Positions 1 to 64,000 of a DNA stretch of 64,000 bases are shown piece after piece. Made by a program: the position numbers and the translations under genes. Source of the DNA: an uncultured Clostridia bacterium (GTDB lineage Bacteria; Bacillota; Clostridia; TANB77; CAG-508). How positions within the stretch are numbered: position 1 is the first letter of the stretch; the number at the start of each line of letters is the position of its first letter. Below the pieces are notes generated by a model. It was not told the DNA's origin, made no database searches, and saw only the letters and a list, made by a program, of their open reading frames with translations. The stretch is taken from contig CALXKK010000001.1 in assembly GCA_944388935.1 (NCBI GenBank), positions 62,344-126,343 of the forward strand. Reading direction: 5' to 3'.

Positions 1-960
1 AAATGGTGTTGGCGTACTGTAATTATAATTTAATACATAGTTAAATAAACTTTTTATTCTATTTTTAGTATCATTATTACAAGAAAGTTTGTCTACTTTA
101 TCCAAATAAATTTTGTTAAAATATTTGCTTCTATTACTCATTTTATCTTTATTTTTACTTGCTAAATAATTTACCAATTGATGTATAACATCAATTTTTT
201 CAACTTCCATTAAATAAACATAATATGCAGCCAATTTATATATAAATATATATCCTTCATCTTTAGGATTTTCTATATTCTTCGCAAAATCTTTTACATC
301 TAGTTCTAATTCATTATCATATTCACCAGAATAATATGCATATAATTTATTTATGTAATATGTATAGTTCTCTAATCTAGTTAAGTTTAGAATGTTAAAC
401 TTTGCTACATTAGTTTCCTTATTAAAATCTTTTAATTCTATGAATTGATTATCCAAAATCATATGTACAAACATTAATGTTACTGTATCTATATTAGAAA
501 AATTAATTTTTTTATCTCCATATGTTTTATTTTCTTTTTCATCTAAAAATACATTTATAAACTTTACCAAACTAATCATAGTGTTATCTCTTTTTTGAAT
601 TAATGCAATTTGATATAAAAGATTTCTAACTAAATATTTTATACAATATTTTAATTTGCAACTTTGGCATTTTATTTTATCTTGATTAACTTTATCTACA
701 AATACACTTCTTGCAGTATTTAGGTCTATTCTATAATTACAATTCATTAAAAATTCTAAATAATTATAATCTGACGGAATACAGCTTTTTATAACTGCAT
801 ACCTAATTTGATTGTTTTTAGCTTCTTCTTCTGTTTGTTTATATGTTTCTATTAAATTATGTTTTACATACATTAAAATAATTTTTAATGTAGCCTTATC
901 TAAATATCTATATATAGCAAATTCTTTACTATTTGCTATTTGTTTCATATATTCATCCAT
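1..960 (-). CDS. Hypothetical protein; C-terminus truncated by window start, N-terminus MDEYMKQIANSKEF
   Basis: Hand-translated reverse frame is open from 960 down to base 1 with no stop. ATG at 958-960 is preceded by a GC-rich SD-like stretch (GCGGGGGCGAAGAT). Protein is Y/N/K-rich and contains CQSCKLKYC. Not in the ORF track because it has no in-window stop. Confidence 0.5.
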   Translation of the reverse strand, partial: MDEYMKQIANSKEFAIYRYLDKATLKIILMYVKHNLIETYKQTEEEAKNNQIRYAVIKSCIPSDYNYLEFLMNCNYRIDLNTARSVFVDKVNQDKIKCQSCKLKYCIKYLVRNLLYQIALIQKRDNTMISLVKFINVFLDEKENKTYGDKKINFSNIDTVTLMFVHMILDNQFIELKDFNKETNVAKFNILNLTRLENYTYYINKLYAYYSGEYDNELELDVKDFAKNIENPKDEGYIFIYKLAAYYVYLMEVEKIDVIHQLVNYLASKNKDKMSNRSKYFNKIYLDKVDKLSCNNDTKNRIKSLFNYVLNYNYSTPTPF

Positions 961-1120
961 ATCTTCGCCCCCGCTTTTAAGATATATTTAACATTTATTA
1001 TTGTCAATATTTTTTTAATTTTTTTTAGTTTTGTATAGACTTTTTTCTCGTTTTTGTGTATGATTATAGCATATAAAATAGATAATAAAGATAAGGGACA
1101 TTTTAGGAGGGTTAAAACAT

Positions 1121-1411
1121 ATGATGAAAAAATTTTTAATAATAATGCCATTAATAGTTTTAAGTTTGTTTTTTGTAAATATTGTACCTGCATTTGCAGC
1201 TGATGATATAGATATGAACCTAACATCAAATCAAGCATCAACTACTACTTCTGCAAGTACTTATCAAACAAGTACACCTACAACTTATTCTTCTACATCA
1301 TCTTCTAGTAGTGGACTAGATATATCTAATATTTTAAATATATTGTTAATTGTAATCGGAATATTGCTTATATTATTAAGCATTGCCATATTAATTAGAT
1401 TAAAACATTAA
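1121..1411 (+). CDS. Small secreted, membrane-anchored Ser/Thr-rich protein (signal peptide plus C-terminal TM helix)
   Basis: AGGAGGG lies 9 nt upstream of the ATG. N-terminal signal peptide ends AFA/AD; the middle is S/T-rich low complexity; the C-terminus is a hydrophobic helix followed by RLKH. Confidence 0.5.
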   Translation: MMKKFLIIMPLIVLSLFFVNIVPAFAADDIDMNLTSNQASTTTSASTYQTSTPTTYSSTSSSSSGLDISNILNILLIVIGILLILLSIAILIRLKH

Positions 1412-1418
1412 TTTTTTT

Positions 1419-1451
1419 ACCAATCTTTAACTAGATTGGTTTATTTTTTTT
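1419..1451 (+). terminator. Rho-independent terminator
   Basis: ACCAATCT-ttaact-AGATTGGT hairpin followed by TTATTTTTTTTG. Confidence 0.55.
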
Positions 1452-1525
1452 GCATATTTTTTGACAAATTTCTAAAAATAATATTGAGGTTTTTTTAACC
1501 TCAATTGTTTAGCAGGAGGTAAATT

Positions 1526-1960
1526 ATGGCTAATATAGCTAAAAAGATTTCTTTTATTATATTTTCTGCTGTAATCGTAATTTTTATAACTGGTAATTCT
1601 TTTGCTAATAATGATATGCTTCAAAAGGCTGCAGAATCTACCAGAAATGGTGTTGGACATACAGAAAATGCCATGCAAGATGCATCAGGTGCTGTCCAAA
1701 ACACTTCTAACACAATAAAAGATATGTCTAGTAATGTTGTTACAAAAACAAAAGAACAGACGAAAGATTTCGCAAATGGTGTTGGCGATGTTGCCACAGA
1801 CGTAAAAGATGGTGCATATAATGCAACTAGAACTGCCACAACTGCTGCTACATCTGCATTTTCCAATGGTACCGTTTGGTCTTGGATAATTGTTGTAGCT
1901 GTTGTTATGGGAATTGCATTCCTTATATGGTATTTAGTTAAAAGAAATCGTAACGAATAA
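1526..1960 (+). CDS. Small membrane or surface protein of unknown function, with internal NGVG(H/D) repeats
   Basis: AGGAGG lies 6 nt upstream. N-terminal signal/TM segment, C-terminal TM helix, repeated NGVGxxxN motif. Confidence 0.5.
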   Translation: MANIAKKISFIIFSAVIVIFITGNSFANNDMLQKAAESTRNGVGHTENAMQDASGAVQNTSNTIKDMSSNVVTKTKEQTKDFANGVGDVATDVKDGAYNATRTATTAATSAFSNGTVWSWIIVVAVVMGIAFLIWYLVKRNRNE

Positions 1961-2063
1961 TTTCATACTAAATTTAAGCTGTTACTTTTTGTGACAGCTT
2001 AATCTTTACTTTTCTTATATTCATGTTATAATATTGCAAAGACGTAGCAAAGCTAAGGAAGGA

Positions 2064-2531
2064 ATGAAATTATTTATGAATACTAAATTAATAGCTAAAA
2101 ATCCTACAGCAAGACATAATTATGAAATATTGGATACTTATGAAACCGGAATTGTTCTTTCTGGTACAGAGATTAAATCTATAAGACTTGGAAAAGTCAA
2201 TCTAAAAGATAGCTATGCTAGTATTTCTAATGGTGAATGCTATGTATATAATTTGCACATAAGTCCATATGAACATGGAAATATATATAATAAAGATCCT
2301 TTAAGACCAAAGAAATTATTATTACATAAAAAAGAAATTCAAAAACTCTATGGTCTATTAAAGCAAAAAGGATATACTTTAGTTCCTTTAAACATATATT
2401 TTAAAGGCAGTTTTGTAAAACTCGAACTTGGCGTTGGCAAAGGAAAAAAACTATATGATAAGAGAGAAGATTTAAAGAAAAAAGATGCAAATAAGCAAAT
2501 AGCGAAAAACTTAAGGGAAAAGAACTTGTAA
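2064..2531 (+). CDS. smpB: SsrA-binding protein SmpB
   Basis: [39 protein letters not shown]...LLLHKKEI is typical SmpB. AAGGAAGG SD precedes the ATG at 2064. The ORF-track start at 2034 lacks an SD. Confidence 0.9.
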
Positions 2532-2573
2532 CTTACGATTTTGCTAAAAATTAAATTAAAGCATAAACAAAAT

Positions 2574-2609
2574 AGACATTACCTAGAGATTTTTGGTAAT
2601 GTCTTTTTG
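2574..2609 (+). terminator. Rho-independent terminator of smpB
   Basis: AGACATTACC...GGTAATGTCT stem followed by TTTTT. No tmRNA-like sequence follows. Confidence 0.6.
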
Positions 2610-2625
2610 CTTTAACATTGTACAA

Positions 2626-2787
2626 TTAATTTTTCTTATAGCTTACACACATAGTTTCCTTTGCATTTCCAGTATGAATATTTTCATTTGGCATAACATT
2701 TATTGCCTTTAACTTGCATTCTTGTGTTGTTATATCATTATATTTACAACTACCTACAGAACAATGTATCTTTTGATTAATTTCCAT
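2626..2787 (-). CDS. DUF1540-family small Cys-rich protein (53 aa); not in the ORF track
   Basis: Reverse translation gives MEINQKIHCSVGSCKYNDITTQECKLKAINVMPNENIHTGNAKETMCVSYKKN. The I-x-CSV-x-SC-x-Y and TxCxS(F/Y) motifs are characteristic of DUF1540. A strong AGGGAGG SD lies 6 nt upstream. Confidence 0.55.
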   Translation of the reverse strand: MEINQKIHCSVGSCKYNDITTQECKLKAINVMPNENIHTGNAKETMCVSYKKN

Positions 2788-2904
2788 AATAATCAACCTC
2801 CCTATTATTTTTATTATTAACTTTTTTATATTTTTTATTCTTTAACCAATTTTGAATTTGTTGCATATACTAAATTAATAATATAAAAAAAGGAGTATAT
2901 TGTT

Positions 2905-3591
2905 ATGGATTATGAAATAATGATGAATAATAATTTAAAAATTGGTATGGAAGCTCCAGATTTTGAAGGTATTTCTACAACAGGAGAAATTTCTCTTTCT
3001 AATTATAAAGGTAAATGGATAGTGTTTTTCTCTCATCCTGGTGATTTCACCCCAGTTTGCACTACAGAAATAATTGCTTTCGCCAAAGCAGATACATATT
3101 TTAAAAAAATAAATACCGAACTTATTGGTTTAAGTGTTGATAGTATAAACTCTCATCTTGCTTGGCTATATGATATTTATATAAAAACTGGACTTATAGT
3201 AAATTTCCCTATAATTGCAGATTTAAATGGTGTTATTGCACGAAAATATGGAATGATTACAAATGATGTTAGTTCTACTGAAACTGTTAGAAATGTATTT
3301 ATTATTGATAACAAAGGTATTATTAGAGCTATTTTTGTCTATCCAATGAATGTTGGAAGATATATTCCGGAGATATTAAGAACAGTAACCGCTTTACAAT
3401 ATGCTGACAAAAATAAATCTATGACTCCAGCTAACTGGGTACCAGGAAACCCAATGCTCGTTCCTCCTCCTAAAACTTTCAATGAATTATGTGAAAGAAA
3501 CAAAAGTATTGCTAAAAATAGAAATGGTATGTCTTGGTATTTGAGTTTTAAGAACGTAGATAATACACCTAAACTTGATAAAGGAAATTAA
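2905..3591 (+). CDS. Peroxiredoxin, 1-Cys Prx / AhpC-TSA family
   Basis: HPGDFTPVCTTE peroxidatic-Cys motif, ~228 aa as in Prx6-type enzymes. AAAGGAG SD. Confidence 0.85.
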   Translation: MDYEIMMNNNLKIGMEAPDFEGISTTGEISLSNYKGKWIVFFSHPGDFTPVCTTEIIAFAKADTYFKKINTELIGLSVDSINSHLAWLYDIYIKTGLIVNFPIIADLNGVIARKYGMITNDVSSTETVRNVFIIDNKGIIRAIFVYPMNVGRYIPEILRTVTALQYADKNKSMTPANWVPGNPMLVPPPKTFNELCERNKSIAKNRNGMSWYLSFKNVDNTPKLDKGN

Positions 3592-3595
3592 TTTT

Positions 3596-3630
3596 AAAGC
3601 GAAATCAGTAGGTTTCGCTTTTACTTTTTT
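3596..3630. terminator. Bidirectional terminator between the peroxiredoxin and phosphatase genes
   Basis: AAAGCGAAA-tcagtagg-TTTCGCTTT hairpin flanked by A-run and T-run. Confidence 0.55.
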
Positions 3631-4162
3631 ACAAATCATATTCCCATCCTGGTTGCCAAGATTTTGTTTTTCTCCAATCATTTTTAATAGCTTCTTGCCA
3701 TGATATTTCTTTAGCCAAAACTTCAAAAGCTAATTGTGGTGCTCTATGTGCCACTATTCCAATTGATTTTCCTTGGTAATTTTCTTTTAAATATTCTATA
3801 AAACTTTTAATTCTTTTTTCTACATCTTTTAATGATTCCCCATTTGGAAATGGTTTATCTATATGTTCTTCATAAACTACTAACGACTTATCTTGTCCAT
3901 CTAAATCTCCATAATTACATTCTCTTAATCTGTCATCTTGAATATGCTTAACGTTTGGGAAGGCTAAATTAGCTGAATCTATTGCTCTTACTAAATCCGA
4001 AGTAAATATAACATCAAAATGTGTATCTTTTCTTGTTTCGCCAAGTTTTGTTGCTCTTTCTTTACCTAATTCTGTTAACTCCACCTGTTTCCATCCACTG
4101 CACTTTCCATTTACATTATCATATGTCGTTCCATGTACAAAATATATAACTTTCATTTCCAT
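3629..4162 (-). CDS. Histidine phosphatase (phosphoglycerate-mutase-like) family protein
   Basis: N-terminal VHGTT motif (Val replaces the usual Arg), TSDLVRAIDSA and IVAHRA second-His motifs. Short 177-aa form. Confidence 0.55.
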   Translation of the reverse strand: MEMKVIYFVHGTTYDNVNGKCSGWKQVELTELGKERATKLGETRKDTHFDVIFTSDLVRAIDSANLAFPNVKHIQDDRLRECNYGDLDGQDKSLVVYEEHIDKPFPNGESLKDVEKRIKSFIEYLKENYQGKSIGIVAHRAPQLAFEVLAKEISWQEAIKNDWRKTKSWQPGWEYDL

Positions 4163-4280
4163 TATCTTTCTCCTACTTTTTTCTAATTTTATAATTTATT
4201 TTGCACATATGTCAATTATAAAACCAGAAAAAAGCATCCAAAGTTATTTTTCACCTTGAATGCTTTTGAACAAATATATA

Positions 4281-5210
4281 TTAAGCTTTGTTGCTAGAAC
4301 CAAATACATCTCTTATTTTATGAGCAACTGTTTCTTCTATATAATCTCTTCCTTTACCCATATATTTTCTTGGGTCAAATATACTTGGATCTTGTACAAA
4401 TGTTTCTCTTATTCCTGCTGTCATAGCTAATCTTAAGTCTGTATCTACATTTATCTTTGAAACACCAGATACACTTGCTTCGTGTAATATTTCATCTGGT
4501 ACACCTTTTGCTCCTGGTAAATTTGCTCCATATTTGTTACAGATTTCTACAAATTCTGGTACAACTGTTGAAGCACCATGTAATACTATTGGAGTATTAG
4601 GTATTTTTTCTTTTATTTTTGCTAATATATCAAATCTTAATTTTGCTTCACCTTTAAATTTATATGCTCCATGGCTTGTTCCTATAGCTATTGCTAAAGA
4701 ATCGCATCCTGTTCTTTCTACGAATTCTTTTGCTTCGTCTGGATCTGTATACATTGCATCTTCTGCAGCAACATTAACGTCATCTTCAATTCCTGCTAAT
4801 TTTCCAAGTTCAGCTTCTACAACTACTCCATGAGCATGTGCATAATCAACAACTTCTTTTGTTAATTTTATATTTGTTTCGAAATCATATTTTGAACCAT
4901 CAAACATAACTGATGTATATCCGCTATCTACACATAATTTACAAGTATCAAAATCTGGGCCATGGTCTAAATGTAATACTACTGGAATATCATGTTCTTC
5001 TAAACCAGCTTCTATCATTTTCTTTAAATATGGTATTCTAGCATATTTTATTGCACTAGCTGAAGTTTGTAAAATAACTGGTGAATTTTCTTTTGCTGCA
5101 GCATCCATTATTGCTTGTACAAACTCCATATTATTAATATTAAAAGCTCCTATAGCAAATTTCTCCTTCATAGATTTTTCAAACATGTCCTTTGTTGTTA
5201 CAAATGGCAT
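4281..5210 (-). CDS. fba: Fructose-1,6-bisphosphate aldolase, class II
   Basis: MPFVTTKDMFEKSMKEKFAIGAFNINNMEF...HLDHG...GASTV motifs. GGAAGGTG SD. The ORF-track start is a GTG three codons upstream. Confidence 0.9.
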   Translation of the reverse strand: MPFVTTKDMFEKSMKEKFAIGAFNINNMEFVQAIMDAAAKENSPVILQTSASAIKYARIPYLKKMIEAGLEEHDIPVVLHLDHGPDFDTCKLCVDSGYTSVMFDGSKYDFETNIKLTKEVVDYAHAHGVVVEAELGKLAGIEDDVNVAAEDAMYTDPDEAKEFVERTGCDSLAIAIGTSHGAYKFKGEAKLRFDILAKIKEKIPNTPIVLHGASTVVPEFVEICNKYGANLPGAKGVPDEILHEASVSGVSKINVDTDLRLAMTAGIRETFVQDPSIFDPRKYMGKGRDYIEETVAHKIRDVFGSSNKA

Positions 5211-5248
5211 AAAAATCACCTTCCTTATAAAATTCTATTTTACCCTAT

Positions 5249-5277
5249 TATTTTATTTCTTATTCTTATGAATGTCA
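5249..5277 (-). promoter_or_regulatory. Putative sigma-A promoter of fba (TTGACA-N17-TAAAAT)
   Basis: Reverse strand reads TTGACATTCATAAGAATAAGAAATAAAAT about 35 nt upstream of the start codon. Confidence 0.4.
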
Positions 5278-5360
5278 ATAAAAGTTTGAAATTCATTTTA
5301 CTTGATTATTTTTCATTTTTCAAAAATTCTCTTCAATCATTTTTATTTAATAAACCTAAA

Positions 5361-5384
5361 AATGCTATTCCTAAGAATAGCATT
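5361..5384 (-). terminator. Terminator hairpin immediately after the spo0E-like stop codon
   Basis: Perfect palindrome AATGCTATTC-ctaa-GAATAGCATT followed on the minus strand by a T-rich run. Confidence 0.45.
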
Positions 5385-5385
5385 T

Positions 5386-5541
5386 TTAGTTCTTTTTGCG
5401 TTCTGCCATTTCTTTCATAGCGATATTTATGTATTCGTCTAACTTTTGGCTTTGTTTAAGTATTTTTTCATAGTCTTCGTTATCCAAAATCATTTGCTCA
5501 AGTTTCGCTCTGTGTTTCTTTATTGCAAAAGTAACATCCAT
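5386..5541 (-). CDS. Spo0E-like sporulation regulatory protein (aspartyl-phosphate phosphatase family), 51 aa; not in the ORF track
   Basis: Reverse translation gives MDVTFAIKKHRAKLEQMILDNEDYEKILKQSQKLDEYINIAMKEMAERKKN. The helical I..R..L / SQ-LD-xI pattern matches the Spo0E family. AGGAGGG SD lies 7 nt upstream of the ATG. Confidence 0.6.
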   Translation of the reverse strand: MDVTFAIKKHRAKLEQMILDNEDYEKILKQSQKLDEYINIAMKEMAERKKN

Positions 5542-5577
5542 ATCGCATCCCTCCTATGATAAAATTATAGCACATCT

Positions 5578-5607
5578 TGTCGAGATTTTTTGTCGAAACT
5601 TGTCGAC
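5578..5607 (+). promoter_or_regulatory. Three tandem Spo0A-box-like heptamers (TGTCGAG, TGTCGAA, TGTCGAC) in the spo0E-like promoter region
   Basis: Heptamers sit at 5578-5584, 5591-5597 and 5601-5607 (spaced 13 and 10 bp), 37-66 bp upstream of the spo0E-like start. A TATAAT -10 lies on the minus strand (complement of 5565-5570) with a poor -35. Confidence 0.45.
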
Positions 5608-5633
5608 AAATTAAATTTTTTTTATTTTTTTTG

Positions 5634-7109
5634 TTATTTTTTTTCAAATAAGGATATGATAAAGGTATCACCACTAAATGGATGATAATATTCTTCTTTT
5701 TCTTTTAGAACAGTAGTGCCTTCCATATCATTTATGTAATCATACATATTTGTATCTCCAGCATCTATTACCCAAATCCTTCCAGTATAATTTTCTATTT
5801 CATCTAAATTGTTTACAACTTTCATTTGTGGTGCAAAAGCTCCATATGCTTTTTCTACAGTCCAATTATCTTTATTATAGAAATATTGCTTATTGTTACT
5901 AAAATCTATTGCCACAGAACTACTTGGTCCAATAGTAGTATAAACAAATATATCATTTGGTTGTACTTCTGATTGTATTGCTTCTATTGGCTTTTCGTTA
6001 TCTTCAGAATAAGATTTGTTCCAAAGAGTAACTCCATTCCAAATTGTAAGTACTAATAAACCACCAACAACTACTATTTTTATTATTCGACTTTTTTCGA
6101 CAGATAATACATATGCTAAAGCAAATATAAATAAACCTAGCATTGGTAACATATATCTTGGAATAAATACTGCTCTTTTAAAAGATATTAATAGTGTTAC
6201 AAGTATAACTATTCCGCAAACTGTAAGAGCTATTGTAACTGGTCTTATTTTTTTCTTATCTTCTAAATATAATTTATGTACTCTTAAAATCATATAAATT
6301 AATATGAACAAACCAAAAATAGAAGGTAAACCAGAATTAATACTATCCAAGAAGAAGAATTCTATAATTTGTGTTATTATATCTGGATAATTTACACTAA
6401 TCCAAAATCCATTTGCAACTCTAGTAGATTGCATAATAAATATTACTGTACCTGGTATATAGCATACAATTTGTATAGCTCCATATATAAACCATCTTTT
6501 TAATAGCTCTTTCTTTTCTCTTAAAATATAGAATAATAAAACAATATTTATTATTCCTATAGTAAATAAGGCAAAATAATGTGTATATGCACTACATATG
6601 CTTGATATTGCAAATATTACCCAATCTTTCTTTTTATTATTTTTATATGCTAAATATGCATAAACTGCAGTAATTGTAACAAATAACATTGCTAAACTAT
6701 ACATTCTTATTTGTGAGCCATAATGCATTGTAACTGGCAAAAGTAATAATATTAGGTTAAAATAAAAACTTACTTTATCTCCAAATTCTTTTCTTATTTT
6801 AACAAAAGAAAAGATTGCAAGCAAAACAATTGGAATTACAGAAAATATTCTTAATGCTATAACACTAGTTCCAAAAATTAAAGAATATATTTTTAATAAT
6901 ACATAATATAAAACTGGGTGAACATCATTAATTGTTGATACAAATAAATTAACCAATGGCTGTCTTGCAATTCCTACAGAATATGCTTCATCAAACCATA
7001 AACTGCTATTAAAACATAGCAAAAGAGGGGCTATTGTTATCAAAACAATAAGCCCTATATTTATTTTATTTAAATGCTTTTCTAAAAAGTTTTTCATTTT
7101 CTTCTCCAT
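5634..7109 (-). CDS. Polytopic membrane glycosyltransferase, GT-C fold (GT39/ArnT/PMT_2-like)
   Basis: WFDEAYSV (DE motif in the first extracytoplasmic loop), HPVLYY, ~11 predicted TM helices plus a C-terminal soluble domain. Confidence 0.55.
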   Translation of the reverse strand: MEKKMKNFLEKHLNKINIGLIVLITIAPLLLCFNSSLWFDEAYSVGIARQPLVNLFVSTINDVHPVLYYVLLKIYSLIFGTSVIALRIFSVIPIVLLAIFSFVKIRKEFGDKVSFYFNLILLLLPVTMHYGSQIRMYSLAMLFVTITAVYAYLAYKNNKKKDWVIFAISSICSAYTHYFALFTIGIINIVLLFYILREKKELLKRWFIYGAIQIVCYIPGTVIFIMQSTRVANGFWISVNYPDIITQIIEFFFLDSINSGLPSIFGLFILIYMILRVHKLYLEDKKKIRPVTIALTVCGIVILVTLLISFKRAVFIPRYMLPMLGLFIFALAYVLSVEKSRIIKIVVVGGLLVLTIWNGVTLWNKSYSEDNEKPIEAIQSEVQPNDIFVYTTIGPSSSVAIDFSNNKQYFYNKDNWTVEKAYGAFAPQMKVVNNLDEIENYTGRIWVIDAGDTNMYDYINDMEGTTVLKEKEEYYHPFSGDTFIISLFEKK

Positions 7110-7110
7110 T

Positions 7111-8121
7111 CTACTTTACATTAGTTTCAACTTGTATATTGCTTCCATCACTTATTACAAGTATATTACCGTCTTCATCTGTTCTATATACCTTTGTACC
7201 TACAGCTTGTAACTTATCTATAGTTTCTTGATTTGGTAAATTATATGAATTATCTTTTCCAACTTGTATTATTGCATATGCTGGCATTATTTGATTTACG
7301 AAAGTTTGAGATGATGAAGTTTTAGAACCATGATGTCCAACCTTTAAAACATCTGTTGGTTGCCAGCTTCTAGAAGCTTCTACTTCCTCTTCTGCATCAC
7401 CCATAAATAAGAAACTATTTCCACCATATGTCATTCTAATTACTATAGAAGATAAGTTTAAATTATCTTCTGTATCATTTGTATCTACCGCCATAATTGT
7501 ACAATTTGCATTTGTTAATTTAAATGTATCTCCAACTGCAGGTGTTGTTACTTGTAAACTCTTATTTGCTATGGCATCTAATACATCTTCATATGTTTTT
7601 GTTGTTGTTTGCATCTTTGGCATATAAATTGTACCAATTTCAAAATTATTTATTACATCATCTAGTCCACCAATATGGTCTTCATGTGGATGTGTTCCAA
7701 CCAAATAATCTATTCTAGTAATTCCTTTTTCTTTTAAGAAATTTACAACTGTATTTCCTGCTTCATTAGTTCCAGCATCGATTAGCATCGTTTTATCCTT
7801 GTCAATAACTAGAATACTATCAGCTTGGCCAACATCTAGATAATAAACTCGTAAATCTCCGTCAACCTCTGCTTGTGTCTCAACTGTATTTGTTATATCT
7901 TCGGTTATTACATTTTCAGTAATCACATTATTACCAATGGAATTTTGCAACATGCTATTAAAATCATGTGTTTCCCAATATGATTTTCCTAATATTAATA
8001 AAACAATTAATATTATAAGTGATGCCAGTCTACTAAGCCATTTACGTCTCTTATAGTATTTAGTCTTTTTGCCTTGTTTTACTTTATCCCATAAATTAGG
8101 TTCATTATTCTTTTGTCCCAT
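7111..8121 (-). CDS. ComEC/Rec2-related MBL-fold metallo-hydrolase with N-terminal TM anchor
   Basis: YYLDVGQADSILV, LIDAGT, HPHEDHIGG and KVGHHGSKTSS motifs of the ComEC C-terminal lactamase_B domain. One N-terminal TM helix. Confidence 0.7.
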   Translation of the reverse strand: MGQKNNEPNLWDKVKQGKKTKYYKRRKWLSRLASLIILIVLLILGKSYWETHDFNSMLQNSIGNNVITENVITEDITNTVETQAEVDGDLRVYYLDVGQADSILVIDKDKTMLIDAGTNEAGNTVVNFLKEKGITRIDYLVGTHPHEDHIGGLDDVINNFEIGTIYMPKMQTTTKTYEDVLDAIANKSLQVTTPAVGDTFKLTNANCTIMAVDTNDTEDNLNLSSIVIRMTYGGNSFLFMGDAEEEVEASRSWQPTDVLKVGHHGSKTSSSQTFVNQIMPAYAIIQVGKDNSYNLPNQETIDKLQAVGTKVYRTDEDGNILVISDGSNIQVETNVK

Positions 8122-8142
8122 AATATTTTACCCCACTTATTA

Positions 8143-8457
8143 TTATTTCCATAATTTATTCATTTTGTCTTTTATTCTATTTTCGACTTCTTTTTGCTCT
8201 TCGACATCTATTTCATATTTATTGTTATTAAGCCTTAATATTGACCCCTCTTTTGCATCTTGAGGTAAATCATTTTTGTTTATATTAATCATTTCTCCAG
8301 TATCTCTATTTTCTAATACTGCAATATCTCCTTCAAATCTATCTACTGTAAATTTGTTTTCCATTTCTTCTAATTTATTTGTTAGCTCCCTCTGAAATTG
8401 ATTAACATCAATTTCGTTTTGCCCCCTATTTATATCATTCAATAGGTTTAATTCCAA
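8143..8457 (-). CDS. DUF3006-family small protein; start uncertain (TTG at 8457 with a good SD, or ATG at 8364 giving 73 aa)
   Basis: C-terminal 73 aa MENKFTVDRFEGDIAVLENRDTGEMININKNDLPQDAKEGSILRL match the DUF3006 pattern (DRFEG-AVlE...lP...KEGd). This family is commonly paired with ComEC-like MBL genes. Confidence 0.5.
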   Translation of the reverse strand: MELNLLNDINRGQNEIDVNQFQRELTNKLEEMENKFTVDRFEGDIAVLENRDTGEMININKNDLPQDAKEGSILRLNNNKYEIDVEEQKEVENRIKDKMNKLWK

Positions 8458-8474
8458 ATAAATTTTCCTCCTTT

Positions 8475-10061
<1,587 letters not shown>

Positions 10062-10086
10062 TTACATCATCTTCCTTTTATTTATT

Positions 10087-11454
10087 TTAATCACTTAATC
10101 TTTGCTCAATTAATTCTGCAATAGATTTAGCTTTTTCTGATATGTACTCTTGGTCTGCTCCTTCTATCATTACTCTAACTAATGGCTCTGTTCCAGATGC
10201 TCTTATTAATACTCTTCCGTTTCCTTCGAACTCTTTTTCTACTTGTTCTATTGTATTTCTAATAACTGCATCTTTATCAAAATCATATTTTTTGCTATTA
10301 GAAACTTTAGCGTTAACTAATACTTGAGGATATATTTTTATTATTTTCTCTAAATCACTTGCTTTTCCGCCTTTTTCCAATAGTATAGAAATAAACATTA
10401 AAGATGTTAAAATTCCATCTCCTGTTGGATTGTAATCTAAGAATATAATATGTCCAGATTGCTCTCCACCTAAGTTGTATCCCTCTTTTTTCATTTCTTC
10501 TAGTACATATCTATCTCCAACTTTAGTTCTAACAAGTTTTAAATCATTATCCTTTGCATACATATCTAATCCTAAATTACTCATAACTGTTGCAACTAAA
10601 GTATCTTTTTTAAGAGTTCCTTTTTCTTTCATATGATTAGATACTATTGCTAAAATTTTGTCTCCGTCTATTACTTCTCCTTTTTCGTCAACTAATAGAC
10701 ATCTGTCTCCATCACCATCATATGCAACACCTAAATCGTATCCATTTTCTACTACATATTTTTGTAGCATTTCTAAGTGTGTTGAACCACAATCTTTATT
10801 TATGTTAATACCATTAGGTGTGTTATTTATTATCTTATGATTAATTTTTAATTTTGAAAATACTTTTTCTGCTACTTGATATGTTGCTCCGTTTGCTGTA
10901 TCTATTACAACCTTAAAATCATCTCTATTGTATTTTTCTATAATTTCTTCAAAATTCTTTCTAAAGAAATATAAATATTCGTCTACTAAATCTCTTGCAT
11001 CTTCTGCAATTCCTATTTTATCATTGCAAGCTGTTAATTCTTCTAATTTTCCAGAGTCCATAACTTCTTCTATTTCTTCTTCTATATCATCTGGAATTTT
11101 TGTTCCTGCATTACTAAAATATTTTACCCCATTAAATTCATAAGTATTATGAGATGCAGAAATTACAACACTTGCATCTGCTTTTAATTTCCTTGTTAAG
11201 TATGCTACTGCTGGTGTTGGTAATACACCTAATTGTTTTACATTTGCTCCATAACTTAAAAATCCAGCTGTCATTGCACTTTCTATTAATGTTCCAGAAA
11301 TTCTAGTATCTCTACCAATTAAAATTGTTGGACTATGGTCAGAATGTTTAGCTAAAACATAAGCACCTGCCTTTGCAACTCTATATACCAATTCTGGTGT
11401 TAATTCTGTATTGGCAATTCTTCTAATTCCATCTGTTCCAAAATATTTTCTCAT
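10087..11454 (-). CDS. glmM: Phosphoglucosamine mutase
   Basis: MRKYFGTDGIRR, SASHN active-site Ser loop, DGDGDR and GGEQSGH motifs. Collinear with B. subtilis GlmM. Confidence 0.85.
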   Translation of the reverse strand: MRKYFGTDGIRRIANTELTPELVYRVAKAGAYVLAKHSDHSPTILIGRDTRISGTLIESAMTAGFLSYGANVKQLGVLPTPAVAYLTRKLKADASVVISASHNTYEFNGVKYFSNAGTKIPDDIEEEIEEVMDSGKLEELTACNDKIGIAEDARDLVDEYLYFFRKNFEEIIEKYNRDDFKVVIDTANGATYQVAEKVFSKLKINHKIINNTPNGININKDCGSTHLEMLQKYVVENGYDLGVAYDGDGDRCLLVDEKGEVIDGDKILAIVSNHMKEKGTLKKDTLVATVMSNLGLDMYAKDNDLKLVRTKVGDRYVLEEMKKEGYNLGGEQSGHIIFLDYNPTGDGILTSLMFISILLEKGGKASDLEKIIKIYPQVLVNAKVSNSKKYDFDKDAVIRNTIEQVEKEFEGNGRVLIRASGTEPLVRVMIEGADQEYISEKAKSIAELIEQRLSD

Positions 11455-11483
11455 TTTTCATCTTTCCTTTCTTTTTTATGAAC

Positions 11484-13199
11484 CTACATTCTATCTGGCA
11501 TTTCCATACCAAGTAGGCCTGCACCTATTTTTAAAACATTTCCAACCATATATGTTAAGCATAATCTTGTGTTCTTAATGTTTTCATCTTCAACAATTAT
11601 TTTATTGTCATTATAAAAACTGCTATATAATTTTGCAATTTCTATTAAATAACGTGAAATAATTGAAGGTTCGTTTTTATCAACTGCTTGACTAACTATA
11701 TCGTTAAACATATATATTTGTTTAACTAATTCTAATCCATGTTCTTCTAATTCTGAAATATCTACTAAATTTTTATTCATTGTATAATTCTCTTTATCTA
11801 ATATACTCTTAGTTCTAACGTACATATATTGAATATATGGTCCTGTTTCTCCTTGGAAATTAAGCATAATATCCCAGTCAAAAACTTCGTCTTTTATCAT
11901 ATTATTAGATAAATCGTTAAATATGACAGCACCAATACCAACTTTTTTAGCTACTTCTTCTCTATTCTCTAAATTAGGATTCTTTTGTTCTATTATTTCT
12001 TTTGCTCTAGATATTGATTCATTTAATAAATCTTCTAGCTTTATTACTGTTCCTTCCCTAGTTGACATTTTTCCTGTTCTTAATCTTACCATTCCAAATG
12101 GTACATGTATTAAACCATTTGTGTATTTTTCGTCCAAGTCTAAGTATTTTGCTACTTCAAAGACTTGTTTAAAATGTAAATTTTGCTCATATGCTACTAC
12201 ATAAATACATTTATCAAAATCAAATGTTCTTGCTCTATACAATATTGCTGCTAAATCACGAGCAGCATATGATGTTGAACCATTAGACTTAACCACCATT
12301 AAAGGTGGCATTCCTTTATCCTCCAAATCTACAATTTCTGCTCCTTGTGATTCTACCAATTTATTATTTTTTCTTAAGATATCAACTACTTCCGGAATCT
12401 TATCTGTATAAAAGGATTCTCCTAAATTGTAATCAAACTTTATATTAAGTATATCGTATACTCTTTGAAATTCTTTTAAACTTAAGTCTTTAAATTTTTG
12501 CCATATTTCTACACAGTATGGGTCTCCATCTTCTAGCTTTTTAAAATTGTTTCTACAATCCTCTAATACTGTTTCATCTTCTTTGCATAGTTCATTTATT
12601 CTTACATAAATTTCTGTAAGTTTATCTATTGGATTTTCTTCTAAATCATATTCACTTCCGAATCTTTTATATCCTTCTATTAGTTTTCCAAATTGCGTTC
12701 CCCAATCACCCAAGTGATTTATACTTATAGTATTATATCCAAGAAATTTATACATATTGTATAAAGCTCTTCCTATTATTGTTGTTCTTAAATGACCAAT
12801 ATGAAATTGTTTTGCTATATTTGGTGATGAATAATCTATAACTATATTTTTTCCATTACCAACTTTTGATGAACCATAGTTTTCTTTTTGTTCATCCATT
12901 TCGTTTAATAGGTCTTTTATTAATAAATCATTATTTACAAATATGTTTAAAAAACCGTTTACAACTTCTATTTTAGAAATGTATTCATTTGGCATTTCTA
13001 TTTTTTCTTTTATTTCATTTGCAATCATTACTGGTGATTTTTTCATTTGTTTTGCAAGTTTAAAACATGGAAGTGCATAATCTCCCATCTTTGTATCTTT
13101 TGGTATCTCTATATAGCTTTTTAACTCATCCTTTGGTAACTCCAATACCTTATTTATTTCTTCCGCTATTTTGTCTTTAAAATCTATCATTCTTTTCAC
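11484..13199 (-). CDS. argS: Arginyl-tRNA synthetase
   Basis: Class I HIGH (FHIGHLR), KMSTR variant of KMSK, DALR anticodon-binding domain and the typical C-terminal ...MPDRM. Confidence 0.95.
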   Translation of the reverse strand: MKRMIDFKDKIAEEINKVLELPKDELKSYIEIPKDTKMGDYALPCFKLAKQMKKSPVMIANEIKEKIEMPNEYISKIEVVNGFLNIFVNNDLLIKDLLNEMDEQKENYGSSKVGNGKNIVIDYSSPNIAKQFHIGHLRTTIIGRALYNMYKFLGYNTISINHLGDWGTQFGKLIEGYKRFGSEYDLEENPIDKLTEIYVRINELCKEDETVLEDCRNNFKKLEDGDPYCVEIWQKFKDLSLKEFQRVYDILNIKFDYNLGESFYTDKIPEVVDILRKNNKLVESQGAEIVDLEDKGMPPLMVVKSNGSTSYAARDLAAILYRARTFDFDKCIYVVAYEQNLHFKQVFEVAKYLDLDEKYTNGLIHVPFGMVRLRTGKMSTREGTVIKLEDLLNESISRAKEIIEQKNPNLENREEVAKKVGIGAVIFNDLSNNMIKDEVFDWDIMLNFQGETGPYIQYMYVRTKSILDKENYTMNKNLVDISELEEHGLELVKQIYMFNDIVSQAVDKNEPSIISRYLIEIAKLYSSFYNDNKIIVEDENIKNTRLCLTYMVGNVLKIGAGLLGMEMPDRM

Positions 13200-13225
13200 C
13201 CTATTCTATCCTATTTTCCGTGCTT

Positions 13226-13254
13226 ATTATATAATAAATGGAAATAGATTGCAA
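13226..13254 (-). promoter_or_regulatory. Putative sigma-A promoter of argS (TTGCAA-N17-TATAAT)
   Basis: Minus strand reads TTGCAATCTATTTCCATTTATTATATAAT about 25 nt upstream of the argS ATG. The leader is too short for a T-box. Confidence 0.5.
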
Positions 13255-13285
13255 TAAAAAAAAATACGTTTTCATAAACAACACC

Positions 13286-13315
13286 AAGGCGGTGGGATTA
13301 TCTTTCCCACCGCCT
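13286..13315 (-). terminator. GC-rich hairpin terminator downstream of the 13350-13835 ORF
   Basis: AAGGCGGTGGGA-ttatcttt-TCCCACCGCCT stem. On the minus strand it is followed by TTGGTGTTGTTTATG. Confidence 0.5.
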
Positions 13316-13349
13316 AAATGCTAAAGATCTTATCTGATCTCTATATTCA

Positions 13350-13835
13350 TCAATAATAGCTTAACATTTTAAGCCAATCATCTATGGAAGTATCACTTCC
13401 CGCAAGCTTCTCTGGTGTAGCTAGCACAATTAATCTGTAAAAATCTTCGTCAAACCACTCATAAGGCATATCACTTCTTGATTGATTATAGGAAGTTATT
13501 GTAACATGGCCTTTTTCATAAATACCCTCGTCAATTATCCCCCAAATCCCTGCGAGCTTATTTAGGTTCAGCCTGAAGAATTCAGCCTTTTGGGGTTCTT
13601 TAGGGTTGTTCACGATTTTTACATCTGTGGCAACAAACTTACACCTGTTTCCATTTATACAACCATATAAAACCTTTTCTACACGACCATCCTCGTTACG
13701 CATAACGCCTCTAATTTCGTCATTGTCCTTATTTACATAGAACAGAATCTTGTACGTGATTTGTTCGCCATCGCATACGAATTCGATGGTCGCTTTGCGG
13801 ATAAAAGATTCAAGATGCAAATAACACATAAACAC
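13350..13835 (-). CDS. Hypothetical protein in a compositionally foreign (high-GC) insert
   Basis: 161-aa ORF with GGAG SD. Local GC is ~43-47 % (counted on 60-nt samples) against ~27 % in the flanks. No recognisable motif, signal peptide or TM segment. Confidence 0.5.
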   Translation of the reverse strand: MFMCYLHLESFIRKATIEFVCDGEQITYKILFYVNKDNDEIRGVMRNEDGRVEKVLYGCINGNRCKFVATDVKIVNNPKEPQKAEFFRLNLNKLAGIWGIIDEGIYEKGHVTITSYNQSRSDMPYEWFDEDFYRLIVLATPEKLAGSDTSIDDWLKMLSYY

Positions 13836-13947
13836 TCCTAAGGTCGATTGTTTTTATTGCTAAGTATTAACTTACAATACCTCCTTATATTGATGAATTT
13901 ATACAAATACACCAATTAATTATATAGATTTTTATGTAAATTGTCAA

Positions 13948-14634
13948 TTAAATAATCTCTGCCTTTTCACTTACTTCTTCTGCTTTTTCTAAAACCGCTT
14001 TCATTCTATAATATGCTTCTTGTTTTAAGCTCTCTATTCTTTCTAATTTATTTTCTATACTCAAGTCTGGATATATTGGTTCTAATACTACTTGAGTTAT
14101 TAAAGGTTTAGTTTTTATATATTTATATATTCCCTCTCTTTCTCTTGTTACTAGTACGCTAGGAACAATTGGCACATTGTTTTCTACTGACATTGCAAAT
14201 GCACCTTTTTTAAATTCTAATAAACTTTGGTCATATAATCTCATTACACCTTCTGGGTAAATATGTACAGTTTCTCCATTTTTTAATAACTCAGAAATAT
14301 TATCATAAAAATGTTTTTTCTCCTCTATCTTTGTTGGAATTGGAATACCTCTTAAAAGCCTAACTAAAGCTCCAACTACTGGTATCTCACAATTTGATTC
14401 TAATGTTATAAAATATGAGTAATCTGGTAAATTTACAATTCCATTCATTGTACAATCTAGATAATGTATATGATTTGAGATTGTTATTTTACCACCTGGA
14501 ACTTTTTTTATATTTTCTTTTCCAATTATTTTATAATTAAAAAATAATTTATCTAAAGCAAATACTATTGGTACAGCAATAGTATAATAAAACACATTCG
14601 CAACAAAATTAAATACTTTGTTCTTTAATTTCAT
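13948..14634 (-). CDS. Lysophospholipid (1-acyl-sn-glycerol-3-phosphate) acyltransferase family protein
   Basis: N-terminal TM helix, HX4D motif (ISNHIHYLDC), later PEG motif (IYPEGV). Confidence 0.65.
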   Translation of the reverse strand: MKLKNKVFNFVANVFYYTIAVPIVFALDKLFFNYKIIGKENIKKVPGGKITISNHIHYLDCTMNGIVNLPDYSYFITLESNCEIPVVGALVRLLRGIPIPTKIEEKKHFYDNISELLKNGETVHIYPEGVMRLYDQSLLEFKKGAFAMSVENNVPIVPSVLVTREREGIYKYIKTKPLITQVVLEPIYPDLSIENKLERIESLKQEAYYRMKAVLEKAEEVSEKAEII

Positions 14635-14798
14635 CTCCTGGCATCTCCTCTATTTTCTACAAAAATTCTTATACTCCATAATTATGTTAATTTTATCATA
14701 TGTTAGTTCATAAGTAAACGTTAATTTTGCTGGTAATTTTTTATACTCCCTTATATAAATTATTCTTTTCTATATAAAAATAAACCTTTTTTCTCCGT

Positions 14799-15599
14799 CT
14801 ATACTCCTACTATTGCTAAAATTAGAGCTAAAATAAAATAAATTAATAATACTTTATTATATAAAACAATTATTGCCAGATATTCGTTTATAAAAGCTTC
14901 CGGGAAATAGTACCAAAGTGTTTTTGAGCCTTCTCCTTTTGCTTTTATTTTATTTTTAGAAGCATATATTTTGCCTCTTAATATATGAAAATTACTACTT
15001 ACAAAAGCTATGTCATTATGTATATTTAGTTTTTCTAATTTTTTCCTAGAAAACTTAAAATTTTCTAAAGTGTTCTTAGATTTATCTTCCATTATTATAT
15101 CATTTGAAGGTATATTATTTTCTATTAGGTATTTTGCCATAGCTTCAGCTTCTGTAATTGTTTCCTGTCTTACTTGTCCACCTGAAACAATAATTTTTGG
15201 CTTAATTTTTTGTTTACTATATATTTTAATTGCTAAATTTAATCTTTTTCTTAAAGCTCTAGTTAACTGATTCCCATTAAGTAAATATCCACCAAGTATA
15301 ATTATCGCTTTATATTCATACTTTTTTATTCTTAAATTAACTAGTATACTTGCCACGCAAAATACTATGAATACCGCTGAAAAATATATAGCCATCAACC
15401 TAATAAAATTCATTATTTTGTTTTCAAATAAACGTGGAAAAATAGAAAGAAGAATAACTATTATTCCTAACGCAAATATCAAATATTTTCGTTTATATAT
15501 ACTCCTCTTTCTATATATATCTGTTAACATTCCAGATATCCCACTATATATTAATAAAATTCCTATAAATAGAAAAATGTTCAAAAATATATTTTCCAT
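14799..15599 (-). CDS. DUF218 (YdcF/SanA/ElyC-like) domain membrane protein
   Basis: Three N-terminal TM helices followed by IIILGGY...RL...A..IY...IIVSGGQ, which matches DUF218. Confidence 0.55.
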   Translation of the reverse strand: MENIFLNIFLFIGILLIYSGISGMLTDIYRKRSIYKRKYLIFALGIIVILLSIFPRLFENKIMNFIRLMAIYFSAVFIVFCVASILVNLRIKKYEYKAIIILGGYLLNGNQLTRALRKRLNLAIKIYSKQKIKPKIIVSGGQVRQETITEAEAMAKYLIENNIPSNDIIMEDKSKNTLENFKFSRKKLEKLNIHNDIAFVSSNFHILRGKIYASKNKIKAKGEGSKTLWYYFPEAFINEYLAIIVLYNKVLLIYFILALILAIVGV

Positions 15600-15610
15600 T
15601 CTTTCTCCTG

Positions 15611-17950
15611 TTATTCACTTGCTTTTTCTAAGTCTTTGCTTAAATTATTTATTAAATATTTAAGTCCTGTAACCACAATATATGCCAAAATCAAAATAGC
15701 AACTAAAATAACTATTGCATCTCCATCTATTGGTGTTAAGTGTAATAAGTTTCTAAACAAAATTACCGCACAGAAAAATCCTACTGCTGTAGTTGTACAC
15801 AAGAACGTACTTATTCTATTAAATGGTTTACATGCATCAATAACTGCAAATATACTTACTCCACCAATAACTAGATACATTAGTGTTTCTGATTCTTCCA
15901 CACTTAATCCTAAACCTGCTCTTGAGAATGTTAGAATTATTATACCAATAATTATTGTTAACGCATATGGCATCGCATTTCTTAAAACCGTCCTTAGGAA
16001 ACGTCCTCTTATTGGTTTTGAGTTCTCTAAGAATGATAAGAAGAATGATGTGTATCCTTCTATTACTAAATCTATTAAAGTAATTTGTATTGGTATAAAT
16101 GGGAATGCTGTGTTTGTAACAATATTAAATAATGATAATAACATTGAATATATTGTTTTTATAAAGAATATTCTTGCCACATTTGTTATATTGTTTACAA
16201 CTCTTCTACCTTCCATTAATACATCTTTTAGTACGCTAAAATCTGAATTTAATAATACAATTTGTGATACTTGTCTTGCTATATCAGATGCTTCTGGTAA
16301 AGTTATACTACAATCAGCTTGTTTTAAAGCTATAACGTCGTTTACTCCATCACCAGTCATTGCAACAGAATGACCTTTTGCTTGCAAAGCTTTTACTATT
16401 ATACTTTTTTGATGTGGTAAAACTCTAGCAAAAACACTATATTTATCTACTAATGCTGGAATTTCGTCATCTGAATTTAATGTAGATAAATCTATGTATG
16501 AATCATATGATTCCAAACCTGCTTTTTTGGCAATACTTGAAACTGTTAAAGGATTGTCTCCTGAAATTATTTTTATATCTACTTTTTGTGTCTTAAAGAA
16601 TCCTAACATTTCCTTAGCATTTTTTCTTAATGGGTCATCTAAAGTAATTGCTGCAACTATTTCAAGCTTTGGTAGTTTTTCATCGCTTACAACTTCTTTT
16701 GTAAAGGCAATAAATAACATTCTTTTACCATCTTTTTGTGCTTTTACTATTTCCTCTGGCATTTCCATATCACTTTTTTCTACAAGTCTTTCTGGCGCTC
16801 CTAAAACAATTGAACCAATATCTTTAAAACTTATAGAGCTCCATTTTCTTTCTGATGAAAACGCCATATTGTCTGCAACTTCAAAACTATCATCCCCCTT
16901 AAAATAATCTTTAAGAGCCATAAAAGTTGCATTGTTGTCCGTCATTTCGTTTACAAATGCTGTCATTAAAGTATTTAAAGGTTTTGGCAAACAATTTTCG
17001 TTATATATTTCTATATTGTCTACCTTCATTTTTCCTTCTGTAATTGTTCCGGTTTTATCTAGGCATAATGTGTCTATGTGTGCCAATGTTTCTACACTAT
17101 ATAAATCTTGAACTAAAACGCTTTTCTTAGCAAGTTTTATAACACCTGTTGCTAGCGAAATTGTTATAAGTAGCATTAAACCCTTAGGTAACATACCTAA
17201 TAAAGCTGCTGCTGTAGAAACAACAGAATTTGTTATATCTATGTTTCTAAAAATATAAGATTGAACAAATAAAATTATACCAACAGGAATAATTACAAAA
17301 CTAGTAAATCTAGTTACTCTTCTCATTGAATTTACAAGTTCAGACTCAGCTCTTTTATATTTCTTTGTTTCACTTGTAATTTGCGCTGCAAAATTATCTT
17401 TACCTACTTTTTCTACCTTAGAGTAACATTTTCCACTAATTACATAACTTCCAGATAATAATTTATCTCCTTTTTGTTTTAAAATTGTATCAGATTCACC
17501 AGTAAGTAATGACTCGTTTACTTCTACTTCTCCCTCTAATACTACAGAATCTGCACAAATTTGCTTTCCTGAGTCCAATATTATTACATCATCTAATACA
17601 ATATCATCTATATTTAATTCTTTCTCTTTTCCATTTCTAACAACTGTAGCTTTAGAAACCTTTAATACAGATAATTTTTGTACTAAATTTCTTGCGTGTA
17701 TTTCTTGCACTATTCCAATTACTATATTTACTATAATTATTAGCATATAAGCTAAATTTGTATATGCTTTTACTGCAATTAATGCTATCGCAATTAATAA
17801 GTTAAATAAATTAAACAATGTACAAACATTATCCCTTATTATCTCCCAGTTGGTCCTTGTTTTGTCATCATCTACTTTATTTACTTGTCCTGATTTTTTT
17901 CTTTCTTCAACTTGCTCTTCTGTTAAGCCATTTAATTCTTCCTTGTCCAA
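15611..17950 (-). CDS. Cation-transporting P-type ATPase (Ca2+-type, P2A-like)
   Basis: CLDKTGTITEG phosphorylation motif, MTGDGVNDVIALKQAD hinge, TGES actuator motif, 8-10 TM helices. Confidence 0.85.
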   Translation of the reverse strand: MDKEELNGLTEEQVEERKKSGQVNKVDDDKTRTNWEIIRDNVCTLFNLFNLLIAIALIAVKAYTNLAYMLIIIVNIVIGIVQEIHARNLVQKLSVLKVSKATVVRNGKEKELNIDDIVLDDVIILDSGKQICADSVVLEGEVEVNESLLTGESDTILKQKGDKLLSGSYVISGKCYSKVEKVGKDNFAAQITSETKKYKRAESELVNSMRRVTRFTSFVIIPVGIILFVQSYIFRNIDITNSVVSTAAALLGMLPKGLMLLITISLATGVIKLAKKSVLVQDLYSVETLAHIDTLCLDKTGTITEGKMKVDNIEIYNENCLPKPLNTLMTAFVNEMTDNNATFMALKDYFKGDDSFEVADNMAFSSERKWSSISFKDIGSIVLGAPERLVEKSDMEMPEEIVKAQKDGKRMLFIAFTKEVVSDEKLPKLEIVAAITLDDPLRKNAKEMLGFFKTQKVDIKIISGDNPLTVSSIAKKAGLESYDSYIDLSTLNSDDEIPALVDKYSVFARVLPHQKSIIVKALQAKGHSVAMTGDGVNDVIALKQADCSITLPEASDIARQVSQIVLLNSDFSVLKDVLMEGRRVVNNITNVARIFFIKTIYSMLLSLFNIVTNTAFPFIPIQITLIDLVIEGYTSFFLSFLENSKPIRGRFLRTVLRNAMPYALTIIIGIIILTFSRAGLGLSVEESETLMYLVIGGVSIFAVIDACKPFNRISTFLCTTTAVGFFCAVILFRNLLHLTPIDGDAIVILVAILILAYIVVTGLKYLINNLSKDLEKASE

Positions 17951-18089
17951 ATTTTACACTCCTTCTCTTTCGCATTTTTTTGTATTCTATCATACACTAC
18001 AATATATTACTATATAATTGCAAAAAAAACAACTTAAAAAGTAATAAGAATTTTTATTTTGTAATTTCATAATTTGTACACGCAAAACG

Positions 18090-18118
18090 AGCTATCAAAA
18101 ATCTATTTTGATAGCTCT
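18090..18118. terminator. Hairpin terminator between the alarmone-synthetase and ATPase genes
   Basis: GAGCTATCAAAA-atctat-TTTGATAGCTC perfect stem. Confidence 0.5.
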
Positions 18119-18144
18119 ATATATAAATATAATAAAAGGGGAAT

Positions 18145-18750
18145 TTAACGTGTTTCATTTGCCAATACTGACATTTCGTAATCTAATTTTTTAATTATTT
18201 TAGCAGCTTTTATTAATTTCTTAGAAGTCTGCTTTGTAACATTATTATTTTTATATTTTAATTCATGTTCTAAACTAGCCCAAAAATCCATTGCCATTGT
18301 TCTTATCTGTATTTCAGCTTTTACATACACTTTGCCCATATCTGTTTCTACAGGTACTTCTACAATTAAATGTAGACTAGAGTATCCACTCTTTTTAGGC
18401 TTATTTATATAATCCTTTTCATTTAAAACTTTTATTTTTGGATTTTGCATTATTAGTTCTCTTACAATATACACATTTTCTTGAAAAGGACAAATAATTC
18501 TTATTCCAGCAATATCATTTACTTTTTCTATCAACTCATTATAATTTAAATCGTAATGTTTCTTTTTCATCTTATTTATTATACTTTTTGGGCTTTTTAT
18601 TCTATATTTAACATGATCTATAAGATTTATATCTTGGTACTTCACCTCCATATCTTCTATAATTTTTTTAAGTTCTTCTATGCTAAGTGAATATATTGTC
18701 ATTAATTTTTCAAAAACATCGCTTTTTACTGTTAATTTTTCGTTTTGCAA
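18145..18750 (-). CDS. Small alarmone synthetase (RelA/SpoT-domain GTP pyrophosphokinase, RelQ/RelP-like); probable TTG start
   Basis: DIAGIRIICPF, GYSSLHLIV, EIQIRTMAMDFWASLEH. Collinear with RelQ over ~200 aa. Confidence 0.7.
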   Translation of the reverse strand: MQNEKLTVKSDVFEKLMTIYSLSIEELKKIIEDMEVKYQDINLIDHVKYRIKSPKSIINKMKKKHYDLNYNELIEKVNDIAGIRIICPFQENVYIVRELIMQNPKIKVLNEKDYINKPKKSGYSSLHLIVEVPVETDMGKVYVKAEIQIRTMAMDFWASLEHELKYKNNNVTKQTSKKLIKAAKIIKKLDYEMSVLANETR

Positions 18751-18889
18751 AATTTCCTTTTTGGTATTAACCAGCTCACTTTCTATTTTGCATCAACTCC
18801 TTTCTTTCTTAATATGCATTTATTTTACATATAAATTATTTCCAAATTATTCCCGAATTGTGTTTTTCTTGTAAATATTTTTAAGGTCA

Positions 18890-18915
18890 AAAAAAGCCCC
18901 AGAACTGGGGCTTTA
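18890..18915. terminator. Bidirectional hairpin terminator
   Basis: AAAAAAGCCCCAG-aa-CTGGGGCTTT flanked by A-run and T-run. Confidence 0.55.
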
Positions 18916-18919
18916 ACGT

Positions 18920-19483
18920 TTAAAATTGTTTTAACTTTTTCATAAAACATATACTTTCTATAATATCTATTATTGCGTATGCAATCATTAATGCACCAAT
19001 TAAAGCTACAATTGCACCACTGTTAAATAGTATATACAAACCAAGTATAATCATTATAATTGCTAGCATTAAACTAAATATCCAAATTGATGAATCAAAC
19101 TCTTTTAGCTTTAGAGATAAATATATTCTTGTTATTCCACTATATATAATCCAAGCAGCTACTATAATTCTTATTATTGCACCTATTGCATCTGAATAAA
19201 CAATTACAAATAATCCAATAAATGTTGCCAATAGTCCAGATAACAAGGTAAAATTATAAATTTCTCCTCTGCCTCTTCCTTGAATATAAGTAACTATTCT
19301 AGCTACTCCTATCAATAAAAATAATAAGCCTATTAAACATGAAATTGCTCTTACTGCTCCTTCATGAAAAACACATAATATTACTCCAAAAAGTCCAAAA
19401 ATAATTGATACCAAAATATTAGACTTCCCCGATTTTTTTAACAAATCTTTTATTGGATCCATAATATTATTCCTCCGTATCAT
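18920..19483 (-). CDS. Small polytopic membrane protein (possibly DUF308/HdeD-like), co-transcribed with asp23
   Basis: 187 aa, 5-6 hydrophobic helices with GxxxG-like repeats. Overlaps the Asp23 stop. Confidence 0.4.
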   Translation of the reverse strand: MIRRNNIMDPIKDLLKKSGKSNILVSIIFGLFGVILCVFHEGAVRAISCLIGLLFLLIGVARIVTYIQGRGRGEIYNFTLLSGLLATFIGLFVIVYSDAIGAIIRIIVAAWIIYSGITRIYLSLKLKEFDSSIWIFSLMLAIIMIILGLYILFNSGAIVALIGALMIAYAIIDIIESICFMKKLKQF

Positions 19484-19859
19484 CTGTAGTATCTACTTTC
19501 TCATCATCATTATCGTCTACTTTTACTCCTTGTACATTTACAACGACTCTTTCTACCTTGTTTCCTGTCATATTTTCTACTTCTTCTTTAACTATATCTT
19601 GAATATTCTTTCCTACTTCTCTTATATTTACGCCATATTTTACTATGATATTTATTTCTATTTTTACATTATCTCCATCTGATTCTACTTTAATTCCTCT
19701 TGACATTTGTTTCTTTCCGCTAATAGCTTTTAATCCTTCTGTAAATCCTCCTGCCATTTTTGCAACTCCGTCTACTTTAGCAACTGCCATACCAGCTATT
19801 GTTGCAACAACGTCATTTGCTACATTAATTTCTTGATTTAAATCTTTTTCTTCATCCAT
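19467..19859 (-). CDS. Asp23/Gls24-family envelope stress protein
   Basis: VANDVVATIAGMAVAKVDGV...VKVESDGDNVKIEINIIVKYGVNIREVG is the typical Asp23 (DUF322) pattern. Acidic tail. Confidence 0.8.
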   Translation of the reverse strand: MDEEKDLNQEINVANDVVATIAGMAVAKVDGVAKMAGGFTEGLKAISGKKQMSRGIKVESDGDNVKIEINIIVKYGVNIREVGKNIQDIVKEEVENMTGNKVERVVVNVQGVKVDDNDDEKVDTTDDTEE

Positions 19860-20032
19860 AAGAATTACCTCCTAAAATATATATTTAATTCCTTAAGATT
19901 ATATCAATTATGTATATTACTATAATATATTAATTAAGATTTTTTGTCAACTCAGAAAAGTGTCCTTAAAGTCTTAATTCTCTAGGTTTTAATAGCATTT
20001 TTCAAACCTTTTAATATCCGTTCCTAATGTAT

Positions 20033-20060
20033 AAAAAAGAGGAAAAGCAGACATTTCCTC
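20033..20060 (-). terminator. Terminator downstream of the ABC exporter operon
   Basis: GAGGAAA...TTTCCTC stem followed on the minus strand by TTTTTTAT. Confidence 0.45.
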
Positions 20061-20068
20061 TCTTCCTC

Positions 20069-21961
20069 TTATTCTATTTCTATTGCGCCTGTGTATAGAC
20101 CATAGTACATACCTTTCTTCTTCAATAATTCTTCGTGATTTCCTCTTTCTATAATGTTTCCATGGTCTAATACCATTATTAAGTCTGAGTTCTTAATTGT
20201 AGAAAGTCTATGTGCTATAACAAATACTGTTCTTCCTTTCATAAGCTTATCCATACCATCTTGAACTATTTTTTCTGTTCTAGTATCTATACTTGAAGTT
20301 GCTTCATCTAGTATTAATACTGGTGGATTATATAGCGCTGCTCTTGCTATTGCAAGCAATTGTCTTTGTCCTTGAGATAATCCTTCTCCATCACCAGAAA
20401 TCATAGTTTCATAAGCATGTGGTAAATGTCTTATAAATCTATCTGCATTTGCAAGTTTTGCTGCGGCAACAACTTCCTCGTCTGTTGCGTTCATATTACC
20501 ATATTTAATGTTATCTTTTATTGTTCCTGTAAATAGATGTGTATCTTGTAAAACCATTCCTAATGATTTTCTTAAATCATCTTTTTTCATCTTCTTAATG
20601 TTAATTCCATCATATCTAATTTTACCTTCTTGAATATCATAGAAACGATTTATTAAGTTTGTAATTGTAGTCTTTCCAGCTCCTGTTGGACCAACGAAAG
20701 AAACCTTTTGTCCTTCTTTTGCAACTAGGCTTATATCATGTAAAACTACTTTCTTTGGTACATATCCAAATGTAACATTTTCAAATTCTACATTTCCACA
20801 TAATTTAGTATATGTAACTATTCCATTGCTATGTGGATGTTTCCAAGCCCAAAGTCCTGTTCTTTCTTTAGATTCTACTAATTTTCCATTTTCTTCTTTA
20901 GCATTTACTAATGTTACATATCCATTGTCTTCTTCTACTGGTTCATCTATTAATTTAAATATTCTTTCTGCACCAGCTAAAGCCATTGTCACAAAGTTTA
21001 ATTGTTGTGAAACTTGAGCAAGTGGGTTTGTAAATGCTTTTATATATTGTAAGAATGCTGCAATGCTACCTATTGTTAATATTCCATTAACAGCAAATAT
21101 ACCACCTACAACTGCAACTAATACATATCCTAAATTACCTATATTCATAATACAAGGCATTAATGTGTTTGCATAAGAATTGGCCTTTGTAGTACTCTCG
21201 AATAATTCTTCATTTAATTTGTCAAATCTTTCTTTAGATCTTTCTTCGTAGCAGAATACTTTAACAACTTTTTGACCATTCATTATTTCTTCTATGTATC
21301 CGTCAACTTTACCAATGTTCTCTTGTTGTCCTATAAAGTATTTTGAACTGTTTTTAGCAAAGAATCTTGAAACTATAGTCATAATAACTACCATTATTAG
21401 TACAATTCCAGTTAAATAAAGATTTGTTGTAACCATTCCTACAAATACAGCAACCATAGAAACTATTGCAGAAAATACTTGTGGAATACTTTGGCTTAAT
21501 GCCTGTCTTAATGTATCAACATCGTTTGTATAAGTACTCATTGTTTCACCATGGCTATGGCTATCAAAGTACCCTATTGGTAATTTTTGCATATGTTCGA
21601 ACATTTCTTTTCTAATTTTTCTTAATGTTCCATGAGTTATATTAATCATTAACCTATTATATACATATGTACCAATAATACCAATAATGTAAATCAATCC
21701 CATCGTTAATATTGCTTGTAATAAAGATGCATAATTTGGATTTTGATTTCCAATTAATGGTGTAATATATTCATCTATTAATGTTTGGATAAATTGTATT
21801 CCAACAACACTAGCTGCTGCGCTTATTATAATACTAATTAATACAACTACAAATTGACCTTTATAGTCGCTTAATGCGTATTTTATTAATCTCATTAATG
21901 TATGTGCTTTTTTAGTCTTGTTTTTCATCGTCAGTATCATCTCCTCCCATTTGAGATTCAT
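20069..21961 (-). CDS. ABC exporter permease/ATPase half-transporter with consensus NBD; start may be ATG at 21928
   Basis: 6 TM helices plus NBD. Walker A GPTGAGKTT, signature LSQGQRQ, Walker B LILDEATSSID, H-loop AHRLST. A ~40-aa insertion sits between the TMD and NBD. Confidence 0.8.
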   Translation of the reverse strand: MNLKWEEMILTMKNKTKKAHTLMRLIKYALSDYKGQFVVVLISIIISAAASVVGIQFIQTLIDEYITPLIGNQNPNYASLLQAILTMGLIYIIGIIGTYVYNRLMINITHGTLRKIRKEMFEHMQKLPIGYFDSHSHGETMSTYTNDVDTLRQALSQSIPQVFSAIVSMVAVFVGMVTTNLYLTGIVLIMVVIMTIVSRFFAKNSSKYFIGQQENIGKVDGYIEEIMNGQKVVKVFCYEERSKERFDKLNEELFESTTKANSYANTLMPCIMNIGNLGYVLVAVVGGIFAVNGILTIGSIAAFLQYIKAFTNPLAQVSQQLNFVTMALAGAERIFKLIDEPVEEDNGYVTLVNAKEENGKLVESKERTGLWAWKHPHSNGIVTYTKLCGNVEFENVTFGYVPKKVVLHDISLVAKEGQKVSFVGPTGAGKTTITNLINRFYDIQEGKIRYDGINIKKMKKDDLRKSLGMVLQDTHLFTGTIKDNIKYGNMNATDEEVVAAAKLANADRFIRHLPHAYETMISGDGEGLSQGQRQLLAIARAALYNPPVLILDEATSSIDTRTEKIVQDGMDKLMKGRTVFVIAHRLSTIKNSDLIMVLDHGNIIERGNHEELLKKKGMYYGLYTGAIEIE

Positions 21962-23693
21962 ATACTTCTTGGTATATCTTGTTTGTTTTTAATAATTCAT
22001 CTGATGTTCCTATTCCATCTATTCTACCATTATCCATTACAATTATTTTATCTGCATCAATAATAGAACTAATTCTTTGTGCAATTATTATTTTTGTAGT
22101 ATCTGGTATGTCTTCTCTAAATGCTTTTCTTATAAGTGCATCTGTTTTAGTATCTACAGCACTTGTAGAATCATCTAGAATTAATATTTTAGGTTTTTTA
22201 AGCAATGCTCTTGCTATACAAATTCTTTGTTTTTGACCACCTGATACGTTAGTTCCACCTTGGTCTAATACTGTTTGATATTTATCTGGTAATTCTTGTA
22301 TAAAACTATCTGCTTGAGCTAATTTACATGCTTCTACTAACTCTTCATCTGTAGCTTTTTCATTACCCCATCTTAAGTTTTCTGCTATAGTTCCAGAGAA
22401 TAATACATTTTTTTGTAAAACCATAGCAACTCCATTTCTTAAAGTCTCTAAGTCATAGTCTCTAACATCTACTCCTCCAACTTTTACGAAACCAGATTTT
22501 ACATCATATAATCTTGGAATTAAATTAACTAAAGATGTTTTTGAACTACCTGTTCCACCAATAATTCCTATTACTTCACCTGCATTAATTTTTAAATTAA
22601 TATCTTCAAGTGGAAGCATCTCATTTGCTTTTGCATCATCATATTGGAAGTCTACATCTATAAATTCTATACTTCCATCTTTTATCTCTTTAATTGTTTT
22701 CTCTTTATTTTTGATAGTTGGTTCTTCTGTTAAAACTTCAACTATTCTTTCTGCTGATGATTCTGAAATAATTATCATAACTAATACCATAGAAAGCATC
22801 ATTAAACTTGATAATATTTGCCATGCATATGTAATTAAGCTTGATAATTGTCCTGTTTGCATTCCTCCAGTTACAATTGCCTTTGCTCCAAGCCATGACA
22901 ATAATAAAATACAACCATATATTGCAATTTGCATAAGTGGACTATTGAATATTACTATTTTTTCAGCTTTTTTAAATAATCTATATACTAAAGAATTAAC
23001 GTCCCCAAATTTTTTCTCTTCGAAATCTTCTGTTGCAAAAGATTTAACAACTCTTATTGCATTTAAATTTTCTCCAACAACTCTGTTTAATTCATCATAT
23101 TTTTTAAATACTTTTTCAAAATATGGATGTGCTTTTATAGAAATAAAAGCTAATAATATTGCAAGTGGTACCATAGTTACTACATATACTATTGATAGTT
23201 CCTTATTGATAGAAAATGCCATAACTAATGCAAATACTATCATTACAGGTCCTCTTACCAATGCTCTTATTATCATTTGAAAAGCCATTTGAACATTTGT
23301 AACATCAGTTGTTAATCTTGTTACTAAACTTGATGTAGAAAATTTGTCTATGTTTGAAAAAGAATAATTTTGAATGTTATAGAACATTCCTTGTCTTAAA
23401 TTTTTAGCAAATCCTGAAGAAGCAATAGATGCAAATCTTCCTGAAAGTACACCAAAAATTAAAGACATAATTGCAGAAATTACTAACATGATTCCGATTC
23501 TAACAATATAATCTAAATCACTATTTTGAATTCCCACATCAATTATTCTTGCCATAAGATAAGGTATTACAACCTCCATTACAATCTCTAAAACAACCAT
23601 AAAAGGTGTTAGAATTGCATATTTTTTGTACTGCTTGATGTATTTTGCTAGTTCTTTAATCATCTCTTCTATTTCTCCTTTCTTTTTTAGCAC
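21912..23693 (-). CDS. ABC exporter permease/ATPase half-transporter with degenerate NBD; partner of the downstream subunit
   Basis: Walker A GGTGSSKTS, signature VSGGQKQ, Walker B LILDDSTSAVD (Asp replaces the catalytic Glu), H-loop position IAQRIS (Gln replaces His). This is the asymmetric LmrCD/BmrCD-type heterodimer arrangement. Confidence 0.8.
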   Translation of the reverse strand: MLKKKGEIEEMIKELAKYIKQYKKYAILTPFMVVLEIVMEVVIPYLMARIIDVGIQNSDLDYIVRIGIMLVISAIMSLIFGVLSGRFASIASSGFAKNLRQGMFYNIQNYSFSNIDKFSTSSLVTRLTTDVTNVQMAFQMIIRALVRGPVMIVFALVMAFSINKELSIVYVVTMVPLAILLAFISIKAHPYFEKVFKKYDELNRVVGENLNAIRVVKSFATEDFEEKKFGDVNSLVYRLFKKAEKIVIFNSPLMQIAIYGCILLLSWLGAKAIVTGGMQTGQLSSLITYAWQILSSLMMLSMVLVMIIISESSAERIVEVLTEEPTIKNKEKTIKEIKDGSIEFIDVDFQYDDAKANEMLPLEDINLKINAGEVIGIIGGTGSSKTSLVNLIPRLYDVKSGFVKVGGVDVRDYDLETLRNGVAMVLQKNVLFSGTIAENLRWGNEKATDEELVEACKLAQADSFIQELPDKYQTVLDQGGTNVSGGQKQRICIARALLKKPKILILDDSTSAVDTKTDALIRKAFREDIPDTTKIIIAQRISSIIDADKIIVMDNGRIDGIGTSDELLKTNKIYQEVYESQMGGDDTDDEKQD

Positions 23694-23748
23694 ATGGGTT
23701 ATTGTATCATAAAAAATTTTTTATTGCCATACCTTTTTTTATTTTTTT

Positions 23749-23777
23749 GAACTCGAGGGACGGAGGTTAAAAGTTCA
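23749..23777 (+). repeat. REP-like hairpin repeat, copy A1 (variant GAACTCGAGGGACGGAGGTTAAAAGTTCA)
   Basis: Member of a 7-copy family in this window. Forms an inverted pair with A2, 17 bp away. Confidence 0.6.
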
Positions 23778-23794
23778 AAGGTTCACATAAAAAA

Positions 23795-23823
23795 TGAACT
23801 TTAAGGTCCGTCCCTAAAGTTCA
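23795..23823 (-). repeat. REP-like hairpin repeat, copy A2 (inverted); overlaps the stop codon of the VanY-like gene
   Basis: TGAACTTTAAGGTCCGTCCCTAAAGTTCA is the reverse complement of the family consensus. Confidence 0.6.
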
Positions 23824-24618
23824 ATTATTTTTTAAATATTCTACATATTCTTCTAAGCATAATCCTAAGTCTTTCATTTCTTTGGCATATTCTGGGCCTA
23901 CATATCTCCAATGCCATGGTTCATATTTTATTTGTGTTATGTCTTCTTTGTCTTTCGGATATCTTAGTATGAATCCATAATTTGCTGCATTTTCTACAAG
24001 CCATGGAAAAGCTGGCTCATCTTCGAATTCATTATCAACATTGTTAAAGTCCACCGCTAATCCTAAATTATGTTCGCTCCTGTATGGCTCTTCTATTCCT
24101 CTTAATGTAAGACTTCTTGCTTCTTCTTCTGTCTTTCCTTGTTCTAAATATTCTTGTATACTTTCTTCTATTAAACGTTTTTGTTTTTCTGGGCTCCTAT
24201 ATGTAGATTGTGCCCATATATTTTTTATTCCTGCTGCTTTCATATCTAGTATCATTTGCGTTAGGCTATCTATAGCTCTTGCATCGAATTGTCTTTCGTT
24301 ATCTATGTTTGCAAGTGGTGGAATATAATCTTCTGACATTTTATTTTCATAATTTACTAAAATTAATTTCCAATCATTTAATTTTCGCAAACTTTCTTCT
24401 GAAGTAACCTGTTCTACAATAGTATTATTATTGTCAATAATATTAGTTTCATTTGAAATGTTATTTGCCATAGCACCAACTTCCTTACTGTTTCCTAAAT
24501 TGTTTAATATATATACTAATATTATACTAACAATCATTATAATTGATACCACAATTCTATATATAAATATAATTTTATTACCTTGCTGTTTAACTTCCTT
24601 TTCTTCCACCATTCTCAC
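23821..24618 (-). CDS. D-alanyl-D-alanine carboxypeptidase, VanY/peptidase M15B family, membrane-anchored
   Basis: N-terminal TM helix, SEHNLGLAVDF (SxHxxGxAxD), EPWHWRYVG. Confidence 0.8.
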   Translation of the reverse strand: MRMVEEKEVKQQGNKIIFIYRIVVSIIMIVSIILVYILNNLGNSKEVGAMANNISNETNIIDNNNTIVEQVTSEESLRKLNDWKLILVNYENKMSEDYIPPLANIDNERQFDARAIDSLTQMILDMKAAGIKNIWAQSTYRSPEKQKRLIEESIQEYLEQGKTEEEARSLTLRGIEEPYRSEHNLGLAVDFNNVDNEFEDEPAFPWLVENAANYGFILRYPKDKEDITQIKYEPWHWRYVGPEYAKEMKDLGLCLEEYVEYLKNN

Positions 24619-24636
24619 CTAACTAAATAATTTTTC

Positions 24637-25641
24637 TTAACTGTTTTTAACTATATAATTCCATGAATCTTTACACATTTGCTTTAGGTCTTTTTCTGCA
24701 ACCCATCCTAATTCATTTTTTGCCTTTGTAGGATCAGAATAACATTTATCTATATCTCCTGCTCTTCTTGGAGCTATTTTATATGGTACTTTTTTACCTG
24801 TTACTTCTTCAAATGTTTTTACAAGGTCTAGAACACTATATCCTTTACCTGTTCCTAAATTGTAAATAAATAAACCTTGTCCTTCTTTTTCTAGTTTTTC
24901 TAATGCATTAATGTGTCCTTTTGCTAAATCCACAACATGAATATAATCTCTTACACCTGTTCCGTCCGGCGTATCATAGTCATTTCCAAAAACAGATAAT
25001 TCTTTTAATGTACCATTTGCAACCCTTACAATATATGGCATTAAATTATTTGGTATACCTTGAGGCTCTTCTCCAATTAATCCACTTTCGTGTGCTCCAA
25101 TTGGGTTAAAATATCTTAAAATAACTATATCCCAAGTATTATCAGATTTATATACATCTTTTAAAATTTGTTCTATAAATAATTTACTAGTTCCATAAGG
25201 ATTTGTTGTTCCTCCTGTTTTGCACTCTTCTGTAATAGGAACAACCTCTGGGTTTCCATACACTGTAGCAGATGAACTAAATACAAATTTCTTAACATTA
25301 TTTTTTCTCATAACATCTAATAATGTTAATGTTCCAGAAATATTATTTGTATAATATTCTATTGGCTTTTGTACAGACTCTCCTACTGCTTTAAATCCTG
25401 CAAAATTTAATACAGCTTCAATATCATTCTCTTTAAATACCTTGTCTAATTTTTCTCTATCCAAATAATTGATTTCGTAAAATTTAAAATCTTTATTTGT
25501 TATTTTTCTAATTGCATCTAATACCTCTGGTTTACTATTAGAGAAGTCATCTATAACAACAACATCCCTATTTGCATTTAATAATTCTATAACAGTATGA
25601 CTACCAATGTAGCCTGCTCCTCCAGTAACTAAAATTGACAT
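24637..25641 (-). CDS. galE: UDP-glucose 4-epimerase
   Basis: MSILVTGGAGYIGSH Rossmann motif, YxxxK (YGTSK) and C-terminal epimerase motifs. GGGAGG SD lies 8 nt upstream of the ATG at 25641. The ORF-track start (25698) lacks an SD. Confidence 0.85.
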   Translation of the reverse strand: MSILVTGGAGYIGSHTVIELLNANRDVVVIDDFSNSKPEVLDAIRKITNKDFKFYEINYLDREKLDKVFKENDIEAVLNFAGFKAVGESVQKPIEYYTNNISGTLTLLDVMRKNNVKKFVFSSSATVYGNPEVVPITEECKTGGTTNPYGTSKLFIEQILKDVYKSDNTWDIVILRYFNPIGAHESGLIGEEPQGIPNNLMPYIVRVANGTLKELSVFGNDYDTPDGTGVRDYIHVVDLAKGHINALEKLEKEGQGLFIYNLGTGKGYSVLDLVKTFEEVTGKKVPYKIAPRRAGDIDKCYSDPTKAKNELGWVAEKDLKQMCKDSWNYIVKNS

Positions 25642-25716
25642 AATTATTACCTCCCATTTATTACAATTATCTATATTATAACTCTTGCGAAAAGACAAAG
25701 TTCAAGAGTTTTGTTT

Positions 25717-26286
25717 TTATTGTTTCTGATATATCTTCTTATATATTTCGTAATCTCTTAAAATTTTTCTTACATAGTTATTAGTTTCTCTAAATGGAAT
25801 ATTCTCTATATCCGAACCATCAGCCGAAATAGTTTCTTCTTGTATCCATTTATCTACATTCCCACTTCCTGCATTATATGCAGTTAATGCTATTGGAACG
25901 CTTTTATATGATTCATATAATGTAGAAAAATATTTAGTTCCTAATTTGATATTTGTTTCTGGATCTTTTAATTCATCTTTTTCGTATTCCATACCTAATT
26001 TTTTTGCTGTATCTTCTGCTGTTGTATCCATAAGTTGCATTAGTCCAACTGCATTACTCTTAGAGACTACATCTGGTTCAAAATTACTTTCAGCTTTAAT
26101 TATTGCATATACCAATAAAGAGTCCACGCCATATTCGTTAGAATATGCTTCTACGTACTCTGAATATTTTTGAGGATAGATTTGTCTTATTATTATTTTA
26201 TGTACTTCAAAGACACCAAAAACTAAATATATTATAGCACATATAAATAGTAATATAACTATTATCTTTAGTAATTTTTTTGTCAT
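25717..26286 (-). CDS. Lytic transglycosylase (SLT domain), membrane-anchored
   Basis: N-terminal TM helix, ...AIIKAESNFEPDVVSKSNAVGLMQLM catalytic Glu/SLT motif, AYNAG. Confidence 0.8.
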   Translation of the reverse strand: MTKKLLKIIVILLFICAIIYLVFGVFEVHKIIIRQIYPQKYSEYVEAYSNEYGVDSLLVYAIIKAESNFEPDVVSKSNAVGLMQLMDTTAEDTAKKLGMEYEKDELKDPETNIKLGTKYFSTLYESYKSVPIALTAYNAGSGNVDKWIQEETISADGSDIENIPFRETNNYVRKILRDYEIYKKIYQKQ

Positions 26287-26406
26287 AATTACCCATATGA
26301 TATATAGAAATATACCATACTCTCCTTTCTTCTAGATTTATTCGTATATACACTTTATAAAGCTTTAAGTAACAATTTTTTCTTTTTATAATTGCAATCT
26401 TATATA

Positions 26407-29112
26407 TTATTTTAAATCATACCAATTATATGCTTCAGAAACATCTGCTCTTAATGGTACTTTTAGTTTTGCTGCATTTTCCATTGATGTCTTTAATAAT
26501 TCTTTAACCTCTTCTTTTTCTTCTTCTTTAGTTTCAATTAAAAGTTCATCGTGTATTTGCAAAATTAGTTTAGATTGCAAATGTCTCTCTTTTAATTTAT
26601 TAAAAACATCTATCATTGCAATTTTCATTATGTCTGCTGCTGTTCCCTGTATTGGAGTGTTCATAGCAGCCCTAGATCCAAATTGTCTTATATTGTAGTT
26701 TTTAGATTTAAGCTCTGGTATATACCTCCTCCTCTTAAATAATGTTTCTACATACCCCTTTTCTTTAGCCTCTTCTACGATGTCTGACATATATTGCTTT
26801 ATTCCACTGTATTTTTGTAAATATTGTTCTATATATTCTTTTGCTTGTTTTCTAGATACTCCAATTTGTTCTGCTAATCCGAAATCACTTATTCCATACA
26901 CAATTCCGAAATTAACTGCCTTAGCATGGCTTCTTTGTTCCTTTGTTACCTCATCTATTGGAACATTAAATACACTTGCAGCTGCTTGTTTATGTATGTC
27001 CTCATTATTCTTAAAAGCCTGTATCATATGTTCATCATTAGACATATGTGCAAGTACTCTTAGCTCTATTTGCGAATAATCTGCATCTATAAATAAATAT
27101 CCTTCTTTTGGCTTAAACGCTTTTCTTAACTGTTTTCCAAGTTCTATTCTAGTTGGAATATTTTGAAGATTTGGTTCTGTTGAACTTATTCTTCCTGTTG
27201 CAGTTATTGTTTGATGAAAATATGAGTGAATTCTTCCAGTTACCGGATTTATATATGGTTTTAAGCCTTCTACATAGGTTGAATTCAATTTAGTTAAACT
27301 TCTATATTCCAATATTTTTTCTACTACTGGATGTATCTTTTTTAGTTTTTCTAAGACATCAACATCTGTTGAATATCCTGTTTTTGTCTTCTTAATTACT
27401 GGTAACTTAAGTTTCTCGAACAAAACCTCTCCTAATTGTTTTGTAGAATTTATATTAAATTCTGTTCCACTTAATTCATATATCTCTTGCGTTAACTTTG
27501 CAATATTTTCTTTTAATTTTACTCCAAATTCTTCTAATTCATCCTTATCTATTTGTATTCCTGCATATTGCATTTCTGAAAGGACTTCCACTAAAGGCAT
27601 TTCTATATTTTTAAATAGCTCTGTTTCTTCTAGTTCTGCCAATTTTTTTGTAGTTGTCTCGTATAATTTATATATTAAATAAGAATATAAAGTATTTAGA
27701 TATTTTTCATACTCAGTATTATCAGCATTTTGCTCAAATAAATTCATTTGCTCTTGCTTCTTTATTCCCAATGAATTTAAGTATTCATCCATATCAAAAT
27801 CTAAATACTGATATGCTACATCCTGCATTTTATATTTCATATTTGTTGGGTCTAAATCGTATACTGCAATTTCTGCATCATAACTAATGTCTTTAGGTGC
27901 TATTCCCATCTGTTTTAATAAAATATAATCTTCCGAAATTTTATATCCATATTTTTTAATTTCTTCGTTTTCAAATATTTCTTTTAGATATTCTACATCT
28001 TCATTTTTTATTTGTGAAAAATATGCTTTGTTTTCCTTACTATCATAAAAAGAAAAAGTAACTATTTCTTTTTTTATGATATATGCTGGATTGTCTGCTT
28101 CTTTTGTAAAAAAATGATAAAATAATTCTTTGTTTTTTAGAATAATCTCTTTAGCTTTCTTTAAGTCAATTTCTTCTATTTCATATTTTTCTGTAGCTTC
28201 TTCCTGCTTTAAATCTTCTTCTGATGCTAAATTAAATCTTTCTATATATCTATTAAAGTTTAATTCTTTAAACAATTTTAAAACTTCTTGCTTATCCCAT
28301 TCTTCTACTTTAAAATCGTCTAAGTTTTCATCTATAGGAGAATTTACATTTATAGTTCCAAGTTCTCTAGAAAGTATTGCTAAATCCTTATTTTCTAATA
28401 TTTTTTCTCTTGTTTTTCCTTTAACATCCTCAGCTTTTCCTTCTTCTAAAAGCTTATACAAATTATCTATGCTTTTATATTCTTGTATTAATTTTATAGC
28501 TGTCTTTTCTCCTACTCCTGGAACTCCTGGAATATTATCAGAAGTATCTCCTTGTAGACCTTTAACTTCTATTAATTGCTTTGGCTCTAGATTATATATT
28601 TCTCTTACTTTATCTGCATTATAATCGTCTTCTTCAGTTTTACCTGCTTTTGTATGCGGAATTCTTATTGTAACTTTGTCGGTTGCAAGTTGGAATGTAT
28701 CCCTATCTCCAGATAAAATTGTTACATCCAAGCCCTGCTTTTCTCCATATACAGATAATGTACCTAAGATGTCATCACCTTCGTAACCTTCTTTTTCTAC
28801 AATATCTATATTCATTGCTCTTAAAACATTTTTAATAATAGGCATTTGGCAAGCTAATTCATCTGGCATTCCTTTTCTGTTAGCTTTGTAGCCATCATAC
28901 ATTTCGTGTCTTTTAGTTGGACCTTTCATATCAAAAGCAACAACTAAATATTCTGGTTTAATATCATCCAATATTTTAAACATAATAGCCAAAAAGCCAT
29001 ATACAGCATTTGTGGGTGTTCCATCTTTAGTTGCAAGCATTCTACTACCCATAATGCCATAAAACGCTCTATTTAAAATACTATTACCATCAATTAATAC
29101 TAATTTACTCAA
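26407..29112 (-). CDS. polA: DNA polymerase I
   Basis: 5'-3' exonuclease N-terminus, RRxAKxxNFGxxYG and QIHDELL palm motifs. 901 aa. Confidence 0.95.
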   Translation of the reverse strand: MSKLVLIDGNSILNRAFYGIMGSRMLATKDGTPTNAVYGFLAIMFKILDDIKPEYLVVAFDMKGPTKRHEMYDGYKANRKGMPDELACQMPIIKNVLRAMNIDIVEKEGYEGDDILGTLSVYGEKQGLDVTILSGDRDTFQLATDKVTIRIPHTKAGKTEEDDYNADKVREIYNLEPKQLIEVKGLQGDTSDNIPGVPGVGEKTAIKLIQEYKSIDNLYKLLEEGKAEDVKGKTREKILENKDLAILSRELGTINVNSPIDENLDDFKVEEWDKQEVLKLFKELNFNRYIERFNLASEEDLKQEEATEKYEIEEIDLKKAKEIILKNKELFYHFFTKEADNPAYIIKKEIVTFSFYDSKENKAYFSQIKNEDVEYLKEIFENEEIKKYGYKISEDYILLKQMGIAPKDISYDAEIAVYDLDPTNMKYKMQDVAYQYLDFDMDEYLNSLGIKKQEQMNLFEQNADNTEYEKYLNTLYSYLIYKLYETTTKKLAELEETELFKNIEMPLVEVLSEMQYAGIQIDKDELEEFGVKLKENIAKLTQEIYELSGTEFNINSTKQLGEVLFEKLKLPVIKKTKTGYSTDVDVLEKLKKIHPVVEKILEYRSLTKLNSTYVEGLKPYINPVTGRIHSYFHQTITATGRISSTEPNLQNIPTRIELGKQLRKAFKPKEGYLFIDADYSQIELRVLAHMSNDEHMIQAFKNNEDIHKQAAASVFNVPIDEVTKEQRSHAKAVNFGIVYGISDFGLAEQIGVSRKQAKEYIEQYLQKYSGIKQYMSDIVEEAKEKGYVETLFKRRRYIPELKSKNYNIRQFGSRAAMNTPIQGTAADIMKIAMIDVFNKLKERHLQSKLILQIHDELLIETKEEEKEEVKELLKTSMENAAKLKVPLRADVSEAYNWYDLK

Positions 29113-29134
29113 AGGTTCTTCCTCCTATTTAAAA

Positions 29135-30271
29135 CTACATCAAATATTTTTTTGCTATTTCGTAAAAAAGCTGTGTTCCAATTAATATTGTTTTTTCTCC
29201 AACTGTAAAGTTTTCATTATGTTGAGGATAATATACATCTCCACCACAACCAACGAAAATCATACATCCAGGTACTTTTTCTAGATAATATGAAAAGTCC
29301 TCTGAAGTAGTTGTTTGATAATCTGTTACTACATTTTCTGCATCTACAACTTTTTTGGCTAATTTCTGTACTGTTTCTGCTTCTTCTTTAAAATTTACTG
29401 TTACTGGATATTGAACTAAGAATTTTACTTCTGCTCTTCCACCCATTTCTTTTGCAATATTTTCTACAGTACTTACTAATTTTTCTTTCATTTCTTTTCT
29501 TACTTCATTATTATTGGTTCTGCAAATACCTTTCATAAATACTTCGTCTGGAATAACATTATTTGTTTTTCCACCACTTATAGCTGTAACTCCCATAATT
29601 GCTTTTTCATCTATATCTACATCTAGCCTAGCCATTTCTTTTAAAGCAATTCCTATTTTATTGGCTATATAAATAGTATCGACACATTTTTCTGGCATTG
29701 CAGCATGTCCACCTTTACCATATACATAAATATCATATGGGTCTGATGACGCCATTACAGTTCCTGATTTTATTCCAATAGAGCCTTCTTTTAGTTCACT
29801 CCAAACATGTATTGCAAAAGCTTTGTCTACTTTTGGATTTTCCAAAGCTCCATTTTCTACCATTTTGCTAGCTCCTGCGTCTCCTTCTTCGTCTGGTTGG
29901 AATAGTAATTTTACAGTTCCTTTTAATTTGTCTTTGTTGTCCATTAATATTTTAGCAAGAGAAAGTAATATTGTCATATGAGCATCATGACCGCAAGTAT
30001 GCTTGGTTCTGCCTGTTTCGTCCATTATAACAGCATCCATATCACTTCTGAATAATATGCATGGTCCGTCTTCTTTTCCTTTTAATGTTGCAACAATTCC
30101 TGTTGCATAAATATTTTGATTTATATCTGTATAACCCATTTCTTCCAATCTTTGTTTAATATATGCTGATGTTTTAAACTCGCATAAACCTTTTTCTGGA
30201 TGATTCCAAAGATATTCCTTATCCTTTTTCATCTGTGGTTTTAAATCTGTTACTATTTTTTCAATATTCAC
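29135..30271 (-). CDS. M20D-family amidohydrolase (N-acyl-L-amino-acid amidohydrolase / hippurate-hydrolase-like)
   Basis: CGHDAHMTILL metal-binding motif, 378 aa, dimerisation-domain pattern. Confidence 0.75.
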   Translation of the reverse strand: MNIEKIVTDLKPQMKKDKEYLWNHPEKGLCEFKTSAYIKQRLEEMGYTDINQNIYATGIVATLKGKEDGPCILFRSDMDAVIMDETGRTKHTCGHDAHMTILLSLAKILMDNKDKLKGTVKLLFQPDEEGDAGASKMVENGALENPKVDKAFAIHVWSELKEGSIGIKSGTVMASSDPYDIYVYGKGGHAAMPEKCVDTIYIANKIGIALKEMARLDVDIDEKAIMGVTAISGGKTNNVIPDEVFMKGICRTNNNEVRKEMKEKLVSTVENIAKEMGGRAEVKFLVQYPVTVNFKEEAETVQKLAKKVVDAENVVTDYQTTTSEDFSYYLEKVPGCMIFVGCGGDVYYPQHNENFTVGEKTILIGTQLFYEIAKKYLM

Positions 30272-30333
30272 ATTATTACCTTCTTACTTAATTTTTTATT
30301 AAGAGTTTTTAATTAATAAGCCTTCTTATTATT

Positions 30334-31536
30334 TTACTTAAACAATTTTATAATTCTATCTACTGCTTCTTTAGTGTCTTCTTTGCTAGAAAATGCTGTT
30401 AATCTAAAATAACCTTCTCCACATTCTCCAAAACCGACACCCGGTGTACCAACAACTGCTGCTTCATTCAATAATTTGTCGAAGAAGTCCCAAGACTTCA
30501 TTCCATTTGGAGTTTTTAGCCAAATATATGGTGAACTAACTCCTCCATATACGGTAAATCCAACTTTTTCTAACTCTTCTTTTATGTATTTTGCATTTTC
30601 TTTATAGTATTTTATATTTTCTCTAATTTGCTTTTGACCTAAATCTGTATATACTGCTTCTGCAGCTCTTTGAGTTATATATGCAGCTGCACCAAATTTT
30701 GTGCTTTGTCTTCTTCTCCATAAAGAATTTAATTCTATTTTTTCTCCGTTTTTTCTATATGCTTTTAATTCTTTAGGAACTACTGCAAAAGAACATCTAA
30801 CACCAGTAAAACCTGCAAGTTTTGAATAGCTTCTAAATTCTACTGCAACTTCTTTTGCGCCTTCTATTTCGTAAATACTATGTGGTATATTTTCGTCATC
30901 AATAAATATTTCATAAACTGAATCGTAAAAAATTACAGCATTATTTTCTTTTGCATATTGCACCCATTCTTCTAATTGTTTTCTAGTTAAAACTGTTCCT
31001 GTTGGATTATTTGGTGAACATAGATAAATAATATCAACATGCTCTTTTGGAATACTAGGTGTAAAATTATTCTCCTCTGTTGCTTTTAAATATACTAGAT
31101 TGTTTCTTCCAAGCATTATATTTGTATCTCTATATGCTGGGTAAACCGGGTCCATTAAGGCAACAACATTATCTTCTGAAAATAATTCTGCAATTCCTGC
31201 TAAATCTCCCTTACTTCCAGCTGCAATAAAAACTTCATCTTTATCTAGGTTTACTCCTCTTTTTTTATATTCAACATCTAGAATTCTTTCTATTAAGAAG
31301 TCATATCCTTGAACAATTCCATAACCTCTAAATGTTTCTTTTTTAGACATTTCATCAACTGCTTTATGCATTGCTTCTATTACTACTGGTGCAAGTGGCA
31401 AAGACACATCTCCAATTCCTAAGCTTATAACTTTTTTATCAGGATTATTTTTTTCGTATTCATTTCTTTTGTCTGTTACCTTAGAAAACAAATAATCATT
31501 TTTTAAATTCAAAAAATTTTCATTTACATTTGCCAT
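30334..31536 (-). CDS. dapL: LL-diaminopimelate aminotransferase
   Basis: MANVNENFLNLKNDYLFSKV...ISLGIGDVSLPLAPVVIEAMHKAVDEM matches DapL N-terminal conservation. PLP Lys in SYSKLAGFTGVRCSF. AAGGAAG SD precedes the ATG at 31536. The ORF-track start is 13 codons upstream without an SD. Confidence 0.8.
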   Translation of the reverse strand: MANVNENFLNLKNDYLFSKVTDKRNEYEKNNPDKKVISLGIGDVSLPLAPVVIEAMHKAVDEMSKKETFRGYGIVQGYDFLIERILDVEYKKRGVNLDKDEVFIAAGSKGDLAGIAELFSEDNVVALMDPVYPAYRDTNIMLGRNNLVYLKATEENNFTPSIPKEHVDIIYLCSPNNPTGTVLTRKQLEEWVQYAKENNAVIFYDSVYEIFIDDENIPHSIYEIEGAKEVAVEFRSYSKLAGFTGVRCSFAVVPKELKAYRKNGEKIELNSLWRRRQSTKFGAAAYITQRAAEAVYTDLGQKQIRENIKYYKENAKYIKEELEKVGFTVYGGVSSPYIWLKTPNGMKSWDFFDKLLNEAAVVGTPGVGFGECGEGYFRLTAFSSKEDTKEAVDRIIKLFK

Positions 31537-31559
31537 AGTTTTTACTTCCTTAATTAAAT

Positions 31560-33059
31560 TTAATACATGTAACATTCTATTACCAATGTATTATTTACAA
31601 TTCCATAACCATTTTCATTTTCTTGCAAAACATATTCCCTTAACATATTTGTAGTTAAATCTACCTTTTGTAAATTTCTATCTGTGTAAAAATTAATAAC
31701 TCCATCTGCTGCCCAGTCACATCTAACAGCATTATATGTTACTACAGATTTACGCAAAATGTTTTCAAAATATGTTTTATCACTTTGACCTTTTACCGTA
31801 TATATCGCTATGTTTTCAACTTTTTCATTATTAGTTTGCTCATATTCTTCTATATATTTTTCTATATTTTGCACTTCTTGTTTTTCATATTCATTAACTA
31901 ATTTGTGTTCGTATGTAACTATTATACAATTATATACACTAACAATGCTATAAATTATTAAAATAAAATTAAATATTTTTGTAAAAACTTCGTCATCGTT
32001 TTCCATTATTAGACAAATTAAGACAAATCCTACAATACATCCAACGCAATAATGCAATCTACCAGTATAAAAACTAGACAAAGTTCCTAAAGAAACTAAA
32101 AATGCACATATTACACTTAAAACTATTATGCATATAGATTTTATTGTTAAAAATTTTTCGCTTTTAGTTTTTATATCATAAGCCAAAGTGCAAATTAATA
32201 ATAAACCTAGGAATATATATAATAAATTTGTTGGGAACAGTCCTATATTATCTTTTAAAATACTAGAAAAATTTCTAATAATATATTGCAGATTACTAAA
32301 TATAGAAGATATACCGCCAACTCTTGTTTGAACTTGACCTGTTACACTTCCGATTATATTAACTATTAGCATATTTACACCAACTGCAATAAGTGCAAAA
32401 AATGCTGATATAACAGTGTCTATACAAATTTGTTTTAGATTTTTCTTTATATCTTCCTTTTTACCTTTAAGCTCAACTCTATTTTTTAATAAACTTATGA
32501 AAAATGTAAGTATTATAACAAATCCAGCGGTTCCCTGATATGATATAACTCCAAGTATCGTTAAAACTAAAGCTATAATTTTATTGCCTATGCTCTTGGT
32601 ATTTACTATTAAATCTGCAGAGTATGTAAATAACAATAAACTTAATGCCATTACAATTGATTCTACAAAATACATATCTTCTATGTACATAAAATTAAAT
32701 ATCGTAAAAAATACCGCAATTGTAACTATAATTTCTTTTTTTAGGCTAGTTTTACTATCTACTAAAATAATATTTTTTAATTTTATTACACAAGCACAAG
32801 ATATTAGTATTGCTATTAATAATGTACCTATTACAAATACTTCAATTGGAAAATTAAGTTTTGCAAAAATCATAGTAATTAAATACATTATTAATCTTCC
32901 ATCTTTTAAAGACCAATTAGTAGCATATGTCTCATATCCCACATTCATTATATTATATGTGTCAGCGGAATAATGCATCGTAATCCAACTGATATACATT
33001 ATTACAGCCAATATAAATATTCCAAAAAAGATTAAATAATCTTTTTTTATTTTCTTCAT
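31560..33059 (-). CDS. Polytopic membrane protein (~11 TM plus C-terminal soluble domain); tandem paralogue of 33075-34583
   Basis: Shares the N-terminal motif MHYSADTYNIMNVGY and the C-terminal W(A/S)A(D/I)G(V/T)INFYT(D/G)RN with its neighbour. Family not recognised; possibly a GT-C-like or polymerase-like envelope protein. Confidence 0.4.
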   Translation of the reverse strand: MKKIKKDYLIFFGIFILAVIMYISWITMHYSADTYNIMNVGYETYATNWSLKDGRLIMYLITMIFAKLNFPIEVFVIGTLLIAILISCACVIKLKNIILVDSKTSLKKEIIVTIAVFFTIFNFMYIEDMYFVESIVMALSLLLFTYSADLIVNTKSIGNKIIALVLTILGVISYQGTAGFVIILTFFISLLKNRVELKGKKEDIKKNLKQICIDTVISAFFALIAVGVNMLIVNIIGSVTGQVQTRVGGISSIFSNLQYIIRNFSSILKDNIGLFPTNLLYIFLGLLLICTLAYDIKTKSEKFLTIKSICIIVLSVICAFLVSLGTLSSFYTGRLHYCVGCIVGFVLICLIMENDDEVFTKIFNFILIIYSIVSVYNCIIVTYEHKLVNEYEKQEVQNIEKYIEEYEQTNNEKVENIAIYTVKGQSDKTYFENILRKSVVTYNAVRCDWAADGVINFYTDRNLQKVDLTTNMLREYVLQENENGYGIVNNTLVIECYMY

Positions 33060-33074
33060 ATTATCACCTAAATT

Positions 33075-34583
33075 TTAAATATATGCTAAGAAATATAGAA
33101 TGTTATCCATTATTACGAAATTTCCTTCATATCCTAATTTTCTTTTAGCAGCATACGCATAAAATAAATTTCTGTTAGGATATGCTTCTAAAAAATTATC
33201 CTCAAAATTTCTACCAGTATAGAAATTTATCGTTCCAATAGCAGACCACGTACAAGCAACTCCATCATAAGTTAAAACAGATTGATTCGATATTTCGTTA
33301 AAGTATCCATATTTTTTCATATCTGATAATTTAAAATATCTTGCCTCTGTAATTTTTACATCGTTTTCTTTCTCATAACTTTCGATATATGTTTCCAAGC
33401 CTTCACATTGTTCCTTCTCTAGCTTATTTACTTGTTTGTGCTGATATAATAAATAAATTGTATTTACAATAGTTATAATGTTGTAAGCAATTAAAGTTGC
33501 TATTAACAAATATTTAATAATTGTTTCATCTTCAAATATACTTGTACTACTAAACAAATAAATAAATATTACACCAATTAAAGCTCCTACTGGCACGTGG
33601 ATTCTGCCTGTATCATAACTTGTAATACTAACAATACACATTGCAAATGTTATAAGTACTGTAACAAAACAAATAAAAGCTATATTGAATACTAAGCCAT
33701 ATTTTTTTGCTTTTATTCCATAAATTCCTGCCATTAAAGTAATAATTAATATAATTGAAATCATTAAATAACTTGGGAATAATCCACAATTACTTACCAA
33801 AATAGTATCAAATACCATTTTTTTGAAATTAATTAGTATCCTTAAGAAATAGGTTACTAAATTTTCTATACCATTTAATCTTTCTTGAGTTGTTCCTGCT
33901 ATTGCAGTCGCAACATTTATTTGTATTAAATTTGCAACAAAAGATACTAATGTAATACCTATAATTACCCCAAAATCCTTAAGTATCTCTTTTATCTCTT
34001 TACCATTTTTTGCTATAGAAAAAGCTACACCATACAACGCAAATAAGCCGATTGTACCCTGATAACAAAATGTTGCTAATATAGCTAACAATGTAGCTTT
34101 TATAATATAAAAATCACTTCTCTTTATAATTTGATTAACTGCTAGTATATAGAATAATATACTAAATGCCATTACTGCAGATTCTACAAAGTATAAATTT
34201 TCTACATACATAAAATTAAATATTGTACAATATGATATTAAAATTGCAATAAACTCTTGTAATTTCGTTTTCTTTGTAGAGAATTTCATAATTATATTTT
34301 TTAATACAATAACAGCAATGCATGATACAACTAAAGCAATAACAGTTAAAGTTATTACATAAACATTAATAGGAATGTTTATTGTATTTGCAAGCATCCC
34401 TATTAAAAACATAAATATTCTTCCATCACTTAAAGAATTATTTATTGCATATGTTCTATATCCTATATTCATTATATTATATGTATCTGTTGCATAATGC
34501 ATAGATACGTAATTCCAAAAAACAGCCCCAGTTATTACAAATAAAATAAAAAATAGTATTATGTTTTTTGTTCTCTGTTTCAT
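33075..34583 (-). CDS. Polytopic membrane protein, paralogue of 31560-33059
   Basis: MHYATDTYNIMNIGYRTYAINNSLSDGRI..., same architecture as its neighbour. Confidence 0.4.
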   Translation of the reverse strand: MKQRTKNIILFFILFVITGAVFWNYVSMHYATDTYNIMNIGYRTYAINNSLSDGRIFMFLIGMLANTINIPINVYVITLTVIALVVSCIAVIVLKNIIMKFSTKKTKLQEFIAILISYCTIFNFMYVENLYFVESAVMAFSILFYILAVNQIIKRSDFYIIKATLLAILATFCYQGTIGLFALYGVAFSIAKNGKEIKEILKDFGVIIGITLVSFVANLIQINVATAIAGTTQERLNGIENLVTYFLRILINFKKMVFDTILVSNCGLFPSYLMISIILIITLMAGIYGIKAKKYGLVFNIAFICFVTVLITFAMCIVSITSYDTGRIHVPVGALIGVIFIYLFSSTSIFEDETIIKYLLIATLIAYNIITIVNTIYLLYQHKQVNKLEKEQCEGLETYIESYEKENDVKITEARYFKLSDMKKYGYFNEISNQSVLTYDGVACTWSAIGTINFYTGRNFEDNFLEAYPNRNLFYAYAAKRKLGYEGNFVIMDNILYFLAYI

Positions 34584-34665
34584 ATTTTCTCCTATTCTTT
34601 TGTAATTGTGATTAATTATTTTTTTCTATACAATCATATAATTTTTTCTATAAATATTCAAGGTC

Positions 34666-36222
34666 TCATCTAATTTTCTTTATGCACAAATCTTCTATAT
34701 TTACAACTTTCGTTGCTAAATCTTTATAAAAGCTCGCTTCGTGTGATACTAAAATAACTGTACCTTTAAATTCTGTTAACGCCTTTTGTAATTCTTCCTT
34801 TGTATCTGCATCTAGATGGTTTGTTGGTTCATCGAGAATTAGTAAATTACATGGTTTTAATATTATTTTGCATAATTTTACTTTTGCCTGTTCTCCTCCA
34901 CTTAAAGTAGCTATTGGTTGCATAACATGTTCTTTCTTAATTCCACAATCTGCTAGATGCTTCCTAACTTGTTTTTGTGTTAGTTGTGGGAATTCTCTAG
35001 AAATAATATTAAGTGGTATGTCTTCTGGATTTTCCCATCTTAAGTCTTGCTCATAATACCCAATACTCTTTATAGTTTCCGAAAATTTAAATGTTCCAGA
35101 AATAGGTTTTATTTCTCCTAAAATAGTTTTTAATAAAGTGGACTTACCAATACCATTAAAACCTGTTATTACAAGCTTTTCTTCATTTTGCACATCAAAT
35201 TTCATCTTAGGAAGTAAAGGATAATAGTATCCAACTTCCAAACCATTTACCTCCAATATCACTTGAGCTGTAGATGGAATACAATTAAAACGAAAATGAG
35301 GTTTACTTGTAAATGTAGGTTTTTCTATTTTCTCCATTTTCTCTAACTTTTTCTCTCTACTTTTTGCCATTTGAGCAGTGGATGCTCTTACCTTATTTTT
35401 GGCAATATAGTCTTCTAATCTTTTTATTTCTTTTTGTTGTGAATTATATTGTCTTATATAATCTTCTCTTAATAACTCCTTTTGCTTTAAAAAGCTAGAA
35501 TATGTACCTTTATATTTCTTTATTTTGTTAAATTCTATATCACAAATACAAGTTGTAACTTTTTCTAGAAAATCAAAATCATGTGATACTATTATAAATG
35601 CTCCTTTAAAACTAGTTAAGTATTCAGATAGCCATTCTACATGTTCTTTATCTAGGAAGTTTGTAGGCTCGTCCAACACCAAAACTTCAGGATTTTGCAA
35701 AAGTAATTTAGCCAGAATTACTTTTGCTCTTTGACCTCCACTTAAATTTTTCAAAGAAGTATCTAGCCCCAATGCTGTTATTCCTAAACCGCTTGCAACT
35801 TTTTGTATTGTACTATCTATTGCATAAAAATTTTTTTCTTCTAGCAATTCTTGATATCTAGATACTTTGTTTAATATATTTTCATTATAATTTTCTGCCA
35901 TTTTTTCGTATAATTTGTTTAAATCATCATTTATTTTGTATAAATCTTTAAAAGCTGTTCTTAAATAATCAAAAATTGTTTGGTCTTCATCAACAATTGC
36001 ATACTGGTCTAACTTACCAATTGTAATACCATTCTGCCATTTTACAGTTCCTTTATCTGGCAAAATTTCTCCTAATAAAATTTTAATTAGAGTACTTTTA
36101 CCAGCTCCATTTTGACCTACAATCCCCATGTGTTCGCCTTTATATAGTTCGAAAGAAGAATCTTTATACAATAATTTTTCTCCAAATGAATGCGATAAAT
36201 GTTCTACCTCTAATAGTGCCAT
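34666..36222 (-). CDS. ABC-F family ATPase (two tandem NBDs, no TMD)
   Basis: Two Walker A motifs (GQNGAGKST, GFNGIGKST), two signature motifs (LSGGQ..., LSGGEQ), and an inter-domain linker with a Lys/Glu-rich helix. Confidence 0.8.
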   Translation of the reverse strand: MALLEVEHLSHSFGEKLLYKDSSFELYKGEHMGIVGQNGAGKSTLIKILLGEILPDKGTVKWQNGITIGKLDQYAIVDEDQTIFDYLRTAFKDLYKINDDLNKLYEKMAENYNENILNKVSRYQELLEEKNFYAIDSTIQKVASGLGITALGLDTSLKNLSGGQRAKVILAKLLLQNPEVLVLDEPTNFLDKEHVEWLSEYLTSFKGAFIIVSHDFDFLEKVTTCICDIEFNKIKKYKGTYSSFLKQKELLREDYIRQYNSQQKEIKRLEDYIAKNKVRASTAQMAKSREKKLEKMEKIEKPTFTSKPHFRFNCIPSTAQVILEVNGLEVGYYYPLLPKMKFDVQNEEKLVITGFNGIGKSTLLKTILGEIKPISGTFKFSETIKSIGYYEQDLRWENPEDIPLNIISREFPQLTQKQVRKHLADCGIKKEHVMQPIATLSGGEQAKVKLCKIILKPCNLLILDEPTNHLDADTKEELQKALTEFKGTVILVSHEASFYKDLATKVVNIEDLCIKKIR

Positions 36223-36231
36223 TGTCTCCTC

Positions 36232-37266
36232 CTACTCTGATTGTCCTCTCGTATATTTTAATTTTACTAAATCAACTAAATTAACGCATTTTTTCCATGC
36301 CAATAAAAATTTACCTTTAAATTTAACATATAATATCGCAACTAATAATGAAGCCAAAAATATAGCAATTTGTATTGTATTATCTAATATTTTGTTACTA
36401 GCAGTTACAAATTTATTAAATATATTTATAAACATTAAATGCAATATATAAATATATGTTGAATATTTTTTTCCAATAACTGCTAACACATTTTCATCAC
36501 TTACTTGCTTTGCTTGAACTACAAATAAAAATACTGCTACAGCAAAAAATGTTGTGCTAATATAAAGATCTCCTATTGCATCTTTACGAGCAGCATTTAA
36601 GAATTGTTCTTCTAATACAGTGGTTAATGCAAACACAGGTATTAAAATTGCTAATTTTCTTAGCGGAAATTTTTCTACTAACTTTTCTTTGTTTTCATAT
36701 AATAAATTTCCAATTAAGAAATATGGCAAACCTATAAATAAGAAATTCCTCATATAAATAGGAGCATAATCTTTATTAAATAATACTATTGAATACTCTC
36801 CAAATATAATATTCGTTACTAATAATACTGGAATTAAAAAATACAAATATTTTCGTTTATTAAATTTATCAGCAATATACGCAATAATTAGAACATATAA
36901 AAGTGCATTTAAATACCATAAATGGAAGGCAAAAGGCGAGCTATTAAATAAAAGTCCGTTAATTATGTCTTCTTTATTTGGTACTTCTGCCTTGCCATTC
37001 ATAATTATTCCTAAAACAAAATATAAAAAATTAGCCAATATTATTAGGACTAAAACCTTTTTCATTTGCTTTAGTGGTGCTTTTGAAGTTTTATGATAAA
37101 AATATCCTGTTATCATAAAAAATATTGGAACAGCAATCCTACATAGAGGTGTTATTATGTCACCAAGTTTATCTTTATAGGAAATATGAATGCATATAAC
37201 TAAAAATGCACATATTGCTTTTACTACATCTAAATTATTTTGTCTTTTGGCTTCTACTTTTTCCAT
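36232..37266 (-). CDS. Acyltransferase family 3 (membrane-bound O-acyltransferase)
   Basis: N-terminal ...LDVVKAICAFLVICIHIS and ~10 TM helices, typical of Acyl_transf_3. Confidence 0.65.
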   Translation of the reverse strand: MEKVEAKRQNNLDVVKAICAFLVICIHISYKDKLGDIITPLCRIAVPIFFMITGYFYHKTSKAPLKQMKKVLVLIILANFLYFVLGIIMNGKAEVPNKEDIINGLLFNSSPFAFHLWYLNALLYVLIIAYIADKFNKRKYLYFLIPVLLVTNIIFGEYSIVLFNKDYAPIYMRNFLFIGLPYFLIGNLLYENKEKLVEKFPLRKLAILIPVFALTTVLEEQFLNAARKDAIGDLYISTTFFAVAVFLFVVQAKQVSDENVLAVIGKKYSTYIYILHLMFINIFNKFVTASNKILDNTIQIAIFLASLLVAILYVKFKGKFLLAWKKCVNLVDLVKLKYTRGQSE

Positions 37267-37351
37267 TTTTATCCCTCGTTTTTTATCTTTTAGCTACTAT
37301 ACTATACCATTTTTTTTATATTCTTTCAACACATATTGACCTCTTATCCAA

Positions 37352-38314
37352 TTAAACTTCCTTCCAATCAATTAACTTTATCTGATTAGAAATAAAGTTT
37401 TCATTATTATCTATTTCTTTAAATAAATCTGTTGATAAATATTTTTTATTATCATCTGCAAACACTGTAACTACCGGCTTATCTATGCTTTCACTTAATA
37501 AAACACTTCCCAAAAAATTCGCTCCAGAAGAAATTCCAACACCTAATCCTAAATCTTTAGATAACTTTCTAGACATATTTATAGAATCATCATCATTTAC
37601 TAATATAATTTCATCTATTGCCTTTCTATCTATTAAATCTGGAACAAATTCATCTCCAATTCCTTCTATTTTATGTTCTCCTAATATTACTCCTTTAGAA
37701 ATAATGGGCATTTTATCCGGCTCTATAGCAACTATTTTCAAGTCGTTAAATTGTTCTTTCAATCTCTTTCCTGTTCCCATTAAAGTTCCACCTGTTCCTA
37801 CTCCCGAAACAAACCCATAAACTTTTTCTGGAACTTGATTTATAATTTCATTTCCGGTTGTCTCATAATGTGCTAAAAAATTATCTTTATTAGAAAATTG
37901 ATTTGATAAAAATCCATTTACTTCCTTTGCCAATTTCTTAGCCTCTTCTATGCATCTTACAAAACCGCCATCTTCTTTTGAATACAGAATTACTTTAGCC
38001 CCATAATTTTCCATTAATTTTATTCTTTCTTTGCTAACCCAATCCGGCATAAAAATATATACTTTGTGATTATAAAGCTCACCAATAGCGGATAATGCAA
38101 TTCCTGTATTTCCACTTGTTGCTTCAATTATTGGCATTCCTTCTTTTAACTCTCCTCTTTTTTTAGCATTATTTATCATATAAAGTGCAACTCTATCTTT
38201 TATGCTTCCTGTTAAATTATAATATTCCAATTTTGTATAAATATATTTTTTCTTACCCATATATTCATAATCTATTCTTATCATTGGTGTGTTACCAATT
38301 GTTTTTTTCACCAA
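37352..38314 (-). CDS. Cysteine synthase / PLP-dependent fold-type II family protein
   Basis: IGNTPMIR, SIKDR (PLP lysine), TSGNTG and GxGTGGT motifs. Confidence 0.75.
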   Translation of the reverse strand: MVKKTIGNTPMIRIDYEYMGKKKYIYTKLEYYNLTGSIKDRVALYMINNAKKRGELKEGMPIIEATSGNTGIALSAIGELYNHKVYIFMPDWVSKERIKLMENYGAKVILYSKEDGGFVRCIEEAKKLAKEVNGFLSNQFSNKDNFLAHYETTGNEIINQVPEKVYGFVSGVGTGGTLMGTGKRLKEQFNDLKIVAIEPDKMPIISKGVILGEHKIEGIGDEFVPDLIDRKAIDEIILVNDDDSINMSRKLSKDLGLGVGISSGANFLGSVLLSESIDKPVVTVFADDNKKYLSTDLFKEIDNNENFISNQIKLIDWKEV

Positions 38315-38337
38315 TTCTACATTCCCCCCTATACAAC

Positions 38338-38377
38338 AAAAAAACTATATACTTTTATTGTAGTATATAGTTTTTTT
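38338..38377. terminator. Bidirectional hairpin terminator downstream of the 1115-aa gene
   Basis: AAAAAAACTATATACT-tttattgt-AGTATATAGTTTTTTT. Confidence 0.5.
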
Positions 38378-38407
38378 ATTATAATATGTTTCATGTGTTT
38401 TTTACGT

Positions 38408-38420
38408 GAACTTTAGGGAC
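38408..38420 (+). repeat. Partial REP-like repeat, copy B (GAACTTTAGGGAC followed by local palindrome TAGGGAcaaTCCCTA)
   Basis: 5' half of the family consensus only. Confidence 0.4.
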
Positions 38421-38425
38421 AATCC

Positions 38426-41400
38426 CTATCTTTCATCTCTTTCATCACTTTCTTTTCTTATTTCCTCCATAACAGATTTCACCATCTGTCGTTTTTCTAC
38501 ACTTAATGATGACATATCTACTTGTGCATCTTGTGCTCCTATTTGTTTTAATGCTTTCTTCACTTGATAACGTATATGATTTTCCGCTTTTTGCTTTTGC
38601 TCCTCGGTTAACCCCTCTCTTAATGGTGAAGATAAAACATTTCCGATTTTTATTTTTTCATCATCTTGACTATAAATAATAGCCATTCTTGCAGTAGCCA
38701 ATACCCTCGTAGTATTTGGGTCAAGCCCATATTCTTCCGCTACAGTATTCATAAGTCTTTCAGATTTTTTAAGTTGTTCATCATCACCTGTTTCATTAAA
38801 ATATACTGTATTATTGTTTTCAGATTCTCGGTCCATTCTTCTTAATGTTAATAGCACTCTATCTGTCATATTTGTACTATCATACAAAGGAATATCATCT
38901 TGATGAACATATAAGTTTTCTTGCTTAGATTCTACAATTCCATCCCTTTCTGCAATTGTATATTGAATTTTTGCATCAGTATATGGATTTGGTAATCTTC
39001 TTGTAGATTTCACACCTACTGTATCACTTTCTTGATGTATAGTTTTATCCGATTTTATTGCACTCGCAATATCATTATATCCTAAGCCAATTGTTACTTT
39101 GCCTAATACTAATGAATCATATTGTTCTTGCGTAATATCTCCTTTTTTTAACAATTCTTGATATACTCTTTTGTCTTCTTCCATTAAATCTTGTGCTGCT
39201 TTTTTATAGACGCCTAAAACCTCTGCTGCTAAGCCTTTTCTTCCTTTATCAGGATGTTCTGTTTCATATAACCTAAAAATCCTATTGGGTATTTCTATAT
39301 TATCAAAACAGCCTGTGTATTGATTTCTCCAAAACCAACTTTGTGCAACCAATCTTCCTTCTTCATCTTTTACACAAAAAACTCTACCATCAGGGGATAC
39401 AACGCTATGCTCCATACTTGTTTGGCCAGCTCCATGTATTTCTTGGCAACAATCTGTAAGTGTTCCAATTGTTAATGCTAGTGGGTCATCACATCTAAGC
39501 ATTTCGTATGTATACCCATTAGTTTTTCCTTGTATTCTGGGAATACTAGAAAAATCCCTAGTTTCACCTTCATTAAATAGTTTTTGTATAGCTTCAAAAT
39601 CTTCTTGAGAATATCCAGCTATTTTGGCTTGTTCGGCAACTCCCTCATTACCAATATCAATATTAGAATACACTATACTTCTTATATATGCTTGTGCTAC
39701 GTCCCAAGTTAATTTCCTACCAGCATTTGTTCTAACAATATCCTTAAATTGTCTTTGCATTGTAGCAATATCTTTACTATATTCAGGATTTGACAATATT
39801 TCGTCACAATTTTCTACAAAAAATTTAACAAAGTCCGGATTATATTCCATTTTAAAAGAATCAAATATCTGATGAGCTTTAATTGGAGTTAAGATTCTGG
39901 GAAAATCTGCTTCCTCTAATATTCCTCTAACTGTCTTTGTTCTATTCTTGTCACTTTGTGCATTAAATGATAAATTATACTTTCCATCTTTTCCTATTTT
40001 ATATGCTTGTTCTAAAATTGTTTGTAGCTCTTTATTATTTCTATTATAGCTAATTGATTGCATTACTTGTTCATATTCTTCGGCAGATAAATCCTTTGGA
40101 AGTCCTGCAAATAATTCCATTGTCCTATTAAATCCTTCATTATCACCTTGGAATACTCCCATGCTATACGCTGCTTTTAAAAGTGCTGCTTTACCATCGT
40201 TATTACGATTATAAAAATCTATGGTCATTAATTTAGACCATTTTTTCCCATTTGCCAAGAAACTATCAATTTCTTCTTCTGGGAAATTTATCATAACAAC
40301 AAAATTAGGTAAAAATCTTCCACCTGTTGCTTTATACCAACTTTCCAAAGTGCTAACTCTATGGTAACTTACCATTTTATCAATAGTTACTGGATCTCTT
40401 GCTCCTAATTTCATTAATGTATCACTATCAAATTTTCTAAACAATTCGTCATAATTTGGCATAAATGCTAGCCTTATATCTTTTCCTTGTAAAAATTCTT
40501 TCCATTCCGGATATCTCTTTATTAATTCGAAATTTAATTTGATACTAACGTTAGTATCATGTAATTTATTATTATAATACAATGTTTTTAATAATTCTGG
40601 TGCCTCATTATCCAAAAACATCTCCGGACGTCTTTTCTTAAAAAAGTCAGGAATTGTTTCGATAAAAGGAGATTTTCTAGTTAAAATATTCTCCTCTATA
40701 TTTTGCTGTATTGCTCTTTCTTTATCTTGCTTACTTTGACCTTCCACAAAAATTCCAGCGTTAACACCTTCCAAAAATTCTCCGTACTTTTCTGCAAAAT
40801 ATATTATCTCTTGCTCTGTAAGTTTTTCCCACATTGGTCTTACTTCTCTTTGTCTTTGACCATATCTTAGTGGTTTGCATTTTGTATTTCCAAATCCTAC
40901 ACCAATATCTTTTGACAATAATATCTCCCTTAATTGTGGGTTCTGCCTTACATCTTCAAAAGTTAAATCTCCTGAATAAAACTTATTTCTTAATTTTTCA
41001 TCAACCTCTTCTGGAAGAAATAAGTCTGGATGCTTTTCTTTAAAACTTGATGGTAATTCTTCAAAATATACCATTCCCTTATCTTTTATTTCTCCATATA
41101 TAGCATCTTCAATTTTTTCTCTAATACTTTCAAGTGTAAAATCTCTTGAAATGGACAATGATATACTATCTAAGCATTTTCCATAGTCAGCACAAATCCT
41201 TAAGAACTCCTCTTGACCTATTTTTTCTATAACATATTTAGCCATATTTACCTTTTTTCCTTGTAATATTTGTATAAGTTCTGGATTTTGTCTGATATCC
41301 TCAGCACTCATATGTCCTCTATAAAATTTATTTTTTATTGAAACATTAACACCATCTATAAATATATCAGGATGCTCATCTCTAAAACTTCCTGTTATAA

Positions 41401-41773
41401 AATCATAATCAGCGAAAACTCCTGTTTCTATACCTTGCCCTTTTTCTCTTGCATGAAGCAGAATTTCATACATTCTATTTTTAAAATCATCATAGCTTAA
41501 TTCTCCAGAATTAATATCTTTTGAATTTTCTTCATTGCCTGCATATGTATTTGAATCAGAAATAGCAAACACTGTAAGATATATATCATTCCCCCATAAT
41601 GTATGAGAAAACATCCCATTAGTTTCTTCATCCAACCTAATTATATTATCTATTCCATATTTTGTTATAAATCTTCTTTTACTCTCCGAATGTGGTCCCA
41701 TACTGATAGAATCAATAGGAATTTTTTCTATTTCCAGTAATTCTTTAATTCGGTGTAAATCTAATACTTCCAT
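38426..41773 (-). CDS. Large (1115 aa) repeat-containing intracellular protein of unknown function
   Basis: No signal peptide or TM segment. Three ~45-aa internal repeats (xHPD[IL]F...NKFY.G.[LM][ST].ED[IV]RQNP.L..IL). Central Cys/His-rich block LRCDDPLALTIGTLTDCCQEIHGAG...RVFCVKDEEGR. Acidic coiled-coil tail. AAGGAG SD. Confidence 0.5.
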   Translation of the reverse strand: MEVLDLHRIKELLEIEKIPIDSISMGPHSESKRRFITKYGIDNIIRLDEETNGMFSHTLWGNDIYLTVFAISDSNTYAGNEENSKDINSGELSYDDFKNRMYEILLHAREKGQGIETGVFADYDFITGSFRDEHPDIFIDGVNVSIKNKFYRGHMSAEDIRQNPELIQILQGKKVNMAKYVIEKIGQEEFLRICADYGKCLDSISLSISRDFTLESIREKIEDAIYGEIKDKGMVYFEELPSSFKEKHPDLFLPEEVDEKLRNKFYSGDLTFEDVRQNPQLREILLSKDIGVGFGNTKCKPLRYGQRQREVRPMWEKLTEQEIIYFAEKYGEFLEGVNAGIFVEGQSKQDKERAIQQNIEENILTRKSPFIETIPDFFKKRRPEMFLDNEAPELLKTLYYNNKLHDTNVSIKLNFELIKRYPEWKEFLQGKDIRLAFMPNYDELFRKFDSDTLMKLGARDPVTIDKMVSYHRVSTLESWYKATGGRFLPNFVVMINFPEEEIDSFLANGKKWSKLMTIDFYNRNNDGKAALLKAAYSMGVFQGDNEGFNRTMELFAGLPKDLSAEEYEQVMQSISYNRNNKELQTILEQAYKIGKDGKYNLSFNAQSDKNRTKTVRGILEEADFPRILTPIKAHQIFDSFKMEYNPDFVKFFVENCDEILSNPEYSKDIATMQRQFKDIVRTNAGRKLTWDVAQAYIRSIVYSNIDIGNEGVAEQAKIAGYSQEDFEAIQKLFNEGETRDFSSIPRIQGKTNGYTYEMLRCDDPLALTIGTLTDCCQEIHGAGQTSMEHSVVSPDGRVFCVKDEEGRLVAQSWFWRNQYTGCFDNIEIPNRIFRLYETEHPDKGRKGLAAEVLGVYKKAAQDLMEEDKRVYQELLKKGDITQEQYDSLVLGKVTIGLGYNDIASAIKSDKTIHQESDTVGVKSTRRLPNPYTDAKIQYTIAERDGIVESKQENLYVHQDDIPLYDSTNMTDRVLLTLRRMDRESENNNTVYFNETGDDEQLKKSERLMNTVAEEYGLDPNTTRVLATARMAIIYSQDDEKIKIGNVLSSPLREGLTEEQKQKAENHIRYQVKKALKQIGAQDAQVDMSSLSVEKRQMVKSVMEEIRKESDERDER

Positions 41774-41830
41774 ACACTACTCCTTCTTGTGAATTTTAGA
41801 GGCTGTTGGAAACTCTAATTTAGTTCCTTC

Positions 41831-42811
41831 TTATAACAAATTTGGATATAGCATTTTCTTTTTTCTTAAAAGCAAATCTATATCTATATTTACAACATCT
41901 TTTATTAACGGACTGCTATTTACAGAAATTGTATCTGTTTTTACTTCTCTTAAAAATTTTGATGCATTTTGTTTGTCTTCTGTGAATATGCTACTGCTAT
42001 ATCCTGATGTATTATAGTTTATTTGTGCTATAGCTTCGTCTATATCCTCTACTTCTATAAAATCCTCATCATCTTCTAAAGGTAGTTTTAAACCACTTTT
42101 TACATATACATCTATATTTCTATTTTCTTTTAATATCTTTTCTATAAACTCTAAATGAGTTATATCTTCTATATACAAATCAAATTTATTGTAGCCTTTA
42201 ACAATTACCTCTATATTTGAGATTCTTTTTATCTTGTTTTGAAAGTCCCTATTTCCAACTGCTATTACTTTGTTTATACTTATATTGTTAGAAAGTAATT
42301 CTTCTAAATTGCTTGTATAAATTATTTGTACCAAGTTTTTATCAACTTTATATGCTTCTAAAACTCTTTGAACCAATATTAATATCAATTCATTCGTAGC
42401 TTTCATATAATCTGACTCACTTGCTATTATTAATGCATTATGAGTTAATATTGCTTTTAAAACTAGTTCTAATAAGCAATATGTATTTCCATCATATACT
42501 AAGCAAACTGTTCCTAGATTATCTGTTTGCTCGCCTTCTATGTAATTATTTTCGTTTTTATGCATATAAATAACTTTTCTATATGAATCTTCTATATCTG
42601 CCAATTTATCTTTTAGGATATTTATAATTTCGAAATCTAAAGCAAAACCATTATTATTTTTTACATCTATCTCGTTTGCTTTTTTTATACTTTCTGCATC
42701 TTCTTGTATTAAGTCAAAAATGCTGCTTACAATCTTCTTTGCATCAACATTCATATCCATATTAGTGTAAGACATAGTAGCATTTCCCAATATTTCTCTA
42801 ATATTATCCAT
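41831..42811 (-). CDS. Degenerate gamma-glutamyl-phosphate-reductase (ProA)-like / ALDH-fold protein, probably non-catalytic
   Basis: GTVCLVYDGNTYCLLELVLKAILTHNALII and SSIFTEDKQNASKFLREVKTDTISVNSSP resemble ProA segments, but the catalytic-Cys region is absent. Start moved to the ATG at 42811 (AGAGGTG SD). The track start is GTG. Confidence 0.4.
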   Translation of the reverse strand: MDNIREILGNATMSYTNMDMNVDAKKIVSSIFDLIQEDAESIKKANEIDVKNNNGFALDFEIINILKDKLADIEDSYRKVIYMHKNENNYIEGEQTDNLGTVCLVYDGNTYCLLELVLKAILTHNALIIASESDYMKATNELILILVQRVLEAYKVDKNLVQIIYTSNLEELLSNNISINKVIAVGNRDFQNKIKRISNIEVIVKGYNKFDLYIEDITHLEFIEKILKENRNIDVYVKSGLKLPLEDDEDFIEVEDIDEAIAQINYNTSGYSSSIFTEDKQNASKFLREVKTDTISVNSSPLIKDVVNIDIDLLLRKKKMLYPNLL

Positions 42812-42835
42812 ACTATCTTGCACCTCTTTCTTTCT

Positions 42836-42857
42836 GAACTTTAGGAACGAATCTTAG
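42836..42857 (+). repeat. Degenerate REP-like repeat, copy C (GAACTTTAGGAACGAATCTTAG), abutting the RBS of the ProA-like gene
   Basis: Matches the consensus at ~17 of 22 positions. Confidence 0.35.
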
Positions 42858-42932
42858 CTATGCATATAGCCCACTCTAACGAAATTAAAAATTTCTAGAG
42901 TGGCTTAAAAGGTTCGGATTTTATGTTAATCT

Positions 42933-43892
42933 TTAAAAGTCTCTATCAAAACCTTCATCATTAATTTCTTGAGAAACCTTCTTGCCCCTAGAAAAAATGC
43001 CTCTTAAACTTGATTGAAGTCGTGTTAAATTTCCAGTACTTCTTCCAAACGCAATTTTTTGTACTTCTCCTCCTCCAAAACCGCTAGGAGAATTTGCTGT
43101 TGCTCTTACACTTCTAGTTTTACCTTCATCTAAAAATCTTGACTTCTCTTGAACCATATCTATAAACTCTTCAAAAGTATAGACCTTAGAAGCATCCAAC
43201 CTAGATTCTTGCATCCATTTTTGTACTCTAGCTTTATTCTCCGGTGATGTAAAAATGCCAAATAACTGCTCGGGATTTCTTTTTAGGTTTACTGAGCCCA
43301 TTGCGTCCATTATTTTAAGCTTTTCATCTTGCTTACCTTTTGGTAGAAGAGCAAAAACACATCCGCAAGGCAATGAACGTTCATATGCAGTTAAATCTGT
43401 ATAGAATGCTACTGTTCTATTCATAGATCTCACTGTTGTAGCCGAAATTTCTCCCTTAGGATTTGTAGATTTTACAAATCCATTATACCTATCTGCAGAA
43501 GAAGAAATATTTCCACTTCTAATAATTTGCTCCGCATAATAAATTGGAGTACCATGAAATCTTAAATCCAATTTATCTGAAATAACAGCATTAAGTCTTG
43601 CTGAAAATGTTCTAAACTGATAAATTCTATAATTCATATCTTCAGCATTATTAGGTCTAATAAATTTAGCAGTAAGTTTTACTTCTTCGATATTATATTT
43701 CCATTTTTCAACTTCCATATATGCTTCCATATACTCTACAGATCTTCTACCATACCTTCTTCTAGTTACATTTAAATCTTGCATAGCATCTGCTAAGCTT
43801 TTATTATATCTATTAAATTTAGAATTTAGGATTTCTCTATCCTTCTCATATAATTTTTGTGGATCTGTTTCTCTCCTTATTCCATTCTTCAT
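42933..43892 (-). CDS. Hypothetical protein (~320 aa); N-terminus of the ORF-track model is REP-derived
   Basis: The track ORF begins MLDNINIIFELLRSVPKVQSS, which is the in-frame translation of REP copy D. The likely true start is ATG 43892 (MKNGIRRETD) or 43910. No family recognised. Weak R/S-T-N/E-Q pattern only. Confidence 0.4.
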   Translation of the reverse strand: MKNGIRRETDPQKLYEKDREILNSKFNRYNKSLADAMQDLNVTRRRYGRRSVEYMEAYMEVEKWKYNIEEVKLTAKFIRPNNAEDMNYRIYQFRTFSARLNAVISDKLDLRFHGTPIYYAEQIIRSGNISSSADRYNGFVKSTNPKGEISATTVRSMNRTVAFYTDLTAYERSLPCGCVFALLPKGKQDEKLKIMDAMGSVNLKRNPEQLFGIFTSPENKARVQKWMQESRLDASKVYTFEEFIDMVQEKSRFLDEGKTRSVRATANSPSGFGGGEVQKIAFGRSTGNLTRLQSSLRGIFSRGKKVSQEINDEGFDRDF

Positions 43893-43917
43893 TTTATCTT
43901 TACACCTCATCTGTTTT

Positions 43918-43953
43918 GAACTTTGAACTTTGGGGACGGACCTTAAAAGTTCA
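43918..43953 (+). repeat. REP-like repeat, copy D (extended form TTGAACTTTGAACTTTGGGGACGGACCTTAAAAGTTCAAATATTATGTT)
   Basis: Near-identical over ~50 nt to copy E. Confidence 0.6.
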
Positions 43954-43989
43954 AATATTATGTTAATATTATCTAACATCTATTTTTAT

Positions 43990-44289
43990 CTACTTTAATC
44001 CGTTCTCATTCCAATGTTCCTTAAGTTCTTCTTTTTCATCATCTGTCGCAATATAGCTATAATAAATTAATGCTAATAAATCCTTGGCTGTTTCAGAAAT
44101 ATTTTGTTCACTTAAATCCTTATTAAAATCTAATTTTACTATGATAGTAGCTTTACTTGCCAAATCTTTTAATTTTAATATAAAATTTTCAGGAATTTTC
44201 ATAGTAATTTCTGGATCTAAATATTCTAAAATACATAATACTTCTTGGGCAGCATTATAAATTTCCGTTTGTTCCATCTTTAGCTTCAC
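43990..44289 (-). CDS. Hypothetical small protein (99 aa)
   Basis: ORF with SD. Acidic, helical. No motif recognised. Confidence 0.4.
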   Translation of the reverse strand: MKLKMEQTEIYNAAQEVLCILEYLDPEITMKIPENFILKLKDLASKATIIVKLDFNKDLSEQNISETAKDLLALIYYSYIATDDEKEELKEHWNENGLK

Positions 44290-44312
44290 TCCTTTTAGAT
44301 AAATCTAAAATT

Positions 44313-45365
44313 TTATTTCTTTTCCATATTTTTTGTTTCTAAAAGTAATTTATCAAAATCTGATGTTATTTTTTGATGTTTGTTAAATTCGTTATATTCC
44401 TTTTCTGCCTTTTCCTCAGCCATTCTTCTAGAAATTTTTCCATTATCCTTTAATATATCATATTTTCTAAATTCCAAGAATTCATTAACACTTTTTGCAA
44501 ATTCCTCCATTGTGAATGTGTTTTCTCTTTCTACTAAATCTTCTATATAATCAAAATAACCAGATATCGCTCTTTCTAGTCTTTTTATTTGTTTTTCTTC
44601 TAAATAGTTTTTTGCTATCATTACATCTGATTTTAAAATTCTTCCATCTGGTGAGTTCTTCCATGTTGTTAATCCCATATTTTCTTTAGTATGATCTGCT
44701 TTTTGATATATGATTTCTGCTGCTGTATTTCCTGTTATTGCATAATGAAATTTATTTTGTATCATAGCATAAAATTTCTTTGTAATCTCTGAATCTTTAT
44801 CATAATCAATACTGCATTCTGCAAATATATCTGTTATCTGTTGCCAAATTCTTCGTTCGCTTGTTCTAATTGAACGAATTCTTTCTAAAAGTTCTTTAAA
44901 ATAATCTTTTCCAAATTTAGGTCCATTTTTTAATAATTCATCATTTAACACAAAACCTTTTTTTATGTATTCTTTTAATGTATTAGTTGCCCAAATTCTA
45001 AAGTCAGTAGCTTCTTTTGAATTAACTCTATAACCCACTGCAATAATAGCATCTAAACTATAAAAAGTTAATTCTCTTGAAACACTTCTATTTCCTTCTT
45101 TTTGAACTGTTCGAATTTTTCGAATAGTTCGATTTTCCTCTAATTCATGAGTTTCAAAAATCTCTTTTAAATGATAATTTATAGTATTTACTTCAACATT
45201 AAATAATTTTGACATCGATTTTTGAGTTAACCAAAAATCTTCATTGTCGTATAATACTTCTACAGATATACTTTCATTGTTTTTACTTTGATATATAATT
45301 AAATCTCTTAAATATTCTAATTTGCTCACCATTTCACACTCCTTTTTTTGTGTTTTGTCATTCAA
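44313..45365 (-). CDS. RhuM-family (virulence protein RhuM-like) protein
   Basis: FWLTQKSMSKLFNV...IRKIRTVQKEGNRSVSRELTFYSLDAIIAVGYRVNSKEATDFRIWATNTLKEYIKKGFVLNDELLK is a close match to the RhuM-family core. Confidence 0.75.
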   Translation of the reverse strand: MNDKTQKKECEMVSKLEYLRDLIIYQSKNNESISVEVLYDNEDFWLTQKSMSKLFNVEVNTINYHLKEIFETHELEENRTIRKIRTVQKEGNRSVSRELTFYSLDAIIAVGYRVNSKEATDFRIWATNTLKEYIKKGFVLNDELLKNGPKFGKDYFKELLERIRSIRTSERRIWQQITDIFAECSIDYDKDSEITKKFYAMIQNKFHYAITGNTAAEIIYQKADHTKENMGLTTWKNSPDGRILKSDVMIAKNYLEEKQIKRLERAISGYFDYIEDLVERENTFTMEEFAKSVNEFLEFRKYDILKDNGKISRRMAEEKAEKEYNEFNKHQKITSDFDKLLLETKNMEKK

Positions 45366-45375
45366 ATTTTCCCTC

Positions 45376-46416
45376 CTATTTTTTTATTAAATCTTTTGAA
45401 TAATAATACATATCAACACATTGCATATTTCCATCCCATAATTCTTCATTATAATTATCTATAAAGAAATTTTTTATTGTCTTTTCATATTTATCAAATC
45501 CTTGTTTAACATAGAATGGTATGTTATTTTCTGTTGTTCCTACAATCATATTTTTATATCTTGGCTTATAGTTATCTGCCAAATATTTTATCATTTTTTT
45601 GCCATATCCTTTGCCTCTGTAGTTTTCTTTAGTTGCTATGTTTTTTAACTCTACAGTATCATTATCAACCTTTGTTACCACAGAAACGCAAACAGGTTCA
45701 TCTTTATATGTTAATACAAACAAGTCCCCATCAGCTAAGTACTTTCTAACTATCTCTTCGCTTGGATCTGCCTCAAGAAGTAACTCTAAATATTGCTCCT
45801 TATTTTCTCTTTCTTTTCTTATATTAATAGAAGGGTTCACAGGTAAGAACTCAAAACCTTCTGGTAATTTTGGTGGTTGGAAATCCTCACCTAAATATCT
45901 ACCTCTCTCGGAAAAGATGCAACCACAATACTTTTGAATATACAAGCCTAATTCTCTGGCTTTTGCTTGTCCAACTTTAAATCCAACTCTAAAATCTCTA
46001 TACAAAAAGTCTAAACCATATTTTTTCGCAATCACTTCACCTAATTTTTTTATAACGTCATGTTTTTGATATGGACTTACTAAAAGTGTTGTAGTAATTG
46101 TATCAAATCCATGCTCCTTCGCATACTTTGCTGTTTGCTCCAAACGAACTGGATAACAATAATCTTGGCATCTTGTTTCCAAAGAATCTACTACATTTTT
46201 GCAAAACTTATCTAAGCCATAATCATCTTCGAAAATGGCTTCCACATTTATGCTCTTAGTATATTCTTTTAAGCAATCTCTTCTTGCCTTATACTCTGTA
46301 TATGGATGAATATTAGGGTTAAACCAATAAACTGTTGGCTCTATTCCTTCATCTCTTAGTGAATCTATGCAATATACACTACAAGGTGCACAGCACGTAT
46401 GCATTAATAATTTCAT
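45376..46416 (-). CDS. Fusion protein: epoxyqueuosine reductase QueH (DUF208) N-terminus plus GNAT acetyltransferase C-terminus
   Basis: MKLLMHTCCAPCSVYC is the hallmark QueH Cys cluster, with further Cys (CQDYC, CGC). The C-terminus ...ELKNIATKENYRGKGYGKKMI is a GNAT acetyl-CoA-binding motif. GGAGGAG SD lies 4 nt upstream of the ATG at 46416. The track ORF's first 39 aa are REP-derived. Confidence 0.65.
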   Translation of the reverse strand: MKLLMHTCCAPCSVYCIDSLRDEGIEPTVYWFNPNIHPYTEYKARRDCLKEYTKSINVEAIFEDDYGLDKFCKNVVDSLETRCQDYCYPVRLEQTAKYAKEHGFDTITTTLLVSPYQKHDVIKKLGEVIAKKYGLDFLYRDFRVGFKVGQAKARELGLYIQKYCGCIFSERGRYLGEDFQPPKLPEGFEFLPVNPSINIRKERENKEQYLELLLEADPSEEIVRKYLADGDLFVLTYKDEPVCVSVVTKVDNDTVELKNIATKENYRGKGYGKKMIKYLADNYKPRYKNMIVGTTENNIPFYVKQGFDKYEKTIKNFFIDNYNEELWDGNMQCVDMYYYSKDLIKK

Positions 46417-46429
46417 TTTTCTCCTCCTT

Positions 46430-46465
46430 GAACTTTGAACTTTAGGGACGGACCTTAAAAGTTCA
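46430..46465 (+). repeat. REP-like repeat, copy E (extended form), 3' flank of the RAYT gene
   Basis: GAACTTTGAACTTTAGGGACGGACCTTAAAAGTTCA followed by a partial second copy (GTGAACTTTTAAA). Confidence 0.6.
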
Positions 46466-46587
46466 AATATTATGTGAACTTTTAAATCAGTACCATTCCA
46501 ATCATTCCTATTTACCAATATTATTCCTTGCATGAATTCAGGTTATATCAGTAATTCATATACCTGCTCTTGACTTGTTCATCAACA

Positions 46588-47355
46588 TTATTCGTGTATC
46601 AATCTATGTATTTTTAATCTATTAACACCTATAATCTCTGCTATTTCCTTCTGTGTGAATCTGTATTTTTTATTCATAATTATAGATATTTCCTTTAAAT
46701 ATTTATTATCATATTTTAAAACGCTAATATTAATAATATTCTTTTTTCGTAAGAATTCATCTAGCACTTGTAATTTCAAATTATTTTTATCTTTTAAGTC
46801 TTCGTCATCCATAAAATTATAGTCAGTTGAATCTTTTATCAATATTGTATTTAAATCAATATTATATGTACTCAAAATTTTTAACACTTTATTTTTGTTT
46901 ATCAAATATTCTTTATTCTTAAATTCCTTATAACTTGAGAATTTGTATTCTGATTGATTGTTGCATATTTTCGCTTTTACCGGATTATTATGAATATAAT
47001 GTATACAATTTATCAAATATTTCCTAGATATAATTTCCTCAGACTTAAATCTATCTCTAAACACATATCCACATCTATCGTGATTTTTATTATAGTAGAT
47101 GGCATAACTTGTATTAACCTTTTTCATTAATTTAGAAACCAAATTTATATCTTGAGAATATACTAAAAAATGAGCATGATTATTCATAATACAGTATGTA
47201 ACTATGTATACATCAAAACTCTTTAGTTTTTCCTTTATAATTTTTAAATATACTTCGACATCTTTTTCTTTATTGAATATATATTCTCTATTTATCCCTT
47301 GTATCATAATGTGTATAAATTTAGAATTTATTTCTTTTCTTGCTCTTCGTGGCAC
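46588..47355 (-). mobile_element. REP-associated tyrosine transposase (RAYT; IS200/IS605-like Y1 HUH transposase, COG1943-type) with C-terminal HTH extension
   Basis: MPRRARKEINSKFIHIMIQGINREYIF N-terminus, HUH motif NHAHFLV, catalytic-Tyr helix IHYIHNNPVKA, C-terminal HTH FTQKEIAEIIGVNRLKIHRL. Flanked by inverted REP copies E and F. Confidence 0.7.
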
Positions 47356-47580
47356 GCAAAAACCTCCTTTAAAATATTAATTTTTGCCCCCACTTTTAAC
47401 TTAAAATTAATTTAAATTGACATTAATCTTATAAGTTTTTTCTTATGTGATGTATTATACCAAATTTATCATCTTATGTAAACATTAACCAGTTTATTAA
47501 CCATAATATTCCATTCTCTTGTTATTCAACAATTTTACCATTCTATTACCACATCATCATTATTTTTTATGTAACCCGAT

Positions 47581-47609
47581 GAACTTTTAAGGTCCGTCCC
47601 TAAAGTTCA
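47581..47609 (-). repeat. REP-like repeat, copy F (inverted), 5' flank of the RAYT gene; overlaps the last codons and stop of the membrane-protein gene
   Basis: GAACTTTTAAGGTCCGTCCCTAAAGTTCA is the reverse complement of the consensus. Confidence 0.6.
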
Positions 47610-49087
47610 TAAATGTCGAAAAAGTTTACTGTTCCTATCTTTTCTAAGTTTTCCCTTACGTATTTTATTACTTCCGTTGGTGTTTGCCAATTTAACGCAA
47701 TTTTATTATTTTTTATTAGTATTACAGCATTCTTCATATTTTTTATTCTTTCAATTTGTCCTTCTTCGCTGTTTTCTCCTAAATTTCCTTTTAAAAACAT
47801 GTCAAAGTCTTTATTGTATCTGTCTAGTGGTATCATATATACCGCAGCTTCTGAGTCTAAAATGTATACATCTTTATTTTCCTCTTGTATATATGCATCT
47901 ACTTCTATAATTCTATCCTGTAAAGAGGAAGTTATTGGAATGTTAGAAAAATGTTTTAATACTGATTTATCCGATGATGCATATAAATATATATCGTTTA
48001 TTGATTCTAATATTAATAATCCTATAAATGATATTGTTATTATGTTCATAAAATGTTCTATAAATATCGATACTTTTATGTTTTTTATTTCTTGAATACT
48101 TTTGCAAATATAATACAAAACCACCATAACTGTTGGTAGTGCAGCTATTCTAAAGTGTATATCATCTGATATTGGATATACCATAATAAACTGAGCTAAT
48201 GAAAATACAAATAGTATTAAATATTGAATATTATTATGTATTTTTCTTTGCTTCATATTTACTAAATTTGCAATTAACAACACAATTAAAGTAATTGGTA
48301 CTATTAACGCTACAAAAGCCATAAAATCCTTGCCACGTATAAGTTTTAAATATGATATTTTGTTTTGGAATGTTCCTATTCCTAAAACACAATAATCTAT
48401 AAAGCTTGACATTGAATTTGTTAAAAGTAAATATATAACAAAAATCACACATGGAATAAAAACTCCCACAACTCTGTATAAAACTGCTTTTGCGGTTTCT
48501 TTATCTTTTTTTTCTAGCAATAAATATAAAACAGTTATAGCAGAAATAATTATTCCTGTACTTTGCTTAAACAAAATAGTTATCCCAGCAAGTAAACCTA
48601 TTAAAATATTATATTTTGCACCAAAATTTCTATATTTAAGTTCAAAATAAATAAGTAATAATGTAACAAATAAAATTGCATAATTATAATCTATATAAAA
48701 ACTATCTTTTATAAATAAAAACAATAAAGCTGATGAAAATACTGACCATTTAGTATTTAATTTTAGTTCTTTCAAAATTTTATACGCTACAAAAATTATT
48801 CCAGCTCCTAAAAATGTAGAAACAATTCGCATAACAAATAATTCTTGGCCAAATAATTTTAAAATTCCACCAAGAATAAATGATAATAATGGTGTTTGCA
48901 ACATATTAAAATCTTTATATGGTAATAATCCATTTGATATATTTCTTGCGAAATTAAAATTCCATATTTCATCAAGATTTTCTAAATTTCTAGGCAATAC
49001 TGTAGCTGCAAATAATATTATTGTTATAATTATAAAAGATATATCTATTAATCTAGCTTTTAACTTTGCTTTAGTTTCCTCTTTCAC
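47600..49087 (-). CDS. Polytopic membrane protein, possible GT-C-like glycosyltransferase
   Basis: ~12 TM helices. N-terminal loop has NLENLDEIWNFNFARN and LPYKDFNMLQTPL, reminiscent of GT-C DE / HPPL-type motifs. Confidence 0.4.
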   Translation of the reverse strand: MKEETKAKLKARLIDISFIIITIILFAATVLPRNLENLDEIWNFNFARNISNGLLPYKDFNMLQTPLLSFILGGILKLFGQELFVMRIVSTFLGAGIIFVAYKILKELKLNTKWSVFSSALLFLFIKDSFYIDYNYAILFVTLLLIYFELKYRNFGAKYNILIGLLAGITILFKQSTGIIISAITVLYLLLEKKDKETAKAVLYRVVGVFIPCVIFVIYLLLTNSMSSFIDYCVLGIGTFQNKISYLKLIRGKDFMAFVALIVPITLIVLLIANLVNMKQRKIHNNIQYLILFVFSLAQFIMVYPISDDIHFRIAALPTVMVVLYYICKSIQEIKNIKVSIFIEHFMNIITISFIGLLILESINDIYLYASSDKSVLKHFSNIPITSSLQDRIIEVDAYIQEENKDVYILDSEAAVYMIPLDRYNKDFDMFLKGNLGENSEEGQIERIKNMKNAVILIKNNKIALNWQTPTEVIKYVRENLEKIGTVNFFDIYEL

Positions 49088-49106
49088 TTTTTCTCCAATC
49101 TACAAA

Positions 49107-50111
49107 TTATTTATTGTATTCTATATTTAAATGTTCATATGCAGCAGGAAGCGCAATTCTTCCCCTTGGAGTACGAGATATAAAACCTATTTGCATTAAA
49201 AATGGTTCATACACATCTTCTATAGTCTCTATTTCCTCTCCTGTTGTGGCAGCTAAAGCTTCTATTCCAACAGGACCTCCTGCATATTTATTTATAATTG
49301 TAAGCAATATATTTCTATCTGTTTGGTCTAGTCCTAAATCATCTATTTCTAGCTTATTTAGAGCAATTTTAGCCATTTCTAGATCTACATCACCATTTCC
49401 TAAAACTGATGCATAATCCCTTACTCTTTTTAAAATTCTATTTGCAATTCTTGGCGTTCCTCTAGACCTTTTTGCAATTTCCATACTTGCTTTATCGTCT
49501 ATATTTACATTTAAAATTCCAGCAGATCTTTTTACAATTTTTTGTAAATCTTCTGGTTCATACAATTCCAATCTCTCAACAATTCCAAATCTGTCCCTTA
49601 AAGGAGTGGTTAAAGAACCCGCTTTTGTCGTTGCACCTATTAATGTAAATTTAGGCAAGTCCAATCTTATTGACCTAGCACTTGGTCCTTTTCCTATAAT
49701 TATATCTAAAGTATAATCTTCCAATGCTGGATATAATATTTCTTCTACACTCTTATTTAATCTATGAATTTCATCTATAAATAGGACATCAAATTCTGAT
49801 AAATTAGTAAGTAATGCTGCTAAATCTCCTGGCTTTTCTATTGCTGGTCCTGATGTAATTTTTATATTTGAATTCATTTCATTAGAAATAATATTTGATA
49901 ATGTAGTTTTACCAAGTCCTGGAGGTCCATATAAAAGTACATGGTCTAAAGGCTCCCCTCTTTTTTTGGCAGCTTCTATATATACTCTCATATTTTCTTT
50001 AACCTTAGTTTGTCCAATATATTCATCAAGTGTTTTAGGTCTTAATGAATTTTCTAATCTATTTTCTTCATCATTTATTAATTCCGGATTAATTAAATTT
50101 TCTTCGTCCAT
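49107..50111 (-). CDS. ruvB: Holliday junction branch-migration helicase RuvB
   Basis: [13 protein letters not shown] Walker A, FIDEIHRL Walker B, sensor motifs, winged-helix C-terminus. Confidence 0.95.
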
Positions 50112-50302
50112 AAAAACATTCCTTTCTCGCTTTGCTTAAAGGCTCTAATAGGATTGTTTTAGTCATTCAACAATTTCCCTATTATATCAAATTTTCTCTT
50201 TAAGATAATATCATTTATAAGCAAAAAGTACAAGTGTTTGCGCTTAAAATGAGGATACTTTTTGACAGCAAAAAAGAGGATACATTAAGTACCCCCATAT
50301 AT

Positions 50303-51187
50303 TTAAACCCTAATCCACTCTTCTACCCATTCATCAGGTATCTTTAAATTTCCTTTTCCACAACCCATGTCTATATTAGGTTTATTTTTTCCGTGGTAAT
50401 CACTTCCACCACTTTTATAATATTTTCTTTCATTACATAAATTTACAAGATATTGAATCTGCTCTTCGAAAAATGTACTATGCATACATTCAATTCCATC
50501 AATATCGTATTTATCTAAGATATCATCTATTAATTGATACTTATCTTTTGCCCATTTATAGATAAATAAATGAGGTAAAAATACTAATCCTCCACACTCC
50601 TTGATAATCTTAACAGCTTCTTCTGTGCTAGGATAATCAGGCGTTTTATCTATATATAATGGATAATTTTGGTCTCCACAATATTTTTTAGAGAAAGCAT
50701 CAAATTCAGCCCAAAAATCTGCTGGAACCTTGGCCTGATTTTCTGGATGTTTTTTTATTTCGTTATAAATAGCTACACTTCCCCAACCATTTTTTGCATC
50801 CCAGTCGATTTTTTCTTTTGGATCCATTACAAGCCCCATTTGTACAGCCTTTTCATATTGAATGTTAAAATATTTTGTCTGTAACTTTTCTCTAGATTTA
50901 TCTTTATAATATTCAACTGTCCATTGTTTCATTTTCTTTGGGTCAAATTGATATCCTAATACCTCAATCAAATTTTTTCCATAACTACATTTTATCTCTA
51001 TTCCCGGAATTATTTTCCCTTTAAAATATTTATGTACATCTATTTTTTCTAGTTCTTCATATCCATTACAATTATCATGATCTGTAATAGAAATATAATT
51101 TAAATTTTTTTCTTGGGCCTTTTTTAATAATTCTATTATAGAATCTGACCCATCTGAATTTGTAGAATGCATATGTAAATCAATCAT
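50303..51187 (-). CDS. PHP-domain phosphoesterase (histidinol-phosphatase-like)
   Basis: MIDLHMHSTNSDGS and ISITDHD metal-binding His motifs of the PHP superfamily. Confidence 0.7.
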   Translation of the reverse strand: MIDLHMHSTNSDGSDSIIELLKKAQEKNLNYISITDHDNCNGYEELEKIDVHKYFKGKIIPGIEIKCSYGKNLIEVLGYQFDPKKMKQWTVEYYKDKSREKLQTKYFNIQYEKAVQMGLVMDPKEKIDWDAKNGWGSVAIYNEIKKHPENQAKVPADFWAEFDAFSKKYCGDQNYPLYIDKTPDYPSTEEAVKIIKECGGLVFLPHLFIYKWAKDKYQLIDDILDKYDIDGIECMHSTFFEEQIQYLVNLCNERKYYKSGGSDYHGKNKPNIDMGCGKGNLKIPDEWVEEWIRV

Positions 51188-52097
51188 TTCTTTCCTCTCC
51201 CACTATTGTATTTACTTTCACTTTTCTATCAGTAGTATTATCTTTATTTTCTAATTCATATAATGTATTTAATTCCTCAACATAGGGCATTAATGTAGGC
51301 GCAGATTCCGAAAAAACTGAATGTATCATTTCATACTGCATAGGAAATTTTCGCATAAAATCTCTTTTAAATGTTCTTCTGCCATATATAACAGCTTCGC
51401 TTGGACTTTTAAACTCTTGCCCTTCTGTAGTATAAAAAGCATTAGGTCTATTTTCTCCTCTTTTATATACAGTTGCATGGTCAAATAATCCTTGCTCTTC
51501 GAATTGCTTCAAAGTTATTATAAAATTATCATAAGAAGCATCATGTACACTTTTAGGAACCCATCTTGGTTCAGTATCACTTACTAATTGCATAGCATAC
51601 CTTAAAAAGGTAGAAGTATAACTTTCCAGTTTTGGAACAGCCATTAATTCTAAATCTATTTCGTAACCTGCTTCTTTATATTCTTTTGCCATTTTTACGA
51701 AACCTGATGTTGCTCTCATGGTCCCTTCATATATAATACTTAACTTATTATCTCTACAATAATCTCTAATTTCTTGACTTGCTCTATCTGCATCTGGTAA
51801 TAAGGCTAAGTGAATGTTTTCTCTATCCTGTTTATCTGCTACTTCAAAATTTGGATGCATTGATCTAACAACATCATAATCCGTAATTACTGCATTATAA
51901 TTTAATTGTTCATTTACAACTGGAGTCAATTTAGATTTTCCAGCTCCTGATTGTCCTGCTACAAAAACTAATCTTGGTTTTTTTTCTGGTTTCTTGCCTG
52001 TTGTAAAAAATAAATTAACTGAATGATAATATTGTTGATATTCTTCTTCTGTAAGTTTATATTTTGCTTGTAATACTTCTAATTCATCTTGTTCCAT
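51180..52097 (-). CDS. Zeta-toxin family kinase (UDP-GlcNAc kinase-type toxin)
   Basis: Walker A GQSGAGKS, SMHPNFEV (cf. QQHPNFDE), MAVPKLESYTSTFLRY (cf. MAVPKINSYLGTIERY), GLFDHATVYKRGE (cf. GLFSDIRLYNREG). Collinear with streptococcal zeta/PezT. Confidence 0.8.
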   Translation of the reverse strand: MEQDELEVLQAKYKLTEEEYQQYYHSVNLFFTTGKKPEKKPRLVFVAGQSGAGKSKLTPVVNEQLNYNAVITDYDVVRSMHPNFEVADKQDRENIHLALLPDADRASQEIRDYCRDNKLSIIYEGTMRATSGFVKMAKEYKEAGYEIDLELMAVPKLESYTSTFLRYAMQLVSDTEPRWVPKSVHDASYDNFIITLKQFEEQGLFDHATVYKRGENRPNAFYTTEGQEFKSPSEAVIYGRRTFKRDFMRKFPMQYEMIHSVFSESAPTLMPYVEELNTLYELENKDNTTDRKVKVNTIVGEERND

Positions 52098-52297
52098 TTC
52101 TTGCTATCTCCTACATATTTTTTTATAACTTCCATATTTTCTTTATTTATTTCATCTCTATCCAAAATTAGTATCTGTAATTCTTTTTTTATTTTTGGAT
52201 CCTGAGTTTTTTCATATTCTATGGATAGTTTTCCAACTTCTCGTGCAATCTTTTCTCGTGCAATCTCTAATCCAAATTCATTTAATAATAAATCCAT
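52079..52297 (-). CDS. Candidate epsilon-type antitoxin (72 aa helical protein) overlapping the zeta toxin start
   Basis: MDLLLNEFGLEIAREKIAREVGKLSIEYEK... GGAG SD lies 8 nt upstream of ATG 52297. Its 3' end overlaps the toxin start by 19 nt. The track start (TTG 52327) is less likely. Confidence 0.45.
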   Translation of the reverse strand: MDLLLNEFGLEIAREKIAREVGKLSIEYEKTQDPKIKKELQILILDRDEINKENMEVIKKYVGDSKKWNKMN

Positions 52298-52448
52298 TTT
52301 TTTACTCCATTTCTTACTTTTCGACAATAATTATAGCATTAAATTTAGTTTATTACAATTGTTTTGTTAAAAATACATTTTCCACTAATGTCATATTTTA
52401 TATATAAAATGCTACTCTATTTTTTCGATATATACTTTTACAATAATA

Positions 52449-52486
52449 TACAAAAAAATAAGAGGATACTTTTATGTACCCTCATA
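52449..52486 (-). terminator. Terminator downstream of the GT2 gene
   Basis: GAGGGTAC-ataaaa-GTATCCTC followed on the minus strand by TTATTTTTTT. A similar GAGGATAC-containing hairpin lies at ~50258-50292. Confidence 0.45.
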
Positions 52487-52489
52487 ATT

Positions 52490-53500
52490 TTAAAACAACA
52501 ATGGTTTAATTTGTTTCTCTATTAACTTTTTATATATTTTTACAAATATCTGTTGGAATCCATATTTATATGCAATATGCGCAACCCAATAACTTTTGTT
52601 AGGCACGTTTTTGAATTTAAAGCAAGGATTTTTTCTCCATTCGAAAAAGTTTATATCTAAATAATTCATTGTTTCTCTAACTAGGCTCTTTAAATCACTA
52701 CCAGTTTCGAAAGATAATTCTATTAAAGATCGTAAGCCTATTTTTGAGAATGCTATAAATGATAATATATTTTTCATTCTTTCATACTTTCCAGCATCTT
52801 TAAAAATCTTCTTTCCTTCTACTAAACCAGCTTTTAAATCCTTTATTTGAACAGCATTTTTTAAACTTTGAATAGAATTATCTTCATATTTAAAGAATAA
52901 TTCTTCATTAATAAAAGATACTGTATTTGCTTTAGCATAACAACTTATAACAAAAATTTCATCTTGACATCCATCATAATTTTGGAATTTTATATCCTTT
53001 ATTGTTTCTTTTTTTATTAATTTATTACCTGCATCTAAATTTAAATATGCGAAATTTAGATTATTTCCATCTAAGCTTTCTTTTTCTTTAAATTTGTTTT
53101 CCAATCCTGTAACTCTTAATTCATTAGAATTAATGTCAATTATATTATAACCGCAAATTGCAATGTCTGTATTGTTATTTTCTGCAGCATTATACATCTT
53201 TTCTATAGCTGTTTTTTCTAAACACATATTTCCGTTCATAACTAAAATATATTTGCCATCAGCCTCTTCTAATGCCTCATTTTTAGCCAAAACATCTTGT
53301 GCCTTTGTTTTATATATAATTTTTATATTTTTATGTTTTTCTTGTGTTTCTTTTACAAAGTCATCAATCTGTGTGTTTTCTTCTTTATAAATACAAATAA
53401 TTTCTATATTCTCTAATGTTTGATTTACTAAACTATTTAAACATTCTTTTACTTTTTTATGTCTCTTCTTTAAAATTGTAATAACTGATACATTATGCAT
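52490..53500 (-). CDS. Glycosyltransferase family 2-like (GT-A) protein
   Basis: N-terminal VSVITILKKRHKKVKECLNSLVNQTLENIEIICI matches the GT2 Rossmann-like start. Central acidic motifs are degenerate. Confidence 0.5.
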   Translation of the reverse strand: MHNVSVITILKKRHKKVKECLNSLVNQTLENIEIICIYKEENTQIDDFVKETQEKHKNIKIIYKTKAQDVLAKNEALEEADGKYILVMNGNMCLEKTAIEKMYNAAENNNTDIAICGYNIIDINSNELRVTGLENKFKEKESLDGNNLNFAYLNLDAGNKLIKKETIKDIKFQNYDGCQDEIFVISCYAKANTVSFINEELFFKYEDNSIQSLKNAVQIKDLKAGLVEGKKIFKDAGKYERMKNILSFIAFSKIGLRSLIELSFETGSDLKSLVRETMNYLDINFFEWRKNPCFKFKNVPNKSYWVAHIAYKYGFQQIFVKIYKKLIEKQIKPLLF

Positions 53501-53563
53501 TGCAATTCCCCCTAATTATCTTTAAATACTCCGCCTTTTTGTATATTTTCAAAACTTACTATT

Positions 53564-54517
53564 TTATTCTTCATTATCGCTTTCGTCAATATTAAATGTT
53601 CTTTCTACTATATATTGTGGTCTTCTCTTAGTTTCATCATAGATTCTTCCTATATATTCTCCTATCATCCATAAAGATATAAGTATCATTCCACTTAAGA
53701 AAGTCATAGTTACCATTAAAGATGTCCACCCAGCAGTTAAATTGTTCCAATTAAATATATATGATAAAATTGCATATATTAGAATTACTATTGATATAGC
53801 CAAAGAAATAATTCCCATTGTTCCTACAATTTTTAGTGGTTTTGTAGAAAAACTAAAAATTCCATCTTTTGCAAGTTTAAGCATTTTCTTTAATGGATAT
53901 TTAGTCTTTCCTGCAAATCTTTCTTTTCTTTCATATTCAAAAGGTGTTTGCTTAAAGCCTACCCAACTAAACAAACCTCTTAAAAATTTATTATGTTCTG
54001 GTAAAGAATTTACTACATCTACAACTTTTCTATCTACTAGCCTAAAATCCCCTGTATCTTTAGGTATTTCCACATCTGATAATGCATTTAATGTTTTATA
54101 GAACATTGAAGCAGTTAGTAATTTAAATTTAGATTCTCCTTCTCTAGACTTTCTTTTTCCATAGATTACTTCATTTCCAGCTTTCCATAGTTTAAGCATT
54201 TCCGGTATAAGTTCTGGTGGATCCTGCAAATCTGCATCTATAATTACTATTGCATCACCAGTAACATATTTAAGTCCTGCTGTTACTGCACATTGATGCC
54301 CAAAGTTTCTAGAAAAAGAAATTACTTTAACTTTTTTATTTTCGTTAGCTATATTTACTAATATACTTAAGGTCTTATCTTTGCTTCCATCATTTATAAA
54401 TATAATTTCATAATCATATCCATTTAAATTTTCTAATACCTTTTTCAATCTTTTATAGCATTCTTCTGCTACTTCTTCTTCATAATACATAGGTACTACA
54501 ACTGAAACTTTTTTCAT
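53564..54517 (-). CDS. Bactoprenol-phosphate glycosyltransferase (GT2, GtrB/CsbB/DPM1-like) with two C-terminal TM helices
   Basis: VSVVVPMYYEEE...IIFINDGSKDKT...IDADLQDPPE. 317 aa with a C-terminal membrane hairpin. Confidence 0.8.
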   Translation of the reverse strand: MKKVSVVVPMYYEEEVAEECYKRLKKVLENLNGYDYEIIFINDGSKDKTLSILVNIANENKKVKVISFSRNFGHQCAVTAGLKYVTGDAIVIIDADLQDPPELIPEMLKLWKAGNEVIYGKRKSREGESKFKLLTASMFYKTLNALSDVEIPKDTGDFRLVDRKVVDVVNSLPEHNKFLRGLFSWVGFKQTPFEYERKERFAGKTKYPLKKMLKLAKDGIFSFSTKPLKIVGTMGIISLAISIVILIYAILSYIFNWNNLTAGWTSLMVTMTFLSGMILISLWMIGEYIGRIYDETKRRPQYIVERTFNIDESDNEE

Positions 54518-54526
54518 ACTAATGCT

Positions 54527-55477
54527 CTATCTCCTTTTTAAAATTTCCCCTAAAGGTCTTTTTTCATTTAATCTTTTAATTGTTTCTGCAAATAAAGGTG
54601 CTATAGAAACAACTTTAATTTGTGGTATTTGTTTTTCTTTTAATAACGGAATTGTATTAGTTATAACTAATTCCTTTATTGGTGAATTTTGAATTCTTTC
54701 TATTGCTGGACCAGAAAGTACTCCATGTGTACACCCTGCATATATTGCTTCTGCTCCAAATTCTTTTAAAACTCTTACTGTTTCCATCATAGAACCCGCT
54801 GTATCTATCTCGTCATCAAATATAATGGCATTTTTCCCCTTTACATCTCCTATAATGGTTGTCCCAATTGCTCTATCATTATTTCCATCTCTTCTTTTAT
54901 CTAGCATTGCTATTGGACAATTAAAAAATTTAGAATATTTATATGCTTTTTTGGAACTTCCAGCGTCTGTTGCTACAATAACCATATCCTTTAAATTTTT
55001 ACTTGCAAAATAATCCTCTAATATATTTTCAGCAGAAATTCTATCACAATTTATATTATTAAAGTATGCTTCTATTGCTGGGTTATGTAGGTCACATGTG
55101 ATAACTCTCGTTGTCCCAGCTGCTTCTAATAATTCTGCTATTAATTTTGCTGTTATAGGTACTCGTGGTTGATCTTTTTTATCTGAACGAGAATAAAAAT
55201 AATATGGCAAAACAACATTAATTTTACCTGCAGAAGCTCTTTTTACCGCATCTATTGTTATTAATAGTTCCATTATTCTTTCATTTACTGGCGGTACATT
55301 ACTTTGTACTAAATATACATCATTTTCTCTCACAGTTTCAAGTATTTGCACAAAATTATTGTCATTTGCAAACTTCATTGAATTCATTTTTCCCATTGGT
55401 AGACTAAGATAATCACAAATTTCCTTTGTAAAAGGTTCTGCATATTTACTACAAGCAAAAATTTTGATATTTTCCAT
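54527..55477 (-). CDS. prs: Ribose-phosphate pyrophosphokinase
   Basis: PRPP-synthetase fold: ...CDLHNPAIEAYF, GKNAIIFDDEIDTAGSMMETV PRPP-binding loop. GGAGG SD lies 7 nt upstream of ATG 55477. Confidence 0.75.
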   Translation of the reverse strand: MENIKIFACSKYAEPFTKEICDYLSLPMGKMNSMKFANDNNFVQILETVRENDVYLVQSNVPPVNERIMELLITIDAVKRASAGKINVVLPYYFYSRSDKKDQPRVPITAKLIAELLEAAGTTRVITCDLHNPAIEAYFNNINCDRISAENILEDYFASKNLKDMVIVATDAGSSKKAYKYSKFFNCPIAMLDKRRDGNNDRAIGTTIIGDVKGKNAIIFDDEIDTAGSMMETVRVLKEFGAEAIYAGCTHGVLSGPAIERIQNSPIKELVITNTIPLLKEKQIPQIKVVSIAPLFAETIKRLNEKRPLGEILKRR

Positions 55478-55623
55478 AAATATTCCTCCGTTTATTATAA
55501 GAAATTTATACAAGCTATGTCTATAAAGATTTTAATTCGATTTTTTTATAAAATAAAGCCTGAAATCATAATATAAAATTTAACAACATTAGTTAGCATA
55601 TATTATTTTAGATATAATATTTT

Positions 55624-58206
55624 TTACTCTTTTATTTTGCTCTCATTATTTTTCGACTTCTCTTTATATTTTTTTACTTTTACTACAACAATAAAAACTA
55701 TAATTGAAATTACTGTAATAATTGCTCCTTCTTTTAGACCTTTTGGTACATAAGAAAGTTTGATTTTTTGTTCTCCTTTATCTAAATTAAATGTTACAAA
55801 TCCATTTGAATTTTCTACATTAGATTTTTTTCCATTTACCTCTAAAGTCCATCCCTCATCATAAGGAATTGTTGTAAAAACATAATGGCCTTCATCTGAA
55901 ACATTAACATTTGCTTCCAAATTATTATTTTTAAATTCTACATTTTGTATTTGATTCTTTTCTACTTTTTGATATGCTTTTTCAAAATTTGTTAAATTTA
56001 ATTCTTTTAACATAAATTCTTTTAATTCAATAGTATCATTTGTATTAAATTCCAATTTCAGTTTTAAGGTATCTGTATCTCCTACATTTTTAATCTTGAA
56101 AACTCCATTTTTATTTGCACCCAAATAATCTTTATAGTACTCATCATTTACATATACTTTAAATGCAGAGTCTTCTAAGTTATAAGATGTAGTAATCCAA
56201 AAATATAATTCTTCTTTTATATTACTAGTATCAAATGTAAGTTCTATATAAGATTTTTCTTTTTCCCCTGTATAATAATCTCCTTCCTTTGTAACATTTA
56301 CCATTTCGATATTTTCCACTGGAATATTGCTAAAATATTCATAGTCACAATTTGTTATTTGATTCCATAAATCTGTTTGTATTTCAAAAGGATTTTGTTT
56401 CATATCTATTTCTTCTACTTTTTGGTTAGTAATATAACCAATAGTTAAAGGATATTTATTTTGATATAATTCTTCTCCATCTTCTAAATCTTTCACTGAT
56501 TCAAAATATCTTACTGGATCTTTAGATATTTTATAACGAATTCCAAACATGCTATCAGTTATCAATGTGTTCCCATATCCATATGAAGGGAAAAACATAT
56601 ACCAATTATATCCAATTTCTTTCATGAAGTCTACCTGGCTTTGTTCAAATGTTGAGCTTGAATGTCCCACGCCATTATAATTAAACAATAACGAATCATT
56701 TAAATAAAAATTTTTCTCTTTTTCCATTCTGTAAAAGTCTGAATCATATTCCTTTGCTTTCGTTATAATTTTATCATAATACTTTAAATTATTCATATAT
56801 TTGTTTCTTTCTATATGTCCTATTTGATTAAATGAAGCTATAGCGTTTATTAATAATTCCACTACACAAATAACACAAAGCAAAACAGAATAAATCATTT
56901 TTTTAAATTTTATTTGTAATGATAGTATTATTCCATAGACTATCATAAGAAAAATTGATAGATAAATTAAGTTTTCTTGTAAAAATGAATTTTCTTGTTT
57001 TTTTATCAACCAAATAATTCCAATATCTATTAAAACTATGAATGGAACCCATTTCCAATTAATATTTCTTTTTCCTTCTGTTAATGCTTTCGCTGCTATT
57101 ACAACAAGTAAAAAGGATAAAATAAACGAATATCTATATGGAAATCCTATTGGTTCTTTTAATCCATGCCACATTAAGTTAATTATCTTTGTTTGAAAAC
57201 TAATTATCACAACAACCAAGAAAATTAAACTAGAAATTTTCTTTCTAACTGAAATGTTAGGATTAAAGAAATAAAATTGTGCTAATATAAGTGTTATTAA
57301 ACCTGTATAAATGTTAGGTAAACCAGAGCTGAGAAGTTGTTTTTCATTTACTGCTCCAATTAATAATTTCTCACACAAATTTAATAAATCAAAATTTTTT
57401 GAAAATGCAGTGTTCCAATCTATTGTAAATCCTAATCCTTTCCCAGCTTGTAATGTAAAAATAACTGGCAATAAAATAATAGCTGCTATACCAATTCCCA
57501 GTAAACTATATAAAGCAAATTTTAAAAATTGTTTTATTCTTTTTTTCCACTCAATTTTTTGTAATAAATTATCATACAAGAAATATAATCCAGTAAATAT
57601 CGCTGCAGCATAGCCTATGTAAAAGTTAACAATAAAAGATAATGCTAAAGTTATAACATACATTTTAAATTTATTTTGGCTTGTTATTTTTTCTACCCCT
57701 AAGACCATAAGTGGCAATAAAATAAGATTGTCTAACCACATAACATTCATTTGGTAAGAAATATTATATCCACAAAAAGCATAACTTAAGGATAAAATTG
57801 CTAAGATCCATTTGTTTGATACTTTTTCTCTTAAGAAAAAATACATTGTAATAGCACATGATACTATTTTTAAGCCTGTAACTACAACAATTTCCTCTGT
57901 TACCCAATAATTCGAGAATAATAGGAAAATAATATTGTATGGGCTCATAAGATAATAAGCCCATATACCTATCATATTTCCTCCTAACCCTTTGCCAAAT
58001 GAGAAAAGAATAGAATCTCGTCCAAATAAACAATTTTTCATATATTCCCAAAATGGTATATACTGTCCTGCAATATCTCCTGCAATCATTGATTTTTCTC
58101 CGAATGGATATACTTTACATACAATCATTTGTATTAAAAACATAAGAGCTGCTACCAAAACAATATATATTAGACATTTATACTTTTGATATATTTTTTT
58201 TATCAT
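55624..58206 (-). CDS. YfhO-family GT-C membrane glycosyltransferase (paralogue 1)
   Basis: 860 aa. ~13 N-terminal TM helices, large extracytoplasmic C-terminal domain, terminal TM helix. Tandem with a second copy and near the GtrB/CsbB-like GT2. Confidence 0.65.
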   Translation of the reverse strand: MIKKIYQKYKCLIYIVLVAALMFLIQMIVCKVYPFGEKSMIAGDIAGQYIPFWEYMKNCLFGRDSILFSFGKGLGGNMIGIWAYYLMSPYNIIFLLFSNYWVTEEIVVVTGLKIVSCAITMYFFLREKVSNKWILAILSLSYAFCGYNISYQMNVMWLDNLILLPLMVLGVEKITSQNKFKMYVITLALSFIVNFYIGYAAAIFTGLYFLYDNLLQKIEWKKRIKQFLKFALYSLLGIGIAAIILLPVIFTLQAGKGLGFTIDWNTAFSKNFDLLNLCEKLLIGAVNEKQLLSSGLPNIYTGLITLILAQFYFFNPNISVRKKISSLIFLVVVIISFQTKIINLMWHGLKEPIGFPYRYSFILSFLLVVIAAKALTEGKRNINWKWVPFIVLIDIGIIWLIKKQENSFLQENLIYLSIFLMIVYGIILSLQIKFKKMIYSVLLCVICVVELLINAIASFNQIGHIERNKYMNNLKYYDKIITKAKEYDSDFYRMEKEKNFYLNDSLLFNYNGVGHSSSTFEQSQVDFMKEIGYNWYMFFPSYGYGNTLITDSMFGIRYKISKDPVRYFESVKDLEDGEELYQNKYPLTIGYITNQKVEEIDMKQNPFEIQTDLWNQITNCDYEYFSNIPVENIEMVNVTKEGDYYTGEKEKSYIELTFDTSNIKEELYFWITTSYNLEDSAFKVYVNDEYYKDYLGANKNGVFKIKNVGDTDTLKLKLEFNTNDTIELKEFMLKELNLTNFEKAYQKVEKNQIQNVEFKNNNLEANVNVSDEGHYVFTTIPYDEGWTLEVNGKKSNVENSNGFVTFNLDKGEQKIKLSYVPKGLKEGAIITVISIIVFIVVVKVKKYKEKSKNNESKIKE

Positions 58207-60796
58207 CTTTTTTTATTCCTTTCTCAAATATGCATATTCCAATGAACATTAGAATAGAAACTGTTGATAATAATAATCCTAACTTAAATCCTCTTGGAAT
58301 AAAGTATAAATGAATTTCATATTCTCCTGGTTCTAATTCAATACCACAAAAAACATTGCTCATTCCCTTTACTTCTACTTTCTCCCCATTAACAGTTGCT
58401 CTCCAGCCATCATCATAAGAAATTGGTAGTACAAGATATGATTCATTAGTTACTGTTGCTTTTCCATCTAAAGCATTTTTTTCTATTTTCTCTATAGAAA
58501 ATTTATTTTCATCTTGATTTAAGTTTTGAATTTGTTCTTTAATTTTTTCATTATCTGTCGCATAAATATAAATATTATGATTTGGATCATATGTTTCTTT
58601 ATCTACTCCAATTTCAAATTCATAACTTTCTCCTTCATTCAAATGTTTAATTCCTTTAATTCCTGCTTCAGTTGACCATAAATCTGCATATTTCTCAAAT
58701 TGTGGCTCTCCATCTTTATAAAGCTGTAACTCCCAATCACTATACAAATATAAATTAGTATCCTTTTTAGCTGTTACTTTATATTTCCACTTAATTTCTC
58801 CATCATTTTCTTCTTCATCAATTGTACAACTTAATAAATCTTTTGCATCTTGTATAGGTTCCATATATTTTTCTCCACTATTATTTTTTCCCATACTAGA
58901 TAAAATTTCATTTTGCATTTCAAATGGATTTTCAGCCTCTGTTATATTTTCATTTACAAAATATCCAAATGGAATTGTATTTTCATTTTCATATAAATAA
59001 TAACCATCTATTGTGTCAATTAACTTAAATCCATAAATCTCATTTTCTTCTAATGGATGAGCTGTAATATAATATTTTACACCTGCTAAGGTATAATTAA
59101 AATATGTACCACTAAATGAAGTAATCCACAATTGCTCATCTCTTTGAATGTTATAGCCTAACTTATACATATTTTCAATTGTGTCTCTATTTCTGGCAGA
59201 AGTAAAATACCCAATATTACTATAACCATATTTTAAAGACATATTGCTACCAAAATTATCTGGTATAAATACAATACGATCAGTTTCCTTATTATCAACA
59301 TATTTTAATAATTCTTCCATAGGTTTATCATATTTTGTTACATGCTCTTCTGTAAAATATTTATCATTAGAGATAGCACTATGTCTCATACCAATTCCTA
59401 AATCAAAACATACAATTATTACTAAAAGAATAGTCCATAATTGTTTTCTTTTTACAACCAATGTTTGCATAGAAAATATAATCCACATAATTACAAATGT
59501 TACGCAAGATAAAATAATAGAAGAATAACTTATTTCATAATTATCAGATGTTAAATATCCTAATTTTTTTATTATAATCTCAATAGCAGTCAATATAAAA
59601 AATATAATTCCACTTATTATCAAATGTTTCTTTTTTATTACTATTCTATTTTGATATGCTCTAAAAGCCATTAATATTAGCATAAAGCTAAGTGCAAATG
59701 AATAACGATAGTTAAAGCAATTTGGTCTTGCAAATCCATGCCACATTTTATCCATAAATGGTGATATTATTGGCAACAACAAGAATATTACTACAAGTGA
59801 AAAAAATATTTTTTCCTTTTTAGATATTTTAGAATTCATGTAATAAGTTGGAAGTAGTAATAATGTAAGTGTTCCTGAAAACACTAGACAAGATTTTTGC
59901 TCAAATAGGTAATTATAATTATTGAAAATGACATTAAAAAATAATCTAATTTTATCTATGTCAAAATCAAATAATTTTATTGGGTCTTTTATCATGTTTC
60001 CACTTAATTGTATTAAACTAGGTATAAATAAAAACATAATTAAGCCAAAAGAAATCACAATACCAAGCAAAAACTTAAATAGTGATTTTATAAATTTTAG
60101 TATACTTTCTTTTGTAAAAAATTTTCCTTTAATTTCAATAAAATATTTTGCTAAGTAATAAATTCCTGAGAAAAATGCTACCATGAATCCTATATAATAA
60201 CTTGTATATAAAGTGTATGCAAGTGCAAGTATATATGGATATATTTTTTTAGTTTTTATATATTTATCTACAAAAATTAAAACAATTGGTAACATATAAA
60301 CAGCATCAAGCCACATGATATGAAAAGCATAACTCATAACATAAGCAGAAAATGTGTACATAAGCCCAAATAAAACGGTATCTCTCTTTTTGTATTGATA
60401 TGATTTGCTTAAAAATAGCATAAAAAAGTTTCCAATTAAAATTAGTTTAATTAGTGTTATTAATTCCACAAACCAATACATATTTTCTGGTTTAAAAAAT
60501 ACAACCAATAAATTAAGTGGAGAAGCCAGATAATAAGCAAATGTTGTTAAAAAATTATTTCCTAATCCTAAATTCCATGACATTAAGAGACTTTTACCAT
60601 GTAATAAAACTTCTCTAAAATAACAAAAGAAATTCAAATATTGTTGATAAGCATCACTTTTTAAAATCGTTTTATCTCCAAATGGAACTACATTTATTAT
60701 TATAAGATAAATAATATACATAACAATAATTAGTAATGTTAAAATAGTGTATCTACTTTTAAAAAATTTAATAATTTTATCTTTGATTTTTTCCAT
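58178..60796 (-). CDS. YfhO-family GT-C membrane glycosyltransferase (paralogue 2)
   Basis: 872 aa, same architecture. Overlaps the downstream paralogue by 29 nt. Confidence 0.65.
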   Translation of the reverse strand: MEKIKDKIIKFFKSRYTILTLLIIVMYIIYLIIINVVPFGDKTILKSDAYQQYLNFFCYFREVLLHGKSLLMSWNLGLGNNFLTTFAYYLASPLNLLVVFFKPENMYWFVELITLIKLILIGNFFMLFLSKSYQYKKRDTVLFGLMYTFSAYVMSYAFHIMWLDAVYMLPIVLIFVDKYIKTKKIYPYILALAYTLYTSYYIGFMVAFFSGIYYLAKYFIEIKGKFFTKESILKFIKSLFKFLLGIVISFGLIMFLFIPSLIQLSGNMIKDPIKLFDFDIDKIRLFFNVIFNNYNYLFEQKSCLVFSGTLTLLLLPTYYMNSKISKKEKIFFSLVVIFLLLPIISPFMDKMWHGFARPNCFNYRYSFALSFMLILMAFRAYQNRIVIKKKHLIISGIIFFILTAIEIIIKKLGYLTSDNYEISYSSIILSCVTFVIMWIIFSMQTLVVKRKQLWTILLVIIVCFDLGIGMRHSAISNDKYFTEEHVTKYDKPMEELLKYVDNKETDRIVFIPDNFGSNMSLKYGYSNIGYFTSARNRDTIENMYKLGYNIQRDEQLWITSFSGTYFNYTLAGVKYYITAHPLEENEIYGFKLIDTIDGYYLYENENTIPFGYFVNENITEAENPFEMQNEILSSMGKNNSGEKYMEPIQDAKDLLSCTIDEEENDGEIKWKYKVTAKKDTNLYLYSDWELQLYKDGEPQFEKYADLWSTEAGIKGIKHLNEGESYEFEIGVDKETYDPNHNIYIYATDNEKIKEQIQNLNQDENKFSIEKIEKNALDGKATVTNESYLVLPISYDDGWRATVNGEKVEVKGMSNVFCGIELEPGEYEIHLYFIPRGFKLGLLLSTVSILMFIGICIFEKGIKKDDKKNISKV

Positions 60797-60980
60797 TATT
60801 TTCTCCCTTATTTTATATATTAAAATATAATTTCTTTATTCTATAATTATTTTTTTGTTTAATTAATAGTTTTATAATTTATAGTATTTTTCTTAAATCA
60901 GTTCGAGAATATAGTATCATTTTTCGTTTTATTATTCAACTTTTTTTATGGATTTTTTAAGCATTCCCTTTATAACTATA

Positions 60981-61025
60981 AAAAAATGGTAAATTAATTT
61001 TAAAATATTAATTTACCATTTTTAA
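60981..61025. terminator. Bidirectional hairpin terminator
   Basis: AAAAAATGGTAAATTAAT-tttaaaat-ATTAATTTACCATTTTTAAT, a 13-bp perfect stem flanked by A-run and T-run. Confidence 0.55.
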
Positions 61026-61088
61026 TAAATTTATCCAATTATATCTACTCAAGCCAAATTAATATTCGCTTGAAATTTTCTATTCTTA

Positions 61089-64000
61089 TCAAATTATTCT
61101 TAAATAATCTGATGCAACAAAACCTTTTGTTCCATTATCAAAAATTACTAAATCCCACCAATGGTTATCATAATAATAAGAATCCTTTATTATGCGAGTT
61201 CCTGTTGTTCCATTTTTTAGACTTGCCAAAATAGAAGTATTCTTAGTGCTAGGTCCATTTCTCACATTAACCGTTGAACCAGTATTTACAATTACTCTCT
61301 CACTACAATTTGAAGGATCATCTACATATTGCAAATAATTACCTGAACAATATCCAATATTTCCTGTTGATGTAAAAACTTTGTGCCATCCGTTATCATA
61401 TCTTTCCATAGAAATTAGAATTGTTCCATTTTGTAATCTGCCTATATCAGCATATTGTTGGCTAGGTCCATCTCTAAGCACTAATGATCCACTTACTTTT
61501 ACATGCACATACCTTGGTTTAGAATCTGTTAAATTTGGTGCAACAACACTATTTCCTTGACCATTTGGCCTAACTGCTGGTGTGTTTGGCATATTCTCAT
61601 ATACTGGTATAATAAATTTAATTGCATTATCTAAAGTTCCTGTATCTACGTAAGCACTTCTAAATATTCTTGCTTCGCTATATGCAGCTGATAAATTTTG
61701 CATATATTGATGAGTATAGAAGCCTCCGGGACTATTTGGATTTACATCAAATTTATTTAAATACAATGTGTTCTGATTAGCATCCAAATATCCTTTTCTT
61801 ATAAATCTTATTCCTCCTTCAATTCCTTTTTGCATACTATCCCAACCTTCAGCTTTAGCTTTTGCTAAAGCTGTAGCGACATCATTTCCTACTACTGCAC
61901 CTATATTAAATGGATTAAAATATGTTTTACCATCTCCTCCATCCATATATATTGTATCTGCACCATATCGTCCCTGTTCTTGGAATAGTCTAGCAATAAT
62001 ATAATATGGGTTTACATTTTGATGCTTACAAGATATTCTAACATCCTCTGCAAAGTCATGTAAAAAAGTGTCATTTACTTGATACTGAATAGATTCTATT
62101 GTTGCTCCACTGTTTTCAAAATCCGATAAATCTACAAACTGAAAAACATCTATATCATTCAAAAAATTTCTGGTGTCCATAAAATATGCTATTCCATTAT
62201 AAGAAGCAGAAGCCCAATTTCCACTAACATAAGGGTTCGGAGCAATCCAATCTCCTTTATATACATTTGTATCTACTAAATTTGCAGTTCTATTTGCATA
62301 TTCATATTCTCCTTTAACAGCTGTATAAAAATCGATACCCGTATATAATATTTCAAATTGCCAGTTTGGATGAGCATTTGCTAATTTATCAACATTTTCA
62401 GCAATTCCTGGATATTTATTTGAATCTATGCTAACGCCTATACCTGTTTTTATAAAAACAAATCTCTGTTTTATATTTTTTTCATTATAATATATTTGAA
62501 TTTTCGAGCCATTTTCTATTGGGCCATTTATATCCAATGTTAGACTATAGTCATTAAGTGGTATTATTCCCATACTTCCATTACCATTGTCTCTAATAAT
62601 CCATTTTTGGGTATCATTGTCGTTCCATTCATATTGTATTACATCCGTTCCACTTGCCATATTATTATTTTTTACGGTTAAATATTTATCACTATGGCAA
62701 AAAGAAATTCTATAATATCCATTTACATATTGTATATTAAATTTTTGGGCTTTCATATTTAAATTTTCCCAAATTTGTACTCTTCCATTATTTTCTGTAT
62801 TACTAGCAGATGCTTCTATTACTATATTCTTATTTGCCATTGGAGCTATTTGATAGATGCCACTTACTATTGTTCTCTCACTTTTACTTTCTATTTTTTC
62901 TAACTTAAACTCTTGTCCAGCTCCTCCACTTTTTTCATAAACTTGAATATTCGTTCCATTGGCTGAACTAGAATAACGTGCATCTAAATATAGTGAATCT
63001 CTTTTAGATATTATGTTGTAATTTCCAAATTCATTTTTCTTTATTATCCATTTTTGATTATCATTTCCTCCATTATTCTCCCATTGGTCAACATTTGATT
63101 CGTTTCCTCTTCCCACAACATCTATTCTTTTTCCAGAATGTATTGGGACTATTTCATAATAACCATTTCCATCATAAACTAAATTAAATTGTTGTTGAGC
63201 TACATTTGCATAACTCCATATGTGCACATTAACTCCATTCCCTAACTTGCCACCATCTACAGTTAAACTCTGAGTTAGAGCATTTGCTAAGACAATTTTA
63301 TAGGTTCCCTCTTCTACAGTTTTTTCTCCTATTGGCACTTCACTATCTAATATTTTAAATTTCTGATTATCTTGCCCTGTAAAATTTTCTACACACAATA
63401 AGTCACAATTTGCTCCATTTCCTTTTACTGATAGATATAATCCATTAATTTTCGAAATAATATAATAATACCCACCTCCTGCATCTTTAACTATCCATTT
63501 TTGGTTATCGTTTCCTCCATTGTACTCCCATTGGTCTATCAAAGTTCCACTTTCTACTCCTGAACCAACTACATCTAATAATTTTCCAGATTTTATATTT
63601 TTTATTGTATAATATCCTTCTTCATTGTAAATAAATTTAAACCTCTGTTGGTCCACCATTATATAATCCCATAAATTTATATTTGCTCCATTTTCTATTC
63701 TTCCTCCATCTACTCCAACTGCTCTTCCACTTAATTTTGTTATTATCTTATTTGTAGTATCACCCTGAATTGTTTCTGTACCTTTTTCATCTATTCTTTC
63801 TATAAAAAACTCTTGTGTCTTTGCATTAGTCCCAGTTTCTACATTAACATTTTCATTATTTGCTCCTTTTCCATTTTCTAAGTTTAAATATAACCCATTT
63901 AATTTTGACCTTATCTTATATGCCTCTGCCCCTTTTTCTATTACCCATTTTTGATTAGCATGTCCTCCGTTATACTCCCATTGGTTAACATTAGTTCCAC
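61089..64000 (-). CDS. Cell-wall hydrolase: ricin-B lectin (beta-trefoil) repeats, GH73-like N-acetylglucosaminidase, two SH3b domains; 5' end beyond the window
   Basis: Repeated QxW/(D/A)NQKW lectin motifs. Central YYIIARLFQEQGRYGAD and YTHQYMQNLSAAYSEA resemble GH73 catalytic motifs. C-terminal SH3b-like repeats (VLRDGPS...GWHKV; NVRNGPS...HWWDL). Hand translation shows the frame is open upstream of the Met at 63659 through to position 64000. Confidence 0.7.
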   Translation of the reverse strand, partial: GTNVNQWEYNGGHANQKWVIEKGAEAYKIRSKLNGLYLNLENGKGANNENVNVETGTNAKTQEFFIERIDEKGTETIQGDTTNKIITKLSGRAVGVDGGRIENGANINLWDYIMVDQQRFKFIYNEEGYYTIKNIKSGKLLDVVGSGVESGTLIDQWEYNGGNDNQKWIVKDAGGGYYYIISKINGLYLSVKGNGANCDLLCVENFTGQDNQKFKILDSEVPIGEKTVEEGTYKIVLANALTQSLTVDGGKLGNGVNVHIWSYANVAQQQFNLVYDGNGYYEIVPIHSGKRIDVVGRGNESNVDQWENNGGNDNQKWIIKKNEFGNYNIISKRDSLYLDARYSSSANGTNIQVYEKSGGAGQEFKLEKIESKSERTIVSGIYQIAPMANKNIVIEASASNTENNGRVQIWENLNMKAQKFNIQYVNGYYRISFCHSDKYLTVKNNNMASGTDVIQYEWNDNDTQKWIIRDNGNGSMGIIPLNDYSLTLDINGPIENGSKIQIYYNEKNIKQRFVFIKTGIGVSIDSNKYPGIAENVDKLANAHPNWQFEILYTGIDFYTAVKGEYEYANRTANLVDTNVYKGDWIAPNPYVSGNWASASYNGIAYFMDTRNFLNDIDVFQFVDLSDFENSGATIESIQYQVNDTFLHDFAEDVRISCKHQNVNPYYIIARLFQEQGRYGADTIYMDGGDGKTYFNPFNIGAVVGNDVATALAKAKAEGWDSMQKGIEGGIRFIRKGYLDANQNTLYLNKFDVNPNSPGGFYTHQYMQNLSAAYSEARIFRSAYVDTGTLDNAIKFIIPVYENMPNTPAVRPNGQGNSVVAPNLTDSKPRYVHVKVSGSLVLRDGPSQQYADIGRLQNGTILISMERYDNGWHKVFTSTGNIGYCSGNYLQYVDDPSNCSERVIVNTGSTVNVRNGPSTKNTSILASLKNGTTGTRIIKDSYYYDNHWWDLVIFDNGTKGFVASDYLRII

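Follow-up and report, generated by a model that had tools for sequence, protein, structure and literature searches.

Among the closest known systems to the protein described here are members of the GNAT superfamily, such as Naa40/NatD (4u9w), Gcn5 (1ygh), RimI (5isv) and PA3270 (1yre). In GNAT enzymes β3, β4 and β5 are the catalytic strands, and the loop that joins β4 to α3 (motif A, Q/R-x-x-G-x-G/A) binds the CoA pyrophosphate. The GNAT-type toxins TacT and AtaT acetylate tRNA; together with ItaT they are canonical GNAT domains of ~170-180 aa, each encoded beside a small cognate antitoxin gene. Polymorphic toxins join an N-terminal secretion or trafficking domain to a variable C-terminal toxin domain and have an adjacent immunity gene. 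Papain-like enzymes carry the catalytic Cys at a helix N-terminus, facing a His and an Asp/Asn on a beta-sheet. In the arginyl-tRNA-protein transferase Ate1, which has a GNAT fold, a Cys-ligated metal site with two vicinal cysteines lies by the active-site cleft (PMC9351520).

Here we analysed a 1115-aa protein (hereafter the big protein) and its neighbour, encoded in a 64,000-nucleotide stretch of DNA from an uncultured Clostridia bacterium (the window). We tentatively read the big protein as a divergent transferase of the GNAT type that is mounted on a helical scaffold and forms a two-protein unit with a ProA-derived pseudoenzyme, and we give this reading a probability of roughly 0.45. The locus shows a new helical repeat of ~115 aa, a cryptic core with a predicted GNAT fold and a distinctive invariant signature, and the ProA-derived partner. 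The features are as follows.

41831..42811, minus strand: gene of the ProA-derived pseudoenzyme, 326 aa when read from the ATG at 42811 (a GTG at 42823 opens the maximal ORF)
41777..41830, minus strand: in-frame remnant of a lost ProA-like C-terminal tail, EGTKLEFPTASKIHKKE* (translation compared with '...AEGTGKNKFEFPTAKAILEKNK...' of P0374)
41780..41785, minus strand: ribosome-binding site AAGGAG, 6 nt before the ATG of the big gene, read straight from the sequence
38426..41773, minus strand: coding sequence of the big protein, stop codon included (ORF list and translation)
41147..41404, minus strand: helical repeat copy 1, residues 124-209 (family HMM E = 5.9e-23; z = 23.7 against copy 2; all-helical in the model)
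40739..41068, minus strand: helical repeat copy 2, residues 236-345 (family HMM E = 5.2e-37; z = 13.4 against copy 3)
40418..40663, minus strand: helical repeat copy 3, residues 371-452, the most divergent (family HMM E = 2.4e-20; z = 7.6 against copy 1)
39542..40417, minus strand: all-helical middle region, residues 453-744
38939..39541, minus strand: predicted GNAT-fold domain, residues 745-945
39293..39499, minus strand: signature block, residues 759-827 (column counts over 280 members), overlapping the central block of the sequence-only reading
38429..38896, minus strand: C-terminal alpha/beta unit, residues 960-1115, α-α-β-β-β-α-β-α (secondary structure of the model)

The big protein comprises four parts: helical repeats, a helical middle, the GNAT-fold domain and the C-terminal unit. 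Its ORF starts with ATG and recurs in a second, independent assembly, where the encoded protein is identical and the upstream neighbour is the same. As the sequence-only reading had stated, it is 1115 aa long and has neither a signal peptide nor a transmembrane segment (maximal 19-residue Kyte-Doolittle mean 1.16); its N-terminus is acidic. Compared with longer relatives it lacks 480 N-terminal aa, and a search of the window for these returned only cross-matches to the internal repeats, which led us to reject a split gene. No Rfam family was matched around the operon.

An exhaustive profile search retrieved 2980 cluster representatives at E <= 1e-3, 344 of them at E <= 1e-30. That is, the big protein belongs to a large family from uncultured gut Clostridia that has neither name nor annotation, and nearly 3000 clusters of very large unannotated proteins, frequent in the gut metagenomes of humans and animals, gain an anatomy. 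Members are 1100-1900 aa long with an N-terminal part of varying length, and tandem copies of the gene occur at one locus (L017). When the protein, its relatives and the trimmed core were scanned against Pfam, NCBIfam, PHROGs and PADLOC, only sub-threshold noise emerged (e.g. SHOCT and FumaraseC_C), and PDB sequence searches, whether from the single sequence or from profiles, gave no match, in agreement with the earlier statement that no known family could be assigned. A PcfJ-like domain was considered and rejected, as Pfam gave no such match and a literature search yielded only papers on pCFJ plasmids. The genomic contexts of distant short homologues were uninformative.

Three repeats of ~45 aa had been proposed for the N-terminal half. 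The repeats themselves are real: pairwise local alignment of the three segments against 300 shuffles gave z-scores of 7.6-23.7, and the family HMM recovered all three copies. The unit proved to be longer, ~110-135 aa (about 115); the 45-aa motif forms its conserved core, and a further conserved stretch, (G)xEEFLxxCxxYGxxL, comes after it. Longer relatives (~1640 aa) carry five copies versus three here. In the full-length AlphaFold2 model (49 sequences, pLDDT 85.8), helical repeat or scaffold makes up about two thirds of the protein.

The fold of the core was taken from this model and from an independent, domain-only AlphaFold2 model (15 sequences; pLDDT 74, >80 over the alpha/beta part). Its elements run β1 (754-758), α1 (765-772), α2 (784-792), β2 (796-802), β3 (808-817), β4 (820-823), α3 (844-876), β5 (892-896), α4 (903-908) and β6 (937-942), which is the GNAT order β1-α1-α2-β2-β3-β4-α3-β5-α4-β6, and β4 and β5 splay apart. 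Foldseek supported a GNAT fold with probabilities up to 0.99. As modelled, the Cys/His-rich core is a GNAT acyltransferase fold and not that of a cysteine protease. Sequence evidence speaks against the assignment: Acetyltransf_* models of the GNAT clan in Pfam had zero matches in 15 diverse members even at E <= 10, and neither NCBIfam nor the PDB profile search matched a GNAT model to the big protein. Motif A is absent in its canonical form: the query has an inexact DKGRKGLA, and this segment is not conserved across the family; distant members and the P0118 clade have a shorter, different one. The domain differs from known GNAT proteins in further respects. It forms part of a protein of 1100-1900 aa, β4 and α3 are separated by an additional helix (830-839 in the full-length model), α3 itself is very long at 33 residues, and an invariant CCQ / H-S / QSWxWRN / CFDNIE signature is unique to it.

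This signature, in full LRxDDP...GxxTxCCQ...MxHS...AQSWxWRN..CFDNIE, overlaps the YEMLRCDDP...AQSWFWRN block (residues 756-817) that had been singled out as a Cys/His-rich functional centre. Column counts over 280 members bear out that view, since nowhere is the family more conserved than in this block, which is probably its functional core. C776, D824, E827 and G770 are invariant (280/280), and C775 (276/280), Q777 (276/280), H789 (275/280), C822 (278/280) and W815 (279/280) nearly so; a Cys occupies position 786 in 106 of the 280 members. Residues that are invariant or at least 98% conserved concentrate at 759-827 and 894-898, running past the end of β4 to 827, and conserved residues are kept in relatives at 24-31% identity as well as in the Microcystis phage protein described below. 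The breadth of the family together with this strongly conserved core argues for purifying selection on a working site. A literature search found the motif strings in no paper.

On the predicted fold, Cys775-Cys776-Gln777 follow α1, His789-Ser790 lie on α2, Gln-Ser-Trp-x-Trp-Arg-Asn on β3, Cys822-Phe-Asp824-Asn-Ile-Glu827 on and just after β4, and Thr-x-Gly-x-Gly on β5. Judging from this order of elements, the conserved residues would cluster in space, and the near-invariant set would occupy the acceptor-site and catalytic-base positions of GNAT enzymes. Glu827, just after β4, falls at what we take to be the position of the catalytic Glu of Gcn5-type GNATs, a correspondence mapped by secondary structure alone.

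The second member of the proposed unit is the ProA-like gene, which in the window lies upstream of the big gene, not downstream as first described, at a distance of 57 nt. A close homologue of its product bears the NCBI name of ProA, gamma-glutamyl phosphate reductase, an enzyme of the proline pathway. The earlier judgement that this protein is non-catalytic was strengthened: matches to Pfam Aldedh and NCBIfam proA were far under cut-off (65.1 bits versus 317.45 for TIGR00407), and the protein aligns with ProA residues 24-237 and 322-374, while ~85 ProA residues (238-321), presumably those that hold the catalytic Cys, are replaced by 30. The partner is an ALDH-fold pseudoenzyme of 326-431 aa; the independent assembly also calls it as 326 aa. 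Its relatives have an extra coiled-coil tail of ~100 aa, which is absent from the window's protein, and the in-frame remnant of such a tail lies in the interval that separates the ProA-like stop codon from the big gene. A search of the space between the genes revealed no site resembling a terminator.

Of 19 genome loci, 18 have the ProA-like gene directly next to the big gene, and the remaining locus stops at a contig edge. Adjacency holds for all complete loci of the closer clades and for two distant ones, namely P0103, with a partner 41% identical, and P0118, where the partner is on the upstream side (phmmer E = 3e-12); no ProA-like gene was adjacent in the P0094 clade. The usual position is downstream of the big gene, with the upstream arrangement seen in the window and in the most distant clade, and at other loci with called genes the spacing ranges from an overlap of 11 nt up to a gap of 19 nt. 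Many big-protein and ProA-like matches also had in common a longest contig of equal size. Adjacency across loci and clades supports the functional link between the two genes that co-transcription had suggested.

If the big protein is a divergent transferase, its GNAT-fold domain would be the functional heart, drawing on a thioester or ester donor and moving its acyl or aminoacyl group onto an amine of a large substrate held by the helical repeats. Asp824 or Glu827 may act as general base, and the Cys/His cluster may either shape the cleft as a metal site or carry the acyl group covalently. The adjacent ProA-derived protein, having lost its central segment, would most likely be a binding or regulatory subunit, possibly in a physical complex with the big protein. 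This opens a hypothetical protein to testing, through named residues and a named partner, and supplies material for two new domain families. A bolder version, which we hold to be improbable, posits a new class of GNAT-fold transferases whose chemistry needs the invariant vicinal Cys pair and an obligatory ProA-derived subunit; the pair would serve as covalent acyl-thioester carrier or as redox or metal switch, and the subunit would present the substrate or bind a gamma-glutamyl or nucleotide ligand. If true, a new system for modifying proteins or peptides would be widespread among uncultured gut Clostridia and have cyanophage relatives.

The best-surviving alternative to the transferase reading, albeit a rather doubtful one, is a non-catalytic GNAT-like module whose Cys/His set binds Zn or Fe-S, with the protein acting beside its ProA pseudoenzyme as scaffold or sensor for a ligand or partner. 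The unconserved acetyl-CoA loop, the lack of GNAT HMM matches, the large share of helical scaffold and a partner that is itself a pseudoenzyme all fit this proposal. So does the cysteine pattern: C775, C776 and C822 with C786 or H789 resemble a metal site, for which the C4 Zn site with vicinal cysteines by the GNAT cleft of Ate1 offers a precedent (PMC9351520). The likeness to Ate1 is drawn by analogy, from conserved sequence positions, and the Pfam models ATE_N and ATE_C of Ate1/Bpt were not matched. However, a purely structural metal site leaves the invariant D824 and E827, Q811-S-W-x-W-R-N and T894-x-G-x-G, placed on the strands β3, β4 and β5 that are catalytic in GNAT enzymes, unexplained, and a metal site is compatible with catalysis, as in Ate1. 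Should the Cys pair be catalytic or metal-binding, the known chemistry of the GNAT fold would be extended; should it be neither, the family would be a clear case of an enzyme-derived scaffold with a second pseudoenzyme.

The size and repeats of the big protein had also suggested an effector or toxin, that is, a GNAT-type toxin on a large repeat scaffold, neutralised by the ProA-like protein and carried as a module in variable islands. The surroundings are suggestive: in the window the neighbours include RhuM, an IS200-like transposase and a zeta toxin, typical for variable islands, and related loci carry Bro-N, YhcG, a KAP NTPase and Mob_Pre with a serine recombinase. The diversity of the family, its variable N-terminal length, tandem copies and both gene orders would also suit a conflict system, as would a distant relative encoded by Microcystis phages. 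This is ORF68L of phage MaMV-DC (YP_009217752.1), an unannotated hypothetical protein of 697 aa with neither the Clostridial repeats nor a Pfam or PHROG match, which shares T-x-CCQ...AGExC...AQSWTW...CFDNxE with the family (tblastn E = 3e-6 across query residues 702-827). Yet the other flanking genes are ordinary chromosomal ones (PolA, RuvB, UvrA, CysK) that vary among genomes, and no match was obtained in PADLOC, in plasmids or in IMG/VR. A mobile-element origin was dropped on the same plasmid and IMG/VR searches, the cyanophage match being the only one. Unlike polymorphic toxins, the big protein has no secretion or delivery domain, and it is the C-terminal, enzyme-like part that is conserved while the N-terminal part varies. 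Unlike TacT, AtaT and ItaT, it reaches 1115-1900 aa, matches no GNAT HMM or PADLOC model, and is paired with a pseudoenzyme of 326-431 aa rather than a small antitoxin. We find no support for the toxin proposal and judge it unlikely.

By far the least probable is a Cys-His hydrolase or transamidase (papain-like protease, transglutaminase or deamidase) with DCC / IHG as active site, as the sequence-only reading had envisaged: near-invariant Cys775/776, His789 and Asp/Asn/Glu residues would by themselves permit a catalytic thiol, but fold searches with both models returned only GNAT proteins, with neither a papain-like nor a transglutaminase fold among the results, the Cys pair sits in a loop past the C-terminal end of α1, and no peptidase or transglutaminase HMM matched.

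Beyond the GNAT-fold domain, the C-terminal unit may possibly be a second, degenerate GNAT-like lobe, an impression that comes from secondary structure only. Alignment of the two units with hhalign was not significant (probability 0.5%), and the tandem or two-lobed GNATs FemA (1lrz), MbtK/EryM (9nnq), the Eis-like proteins (2hv2/2i00/3n7z) and VipF (7wx5) gave long alignments of low probability (0.35-0.54) and high rmsd. The tail, previously described as an acidic coiled coil, is highly charged and net neutral over its last 65 residues (D+E 21.5%, K+R 21.5%), and in the model it belongs to the alpha/beta unit, which ends in a long helix.

The window has a G+C content of 27.9%, and in it a long series of chromosomal genes lies on the minus strand, among them those for PolA, RuvB, CysK, GtrII glycosyltransferases and an ABC-F protein. 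Around the gene for the 1115-aa protein (the big gene) lie the following features:

38426-41773, minus strand: big-protein ORF, 1115 codons, ATG start
41777-41830, minus strand: tail remnant EGTKLEFPTASKIHKKE*, in frame, after the stop of the ProA-like gene
41831-42811, minus strand: ProA-like gene, 326 aa, upstream of the big gene
42933-43979, minus strand: 348-aa ORF, immediate upstream neighbour of the ProA-like gene
43990-44289, minus strand: 99-aa ORF of unknown function
44313-45365, 46588-47355, 51180-52097 and 45376-46533, all minus strand: mobile or conflict-type neighbours (RhuM family protein, IS200-like Y1 transposase, zeta toxin, QueH-GNAT fusion protein)

An AAGGAG site is placed 6 nt upstream of the big-gene ATG. 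The protein is cytoplasmic, as the sequence-only reading had it, since its maximum 19-residue hydropathy mean is only 1.16 and its N-terminus is acidic.

No model in Pfam, NCBIfam, PHROG or PADLOC matched the big protein, nor did a PDB sequence search return a match. Two structure models were made, one of residues 600-1000 (15-sequence alignment; pLDDT 74 as a whole and above 80 in the alpha/beta part) and one of the whole protein (49 sequences; pLDDT 85.8, pTM 0.63). With the latter, too, Foldseek returned essentially GNAT proteins only, with probabilities up to 0.99 and weak E-values (0.04-0.2). The modelled order of the core is the GNAT topology (β1 754-758, α1 765-772, α2 784-792, β2 796-802, β3 808-817, β4 820-823, an extra helix 830-839, a very long α3 844-876, β5 892-896, α4 903-908, β6 937-942). 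Its β1 to β3 are the 'central block' (residues 756-817) that had suggested a Cys-His site of protease-, transglutaminase- or deamidase-like kind. Fold searches returned nothing similar to a papain-like, transglutaminase or deamidase fold. Residues 960-1115 form a further modelled α-α-β-β-β-α-β-α unit, perhaps another lobe of GNAT type that has degenerated; hhalign found no relation between it and the first GNAT unit.

Among 280 aligned family members, G770, C776, D824, E827 and G896 are invariant, followed by W815 (279), C822 and G898 (278), S812 and R816 (277), C775, Q777, Q811 and W813 (276), H789 (275) and T894 (273). Position 786, Ser in the big protein, is Cys in 106 of the 280. Relatives with 24-31% identity keep the signature, as does a Microcystis phage protein. 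On the GNAT secondary structure, these residues would map to three places, the α1-α2 region, β3/β4 and β5. GNAT enzymes have the acceptor side of their cleft at the α1-α2 region, and E827, just after β4, would by secondary structure occupy the general-base position of Gcn5-type enzymes. The family does not conserve the classical CoA pyrophosphate loop (Q/R-x-x-G-x-G/A), and no GNAT HMM gave a match even at E <= 10; therefore we consider the modelled fold established, but transferase chemistry a proposal.

The N-terminal part carries three copies of the motif HP(D/E)(I/L)F...NKFYxG...RQNPxL, and in local alignment these segments outscore 300 shuffles with z = 23.7, 13.4 and 7.6. The repeats noticed earlier are thus real, but their unit is not 45 aa long: a family-iterated HMM places the copies at residues 124-209, 236-345 and 371-452 (E from 1e-20 to 1e-37), so that the unit spans ~110-135 aa and includes, beyond that motif, another conserved element, (G)xEEFLxxCxxYGxxL. 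The family HMM counts five copies in most full-length relatives.

Linkage with the ProA-like gene is the strongest contextual signal. Of 19 genome loci, 18 have a ProA-like gene directly after the big gene, and the 19th ends at a contig edge. One also follows in P0103, a 38% identical homologue (41% identity between partners, 11-nt gene overlap). The P0118 clade (33-36% identity) has the reverse arrangement, with a ProA-like gene of 291 aa placed 19 nt upstream, and in the P0094 clade none is adjacent. The partner scores 65 bits against the NCBIfam proA cut-off of 317, and aligns to solved ProA over residues 24-237 and 322-374, with 30 residues in place of the intervening 85, a stretch that in ProA holds the catalytic Cys. 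Its description as non-catalytic is borne out. Most close homologues of the partner have 431 aa and carry a coiled-coil tail, which is absent in the window. The EGTKLEFPTASKIHKKE remnant matches the relatives' EGTGKNKFEFPTAKAILEKNK and ends 3 nt before the big-gene start, from which we infer a deletion that joined the two genes here. The remnant also suggests a rearrangement of the usual big-then-ProA order; the upstream placement was confirmed by an independent assembly. Tandem duplication could explain the swap: L017, another genome locus, has two tandem big-gene copies (1174-9348), each split into two ORFs, and then one ProA-like gene. Since no terminator-like site was found in the 57-nt gap, the pair is likely co-transcribed.

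As the best reading we tentatively propose (confidence about 0.45) a divergent GNAT-type transferase that has a helical repeat scaffold and acts together with a ProA-derived pseudoenzyme. Its catalytic base would be Asp824 or Glu827, and its Cys/His cluster would serve as metal site or as acyl carrier. By analogy, Ate1, with a C4 zinc site that includes vicinal cysteines beside its GNAT cleft (PMC9351520), offers a precedent for the metal site. That the protein is instead a non-catalytic, metal-binding scaffold or sensor seems rather unlikely. We doubt still more that it belongs to a toxin or conflict module, for which only island-like neighbours (RhuM, IS200-like transposase, zeta toxin, Bro-N, YhcG, Mob/recombinase) and family diversity speak. 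A Cys-His hydrolase is highly improbable, and the modelled fold contradicts it.

A word-indexed search yielded 134 relatives, none named, most of them ~1630-1640 aa long, with ~500 additional N-terminal residues. In an exhaustive HMMER search with a profile of the 401-residue core, 2980 cluster representatives (clustered at 50% identity) passed E <= 1e-3 and 344 passed E <= 1e-30. Genome matches came in every case from uncultured gut Clostridia, e.g. Clostridium sp. CAG:571; plasmid and IMG/VR searches gave no relative. A distant relative is the 697-aa hypothetical protein ORF68L of Microcystis phage MaMV-DC, a cyanophage (L031 2690-4783), which carries the signature (TxCCQ...AQSWTW...CFDNxE), and the cryptic GNAT-like domain therefore also occurs in phages, outside Clostridia. 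The superfamily is an established one. Of the family itself, of its signature and repeat, and of the pairing with a ProA pseudoenzyme, the family libraries (including Pfam, NCBIfam, PHROG and PADLOC) and literature text searched contain no description. A large block of gut-bacterial protein sequence without annotation is thereby given a concrete, testable anatomy.

The big protein begins with MEVLDL, then HRIKELLE; in long forms the start is MEKLDL, and NDLHQVKEMLEK occurs near residue 482. The 1115-aa form therefore looks like an in-frame loss of ~480 N-terminal residues with the original start retained. Because short forms in other lineages (P0028 with MEKLKKEMLEKR, P0068, P0069) start at the same border, this module has apparently been lost more than once; elsewhere in the window no gene encoding it was found. 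In long homologues (e.g. P0002, residues 60-120) it contains a short stretch, 'ANxDFS...NFxGCxIxNFxF', that recalls pentapeptide repeats. At L022, the locus of P0094, an apparent duplicate of the 5' end lies ~700 nt before the gene: a 124-aa ORF (8956-9330) nearly identical to the P0094 N-terminus.

The 348-aa ORF matched nothing in Pfam, NCBIfam, PHROGs or PADLOC; its patch 'RFHGTPIYYAEQIIRSGNISSSADR' loosely recalls R-S-E ADP-ribosyltransferase motifs. In the 109-nt gap between it and the ProA-like gene, an inverted repeat, CCACTCTA-N17-TAGAGTGG (~42860-42895, minus strand), not called by the terminator scan, may bound the transcript of the two-gene unit on its upstream side. Weak homologues of the 99-aa ORF lie near the big/ProA-like module in two other genomes (L004 9917-10375 and L015 8643-9077; E = 4e-8 and 4e-4), in L015 immediately upstream of the big gene. 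The IS200-like Y1 transposase of the window has 255 aa, above the usual length.

Follow-up and report, generated by a model that had tools for sequence, protein, structure and literature searches.

A QueH-GNAT fusion protein in uncultured gut Clostridia and the variable region that begins inside queH

A gene in a 64-kb stretch of DNA from an uncultured Clostridia bacterium (the window, by which we mean the whole stretch that was analyzed) encodes QueH joined in frame to a GNAT acetyltransferase. The fusion is common in uncultured low-GC gut Clostridia, and comparison of close relatives reveals that its GNAT half is an optional add-on: the mobile or variable part of the locus begins at queH codon ∼171 and includes the GNAT. 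We consider it probable that the QueH half is an ordinary epoxyqueuosine reductase, that the GNAT half is an accessory YvbK-type acetyltransferase, and that the two form one polypeptide because the variable region begins inside queH. The hotspot in queH, together with a conserved ∼195-nt element, is a more unusual result than the fusion itself and is based on relatives rather than on the window.

RESULTS

One open reading frame encodes QueH and a YvbK-type GNAT

The fusion gene reads as exactly one uninterrupted open reading frame (ORF) of 346 codons plus a stop (Table 1). Its true start is the ATG at 46416, which is preceded by GGAGGAG; the longest mechanical ORF, which uses an ATG farther upstream and extends to 46533, does no more than traverse a REP element and was rejected as the gene. 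Both peptide strings cited in an earlier, sequence-only reading of this gene (here, the original prediction) were found, at residues 1 to 16 (MKLLMHTCCAPCSVYC) and 264 to 276 (ENYRGKGYGKKMI). The window is 27.9% GC with nearly all genes on the minus strand, and a promoter scan around the fusion gene was uninformative in this 28% GC DNA.

Table 1. Features of the fusion gene and its surroundings in the window
Feature	Position	Strand	Basis or remark
queH-GNAT fusion ORF, complete	45376..46416	−	346 aa plus stop; Pfam; architecture kept in relatives
QueH (epoxyqueuosine reductase) domain, residues 1-174	45895..46416	−	Pfam, 7lc5 match, Foldseek, invariant residues
Codons S169-Y174 (TCCGAGAGAGGTAGATAT), the window's diverged copy of the junction/crossover site	45895..45912	−	Fusion/nonfusion homology ends here in relatives
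Interdomain linker, residues 175-195 (LGEDFQPPKLPEGFEFLPVNP)	45832..45894	−	Hypervariable between species; dN/dS 0.44, identity 42%
GNAT acetyltransferase domain, residues 196-346 plus stop, YvbK/6AO7/1Y9K subfamily	45376..45831	−	Pfam, PDB sequence matches, dN/dS 0.20
Acetyl-CoA (motif A) loop R267-G-K-G-Y-G272	45601..45618	−	Read from sequence; conservation in 52 fusion proteins
Ribosome-binding site GGAGGAG	46421..46427	−	4 nt upstream of ATG; read from sequence
RhuM-family gene (PADLOC candidate defense gene PDC-S05)	44313..45332	−	Starts 43 nt after fusion stop
REP copy	43924..43953	+	Downstream of rhuM/orf99
REP copy	46436..46465	+	Inverted pair with 47580-47609 around RAYT; direct pair with 43924-43953
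REP-associated tyrosine transposase (RAYT, Y1_Tnp) with C-terminal HTH	46588..47355	−	Between PMT_2 gene and queH
REP copy, inverted partner flanking RAYT	47580..47609	−	
PMT_2 glycosyltransferase gene	47600-49087		Upstream of fusion gene
ruvB, conserved upstream anchor of queH in the clade	49107..50111	−	Synteny

Residues 3 to 171 match the Pfam QueH family (DUF208, PF02677; E 1.4e-59; 201.6 bits versus a cutoff of 23.5) over positions 1 to 174 of the 175 in the profile, and the domain matches the sequence of Thermotoga maritima QueH (7lc5; E 2e-26). A Foldseek search with the AlphaFold model aligned it to 9deu and 7lc5 with target-normalized TM scores of 0.83 to 0.87 (E 1e-12); of these matched T. 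maritima structures, 9DEU is the queuosine complex. When the window protein was aligned with 89 family representatives, H6, E41, R45, C87, and R91 were invariant in all 90 sequences. The window protein also has every residue conserved in at least 90% of them, namely, C8, C9, P11, C12, N33 to P38, R82, C83, S114, and Q117 in the first part and D141, Y159, Q161, Y163, C164, G165, C166, and S169 in the second. Its seven cysteines C8, C9, C12, C83, C87, C164, and C166 are each Cys in 85 to 90 of the 90 representatives. The conserved QueH cysteines (CCxPC, the middle pair, and CGC) presumably bind a [4Fe-4S] cluster and an adjacent metal, an assignment of ligand roles that follows the T. maritima structure and PDB entry titles (C9S and D13N mutants).

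The window protein thus shares the fold, the conserved cysteines, and the invariant residues of the QueH family. The C-terminal CGCxFSExxRY motif of the family is retained as well, and only the usual basic tail of 5 to 20 residues is replaced, by a C-terminal extension of ∼170 residues. An N-terminal QueH with an Fe-S cysteine signature, as originally predicted, is borne out by Pfam, the 7lc5 match, and the alignment, in which all the Cys ligands were found present. Position 12 is Cys in 87 of the 90 representatives and Cys12 in the window protein, unlike in T. maritima, where Asp13 is an exception. The middle cysteine pair reads CxxxC in the window protein versus CxxC in 72 of 90 representatives; CxxxC is also found in QueH-only members of the same clade. 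The QueH domain probably performs the ordinary last step of queuosine synthesis, from epoxyqueuosine-tRNA to queuosine-tRNA. Within the 64-kb window we found no tgt, queA, queG, or second queH.

The C-terminal half matches three acetyltransferase families over residues 221 to 314 (E 3.7e-11 to 2.2e-8), all above cutoff: Acetyltransf_7 (43.7 bits; cutoff, 27), Acetyltransf_1 (38.6; 20.7), and Acetyltransf_10 (34.6; 23.6). No NCBIfam equivalog reached its cutoff for this part. Among PDB sequences it aligned end to end with the YvbK-type GNATs, that is, the Elizabethkingia anophelis GNAT (6ao7; E 4.9e-22), Bacillus subtilis YvbK (1yvk; 4.9e-18), and a Bacillus cereus "IAA acetyltransferase" (1y9k; 1.5e-12). 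The Pfam matches and these alignments uphold the predicted identification of a C-terminal GNAT with an acetyl-CoA motif. Segments common to the window GNAT and the YvbK type are LLLxADPS, ELKNIA, R/QxxGxG, Y..GF, and FF.DNY.E.I.(D/E)(G/N)..C.DM. Unlike the YvbK-type GNATs, which are stand-alone proteins of ∼155 amino acids, the window GNAT is fused to QueH and has a 3-residue deletion in the loop ahead of the catalytic Tyr.

The sole paper on the YvbK/6AO7 subfamily states that the substrate is unknown, proposes Tyr114 and Ser107 as catalytic residues of 6AO7, and describes a conserved dimer interface common to 6AO7, 1YVK, and 1Y9K. Y302 of the window protein aligns with Tyr114 (chain residue 122), while the position of Ser107 is occupied by Asn. 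Among 52 fusion proteins, R267 of motif A is invariant and G270 nearly so. The GNAT is likely to be a functionally separate acetyl-CoA-dependent N-acetyltransferase with a small-molecule or protein acceptor; we take its status as an independent enzyme as a default and not as a result.

The fusion is common in gut Clostridia, with purifying selection on both domains

Searching 5.8 billion proteins gave 4,511 matches. The best 120 clusters (90% identity) are all 343 to 352 amino acids long, contain both domains, and are 72 to 97% identical to the window protein. In a one-genome-per-species scan, 488 stretches encode a relative, and the full-length fusion is present in ∼60 of the 80 species-level loci kept from that scan. 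Its hosts are uncultured Clostridia/Clostridium metagenome-assembled genomes from human, rabbit, mouse, and ruminant guts; three contigs on record encode exactly the protein of the window. The database search suggested as a check in the original prediction therefore recovers the same architecture in at least 120 clusters and ∼60 species-level loci.

Clustering at 50% identity reduces the fusion family to one representative (P0147). Most representatives at that level are 175 to 200 amino acids long, in agreement with the earlier statement that QueH normally stands alone. Two further proteins pair QueH with a GNAT: P0174 is a divergent QueH-GNAT fusion with 39% identity, and P0163 is QueH fused to an unrelated GNAT. 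Our literature searches returned no paper naming both "QueH" and "GNAT" and nothing relevant on QueH with fusion or acetyltransferase.

In 1,093 pairs among 55 fusion genes, dN/dS was 0.18 in the QueH domain (mean amino acid identity, 75%), 0.20 in the GNAT (71%), and 0.44 in the linker (42%). Purifying selection is thus similar on the two domains and does not extend to the ∼25-residue linker. With a dN/dS of 0.20, the GNAT is a working domain and not a remnant. The AlphaFold model of the fusion has two confident domain cores separated by a disordered linker, residues 166 to 195, with pLDDT below 50 (pTM 0.53). No interdomain packing was predicted with confidence, which is weak evidence because the alignment used by AlphaFold was shallow (52 sequences, at least 72% identical).

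queH keeps its place after ruvB

Downstream of ruvB is where queH is found in nearly all related loci, in many of them immediately after it, and this fixed position marks the QueH part as core chromosome. In the window, the PMT_2 gene and a RAYT gene lie between the two. The arrangement of RAYT at 46588 to 47355, flanked by a perfect 30-nt inverted pair of REP copies, is that of a REPtron. Unlike the contents of a REPtron, the fusion gene is a neighbor of this unit and not its cargo, since queH stays linked to ruvB in RAYT-free genomes; RAYT was found in few relatives only (L001, L009, L014, and L114; L numbers denote related loci). We therefore rejected the idea that queH travels as cargo of a REP/RAYT block and conclude that the RAYT/REP unit is a local, lineage-specific insertion upstream of queH. 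Of the "mobile, REP-flanked block" in the original prediction, the flanking holds, with REP copies on either side of the gene (43924 to 43953 and 46436 to 46465), but the mobility does not apply to queH, which keeps its ruvB-linked position. The window has more REP copies away from this locus, at 23756 and 23802.

On its other side the fusion gene is followed by a RhuM-family gene, which matches PADLOC PDC-S05 with an E value of 6e-154; the gap separating them showed no terminator-like site. RhuM is a frequent downstream neighbor in relatives, yet most fusion loci are without it. It follows fusion alleles and QueH-only alleles alike (L064) and so is not tied to the GNAT. The protein is very abundant, with 85 to 95% amino acid identity in more than 120 clusters, and the gene is more conserved across these genomes than ruvB: nucleotide identity to L001 is ∼93 to 95% for rhuM versus ∼85% for ruvB. 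RhuM had no sequence match in the PDB and no PHROG match, and its AlphaFold model (pLDDT 50.6) was too poor for a fold search.

The GNAT comes and goes at one point in queH

Two clusters at 90% identity, one of them that of the window protein itself, are mixed, holding both fusions of 346 to 347 amino acids and QueH-only proteins of 184 to 192 amino acids. The short members end in a canonical tail, ...SEEDRY(K/Q)KKIEKDK. Two pairs of loci locate the difference. L114, which is QueH only, and L001, which carries the fusion, are 99.84% identical over 4,877 bp, from ruvB through PMT_2 and RAYT to codon 174 of queH; beyond that codon they share nothing except a 25-nt GNAT remnant in L114. An allele of the L114 type encodes a plain QueH of 188 amino acids. 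In the second pair, L002 (fusion) and L064 (QueH only) are ∼91 to 95% identical on both sides of a 1.75-kb insert, which starts at codon ∼171 of L002 and holds the GNAT and a 352-amino-acid ORF. The native queH tail (SEEDRYKKKIEKDMNKNK*) is intact after the insert. When the junctions to the left and right of the insert were set against the empty site, the crossover in this pair narrowed to TCAGARGA (codons 169 to 171); relatives read TCAGARGA.. at the junction. Between fusion and plain alleles, homology breaks within codons 170 to 174.

Among 35 locus pairs that share at least 88% identity in the 5′ part of queH, homology stopped at nt 510 to 522 in 7, close to where the short gene ends in another 7, and at the stop codon of the fusion gene in 14. 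The same module can also sit on distant cores: tail, linker, and GNAT are 93% identical in P0169 and P0147, whose QueH cores are 48% and 69% identical, respectively. P0169 comes from a short contig, which has ruvB upstream.

Strains whose upstream DNA is 93 to 99.8% identical thus differ in the GNAT because the DNA from queH codon ∼171 onward has been swapped between close relatives. The mixed clusters, the allele pairs, the break points, and the module exchange together show that gain, loss, and exchange of the GNAT have been recent and repeated and have taken place at a single, precise position in queH. For the window itself, the history of recombination is read from relatives and probably followed the same course.

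Displaced tails and a ∼195-nt element in relatives

Displaced queH tails or GNAT copies were seen in ∼30 loci. A second GNAT copy lies a few kilobases downstream in L017, L035, L043, and L067, and in L017, L043, and L067 it begins with the queH tail. A conserved noncoding element of ∼195 nt lies directly 5′ of most displaced GNAT fragments; in L002, L041, and L062 it has the same position relative to the displaced short tail. An exact-pattern scan of metagenome contigs for this element returned 29 loci, of which ∼23 are genuine. On contigs that extend beyond the element, xEE(D/S)RY... usually begins no more than a few bases after it, as a short tail or as tail plus GNAT; L035, L085, L092, and L102 are exceptions to this order. 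Neither the element nor a displaced queH tail was found in the window.

The element begins in one of two ways, either directly on the stop of a rhuM gene or after a terminator and a strong promoter-like TTGCCA-N17/18-TGATATAAT. The DNA between the fusion gene and the element carries RhuM, a YhcG/DUF1016 nuclease, an Acyl_transf_3 protein, a polyprenyl synthetase, or proteins without a family match. The resulting units span 1.4 to 3.5 kb, the smallest consisting of tail, rhuM, and element (L089 and L094), and GNAT-RhuM units recur in arrays. Some loci have two copies of the element. No integrase was found among the scanned genes flanking queH, in the units or next to them. The element matched no Rfam family at gathering or E-value thresholds, gave no RNAalifold consensus structure on either strand, contained no conserved ORF, and had no match in viral contigs. 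An integron-like cassette array was rejected on two grounds, the lack of an integrase and the lack of a consensus hairpin fold in the element. Near the 5′ end of the element, a hairpin occurs at the same position in three different sequences.

DISCUSSION

In the explanation that we favor, the GNAT would be the first gene of a variable region that starts inside queH. It would for this reason be expressed as a C-terminal extension of QueH, from the queH promoter and ribosome-binding site, and the fusion would be a by-product of the location of the recombination junction. It may persist because a flexible linker leaves both tethered halves able to work. One difficulty for this explanation is that an in-frame fusion and a KP.LP.GFEFLPV linker motif are kept across ∼60 species, so that the tether itself could be selected. 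For annotation, hundreds of gut-Clostridia proteins of this architecture are best described as "QueH plus an accessory GNAT" and not as a new queuosine enzyme.

We advance a further proposal tentatively and with some doubt: the last codons of queH may be the attachment point of an undescribed family of small, integrase-less cassettes in gut Clostridia, with the fusion as its visible product. Each unit would open with a new tail for queH, in many cases continued in frame into the GNAT, would carry one to three cargo genes (RhuM/PDC-S05, YhcG nuclease, acyltransferases, or others), and would end in the ∼195-nt element, as a rhuM 3′ untranslated region or with a strong promoter of its own. Each newcomer would enter beside queH and push the existing tails and GNAT copies farther downstream, so that arrays form. 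One possibility for the element is an att arm used by a recombinase that acts in trans; another is a guide- or bridge-like RNA with the queH target as its 3′ flank.

Such units would resemble genomic islands that integrate at the 3′ ends of tRNA and tmRNA genes, and also the orphan C-terminal modules of polymorphic-toxin (Rhs/CDI) loci. All of them share a junction fixed within a conserved gene, where arriving DNA provides a fresh 3′ end and the former one is shifted downstream; when this happens again and again, units accumulate in a stack. The queH units differ in that no integrase was found with them, in that the replacement end adds a whole enzyme domain, and in that they are only 1.4 to 3.5 kb long and each end in a ∼195-nt element. 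What these loci reveal about genome dynamics is a precise recombination junction within a housekeeping gene, at which an enzyme domain and candidate defense genes are swapped along with a conserved noncoding element. If the exchange is site specific, it would be a new way for accessory genes to capture the expression signals of a host gene.

The modified function put forward in the original prediction, whether acetylation coupled to queuosine or tRNA chemistry, a decoy role, or defense, has gained no positive evidence: sister strains lack the GNAT, no packing is confidently predicted, and PADLOC finds no match. Coupled chemistry, in which the GNAT acts on the QueH-bound tRNA, on its queuosine to give an acetylated derivative, or on the aminoacyl group of queuosine-family tRNAs, is in our judgment improbable. 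It would account for an in-frame fusion kept in ∼60 species and at least 120 clusters, for purifying selection on the GNAT, and for the existence of both the divergent fusion P0174 and the fusion to a different GNAT (P0163), and it is compatible with an acceptor stated as unknown for the subfamily. Elp3 consists of an Fe-S domain and a GNAT-type domain and acts at wobble U34. By a loose analogy with it, the tether might bring the acetyltransferase to the anticodon loop, which we likewise think improbable. However, strains of one and the same species can do without the GNAT, orphan or displaced GNAT copies and a NUDIX-GNAT fusion exist, no interdomain packing is predicted, and the nearest GNAT relatives stand alone and are of the small-molecule type. 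No queuosine derivative is known to be acetylated. Same-species pairs with and without the GNAT offer a ready-made test for further modification of queuosine-tRNA.

We also see only a slim chance that the GNAT and the adjacent RhuM form an anti-phage or addiction module in which QueH serves as a tRNA-targeting or decoy domain. The PDC-S05 match 43 nt beyond the fusion, with no terminator-like site found in between, the GNAT-RhuM arrays of relatives, and the hypervariability of the region downstream of queH would all suit such a module. Yet PADLOC gives no match for the fusion protein, RhuM also follows QueH-only alleles (L064) and is missing from most fusion loci, and no antitoxin-like partner is present. 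When the GNAT was considered as a toxin of the TacT/AtaT type, there was neither a defense-model match in PADLOC nor an RHH-type neighbor. The retention of all catalytic residues in QueH argues against a decoy.

We give equally little credence to a regulatory role, in which the GNAT would be a dimerization or acetyl-CoA-sensing module for QueH and not itself an enzyme. The dimer interface common to 6AO7, 1YVK, and 1Y9K and the conservation of the fusion would fit this role, but a QueH of ∼180 amino acids suffices in sister strains and in nearly every other bacterium, and motif A and Tyr302 are conserved, as expected of an active enzyme. An artifact, with adjacent genes joined by a sequencing or assembly error or with the GNAT as a decaying remnant, is effectively refuted: a few relatives are frameshifted or truncated, but no frameshift or stop separates the domains in the window, independent assemblies, made from many different samples and hosts, contain the ORF intact, and the GNAT has a dN/dS of 0.20.

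The frameshifted or truncated versions are those of L056, L060, L061, L067, and L078. Fusions of the GNAT to a truncated radical-SAM protein (P0171), a truncated VCA0040-like protein (P0152), and a NUDIX protein (P0158) were rejected as evidence of promiscuous insertion, each being on a single contig; the contigs of P0171 and P0152 are shorter than 2 kb, and one contig has ∼2× coverage. QueH-ThiF and other QueH architectures also exist and are rare.

Linkage of queH to ruvB

The linkage of ruvB and queH in this clade is evidently very tight, since the two are joined in a single 531-aa ORF in one related locus (L066, positions 3335 to 4930) and overlap by 4 nt in another (L117, positions 798 to 801). 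Directly upstream of ruvB in the window, at the expected place of ruvA, stands a group on the minus strand (50303 to 52327) in which a zeta-toxin family gene and an overlapping upstream small ORF of 82 aa (52079 to 52327) are followed by a gene for a PHP-domain protein. The 82-aa ORF could encode the antitoxin of the zeta-toxin family gene.

Coordinates of features in the window and in related loci (L numbers)
Feature	Location	Positions	Strand	Remark
Four consecutive ORFs	Window	38426-43979	-	Family matches absent or partial
RhuM-family gene	Window	44313-45332	-	PADLOC candidate PDC-S05
RAYT gene	Window	46588-47355		C-terminal HTH, sigma-70 region-4-like
Zeta-toxin family gene	Window	51180-52097	-	
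Membrane glycosyltransferase-type genes	Window	5634-7109, 31560-34583, 47600-49087, 52490-54517, 55624-60796		
~195-nt element	L093	3236-3428	-	
~195-nt element	L087	4150-4345	+	
~195-nt element	L043	9356-9546	+	
~195-nt element, two copies	L089	3213-3406, 4588-4780	+	

Mobile and variable surroundings of the fusion gene

Beside the queH-GNAT fusion gene lies a textbook REPtron (window 46436 to 47609), in which a perfect inverted pair of 30-nt REPs (TGAACTTTAGGGACGGACCTTAAAAGTTCA) brackets the gene for the REP-associated tyrosine transposase (RAYT). More REP copies occur in the window at 43924 and near 23756 and 23802, along with a degenerate copy at 42835. The RhuM-family gene is conserved between genomes more strongly than the neighboring housekeeping gene ruvB, and this sequence comparison suggests that it spread horizontally in recent times. 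Its product had no match in PDB or PHROG, and its AlphaFold model was poor.

The four consecutive ORFs farther on probably belong to the variable region downstream of queH. They comprise a 1115-aa protein without a match in Pfam, PADLOC, or PHROG, a 330-aa ORF whose sole match is to an aldehyde dehydrogenase profile, of which it covers only the final ∼50 residues, a 348-aa ORF whose annotated N terminus runs through a REP element, and, fourth, a 99-aa ORF.

Downstream of queH in related loci, and not in the window, there is a conserved noncoding element of ∼195 nt, for which the table gives example positions. It has a single orientation in every case and is usually adjoined by a displaced queH 3′ fragment, which begins at codon 169/170. 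The element either forms the rhuM 3′ UTR or carries a promoter-like sequence of its own (TTGCCA-N17/18-TGATATAAT). Searches for an Rfam family, a consensus fold, and viral matches returned none.

Other QueH architectures and glycosyltransferase-type genes

Among the 50%-identity representatives of the QueH family, rare architectures (proteins P0164, P0230, P0160, and P0224) include QueH-ThiF, QueH preceded by a ∼170-aa N-terminal extension, and QueH extended at the C terminus by long stretches in which Pfam recognizes no family. For the orphan GNAT P0150 (L082, positions 659 to 1321), the source gene call has Gln (LKQTPK) where the reading frame contains TAG, and under table 11 the locus does not yield this protein. 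The contig is short, and its genes were probably called with an alternative code; real recoding is less likely.

The density of membrane glycosyltransferase-type genes in the window (two PMT_2, two GtrII, at least one YfhO-like, and two GT2) is unusually high, which suggests extensive surface glycan variation.

Follow-up and report, generated by a model that had tools for sequence, protein, structure and literature searches.

A REP-associated Y1 (HUH) enzyme flanked by inverted hairpin repeats in uncultured gut Clostridia: a probable domesticated transposase with its own repeat family

Introduction

A 64-kb stretch of DNA from an uncultured gut Clostridia bacterium (hereafter the window) contains a gene for a Y1 transposase-like protein that lies between two inverted copies of a short hairpin repeat (REP), with further copies of the repeat scattered elsewhere. 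The question raised by this locus is whether the gene and the repeats form a system in which an enzyme maintains its own repeat family, or whether they are better read as a mobile element, as host regulatory structures or as neighbors by accident. The pairing of a domesticated transposase with a private repeat family, known as the REP/RAYT relationship, has so far been studied almost only in Proteobacteria. Our analysis indicates that the locus probably pairs a REP-associated Y1 (HUH) enzyme, domesticated, present in a single copy and inherited vertically, with the repeat family cognate to it. The computed support comes from the protein, through its fold and catalytic residues; from the repeats, through the conservation and orientation of the flanking arrangement, covariation in the hairpin stems and dispersal of copies; and from the single copy number and synteny of the gene.

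Results

The RAYT-like gene (46588..47355, minus strand) encodes a protein of 255 aa, in which a Y1 HUH nuclease domain (residues 1-145; 46921..47355, minus strand) is followed by a helical C-terminal region (residues 146-255) terminating in a helix-turn-helix (HTH; residues ~229-254; 46594..46671, minus strand). A ribosome-binding site, AAGGAGG (47363..47369, minus strand), read directly from the sequence, lies 7 nt 5' of the GTG start codon. A promoter-like site recognized by consensus match (TTTACA, 17 nt, TG-TATAAT; 11/12 matches; 47454..47482, minus strand) is positioned between the upstream REP and the gene.

An initial sequence-only reading had identified the protein as a Y1 transposase. 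The motifs MPRRARKE, NHAHFLV and IHYIHNNP on which it drew are all found in the translation of the 255-aa ORF, whereas an N-terminal YHxxxxG motif is not, the strand reading FIHIMIQG instead. The search chosen beforehand as the one that could overturn this identification, with the Pfam Y1_Tnp model (PF01797), gave 43.4 bits against a cut-off of 23 over residues 14-124, and the same model was matched by 112/112 homologues. The HUH motif, H60-A-H62 (codons at 47170-47178), falls within NNHAHFLV, and the catalytic Tyr120 (codon at 46996-46998) falls within CIHYIHNNP, in the Y-x3-NP form. Across the 112 homologues, H62, Y120, N124 and P125 never vary, and H60 reaches at least 90% conservation; in the YKFSSY serine motif (residues 137-142), Y137 does not vary either, while conservation of S140, S141 and Y142 is at least 90%. 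These features suggest that the protein is a functional Y1 enzyme. Published hallmarks of RAYTs include a 100% conserved threonine near the N-terminus and an NP(L/V)(R/K)xG motif (PMC2817692). Within the first 30 residues, the positions that are invariant or nearly so in the 112 homologues (M1, P2, R3, A5, R6, F13, H15, M17, Q19, G20, E24, Y25, I26 and F27) include no threonine, and NPVKAK in the window protein fits 5/6 positions of the second motif, the final Gly being missing, while NPVKAG is present in some relatives (P0039, P0058 and P0060).

By its NCBIfam scores and its best fold match, the protein is nearer to REP-associated enzymes than to IS200. The NCBIfam model REP_Tyr_transpos (NF047646) matched it over its full length with 56.8 bits (E 2e-15), which is below the equivalog cut-off of 80, while the transpos_IS200 model gave only 17.4 bits against an equivalog cut-off of 55. 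The AF2 model of the protein (pLDDT 88.6, with a helical C-terminal region) found its best PDB fold match in E. coli TnpA_REP (4er8; E 6.9e-6, TM 0.68 normalized to the target), with IS608 and ISDra2 TnpA at ~3e-4, and all 22 fold matches at E <= 0.001 were TnpA_REP, ISDra2, IS608 or IS200 transposases. In sequence searches against the PDB, the N-terminal domain alone returned only noise and the family profile matched 4er8 weakly (E 0.064), so the link to TnpA_REP rests on the fold search together with the NCBIfam score. The C-terminal HTH, also proposed from the sequence, is clear across the family but weak in the window protein alone (Sigma70_r4, E=0.16; HTH_19, E=0.2; residues 229-254): Sigma70_r4 was matched by 42/112 homologues, others match HTH_3, 7, 11, 23, 24 or 28, and the family profile matches a DeoR-type HTH.

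The two flanking REPs, TGAACTTTAGGGACGGACCTTAAAAGTTCA at 46436-46465 (plus strand) and 47580-47609 (minus strand), are 100% complementary over 30 nt. The sequence-only reading had thus rightly placed the gene between a forward copy (E) and an inverted copy (F), but the distances are 122 nt beyond the stop codon for copy E and 224 nt ahead of the start for copy F, rather than 123 and 226 nt. The 28-nt REP core has three matches in the window at <=3 mismatches (0.00 expected from 100 dinucleotide shuffles), strict GGGAC hairpins number five (0.135 in shuffles), and as single-stranded DNA each REP copy forms a hairpin with a folding energy of -7.1 to -8.4 kcal/mol (z -3.8 to -4.4). Copy F (47580..47609, minus strand) carries GGGAC on the coding strand of the RAYT-like gene; its first bases are also the last codons and TAG stop of the PMT_2 glycosyltransferase ORF that lies upstream (47600..49087). 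Copy E (46428..46478, plus strand; core 46436-46465) has a partly duplicated 5' arm (TTGAACTT / TGAACTTT) and stops 19 nt short of the likely queH start (ATG 46417-46419).

Three to four further REP copies lie away from the gene, for a total of 5-6 in the window. Copy D (43916..43966, plus strand; core 43924-43953, one mismatch) forms a 51-nt direct repeat with copy E that is 96% identical. At 23747..23824, a variant REP (plus strand, 23747-23778) and a REP (minus strand, 23795-23824) converge in a REPIN-like doublet that folds as one long hairpin (-19.6 kcal/mol, z -4.6); the copy at 23821 supplies a stop codon, as does the copy at 47600. A degenerate REP-like copy, TGAACTTTAGGGACAATCCCTATCTTTCA, occurs at 38407..38435 (plus strand). 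Neither the window nor most relatives have a GTAG adjoining the REP stems, and the exact 28-mer core had no match in representative genome contigs. The initial label for this locus, a REPIN-RAYT arrangement, therefore survives as far as a REP-associated Y1 enzyme is concerned, but the flanks are single REPs, a REPIN-like doublet lying instead at 23747-23824, and the enzyme is not a canonical GTAG RAYT.

Hairpins near other homologues, which had been named beforehand as the second test of the association, were found in most of the best 80 homologue loci, all from gut Clostridia MAGs and each from a different assembly. Inverted flank matches of >= 19 nt were present in 67/80 loci, compared with 0/80 for shuffled flanks and 9/80 for same-orientation matching. 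Their orientation is fixed: the upstream GGGAC is on the coding strand in 55 loci and in the opposite orientation in 2, while the downstream GGGAC is on the other strand in 44 loci and in the opposite orientation in 2. The apical GGGAC comprises the only invariant bases of the hairpins, within a core that reads AGGGACGG in the window, GGGGACAC or GGGGACAG in many relatives, and GGGGACGG or GGGGACGT in others. The stems covary between species, with compensatory changes in 7/7 stem pairs; among hairpins pre-selected at a folding energy <= -3 kcal/mol, paired stem cells made up 82.5% (46.4% in shuffles) and the covariation score was 0.853 (0.24 in shuffles, 0.13-0.37 in slid controls). REP similarity follows protein similarity (Spearman 0.39, Mantel p 0.001), a correlation to which shared phylogeny could partly contribute. 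In several genomes, "stuttered" tandem units of a 5' arm plus GGGAC(G) precede full hairpins, with junctions 0-1 nt 3' of GGGAC.

These hairpins could alternatively be mainly regulatory or structural elements of the host (mRNA stabilizers, attenuators or protein-binding palindromes) that spread by recombination or slippage, with the protein acting as an HTH duplex binder or autoregulator. The family-wide conservation of the HTH is consistent with such a role, as are the REPs at gene ends and in a 5' leader, the closeness of copy E to the queH start and the stop codons supplied at 47600 and 23821, and the stuttered half-repeats could come from replication slippage. However, the HUH, Tyr and N-P residues are invariant or nearly so in the 112 homologues, a conservation that points to an enzymatic role still being maintained. 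The stems, moreover, are free to change in sequence provided that they still pair, and the asymmetric GGGAC alone is fixed, a pattern consistent with a recognized target that is a folded single strand and not a duplex operator. Upstream and downstream copies, being on opposite strands, would also yield different RNAs. Furthermore, a terminator scan detected no intrinsic-terminator-like sites and Rfam gave no match, leaving the RNA-element and terminator readings without support. A primarily regulatory or structural host role for the hairpins appears improbable.

The repeats are also dispersed away from the gene. In 730 kb of homologue loci, 66 REP copies are separated from the homologue by >320 nt on its upstream side or >470 nt on its downstream side (~0.9 per 10 kb), whereas shuffling gave 4 in 849 kb. 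In metagenome contigs the gene was present on just 2/80 loci, so 114/120 REP matches fell on loci without it, where copies form doublets and 75-76-nt arrays. The complete replicon of Acetoanaerobium noterae contains a single homologue, 33% identical and with GGGAC hairpins on its flanks, and at least 28 REP places. No GGGAC hairpins were found in the flanks of the homologue in the "phage" record MT835484. The copy numbers, tens per genome and 5-6 in 64 kb (the count for the source organism covering the window), are far under those of classical REP families; the comparison data are mostly MAG contigs, which may collapse or break at repeats. Separately, a RhuM gene located by REPs was considered as a REP-mediated cassette, which is unsupported as stated: the duplicated segments differ between two related MAGs, a ~90-nt duplication around the gene taking in the REP in L004 and the segment in L003 being the queH 3' end without the REP.

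A second alternative treats the 1.17-kb REP-gene-REP unit as an autonomous IS200/IS605-type insertion sequence that has the two flanking hairpins as its ends, in which case the scattered hairpins would be solo ends or MITE-like derivatives. The protein shares its Pfam family with IS200 transposases, inverted repeats bound the unit, distant N-terminal relatives occur on plasmids and are annotated as transposases, and a Logan contig of 1162 bp (L001) has both its ends inside the two REPs. The contig ends, however, can be attributed to the effect of repeats on de Bruijn assembly. At IS200/IS605 ends, the two subterminal hairpins differ from each other and lie on one strand (structures 2vjv and 2xm3), unlike the inverted copies that flank the gene here, and the transpos_IS200 score is far below its cut-off. 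The RAYT-like gene is the sole Y1 gene in the window, as it is in complete A. noterae, and never occurred twice among the best 80 loci. Moreover, the gene order ruvB-glycosyltransferase-gene-queH is kept in five related MAGs from different species (L002, L003, L004, L006 and L008) although the enzyme is only 49-76% identical in them (glycosyltransferase 62-83%, neighbors mostly 74-98%), and this conserved position counts against an autonomous element. An insertion sequence is therefore already disfavored, and we consider it very unlikely. That REPs, which are indeed present between other genes of the window, stand beside a Y1 gene by accident is already refuted by the recurrence of the arrangement in 67/80 homologue loci with orientation ratios of 55:2 and 44:2, compared with the ~0.9 copies per 10 kb found elsewhere.

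Discussion

The locus adds a well-supported member to a known kind of system, a domesticated transposase and its repeats, and is not new in kind. It leaves the general picture of REP/RAYT systems unchanged but extends the association of such an enzyme with a private repeat family to very AT-rich, uncultured gut Clostridia, and it accounts for a repeat family that breaks metagenome assemblies of these organisms. The cultured relative A. noterae, with one gene and at least 28 REPs, offers a system for testing recognition and cleavage.

The conserved features are consistent with a mechanism in which a REP, single-stranded at a replication fork or after extrusion, would fold into its hairpin, the Y1 domain reading the shape of the stem and the base sequence of the invariant apical GGGAC(G/A). 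Together with a metal held by H60/H62, Tyr120 would cut the strand and form a 5'-phosphotyrosine link, after which the cut strand would be rejoined to another REP end. Such strand transfer could make, duplicate or move REP singlets, inverted doublets and ~75-nt tandem arrays, and the Y1 enzyme may in this manner have spread the repeats. The C-terminal HTH might add duplex-DNA binding or autoregulation. That the enzyme binds and cleaves REPs and transfers strands, where it would cut and what the HTH would do are all inferred from the protein and repeat features described above.

More speculatively, the HTH-bearing Y1 clade might recognize and cut its substrate in or beside the hairpin loop. The apical rather than stem-foot position of GGGAC, and the stuttered-copy junctions 0-1 nt after it, hint at this possibility, which we nevertheless regard as doubtful. 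Cutting of this kind, if true, would resemble that of rolling-circle Rep proteins, would differ from the foot-guided cutting of IS608 TnpA and E. coli TnpA_REP, and would constitute a third recognition strategy among domesticated Y1 enzymes.

Among published classes, TIRYT/TIRtron (Di Nocera et al. 2013, PMC3733652), which is treated as the same class as TnpA_Y1 subclass 2.1 (Quentin et al. 2018, PMC6006769), appears to fit best, judging by the HTH at the C-terminus of the protein, its serine motif and the GGGAC core of the repeats, a placement made by published description rather than by side-by-side reference sequences. The system shares with this class a TnpA_REP-like Y1 core, the serine motif after the catalytic helix, the HTH and the Y-x3-NP form, a class 2 RAYT/TnpA_REP signature at the catalytic tyrosine (PMC6006769). 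It also shares the position of the gene between inverted repeats with a G-rich core, and repeats that are moderately abundant and at times in dimers or clusters. The TIRYT flanking-repeat consensus, GGGG[AT][CG]A[CG] (PMC3733652), is fitted exactly by GGGGACAC and GGGGACAG of the relatives and at 6/8 positions by AGGGACGG of the window. Unlike in TIRYT/2.1, however, the flanks here are compact hairpins with an apical conserved motif and covarying stems, and the hosts are uncultured gut Clostridia; no Clostridia entries were found in the supplements of PMC6006769. Since no REP-like structures were reported next to genes of the HTH-bearing subclass 2.1 (PMC6006769), our data suggest that true hairpin REPs, with their conserved motif at the apex, can occur in this branch.

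The E. coli-type RAYT/TnpA_REP with GTAG-tagged REP/BIME (Nunvar 2010, PMC2817692; Ton-Hoang 2012; 4er8; Corneloup 2021, PMC8266576) provides the best structural match and resembles the present system in being single-copy, located between inverted REPs, faster-evolving than most of its neighbors and co-evolving with REPs that form singlets, inverted doublets and arrays. The Clostridia enzyme differs in its structural-alignment identity of 13%, its score under the NCBIfam equivalog cut-off, its extra HTH tail of ~110 residues, the missing N-terminal Thr and NPVKAK in place of NP(L/V)(R/K)xG, and its REPs have an apical GGGAC rather than GTAG at the stem foot and number in the tens rather than the hundreds. 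The score below the equivalog cut-off, the missing GTAG and the lack of a conserved N-terminal Thr together show that this is not a canonical GTAG-REP RAYT.

RAYT Group 1 (Bertels et al. 2017, PMC5581495), likened here by its published description, is widely distributed, including in Clostridia, with flanking 16-mers at ~12 per replicon, and has modest REP numbers in common with the present system. Group 1 has some IS-like traits, with 6% duplicates and 1.2% on plasmids (PMC5581495), whereas the clade described here looks strictly single-copy and syntenic. With the IS200/IS605 TnpA proteins (IS608, ISDra2) the enzyme shares the HUH/Y1 fold and chemistry and, as predicted here, recognition of DNA hairpins, but those elements are mobile and multi-copy, and they encode short proteins of ~130-150 aa that lack an HTH.

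The Y1 gene and its flanking hairpins

The window has a single Y1 gene (46588..47355, minus strand; 255 aa, GTG start), and it lies between two exactly inverted copies of a short GGGAC hairpin repeat (REP), as the sequence-only reading had observed: TGAACTTTAGGGACGGACCTTAAAAGTTCA (copy E; 46436-46465, +) 122 nt past the stop, and its exact reverse complement (copy F; 47580-47609, -) 224 nt before the start. The distances in that reading were off by 1-2 nt. A ribosome-binding site (AAGGAGG, -) stands 7 nt ahead of the GTG, and a promoter-like site with a good match (TTTACA, 17 nt, TG-TATAAT; 47482-47454, -) falls between the upstream REP and the gene. Neighbouring genes encode RuvB (49107..50111), a PMT_2 glycosyltransferase (47600..49087) and a QueH-GNAT fusion (45376..46419); the minus strand carries most long ORFs of the window (27.9% G+C), including all genes surrounding the Y1 gene. 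Just past ruvB, a zeta-toxin family gene (136 bits; 50303-52097, -) overlaps the beginning of a PHP-domain gene.

The 28-nt REP core has three matches at ≤3 mismatches in the window versus none in 100 dinucleotide shuffles, and every copy forms a DNA hairpin, with folding energies of -7.1 to -8.4 kcal/mol and z about -4. With stop codons in five of its six frames, the REP is excluded from gene interiors. The internal TAG of copy F (47600-47609) is the stop of the glycosyltransferase ORF, and the TGA opening the copy at 23795-23824 (23821-23824) is that of ORF 23821..24618.

Conservation and dispersal of the hairpins

The same arrangement recurs at most of 80 homologue loci, each taken from a different assembly among species-representative genomes (uncultured Clostridia-type MAGs throughout), so that the hairpins are indeed found beside other RAYT homologues: in 67, the upstream and downstream flanks match each other in inverted orientation over at least 19 identical bases (median 29), versus 0/80 in shuffled controls and 9/80 for same-orientation matching. 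These matches are hairpins in which no bases are invariant except GGGAC, located at the upper end of the 5' arm and within the loop, while stems vary by species (e.g., GAACTTT/AAAGTTC, GAGACA/TGTCTC, TTGCCA/TGGCAA, GCACAT/ATGTGC, GAGTCAAAA/TTTTGACTC, CTGTTTTT/AAAAACAG). Among hairpins pre-selected at a folding energy ≤-3 kcal/mol (113 distinct copies passed), a 44-sequence alignment has compensatory changes at 7/7 consensus stem pairs, with 82.5% pairing cells (46.4% shuffled) and a covariation score of 0.853 (0.24 shuffled, 0.13-0.37 with slid partners). The REPs keep a fixed orientation relative to the gene: the upstream one carries GGGAC on the coding strand at 55 loci (opposite at 2), the downstream one on the non-coding strand at 44 (opposite at 2). 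REP similarity grows with protein similarity, from 0.42-0.45 below 45% identity to 0.92 above 80% (Spearman 0.39, Mantel p 0.001), a relationship to which shared phylogeny could contribute.

The cultured Acetoanaerobium noterae encodes a full-length homologue (33% identical) with GGGAC hairpin flanks in the same arrangement. At five loci (L032, L051, L062, L052 and L072) the core deviates from GGGAC (GGTTCCGGG, GGGCC, GGGTC), which could help map the protein residues that read it. A 70.8-kb record from human faeces labelled "UNVERIFIED Bacteriophage sp." (MT835484.1) holds a full-length, 29%-identical homologue near its end (1185-1922), with no GGGAC hairpins found in the flanks.

The REPs do form a dispersed family, numbering tens per genome, not hundreds. 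The window holds five strict GGGAC hairpins (23747+, 23797-, 43925+, 46437+, 47581-; 0.135 in shuffles) and a degenerate copy at 38407; the convergent doublet at 23747-23824, which folds as a single long hairpin (-19.6 kcal/mol), is REPIN-like. Gene-distant copies (>320 nt upstream or >470 nt downstream) number 66 in 730 kb of homologue loci (0.9 per 10 kb), versus 4 matches in 849 kb of shuffled control, and in the complete 2.63-Mb A. noterae replicon a single homologue is accompanied by at least 28 REP places. A degenerate pattern of the GAACTTT-type REP matched at least 120 stretches in metagenome contigs; just 2 of the 80 loci so retrieved (568 kb, 120 matches) encode a homologue, one of them (L158) reading REP-doublet, gene, REP-doublet. 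In these 80 loci, copies are arrayed in tandem with a period of 75-76 nt or paired convergently at a spacing of 67-78 nt, and 13 copies are ≤60 nt from a contig end. A Logan contig with an identical Y1 protein begins and ends inside the two REPs, which is how repeats break assemblies. At about 2750-2860 of L162, just downstream of a RhuM-family gene, an inverted doublet of a second REP type (TTGCCA...GGGAC...TGGCAA) shares a contig with GAACTTT-type REPs, suggesting two REP families in one genome and perhaps two cognate enzymes.

Protein family and relation to known systems

An HMM search bore out the Y1-transposase identity (Pfam Y1_Tnp, 43.4 bits, cut-off 23). NCBIfam REP_Tyr_transpos matches the full protein at 56.8 bits (E 2e-15), below its equivalog cut-off of 80, and transpos_IS200 scores just 17.4 bits. 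About 1,470 homologues were found; the 120 listed are, with few exceptions, ~255 aa long and derived from gut metagenomes or Clostridia MAGs. H62, Y120, N124 and P125 are invariant in 112 aligned homologues (H60, S140 and S141 ≥90% conserved); the Y-x3-NP signature that marks TnpA_REP-like class 2 enzymes (PMC6006769) is therefore present. Nunvar et al. give an N-terminal Thr and an NP(L/V)(R/K)xG motif as RAYT hallmarks (PMC2817692): no such Thr is conserved across the 112, and the motif position reads NPVKAK here and NPVKAG in some relatives. The YHxxxxG motif previously read near the N-terminus is instead FIHIMIQG.

A confident AlphaFold model (pLDDT 88.6; 112-sequence alignment as input) has as its top PDB match E. 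coli TnpA_REP with a bound REP hairpin (4er8; E 6.9e-6, 143 columns, target-normalised TM 0.68), ahead of the ISDra2, IS608 and IS200 transposases (E about 3e-4). The C-terminal region (residues 146-255) is helical, with an HTH at its end. Support for this HTH, also proposed earlier, is weak from the window's protein by itself but emerges over the family, whose profile matches a DeoR-type HTH; Sigma70_r4 is matched by 42/112 members, and others match HTH_3, 7, 11, 23, 24 or 28.

The system behaves like a RAYT/REPtron. The earlier RAYT reading is thus supported for a REP-associated Y1 enzyme with inverted hairpins but not for a GTAG-REP RAYT: the system scores below the equivalog cut-off and lacks both the GTAG tag and the N-terminal Thr, and is therefore not to be filed with canonical E. 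coli-type RAYTs. The published description of TIRYT/TIRtrons, whose flanking repeats share GGGG[AT][CG]A[CG] (PMC3733652), matches it in HTH tail and serine motif; the GGGAC core agrees with that consensus at 6 of 8 positions in the window and fully in many relatives. Such features support placement in an HTH-bearing, GGGAC-type (TIRYT/subclass 2.1-like) branch. Quentin et al. equate TIRYT with TnpA_Y1 subclass 2.1 and report no REP-like structures adjoining subclass 2.1 genes (PMC6006769), whereas the genes studied here clearly have them; REP-like hairpins beside HTH-bearing Y1 genes are a refinement of the known picture, not a new kind. Di Nocera et al. describe TIR families as self-complementary, moderately abundant, and present in dimers and clusters (PMC3733652), and in Clostridia Bertels et al. 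report Group 1 RAYTs flanked by 16-mers of modest abundance (PMC5581495).

Inheritance and possible mechanism

The order ruvB-(glycosyltransferase)-gene-queH is repeated at five loci (L002, L003, L004, L006, L008), where neighbours are mostly 74-98% identical, the glycosyltransferase 62-83% and the Y1 protein just 49-76%. The gene thus conforms to what is published on RAYTs (PMC2817692, PMC5581495): present once, inherited vertically and evolving fast. An insertion sequence would be expected to behave in the opposite way.

By homology with characterised enzymes (4er8; PMC8266576), the Y1 protein would bind the REP folded as single-stranded DNA, with base-specific recognition of the invariant GGGAC and shape-based recognition of the stem; strand cutting and rejoining by Tyr120 and the HUH-bound metal would generate and move REP units, and duplex binding or autoregulation may come from the HTH. 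Stems that vary freely while still pairing, and a motif that is invariant but asymmetric, are more in line with a recognised hairpin than with a duplex operator. At L020, L049, L061 and in A. noterae, full hairpins follow "stuttered" tandem repeats of the 5' arm and GGGAC(G); the junction is 0-1 nt past GGGAC in 7/13 clear cases. Such half-REPs stand at L020 1020 and 5864; L049 3096, 5841 and 5958(-); L061 5910(-); and L082 2292, 6281, 19894 and 36548(-). They may record cleavage and rejoining beside the loop or, alternatively, simple slippage; loop-proximal recognition and cleavage by the Y1 enzyme is a tentative and rather doubtful reading of these repeats. At 46428-46443 in the window, a stutter duplicates the arm only.

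A RhuM-family gene nearby (Pfam 360 bits; 44313-45365, -) keeps 83-94% DNA conservation across genomes whose Y1 proteins are just 40-76% identical, and its position around queH differs between genomes (L003 8456-9405; L004 6895-8085; L029 276-1302 and 4823-5536; L056 1-600; L162 2941-3999). At L004 a ~90-nt segment that includes the REP and the queH ribosome-binding site stands on either side of it, as two identical direct copies, and at L003 a 113-nt duplicate of the queH 3' end comes after it; in the window, a 51-nt direct repeat (REP copies E and D) brackets queH, RhuM and a small ORF. The gene looks to be moving horizontally, inserting with ~100-nt target duplications, and is not clearly dependent on REPs. 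Elsewhere in the window, three to four tandem repeats of ~447-450 nt (62576-63992; 67-87% identical), inside an 856-aa ORF (61089..63659, -) and past it, are probably a repeated protein domain.

Follow-up and report, generated by a model that had tools for sequence, protein, structure and literature searches.

To our knowledge, zeta toxins are the only toxins of toxin–antitoxin (TA) systems that poison pools of cell-wall precursors by phosphorylating small molecules. The dormancy that they induce has been reported to be reversible (PMC4179160, PMC3266247), and the available portion of one study describes the phosphorylated products of zeta kinases as unreactive or dead-end metabolites and mentions no enzyme that removes them (PMC5923241). 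The 64,000-nt stretch of DNA analysed here (the window), from an uncultured Clostridia bacterium, carries a putative zeta-type TA pair whose kinase gene runs into a gene for a PHP-domain phosphoesterase, and this raises the question of whether the phosphoesterase is part of the TA system or a passenger. Our preferred reading, which we hold at a probability of roughly 0.55, is that a zeta-type TA pair is functionally coupled to a TrpH/YciV-like phosphoesterase in one tricistronic operon, by an inferred mechanism. The PHP protein, which has been inherited together with a zeta-type kinase throughout a whole clade of Clostridia from human and animal guts, is a candidate reset enzyme. If it does have that role, the trio would be the first system of the zeta type to carry its own detoxifying phosphoesterase; if it is only a passenger, the locus would amount to a conventional chromosomal TA module of the zeta type, albeit one whose antitoxin is new.

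Organization of the locus

The locus comprises the following features, given in the order of transcription.

52462..52483, minus strand: terminator-like hairpin with a T-run (8-bp stem, 4 GC pairs)
52330..52358, minus strand: sigma-70-like promoter candidate, TTGTAA-17-TATAAT with a TG extension (consensus match only)
52079..52297, minus strand: small helical protein of 72 aa, putative antitoxin or inhibitor (ORF and Shine-Dalgarno sequence)
51180..52097, minus strand: zeta/PezT-family P-loop kinase of 305 aa, putative toxin (Pfam and PDB matches)
50303..51187, minus strand: PHP-domain phosphoesterase of 294 aa, TrpH/YciV/Cv1693 type, third gene (PF02811 and PDB matches)
50276..50296, minus strand: terminator-like hairpin with a T-run, 7 nt past the PHP stop

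The genes are tightly packed: the small open reading frame (ORF) and the kinase gene overlap by 19 nt (52079–52097), the kinase stop and the PHP start overlap by 8 nt (51180–51187), and no terminator-like site was found between kinase and PHP or elsewhere inside the three-gene unit. The small ORF and the kinase gene each have a GGAG Shine-Dalgarno sequence. The earlier note on this DNA had placed these two ORFs within 51180–52297, and both are present there, on the minus strand; its description of the upstream gene as a helical 72-aa ORF with a good ribosome-binding site and a 19-nt overlap also proved accurate, GGAG lying ~8 nt before the ATG and the protein being predicted as helical. The canonical antitoxin position that it had assigned to the small gene was confirmed as well, this gene being directly 5' of the kinase, co-directional and translationally coupled to it. 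The note had further described the module as sitting next to a PHP hydrolase gene, which is correct as to adjacency but understates an arrangement in which PHP overlaps the kinase gene within a conserved three-gene operon.

The promoter candidate lies ~33 nt 5' of the small ORF start and has the top score in the region, with matches at 10 of 12 positions, in a region where the total count of promoter-like sites is not above that of shuffles. The gene 5' of the unit encodes a GT2 glycosyltransferase, and the first terminator-like hairpin comes right after its stop; this hairpin probably marks the upstream operon boundary and that at 50276–50296 the downstream one. No omega-like repressor gene was found upstream, where its position is taken by the GT2 gene and the hairpin. 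From promoter through three genes to terminator, the small ORF, kinase and PHP are thus predicted to be one operon. The genes around the locus are concerned with cell-wall glycosylation.

The two hairpins that flank the three genes are copies of a GGGTAC-N-GTATCC motif, which occurs twice in the 64 kb (0 expected by chance), and ~40 nt are similar between both copies. Flanking direct repeats as a general cassette signature were considered and rejected: among the 14 loci tested that carry the trio of small gene, kinase and PHP, they were seen only in the window and in L020, and are therefore not a general feature of trio loci. Recent horizontal acquisition was also rejected, the GC content being flat across the locus with no compositional anomaly.

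A zeta/PezT-family kinase

Assignment of the 305-aa protein to the zeta/PezT kinase family, as the earlier note had proposed, was borne out by sequence, fold and catalytic residues, and the peptides quoted for it (GQSGAGKS, HPNFE, MAVPKLESY and GLFDHATVYKRGE) are all found in the ORF. The protein matches the Pfam profile Zeta_toxin (PF06414) at 1.5e-39 with 136 bits (gathering score 22.3) over profile positions 8–190 of 199, and zeta and PezT lead its matches in both sequence and fold, the PDB sequence matches being 1gvn_B (zeta, 2.6e-23) and 2p5t_B (PezT, 2e-21), far above chance. An AF2 model (pLDDT 85) was aligned by Foldseek with zeta (3q8x_B) at E 1.7e-17 over 271 columns (TM 0.73/0.81) and with PezT at E 4.5e-15. 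The profile of the PezT equivalog in NCBIfam (NF041574) scored 90.4 bits against a cut-off of 470.

The Walker A motif spans G48–S55 (K54), followed by catalytic D75, E124, T126, R128, R166 and R178, and a C-terminal helical region is conserved to about residue 289. Five of these residues, K54, D75, E124, R166 and R178 (zeta K46, D67, E116, R158 and R171), are invariant among 27 kinase clusters with pairwise identities of ~21–100%. The window kinase also has T126 and R128, which correspond to zeta T118 and R120. Judged from its sequence, the catalytic site is intact. The residues with which zeta contacts the uracil (T128) and the ribose 2'-OH (E100) of UDP-GlcNAc (PMC3062530) are replaced: the T128 equivalent is Met in the window kinase and hydrophobic in 27/27 clusters, and the E100 equivalent is Gln in the window kinase and variable elsewhere in the 27, in an alignment-based mapping that is less certain for the most distant kinases. 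Because these uridine contacts are not conserved, UDP-GlcNAc is only a putative substrate of the kinase and the product may not be UNAG-3P; the acceptor of this zeta subfamily may differ from UDP-GlcNAc.

Natural populations carry several kinds of lesion in the kinase gene beside an intact PHP gene: the loss of 1 nt, the loss of 219 bp between 12-nt repeats, a difference at one base that breaks the kinase ORF in two, and the insertion of 2 nt. Such varied inactivating changes are signs of a kinase that is dispensable or costly.

A small partner beside every kinase examined

The small ORF encodes 72 aa from its ATG, or 82 aa from an upstream TTG, and its AF2 model (pLDDT 79) has helices at residues 3–31, 34–51 and 55–62. 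A member of its family was found beside all 29 kinase lineages examined, and a kinase lacking a small partner was never found among them. The small gene stands 5' of the kinase in 27/27 clusters and in L114; the order is reversed in two lineages, the P0060/P0063 subfamily, where zeta precedes a small gene recognized by the small-family HMM at E 2e-7 to 9e-7. Conserved beside every kinase relative, the small ORF is therefore a genuine gene rather than an accidental reading frame. Both the small protein and the kinase evolve much faster than PHP.

The earlier note had named the pair an epsilon/zeta-type module and proposed a profile comparison of the small ORF with epsilon and PezA. The kinase sustains the zeta half of that name, but the epsilon half finds no match, as the small ORF has no detectable relationship to epsilon or PezA: the comparison with verified reference sequences of epsilon and of the PezA C-terminal domain returned an hhalign probability of 0.1%. 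Likewise, a search of the PDB with the small-ORF profile at E<=10 did not retrieve 1gvn_A or 2p5t_A, no match to Pfam antitoxin families was obtained, and no homologs were detected in Pfam, NCBIfam or the PDB. Neither Pfam nor NCBIfam revealed a DNA-binding domain. The predicted fold is a helical hairpin, which is uninformative for resemblance to epsilon.

Constant co-occurrence with the kinase, coupled translation, fast evolution and reversible gene order support a view of the small ORF as antitoxin-like and cognate to this kinase. Its family, of ~53–80 aa, would be a new one among antitoxins, and the small–kinase pair is, in our judgement, quite probably TA-like.

Linkage of the pair to PHP

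The trio in the order small–zeta–PHP recurs across many uncultured gut Clostridia. Searches seeded with the kinase found PHP directly 3' in 6 of 15 lineages, including those of relatives at 39% and 25% identity, and searches seeded with PHP found the small and zeta genes in three of four blind look-ups. Among PHPs at least 50% identical to that of the window, 14 of 19 clusters have the kinase adjacent, versus 0/9 for more distant PHPs. By the context of their outer flanks, the 27 kinase clusters sort into 16 groups, with the trio present in at least 10 of these groups, and identity between PHPs rises with identity between the kinases (Pearson r = 0.83, 136 cluster pairs). These comparisons of genomes show an obligate small–kinase linkage and a recurrent kinase–PHP linkage with co-divergence. 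Co-divergence of the kinase with PHP and the lack of a compositional anomaly are atypical of freely mobile TA cassettes.

A kinase–PHP fusion (Rosetta stone) was sought and rejected: 10 long kinase relatives from an exhaustive profile search, scanned with Pfam, are tandem zeta–zeta or Toprim/DUF3991/LPD1 polyvalent proteins, none with a PHP domain. A phage or prophage origin was rejected after no relative turned up among viral contigs, within the reach of the peptide patterns with which these were scanned, and membership in a defence system was rejected after PADLOC gave no match for any of the three proteins.

The linkage might have a simpler origin, in which the locus is a plain two-gene zeta-type TA module and PHP an unrelated housekeeping enzyme, similar to RNase AM or a pAp phosphatase, that shares its transcript. 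[quoted passage not shown] The much higher conservation of PHP (median identity 59% versus 28% for the kinase) would fit a TA module residing 5' of a housekeeping gene, as would the occurrence of each partner alone: five PHP clusters lack the kinase, and nine lineages keep the pair without PHP (small–zeta without an adjacent PHP in the seven lineages L003, L006, L009, L018, L019, L021 and L022; zeta–small in two more), so neither partner strictly needs the other nearby. One shared neighbourhood has lost either PHP or the pair (L015 versus L003/L022 versus L029), and the same explanation would accommodate both the inactivating lesions that hit the kinase and leave PHP intact and the lack of a fusion among the 10 long relatives. 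However, TA modules rarely keep one neighbour through divergence as deep as this, with PHP retained beside kinases down to ~21–25% identity and the outer flanks replaced at least 10 times. An equally tight permuted order, PHP–small–zeta, occurs in L067, L074, L078 and L094 and would be hard to obtain by inertia, and the restriction of the association to one PHP subfamily (the 14/19 versus 0/9 above) also argues against a passenger. We regard this two-gene explanation as a possible but rather doubtful one.

A role in anti-phage abortive infection, with infection freeing the kinase from its inhibitor and PHP acting as a second effector or a reset enzyme, could also be envisaged. Many TA systems, kinase toxins included, are established in phage defence (reviewed in PMC10532202), the kinase and small protein diversify rapidly, and the TrlF and Spaf_1101 families, both among the weak NCBIfam matches, fuse PHP to P-loop ATPases. 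Nevertheless, none of the three proteins matches a PADLOC model, the locus is surrounded by housekeeping genes rather than a defence island, and the pattern is one of co-divergence and not of patchy horizontal distribution, all of which make this role very improbable.

Functional coupling of PHP to the small–kinase pair, as our preferred reading has it, appears to us an evenly balanced proposition. In the available parts of the literature on zeta toxins together with PHP domains or phosphoesterases, including a PezAT review and the AvrRxo1 paper, a kinase–PHP link is undescribed, the coverage of these sources being incomplete.

The PHP phosphoesterase

The third gene matches PF02811 at 8e-10 (39.7 bits, cut-off 26.4), and its metal ligands H5, H7, D12, H37, E64, H206, H236, D263 and H265 are invariant. 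The closest PDB entries are 3e0f, 2yb1 and 7ug9, with the HxH and GGSDxH motifs aligning with those of 3e0f and 2yb1; the nearest counterparts of the protein are Cv1693, which acts as a 3',5'-nucleotide bisphosphate phosphatase, along with RNase AM and a PHP phosphoesterase from Bifidobacterium. The TrpH/YciV-type family cleaves the 3'-phosphoester of 5'-phosphorylated nucleotides and short RNAs (PMC7261194, PMC11528712, PMC9410882). Matches to the NCBIfam equivalogs for nucleoside bisphosphate phosphatase and RNase RNM are partial and below their cut-offs (89 versus 400 and 77 versus 375 bits, respectively), and the PHP forms a subfamily of its own, marked by linkage to a zeta-type kinase. 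As far as we know, TrpH-type PHPs act on nucleotide 3'-phosphoesters and not on sugar 3-phosphates, which counts against our preferred reading.

These affinities also bear on a third explanation, that the locus encodes no toxin and that the kinase and phosphoesterase work as a pair in metabolism or RNA processing, with the small protein as a regulatory subunit. Such a pair might cycle a pool of nucleotides or nucleotide sugars between phosphorylated and dephosphorylated forms, or comprise a 5'-OH polynucleotide kinase feeding an RNase AM-type, 5'-phosphate-dependent 5'-3' exoribonuclease. The relation of PHP to RNase AM and pAp phosphatase, the presence of polynucleotide kinases among the weaker fold matches of the kinase and the loss of the zeta uridine contacts would be consistent with this explanation, as would vertical inheritance of the operon with PHP and no compositional sign of horizontal transfer, absence from viral contigs, the lack of a PADLOC match and the cell-wall glycosylation genes nearby. 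On the other hand, the kinase resembles zeta/PezT in fold and sequence (E 1e-17) far more closely than it does polynucleotide or metabolic kinases (E > 1e-3), it evolves with the small protein much faster than PHP, it has been repeatedly inactivated or lost in nature, and it has an obligate small partner in either gene order, as in TA pairs. We consider a non-toxin system improbable.

Proposed mechanism

Zeta-family kinases add phosphate to hydroxyls on the sugar or ribose of UDP-sugars and NAD (PMC3062530, PMC5923241, PMC5087710), and the antitoxins of zeta toxins occlude the ATP site (PMC3218275). The model that we infer for the coupled TA pair and PHP extends to toxicity, neutralisation by the small protein, substrate identity and the action of PHP on the product. 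The kinase would transfer phosphate from ATP to a hydroxyl group on a metabolite that contains a nucleotide, whether a UDP-sugar as for zeta/PezT, another nucleotide or a dinucleotide, and if unchecked would presumably inhibit growth. The substrate might be other than UDP-GlcNAc, for example a 3'-phosphorylated adenine dinucleotide. The 72-aa protein would be the cognate inhibitor, fast-co-evolving and functionally epsilon-like while belonging to a sequence family unrelated to epsilon/PezA, and would most likely block the ATP site of the kinase through its conserved acidic N-terminal helix. PHP would be a conserved third partner rather than a chance neighbour, and would most likely strip the phosphate added by the kinase or degrade the phosphorylated product, making intoxication reversible. 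Direct reversal of the kinase product by PHP is a tentative suggestion, and the fuller picture, with PHP as a dedicated reset enzyme and the trio as a reversible growth switch of kinase, inhibitor and product phosphatase, is similarly speculative.

Comparison with known systems

Among the closest described systems is epsilon/zeta of Streptococcus pyogenes plasmid pSM19035 (1GVN, 3Q8X). The window kinase shares its fold over essentially the whole zeta chain, including the Walker A motif, the catalytic Asp and the equivalents of E116, T118, R120, R158 and R171, and a small all-helical protein with no DNA-binding domain is likewise encoded directly 5'. In contrast, the kinase is only ~24% identical to zeta, with the T128 and E100 uridine contacts replaced; the small protein has 72 aa, against 90 aa in epsilon, to which it shows no detectable homology; the locus is chromosomal rather than plasmid-borne and has no omega repressor gene; and a PHP phosphoesterase shares the operon and is conserved with the pair. 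PezAT of Streptococcus pneumoniae (2P5T) is also chromosomal, with a zeta-family kinase and the antitoxin gene 5'. However, PezA has 158 aa and an N-terminal HTH repressor domain, whereas the small ORF has no HTH, and the window locus differs further in the extra conserved C-terminal helical region of its kinase and in its PHP partner.

Zeta-fold kinases with acceptors other than the UNAG 3'-OH are found in AvrRxo1-ORF1/ORF2 (Arc1) and ng_epsilon1/ng_zeta1: AvrRxo1 phosphorylates the 3'-OH of NAD (PMC5087710) and ng_zeta1 the 4'-OH of UNAM, UNAG and UDP-glucose (PMC5923241). The fold of the window kinase matches these two less strongly (2.5e-6 and 1.8e-4, respectively), both being much more distant than zeta/PezT, and Arc1 and ng_epsilon1 are unrelated to the small ORF. 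The available portions of the two papers mention no phosphoesterase partner of AvrRxo1 or ng_zeta1 (PMC5087710, PMC5923241). The window PHP belongs to the same fold family as TrpH/YciV (RNase AM), Cv1693 and the Bifidobacterium adolescentis PHP (7UG9, 2YB1, 3E0F), with which it has in common a length of ~290 aa and the His/Asp/Glu metal ligands.

In TA systems of the DarT/DarG type, an enzyme encoded with the toxin reverses the chemical modification that the toxin makes. From this established knowledge, DarT/DarG would offer a conceptual parallel to the role proposed for PHP, although the window locus would differ in also having a separate candidate for a stoichiometric inhibitor, the small ORF, and in a chemistry that would consist of the phosphorylation and dephosphorylation of a small molecule.

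Operon structure and genomic context

The locus is a three-gene operon in which a small ORF and a zeta-type kinase gene (the pair) are followed by the gene of a TrpH-type phosphoesterase with a PHP domain. The operon and the cell-envelope glycosylation genes around it comprise the following features.

52483..52462, minus: terminator-like hairpin and T-run after the stop of the preceding GT2 gene (scan)
52358..52330, minus: single good promoter-like site, upstream of the small ORF (scan)
52079..52297, minus: small ORF, 72 aa from ATG or 82 aa from an upstream TTG (ORF inspection)
51180..52097, minus: 305-aa zeta-family kinase ORF (ORF inspection, Pfam Zeta_toxin)
50303..51187, minus: PHP-domain ORF
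50296..50276, minus: terminator-like hairpin and T-run after the stop of the PHP gene (scan)
47600-49087, 52490-54517 and 55624-58206, minus: two GT2 glycosyltransferases and two large polytopic membrane proteins (495 and 860 aa)

Both frames of the pair, their 19-nt overlap and all motifs quoted in the earlier note are present on the minus strand, as is the good Shine-Dalgarno sequence before the small ORF; this is of the GGAG type, which also precedes the kinase. The PHP gene had been described as lying beside the module, and the adjacency holds, but the gene is the third member of the operon, with its start 8 nt before the kinase stop. The same scan placed no terminator-like hairpin within the three-gene unit. 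The two bracketing hairpins are alike: both are GC-rich (G[A/G]GGGTAC..GTATCCTC followed by a T-run), both directly follow a stop codon, about 40 nt around them align, and GGGTAC-N-GTATCC occurs at these two sites only, against a chance expectation of 0 in 64 kb. They could represent a terminator duplicated by insertion of a cassette, or just a shared terminator type.

The bacterium is an uncultured member of the Clostridia from the gut, of low GC content (~23-30%), with relatives that include Ca. Merdicola. Neighbours of the operon in the window are housekeeping (ruvB, prs) and cell-wall glycosylation genes, the latter being relevant if the kinase substrate is a nucleotide sugar. The locus showed no compositional anomaly and no PADLOC match, and no relatives were found on viral contigs.

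The zeta-type kinase

By sequence and fold, the large ORF belongs to the zeta kinase family and looks active, in agreement with its initial zeta/PezT assignment. Pfam Zeta_toxin matched at 1.5e-39 (136 bits, cut-off 22.3), and PDB sequence matches included zeta (1gvn_B, 2.6e-23) and PezT (2p5t_B, 2e-21). The AF2 model (pLDDT 85) superposed on zeta over 271 columns (Foldseek E 1.7e-17, TM 0.73/0.81), followed by PezT (4.5e-15) and, far more weakly, by AvrRxo1 (2.5e-6), ng_zeta1 (1.8e-4) and generic P-loop kinases (>1e-3). Residues K54, D75, E124, R166 and R178, equivalent to zeta K46, D67, E116, R158 and R171, did not vary across 27 clusters of kinase relatives (90% level, pairwise identities from ~21% up). 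A sister subfamily (loci L112 and L115) has the Walker A motif GQPGCGKT.

The window kinase retains the UDP-phosphate contacts T118 and R120 of zeta. In the zeta-UNAG crystal structure, uridine is read by T128 (uracil) and E100 (ribose 2'-OH) (PMC3062530); in our alignment, the former is replaced by Met in the window kinase and is hydrophobic in 27/27 clusters, and the latter is Gln, variable in other clusters. Because both equivalents are lost and the NCBIfam PezT equivalog score (90) falls under its cut-off of 470, the kinase cannot be called a UDP-GlcNAc 3'-kinase.

Ten long relatives from an exhaustive profile search (6191 representatives at E<=1e-3) included no kinase-PHP fusion (0/10). 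Long relatives of the kinase (P0211, P0213, P0217, P0218 and P0237) are either zeta-zeta tandems or segments of polyvalent proteins, the latter with the DUF3991/Toprim or LPD1 domains that conjugative elements typically carry; a PHP domain is absent from all of them.

A putative new antitoxin family

On other assemblies, gene callers likewise picked the 72-aa form of the small ORF, for which neither Pfam nor NCBIfam gave a match. AF2 predicted two long helices and a short third (pLDDT 79). All relatives examined have a recognisable homolog (~65-80 aa as read) directly upstream of the kinase, except the P0060/P0063 subfamily (37-38% kinase identity), where it lies downstream (small-family HMM E 2e-7 to 9e-7); no kinase without a small ORF was found among these relatives. 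Family motifs are an N-terminal acidic helix, LNExGxEIAxEK in the close subfamily, and a C-terminal LIxDRDEIxKGNxExIKKY. The sister subfamily with a downstream small ORF (L112 3680-3892; L115 1220-1381) is without a PHP gene, and the L115 pair lies directly upstream of ylxM-ffh-rpsP.

At locus L012 (39% kinase identity; 5769-5985), a frameshift breaks the small ORF into two overlapping frames of 33 and 40 aa (ATGTCTGA junction). Three independent samples (L012, L013, L014) share exactly this sequence, with kinase and PHP intact; it represents either a split or decaying antitoxin, or recoding.

The earlier reading of an epsilon/zeta-type module was right in kind, since the pair has the hallmarks of a toxin–antitoxin system, but its putative antitoxin falls outside the epsilon/PezA family. 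All comparisons with that family were negative: hhalign gave 0.1% probability for epsilon as well as for the C-terminal domain of PezA (reference sequences verified beforehand against PDB), and a PDB profile search at E<=10 retrieved neither protein. Membership is thus not demonstrable, and the small ORF would constitute a putative new antitoxin family distinct from epsilon/PezA.

Linkage and decay of the three genes

In kinase-seeded searches, the PHP gene immediately followed the pair in the window lineage and in L015 (Ca. Merdicola), L017, L020, L012 and L114 (the last with 25% kinase identity to the window), and the outer flanks differed in each. PHP-seeded neighbourhoods, chosen blind to neighbours, had the small ORF and Zeta_toxin directly upstream in 3/4, giving three further contexts. 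A metagenome scan with the PHP alignment returned 77 loci, which were clustered at 90%; the kinase adjoined PHP in 14/19 clusters whose PHPs were at least 50% identical to that of the window, versus 0/9 more distant PHP clusters. Four loci (L067, L074, L078, L094) have the permuted, equally tight order PHP-small-kinase. PHP and kinase identities co-vary (Pearson 0.83, 136 cluster pairs).

The main rival explanation makes PHP a housekeeping enzyme whose transcript is shared by a long-resident toxin–antitoxin pair. In its favour, PHP is much more strongly conserved than the kinase (median identity 59% versus 28%), some lineages have PHP without the pair, and seven kinase-seeded lineages (L003, L006, L009, L018, L019, L021, L022) carry the pair with no adjoining PHP. 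Of the lineages that share the neighbourhood ligA ... DHH, NFACT, L015 carries all three genes, L003 and L022 only the pair and L029 only PHP, so that either part can be lost. However, mere transcript sharing fits poorly with the permuted order, with outer flanks that have changed many times and with the restriction of kinase linkage to one PHP subfamily.

In two related genomes of this neighbourhood, a conserved 77-79-aa ORF (MxGxYTFERFExELDxGYQMYYTYVRNRYLLFKT...) lies downstream of ligA (L003 2889-3128; L029 3737-3970), unrelated to the small antitoxin-like family. The L020 trio lies between two oppositely oriented MITE-like elements of ~130 nt (5603-5731 and 7859-7987) with perfect 31-nt terminal inverted repeats (TGGGTCAGTAGGGACGTTCCTTGTGACACAC), absent from every other fetched locus.

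Within individual species, kinase alleles bear various lesions alongside an intact PHP gene (L034, L041, L054, L055; also L051, L075): a 1-nt deletion, a 2-nt insertion, a one-base difference splitting the ORF, and loss of 219 bp between 12-nt direct repeats, which takes out the catalytic core. Such alleles suggest that kinase function has been lost repeatedly in gut populations, and they hint at a kinase that is costly or can be dispensed with.

Functional implications

The small ORF and the kinase gene co-occur obligately, are translationally coupled, stand in either order and co-evolve fast, and the toxin gene decays recurrently; the pair thus has the hallmarks of a type II toxin–antitoxin system, with the kinase as putative toxin. 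The PHP protein belongs to the TrpH/YciV/Cv1693 type, with invariant metal ligands, PDB matches 3e0f, 2yb1 and 7ug9, and partial NCBIfam matches, both under cut-off, to 3',5'-nucleoside bisphosphate phosphatase and RNase RNM. TrpH-type enzymes cleave 3'-phosphoesters of 5'-phosphorylated nucleotides or short RNAs and can strip FAD caps (PMC7261194, PMC11528712, PMC9410882). Acceptors of zeta-fold kinases are hydroxyls of UDP-sugars or of NAD ribose (PMC3062530, PMC5923241, PMC5087710). We infer that the most economical functional link is action of PHP on the kinase product: the phosphoesterase would remove or degrade what the kinase had phosphorylated. With the trio, the reversal of zeta intoxication becomes open to direct testing.

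No description of a link between zeta toxins and PHP or other phosphoesterases was found in the literature searched, including a PezAT review and the AvrRxo1 paper, with incomplete coverage that leaves novelty unproven. What appears new here, from sequence comparison, is a zeta-type toxin–antitoxin pair whose antitoxin family is novel and whose conserved partner is a phosphoesterase of putative mechanism. The locus has no omega-like or HTH regulator, and the small ORF resembles epsilon in its position, its size, its helical character and the absence of a DNA-binding domain.
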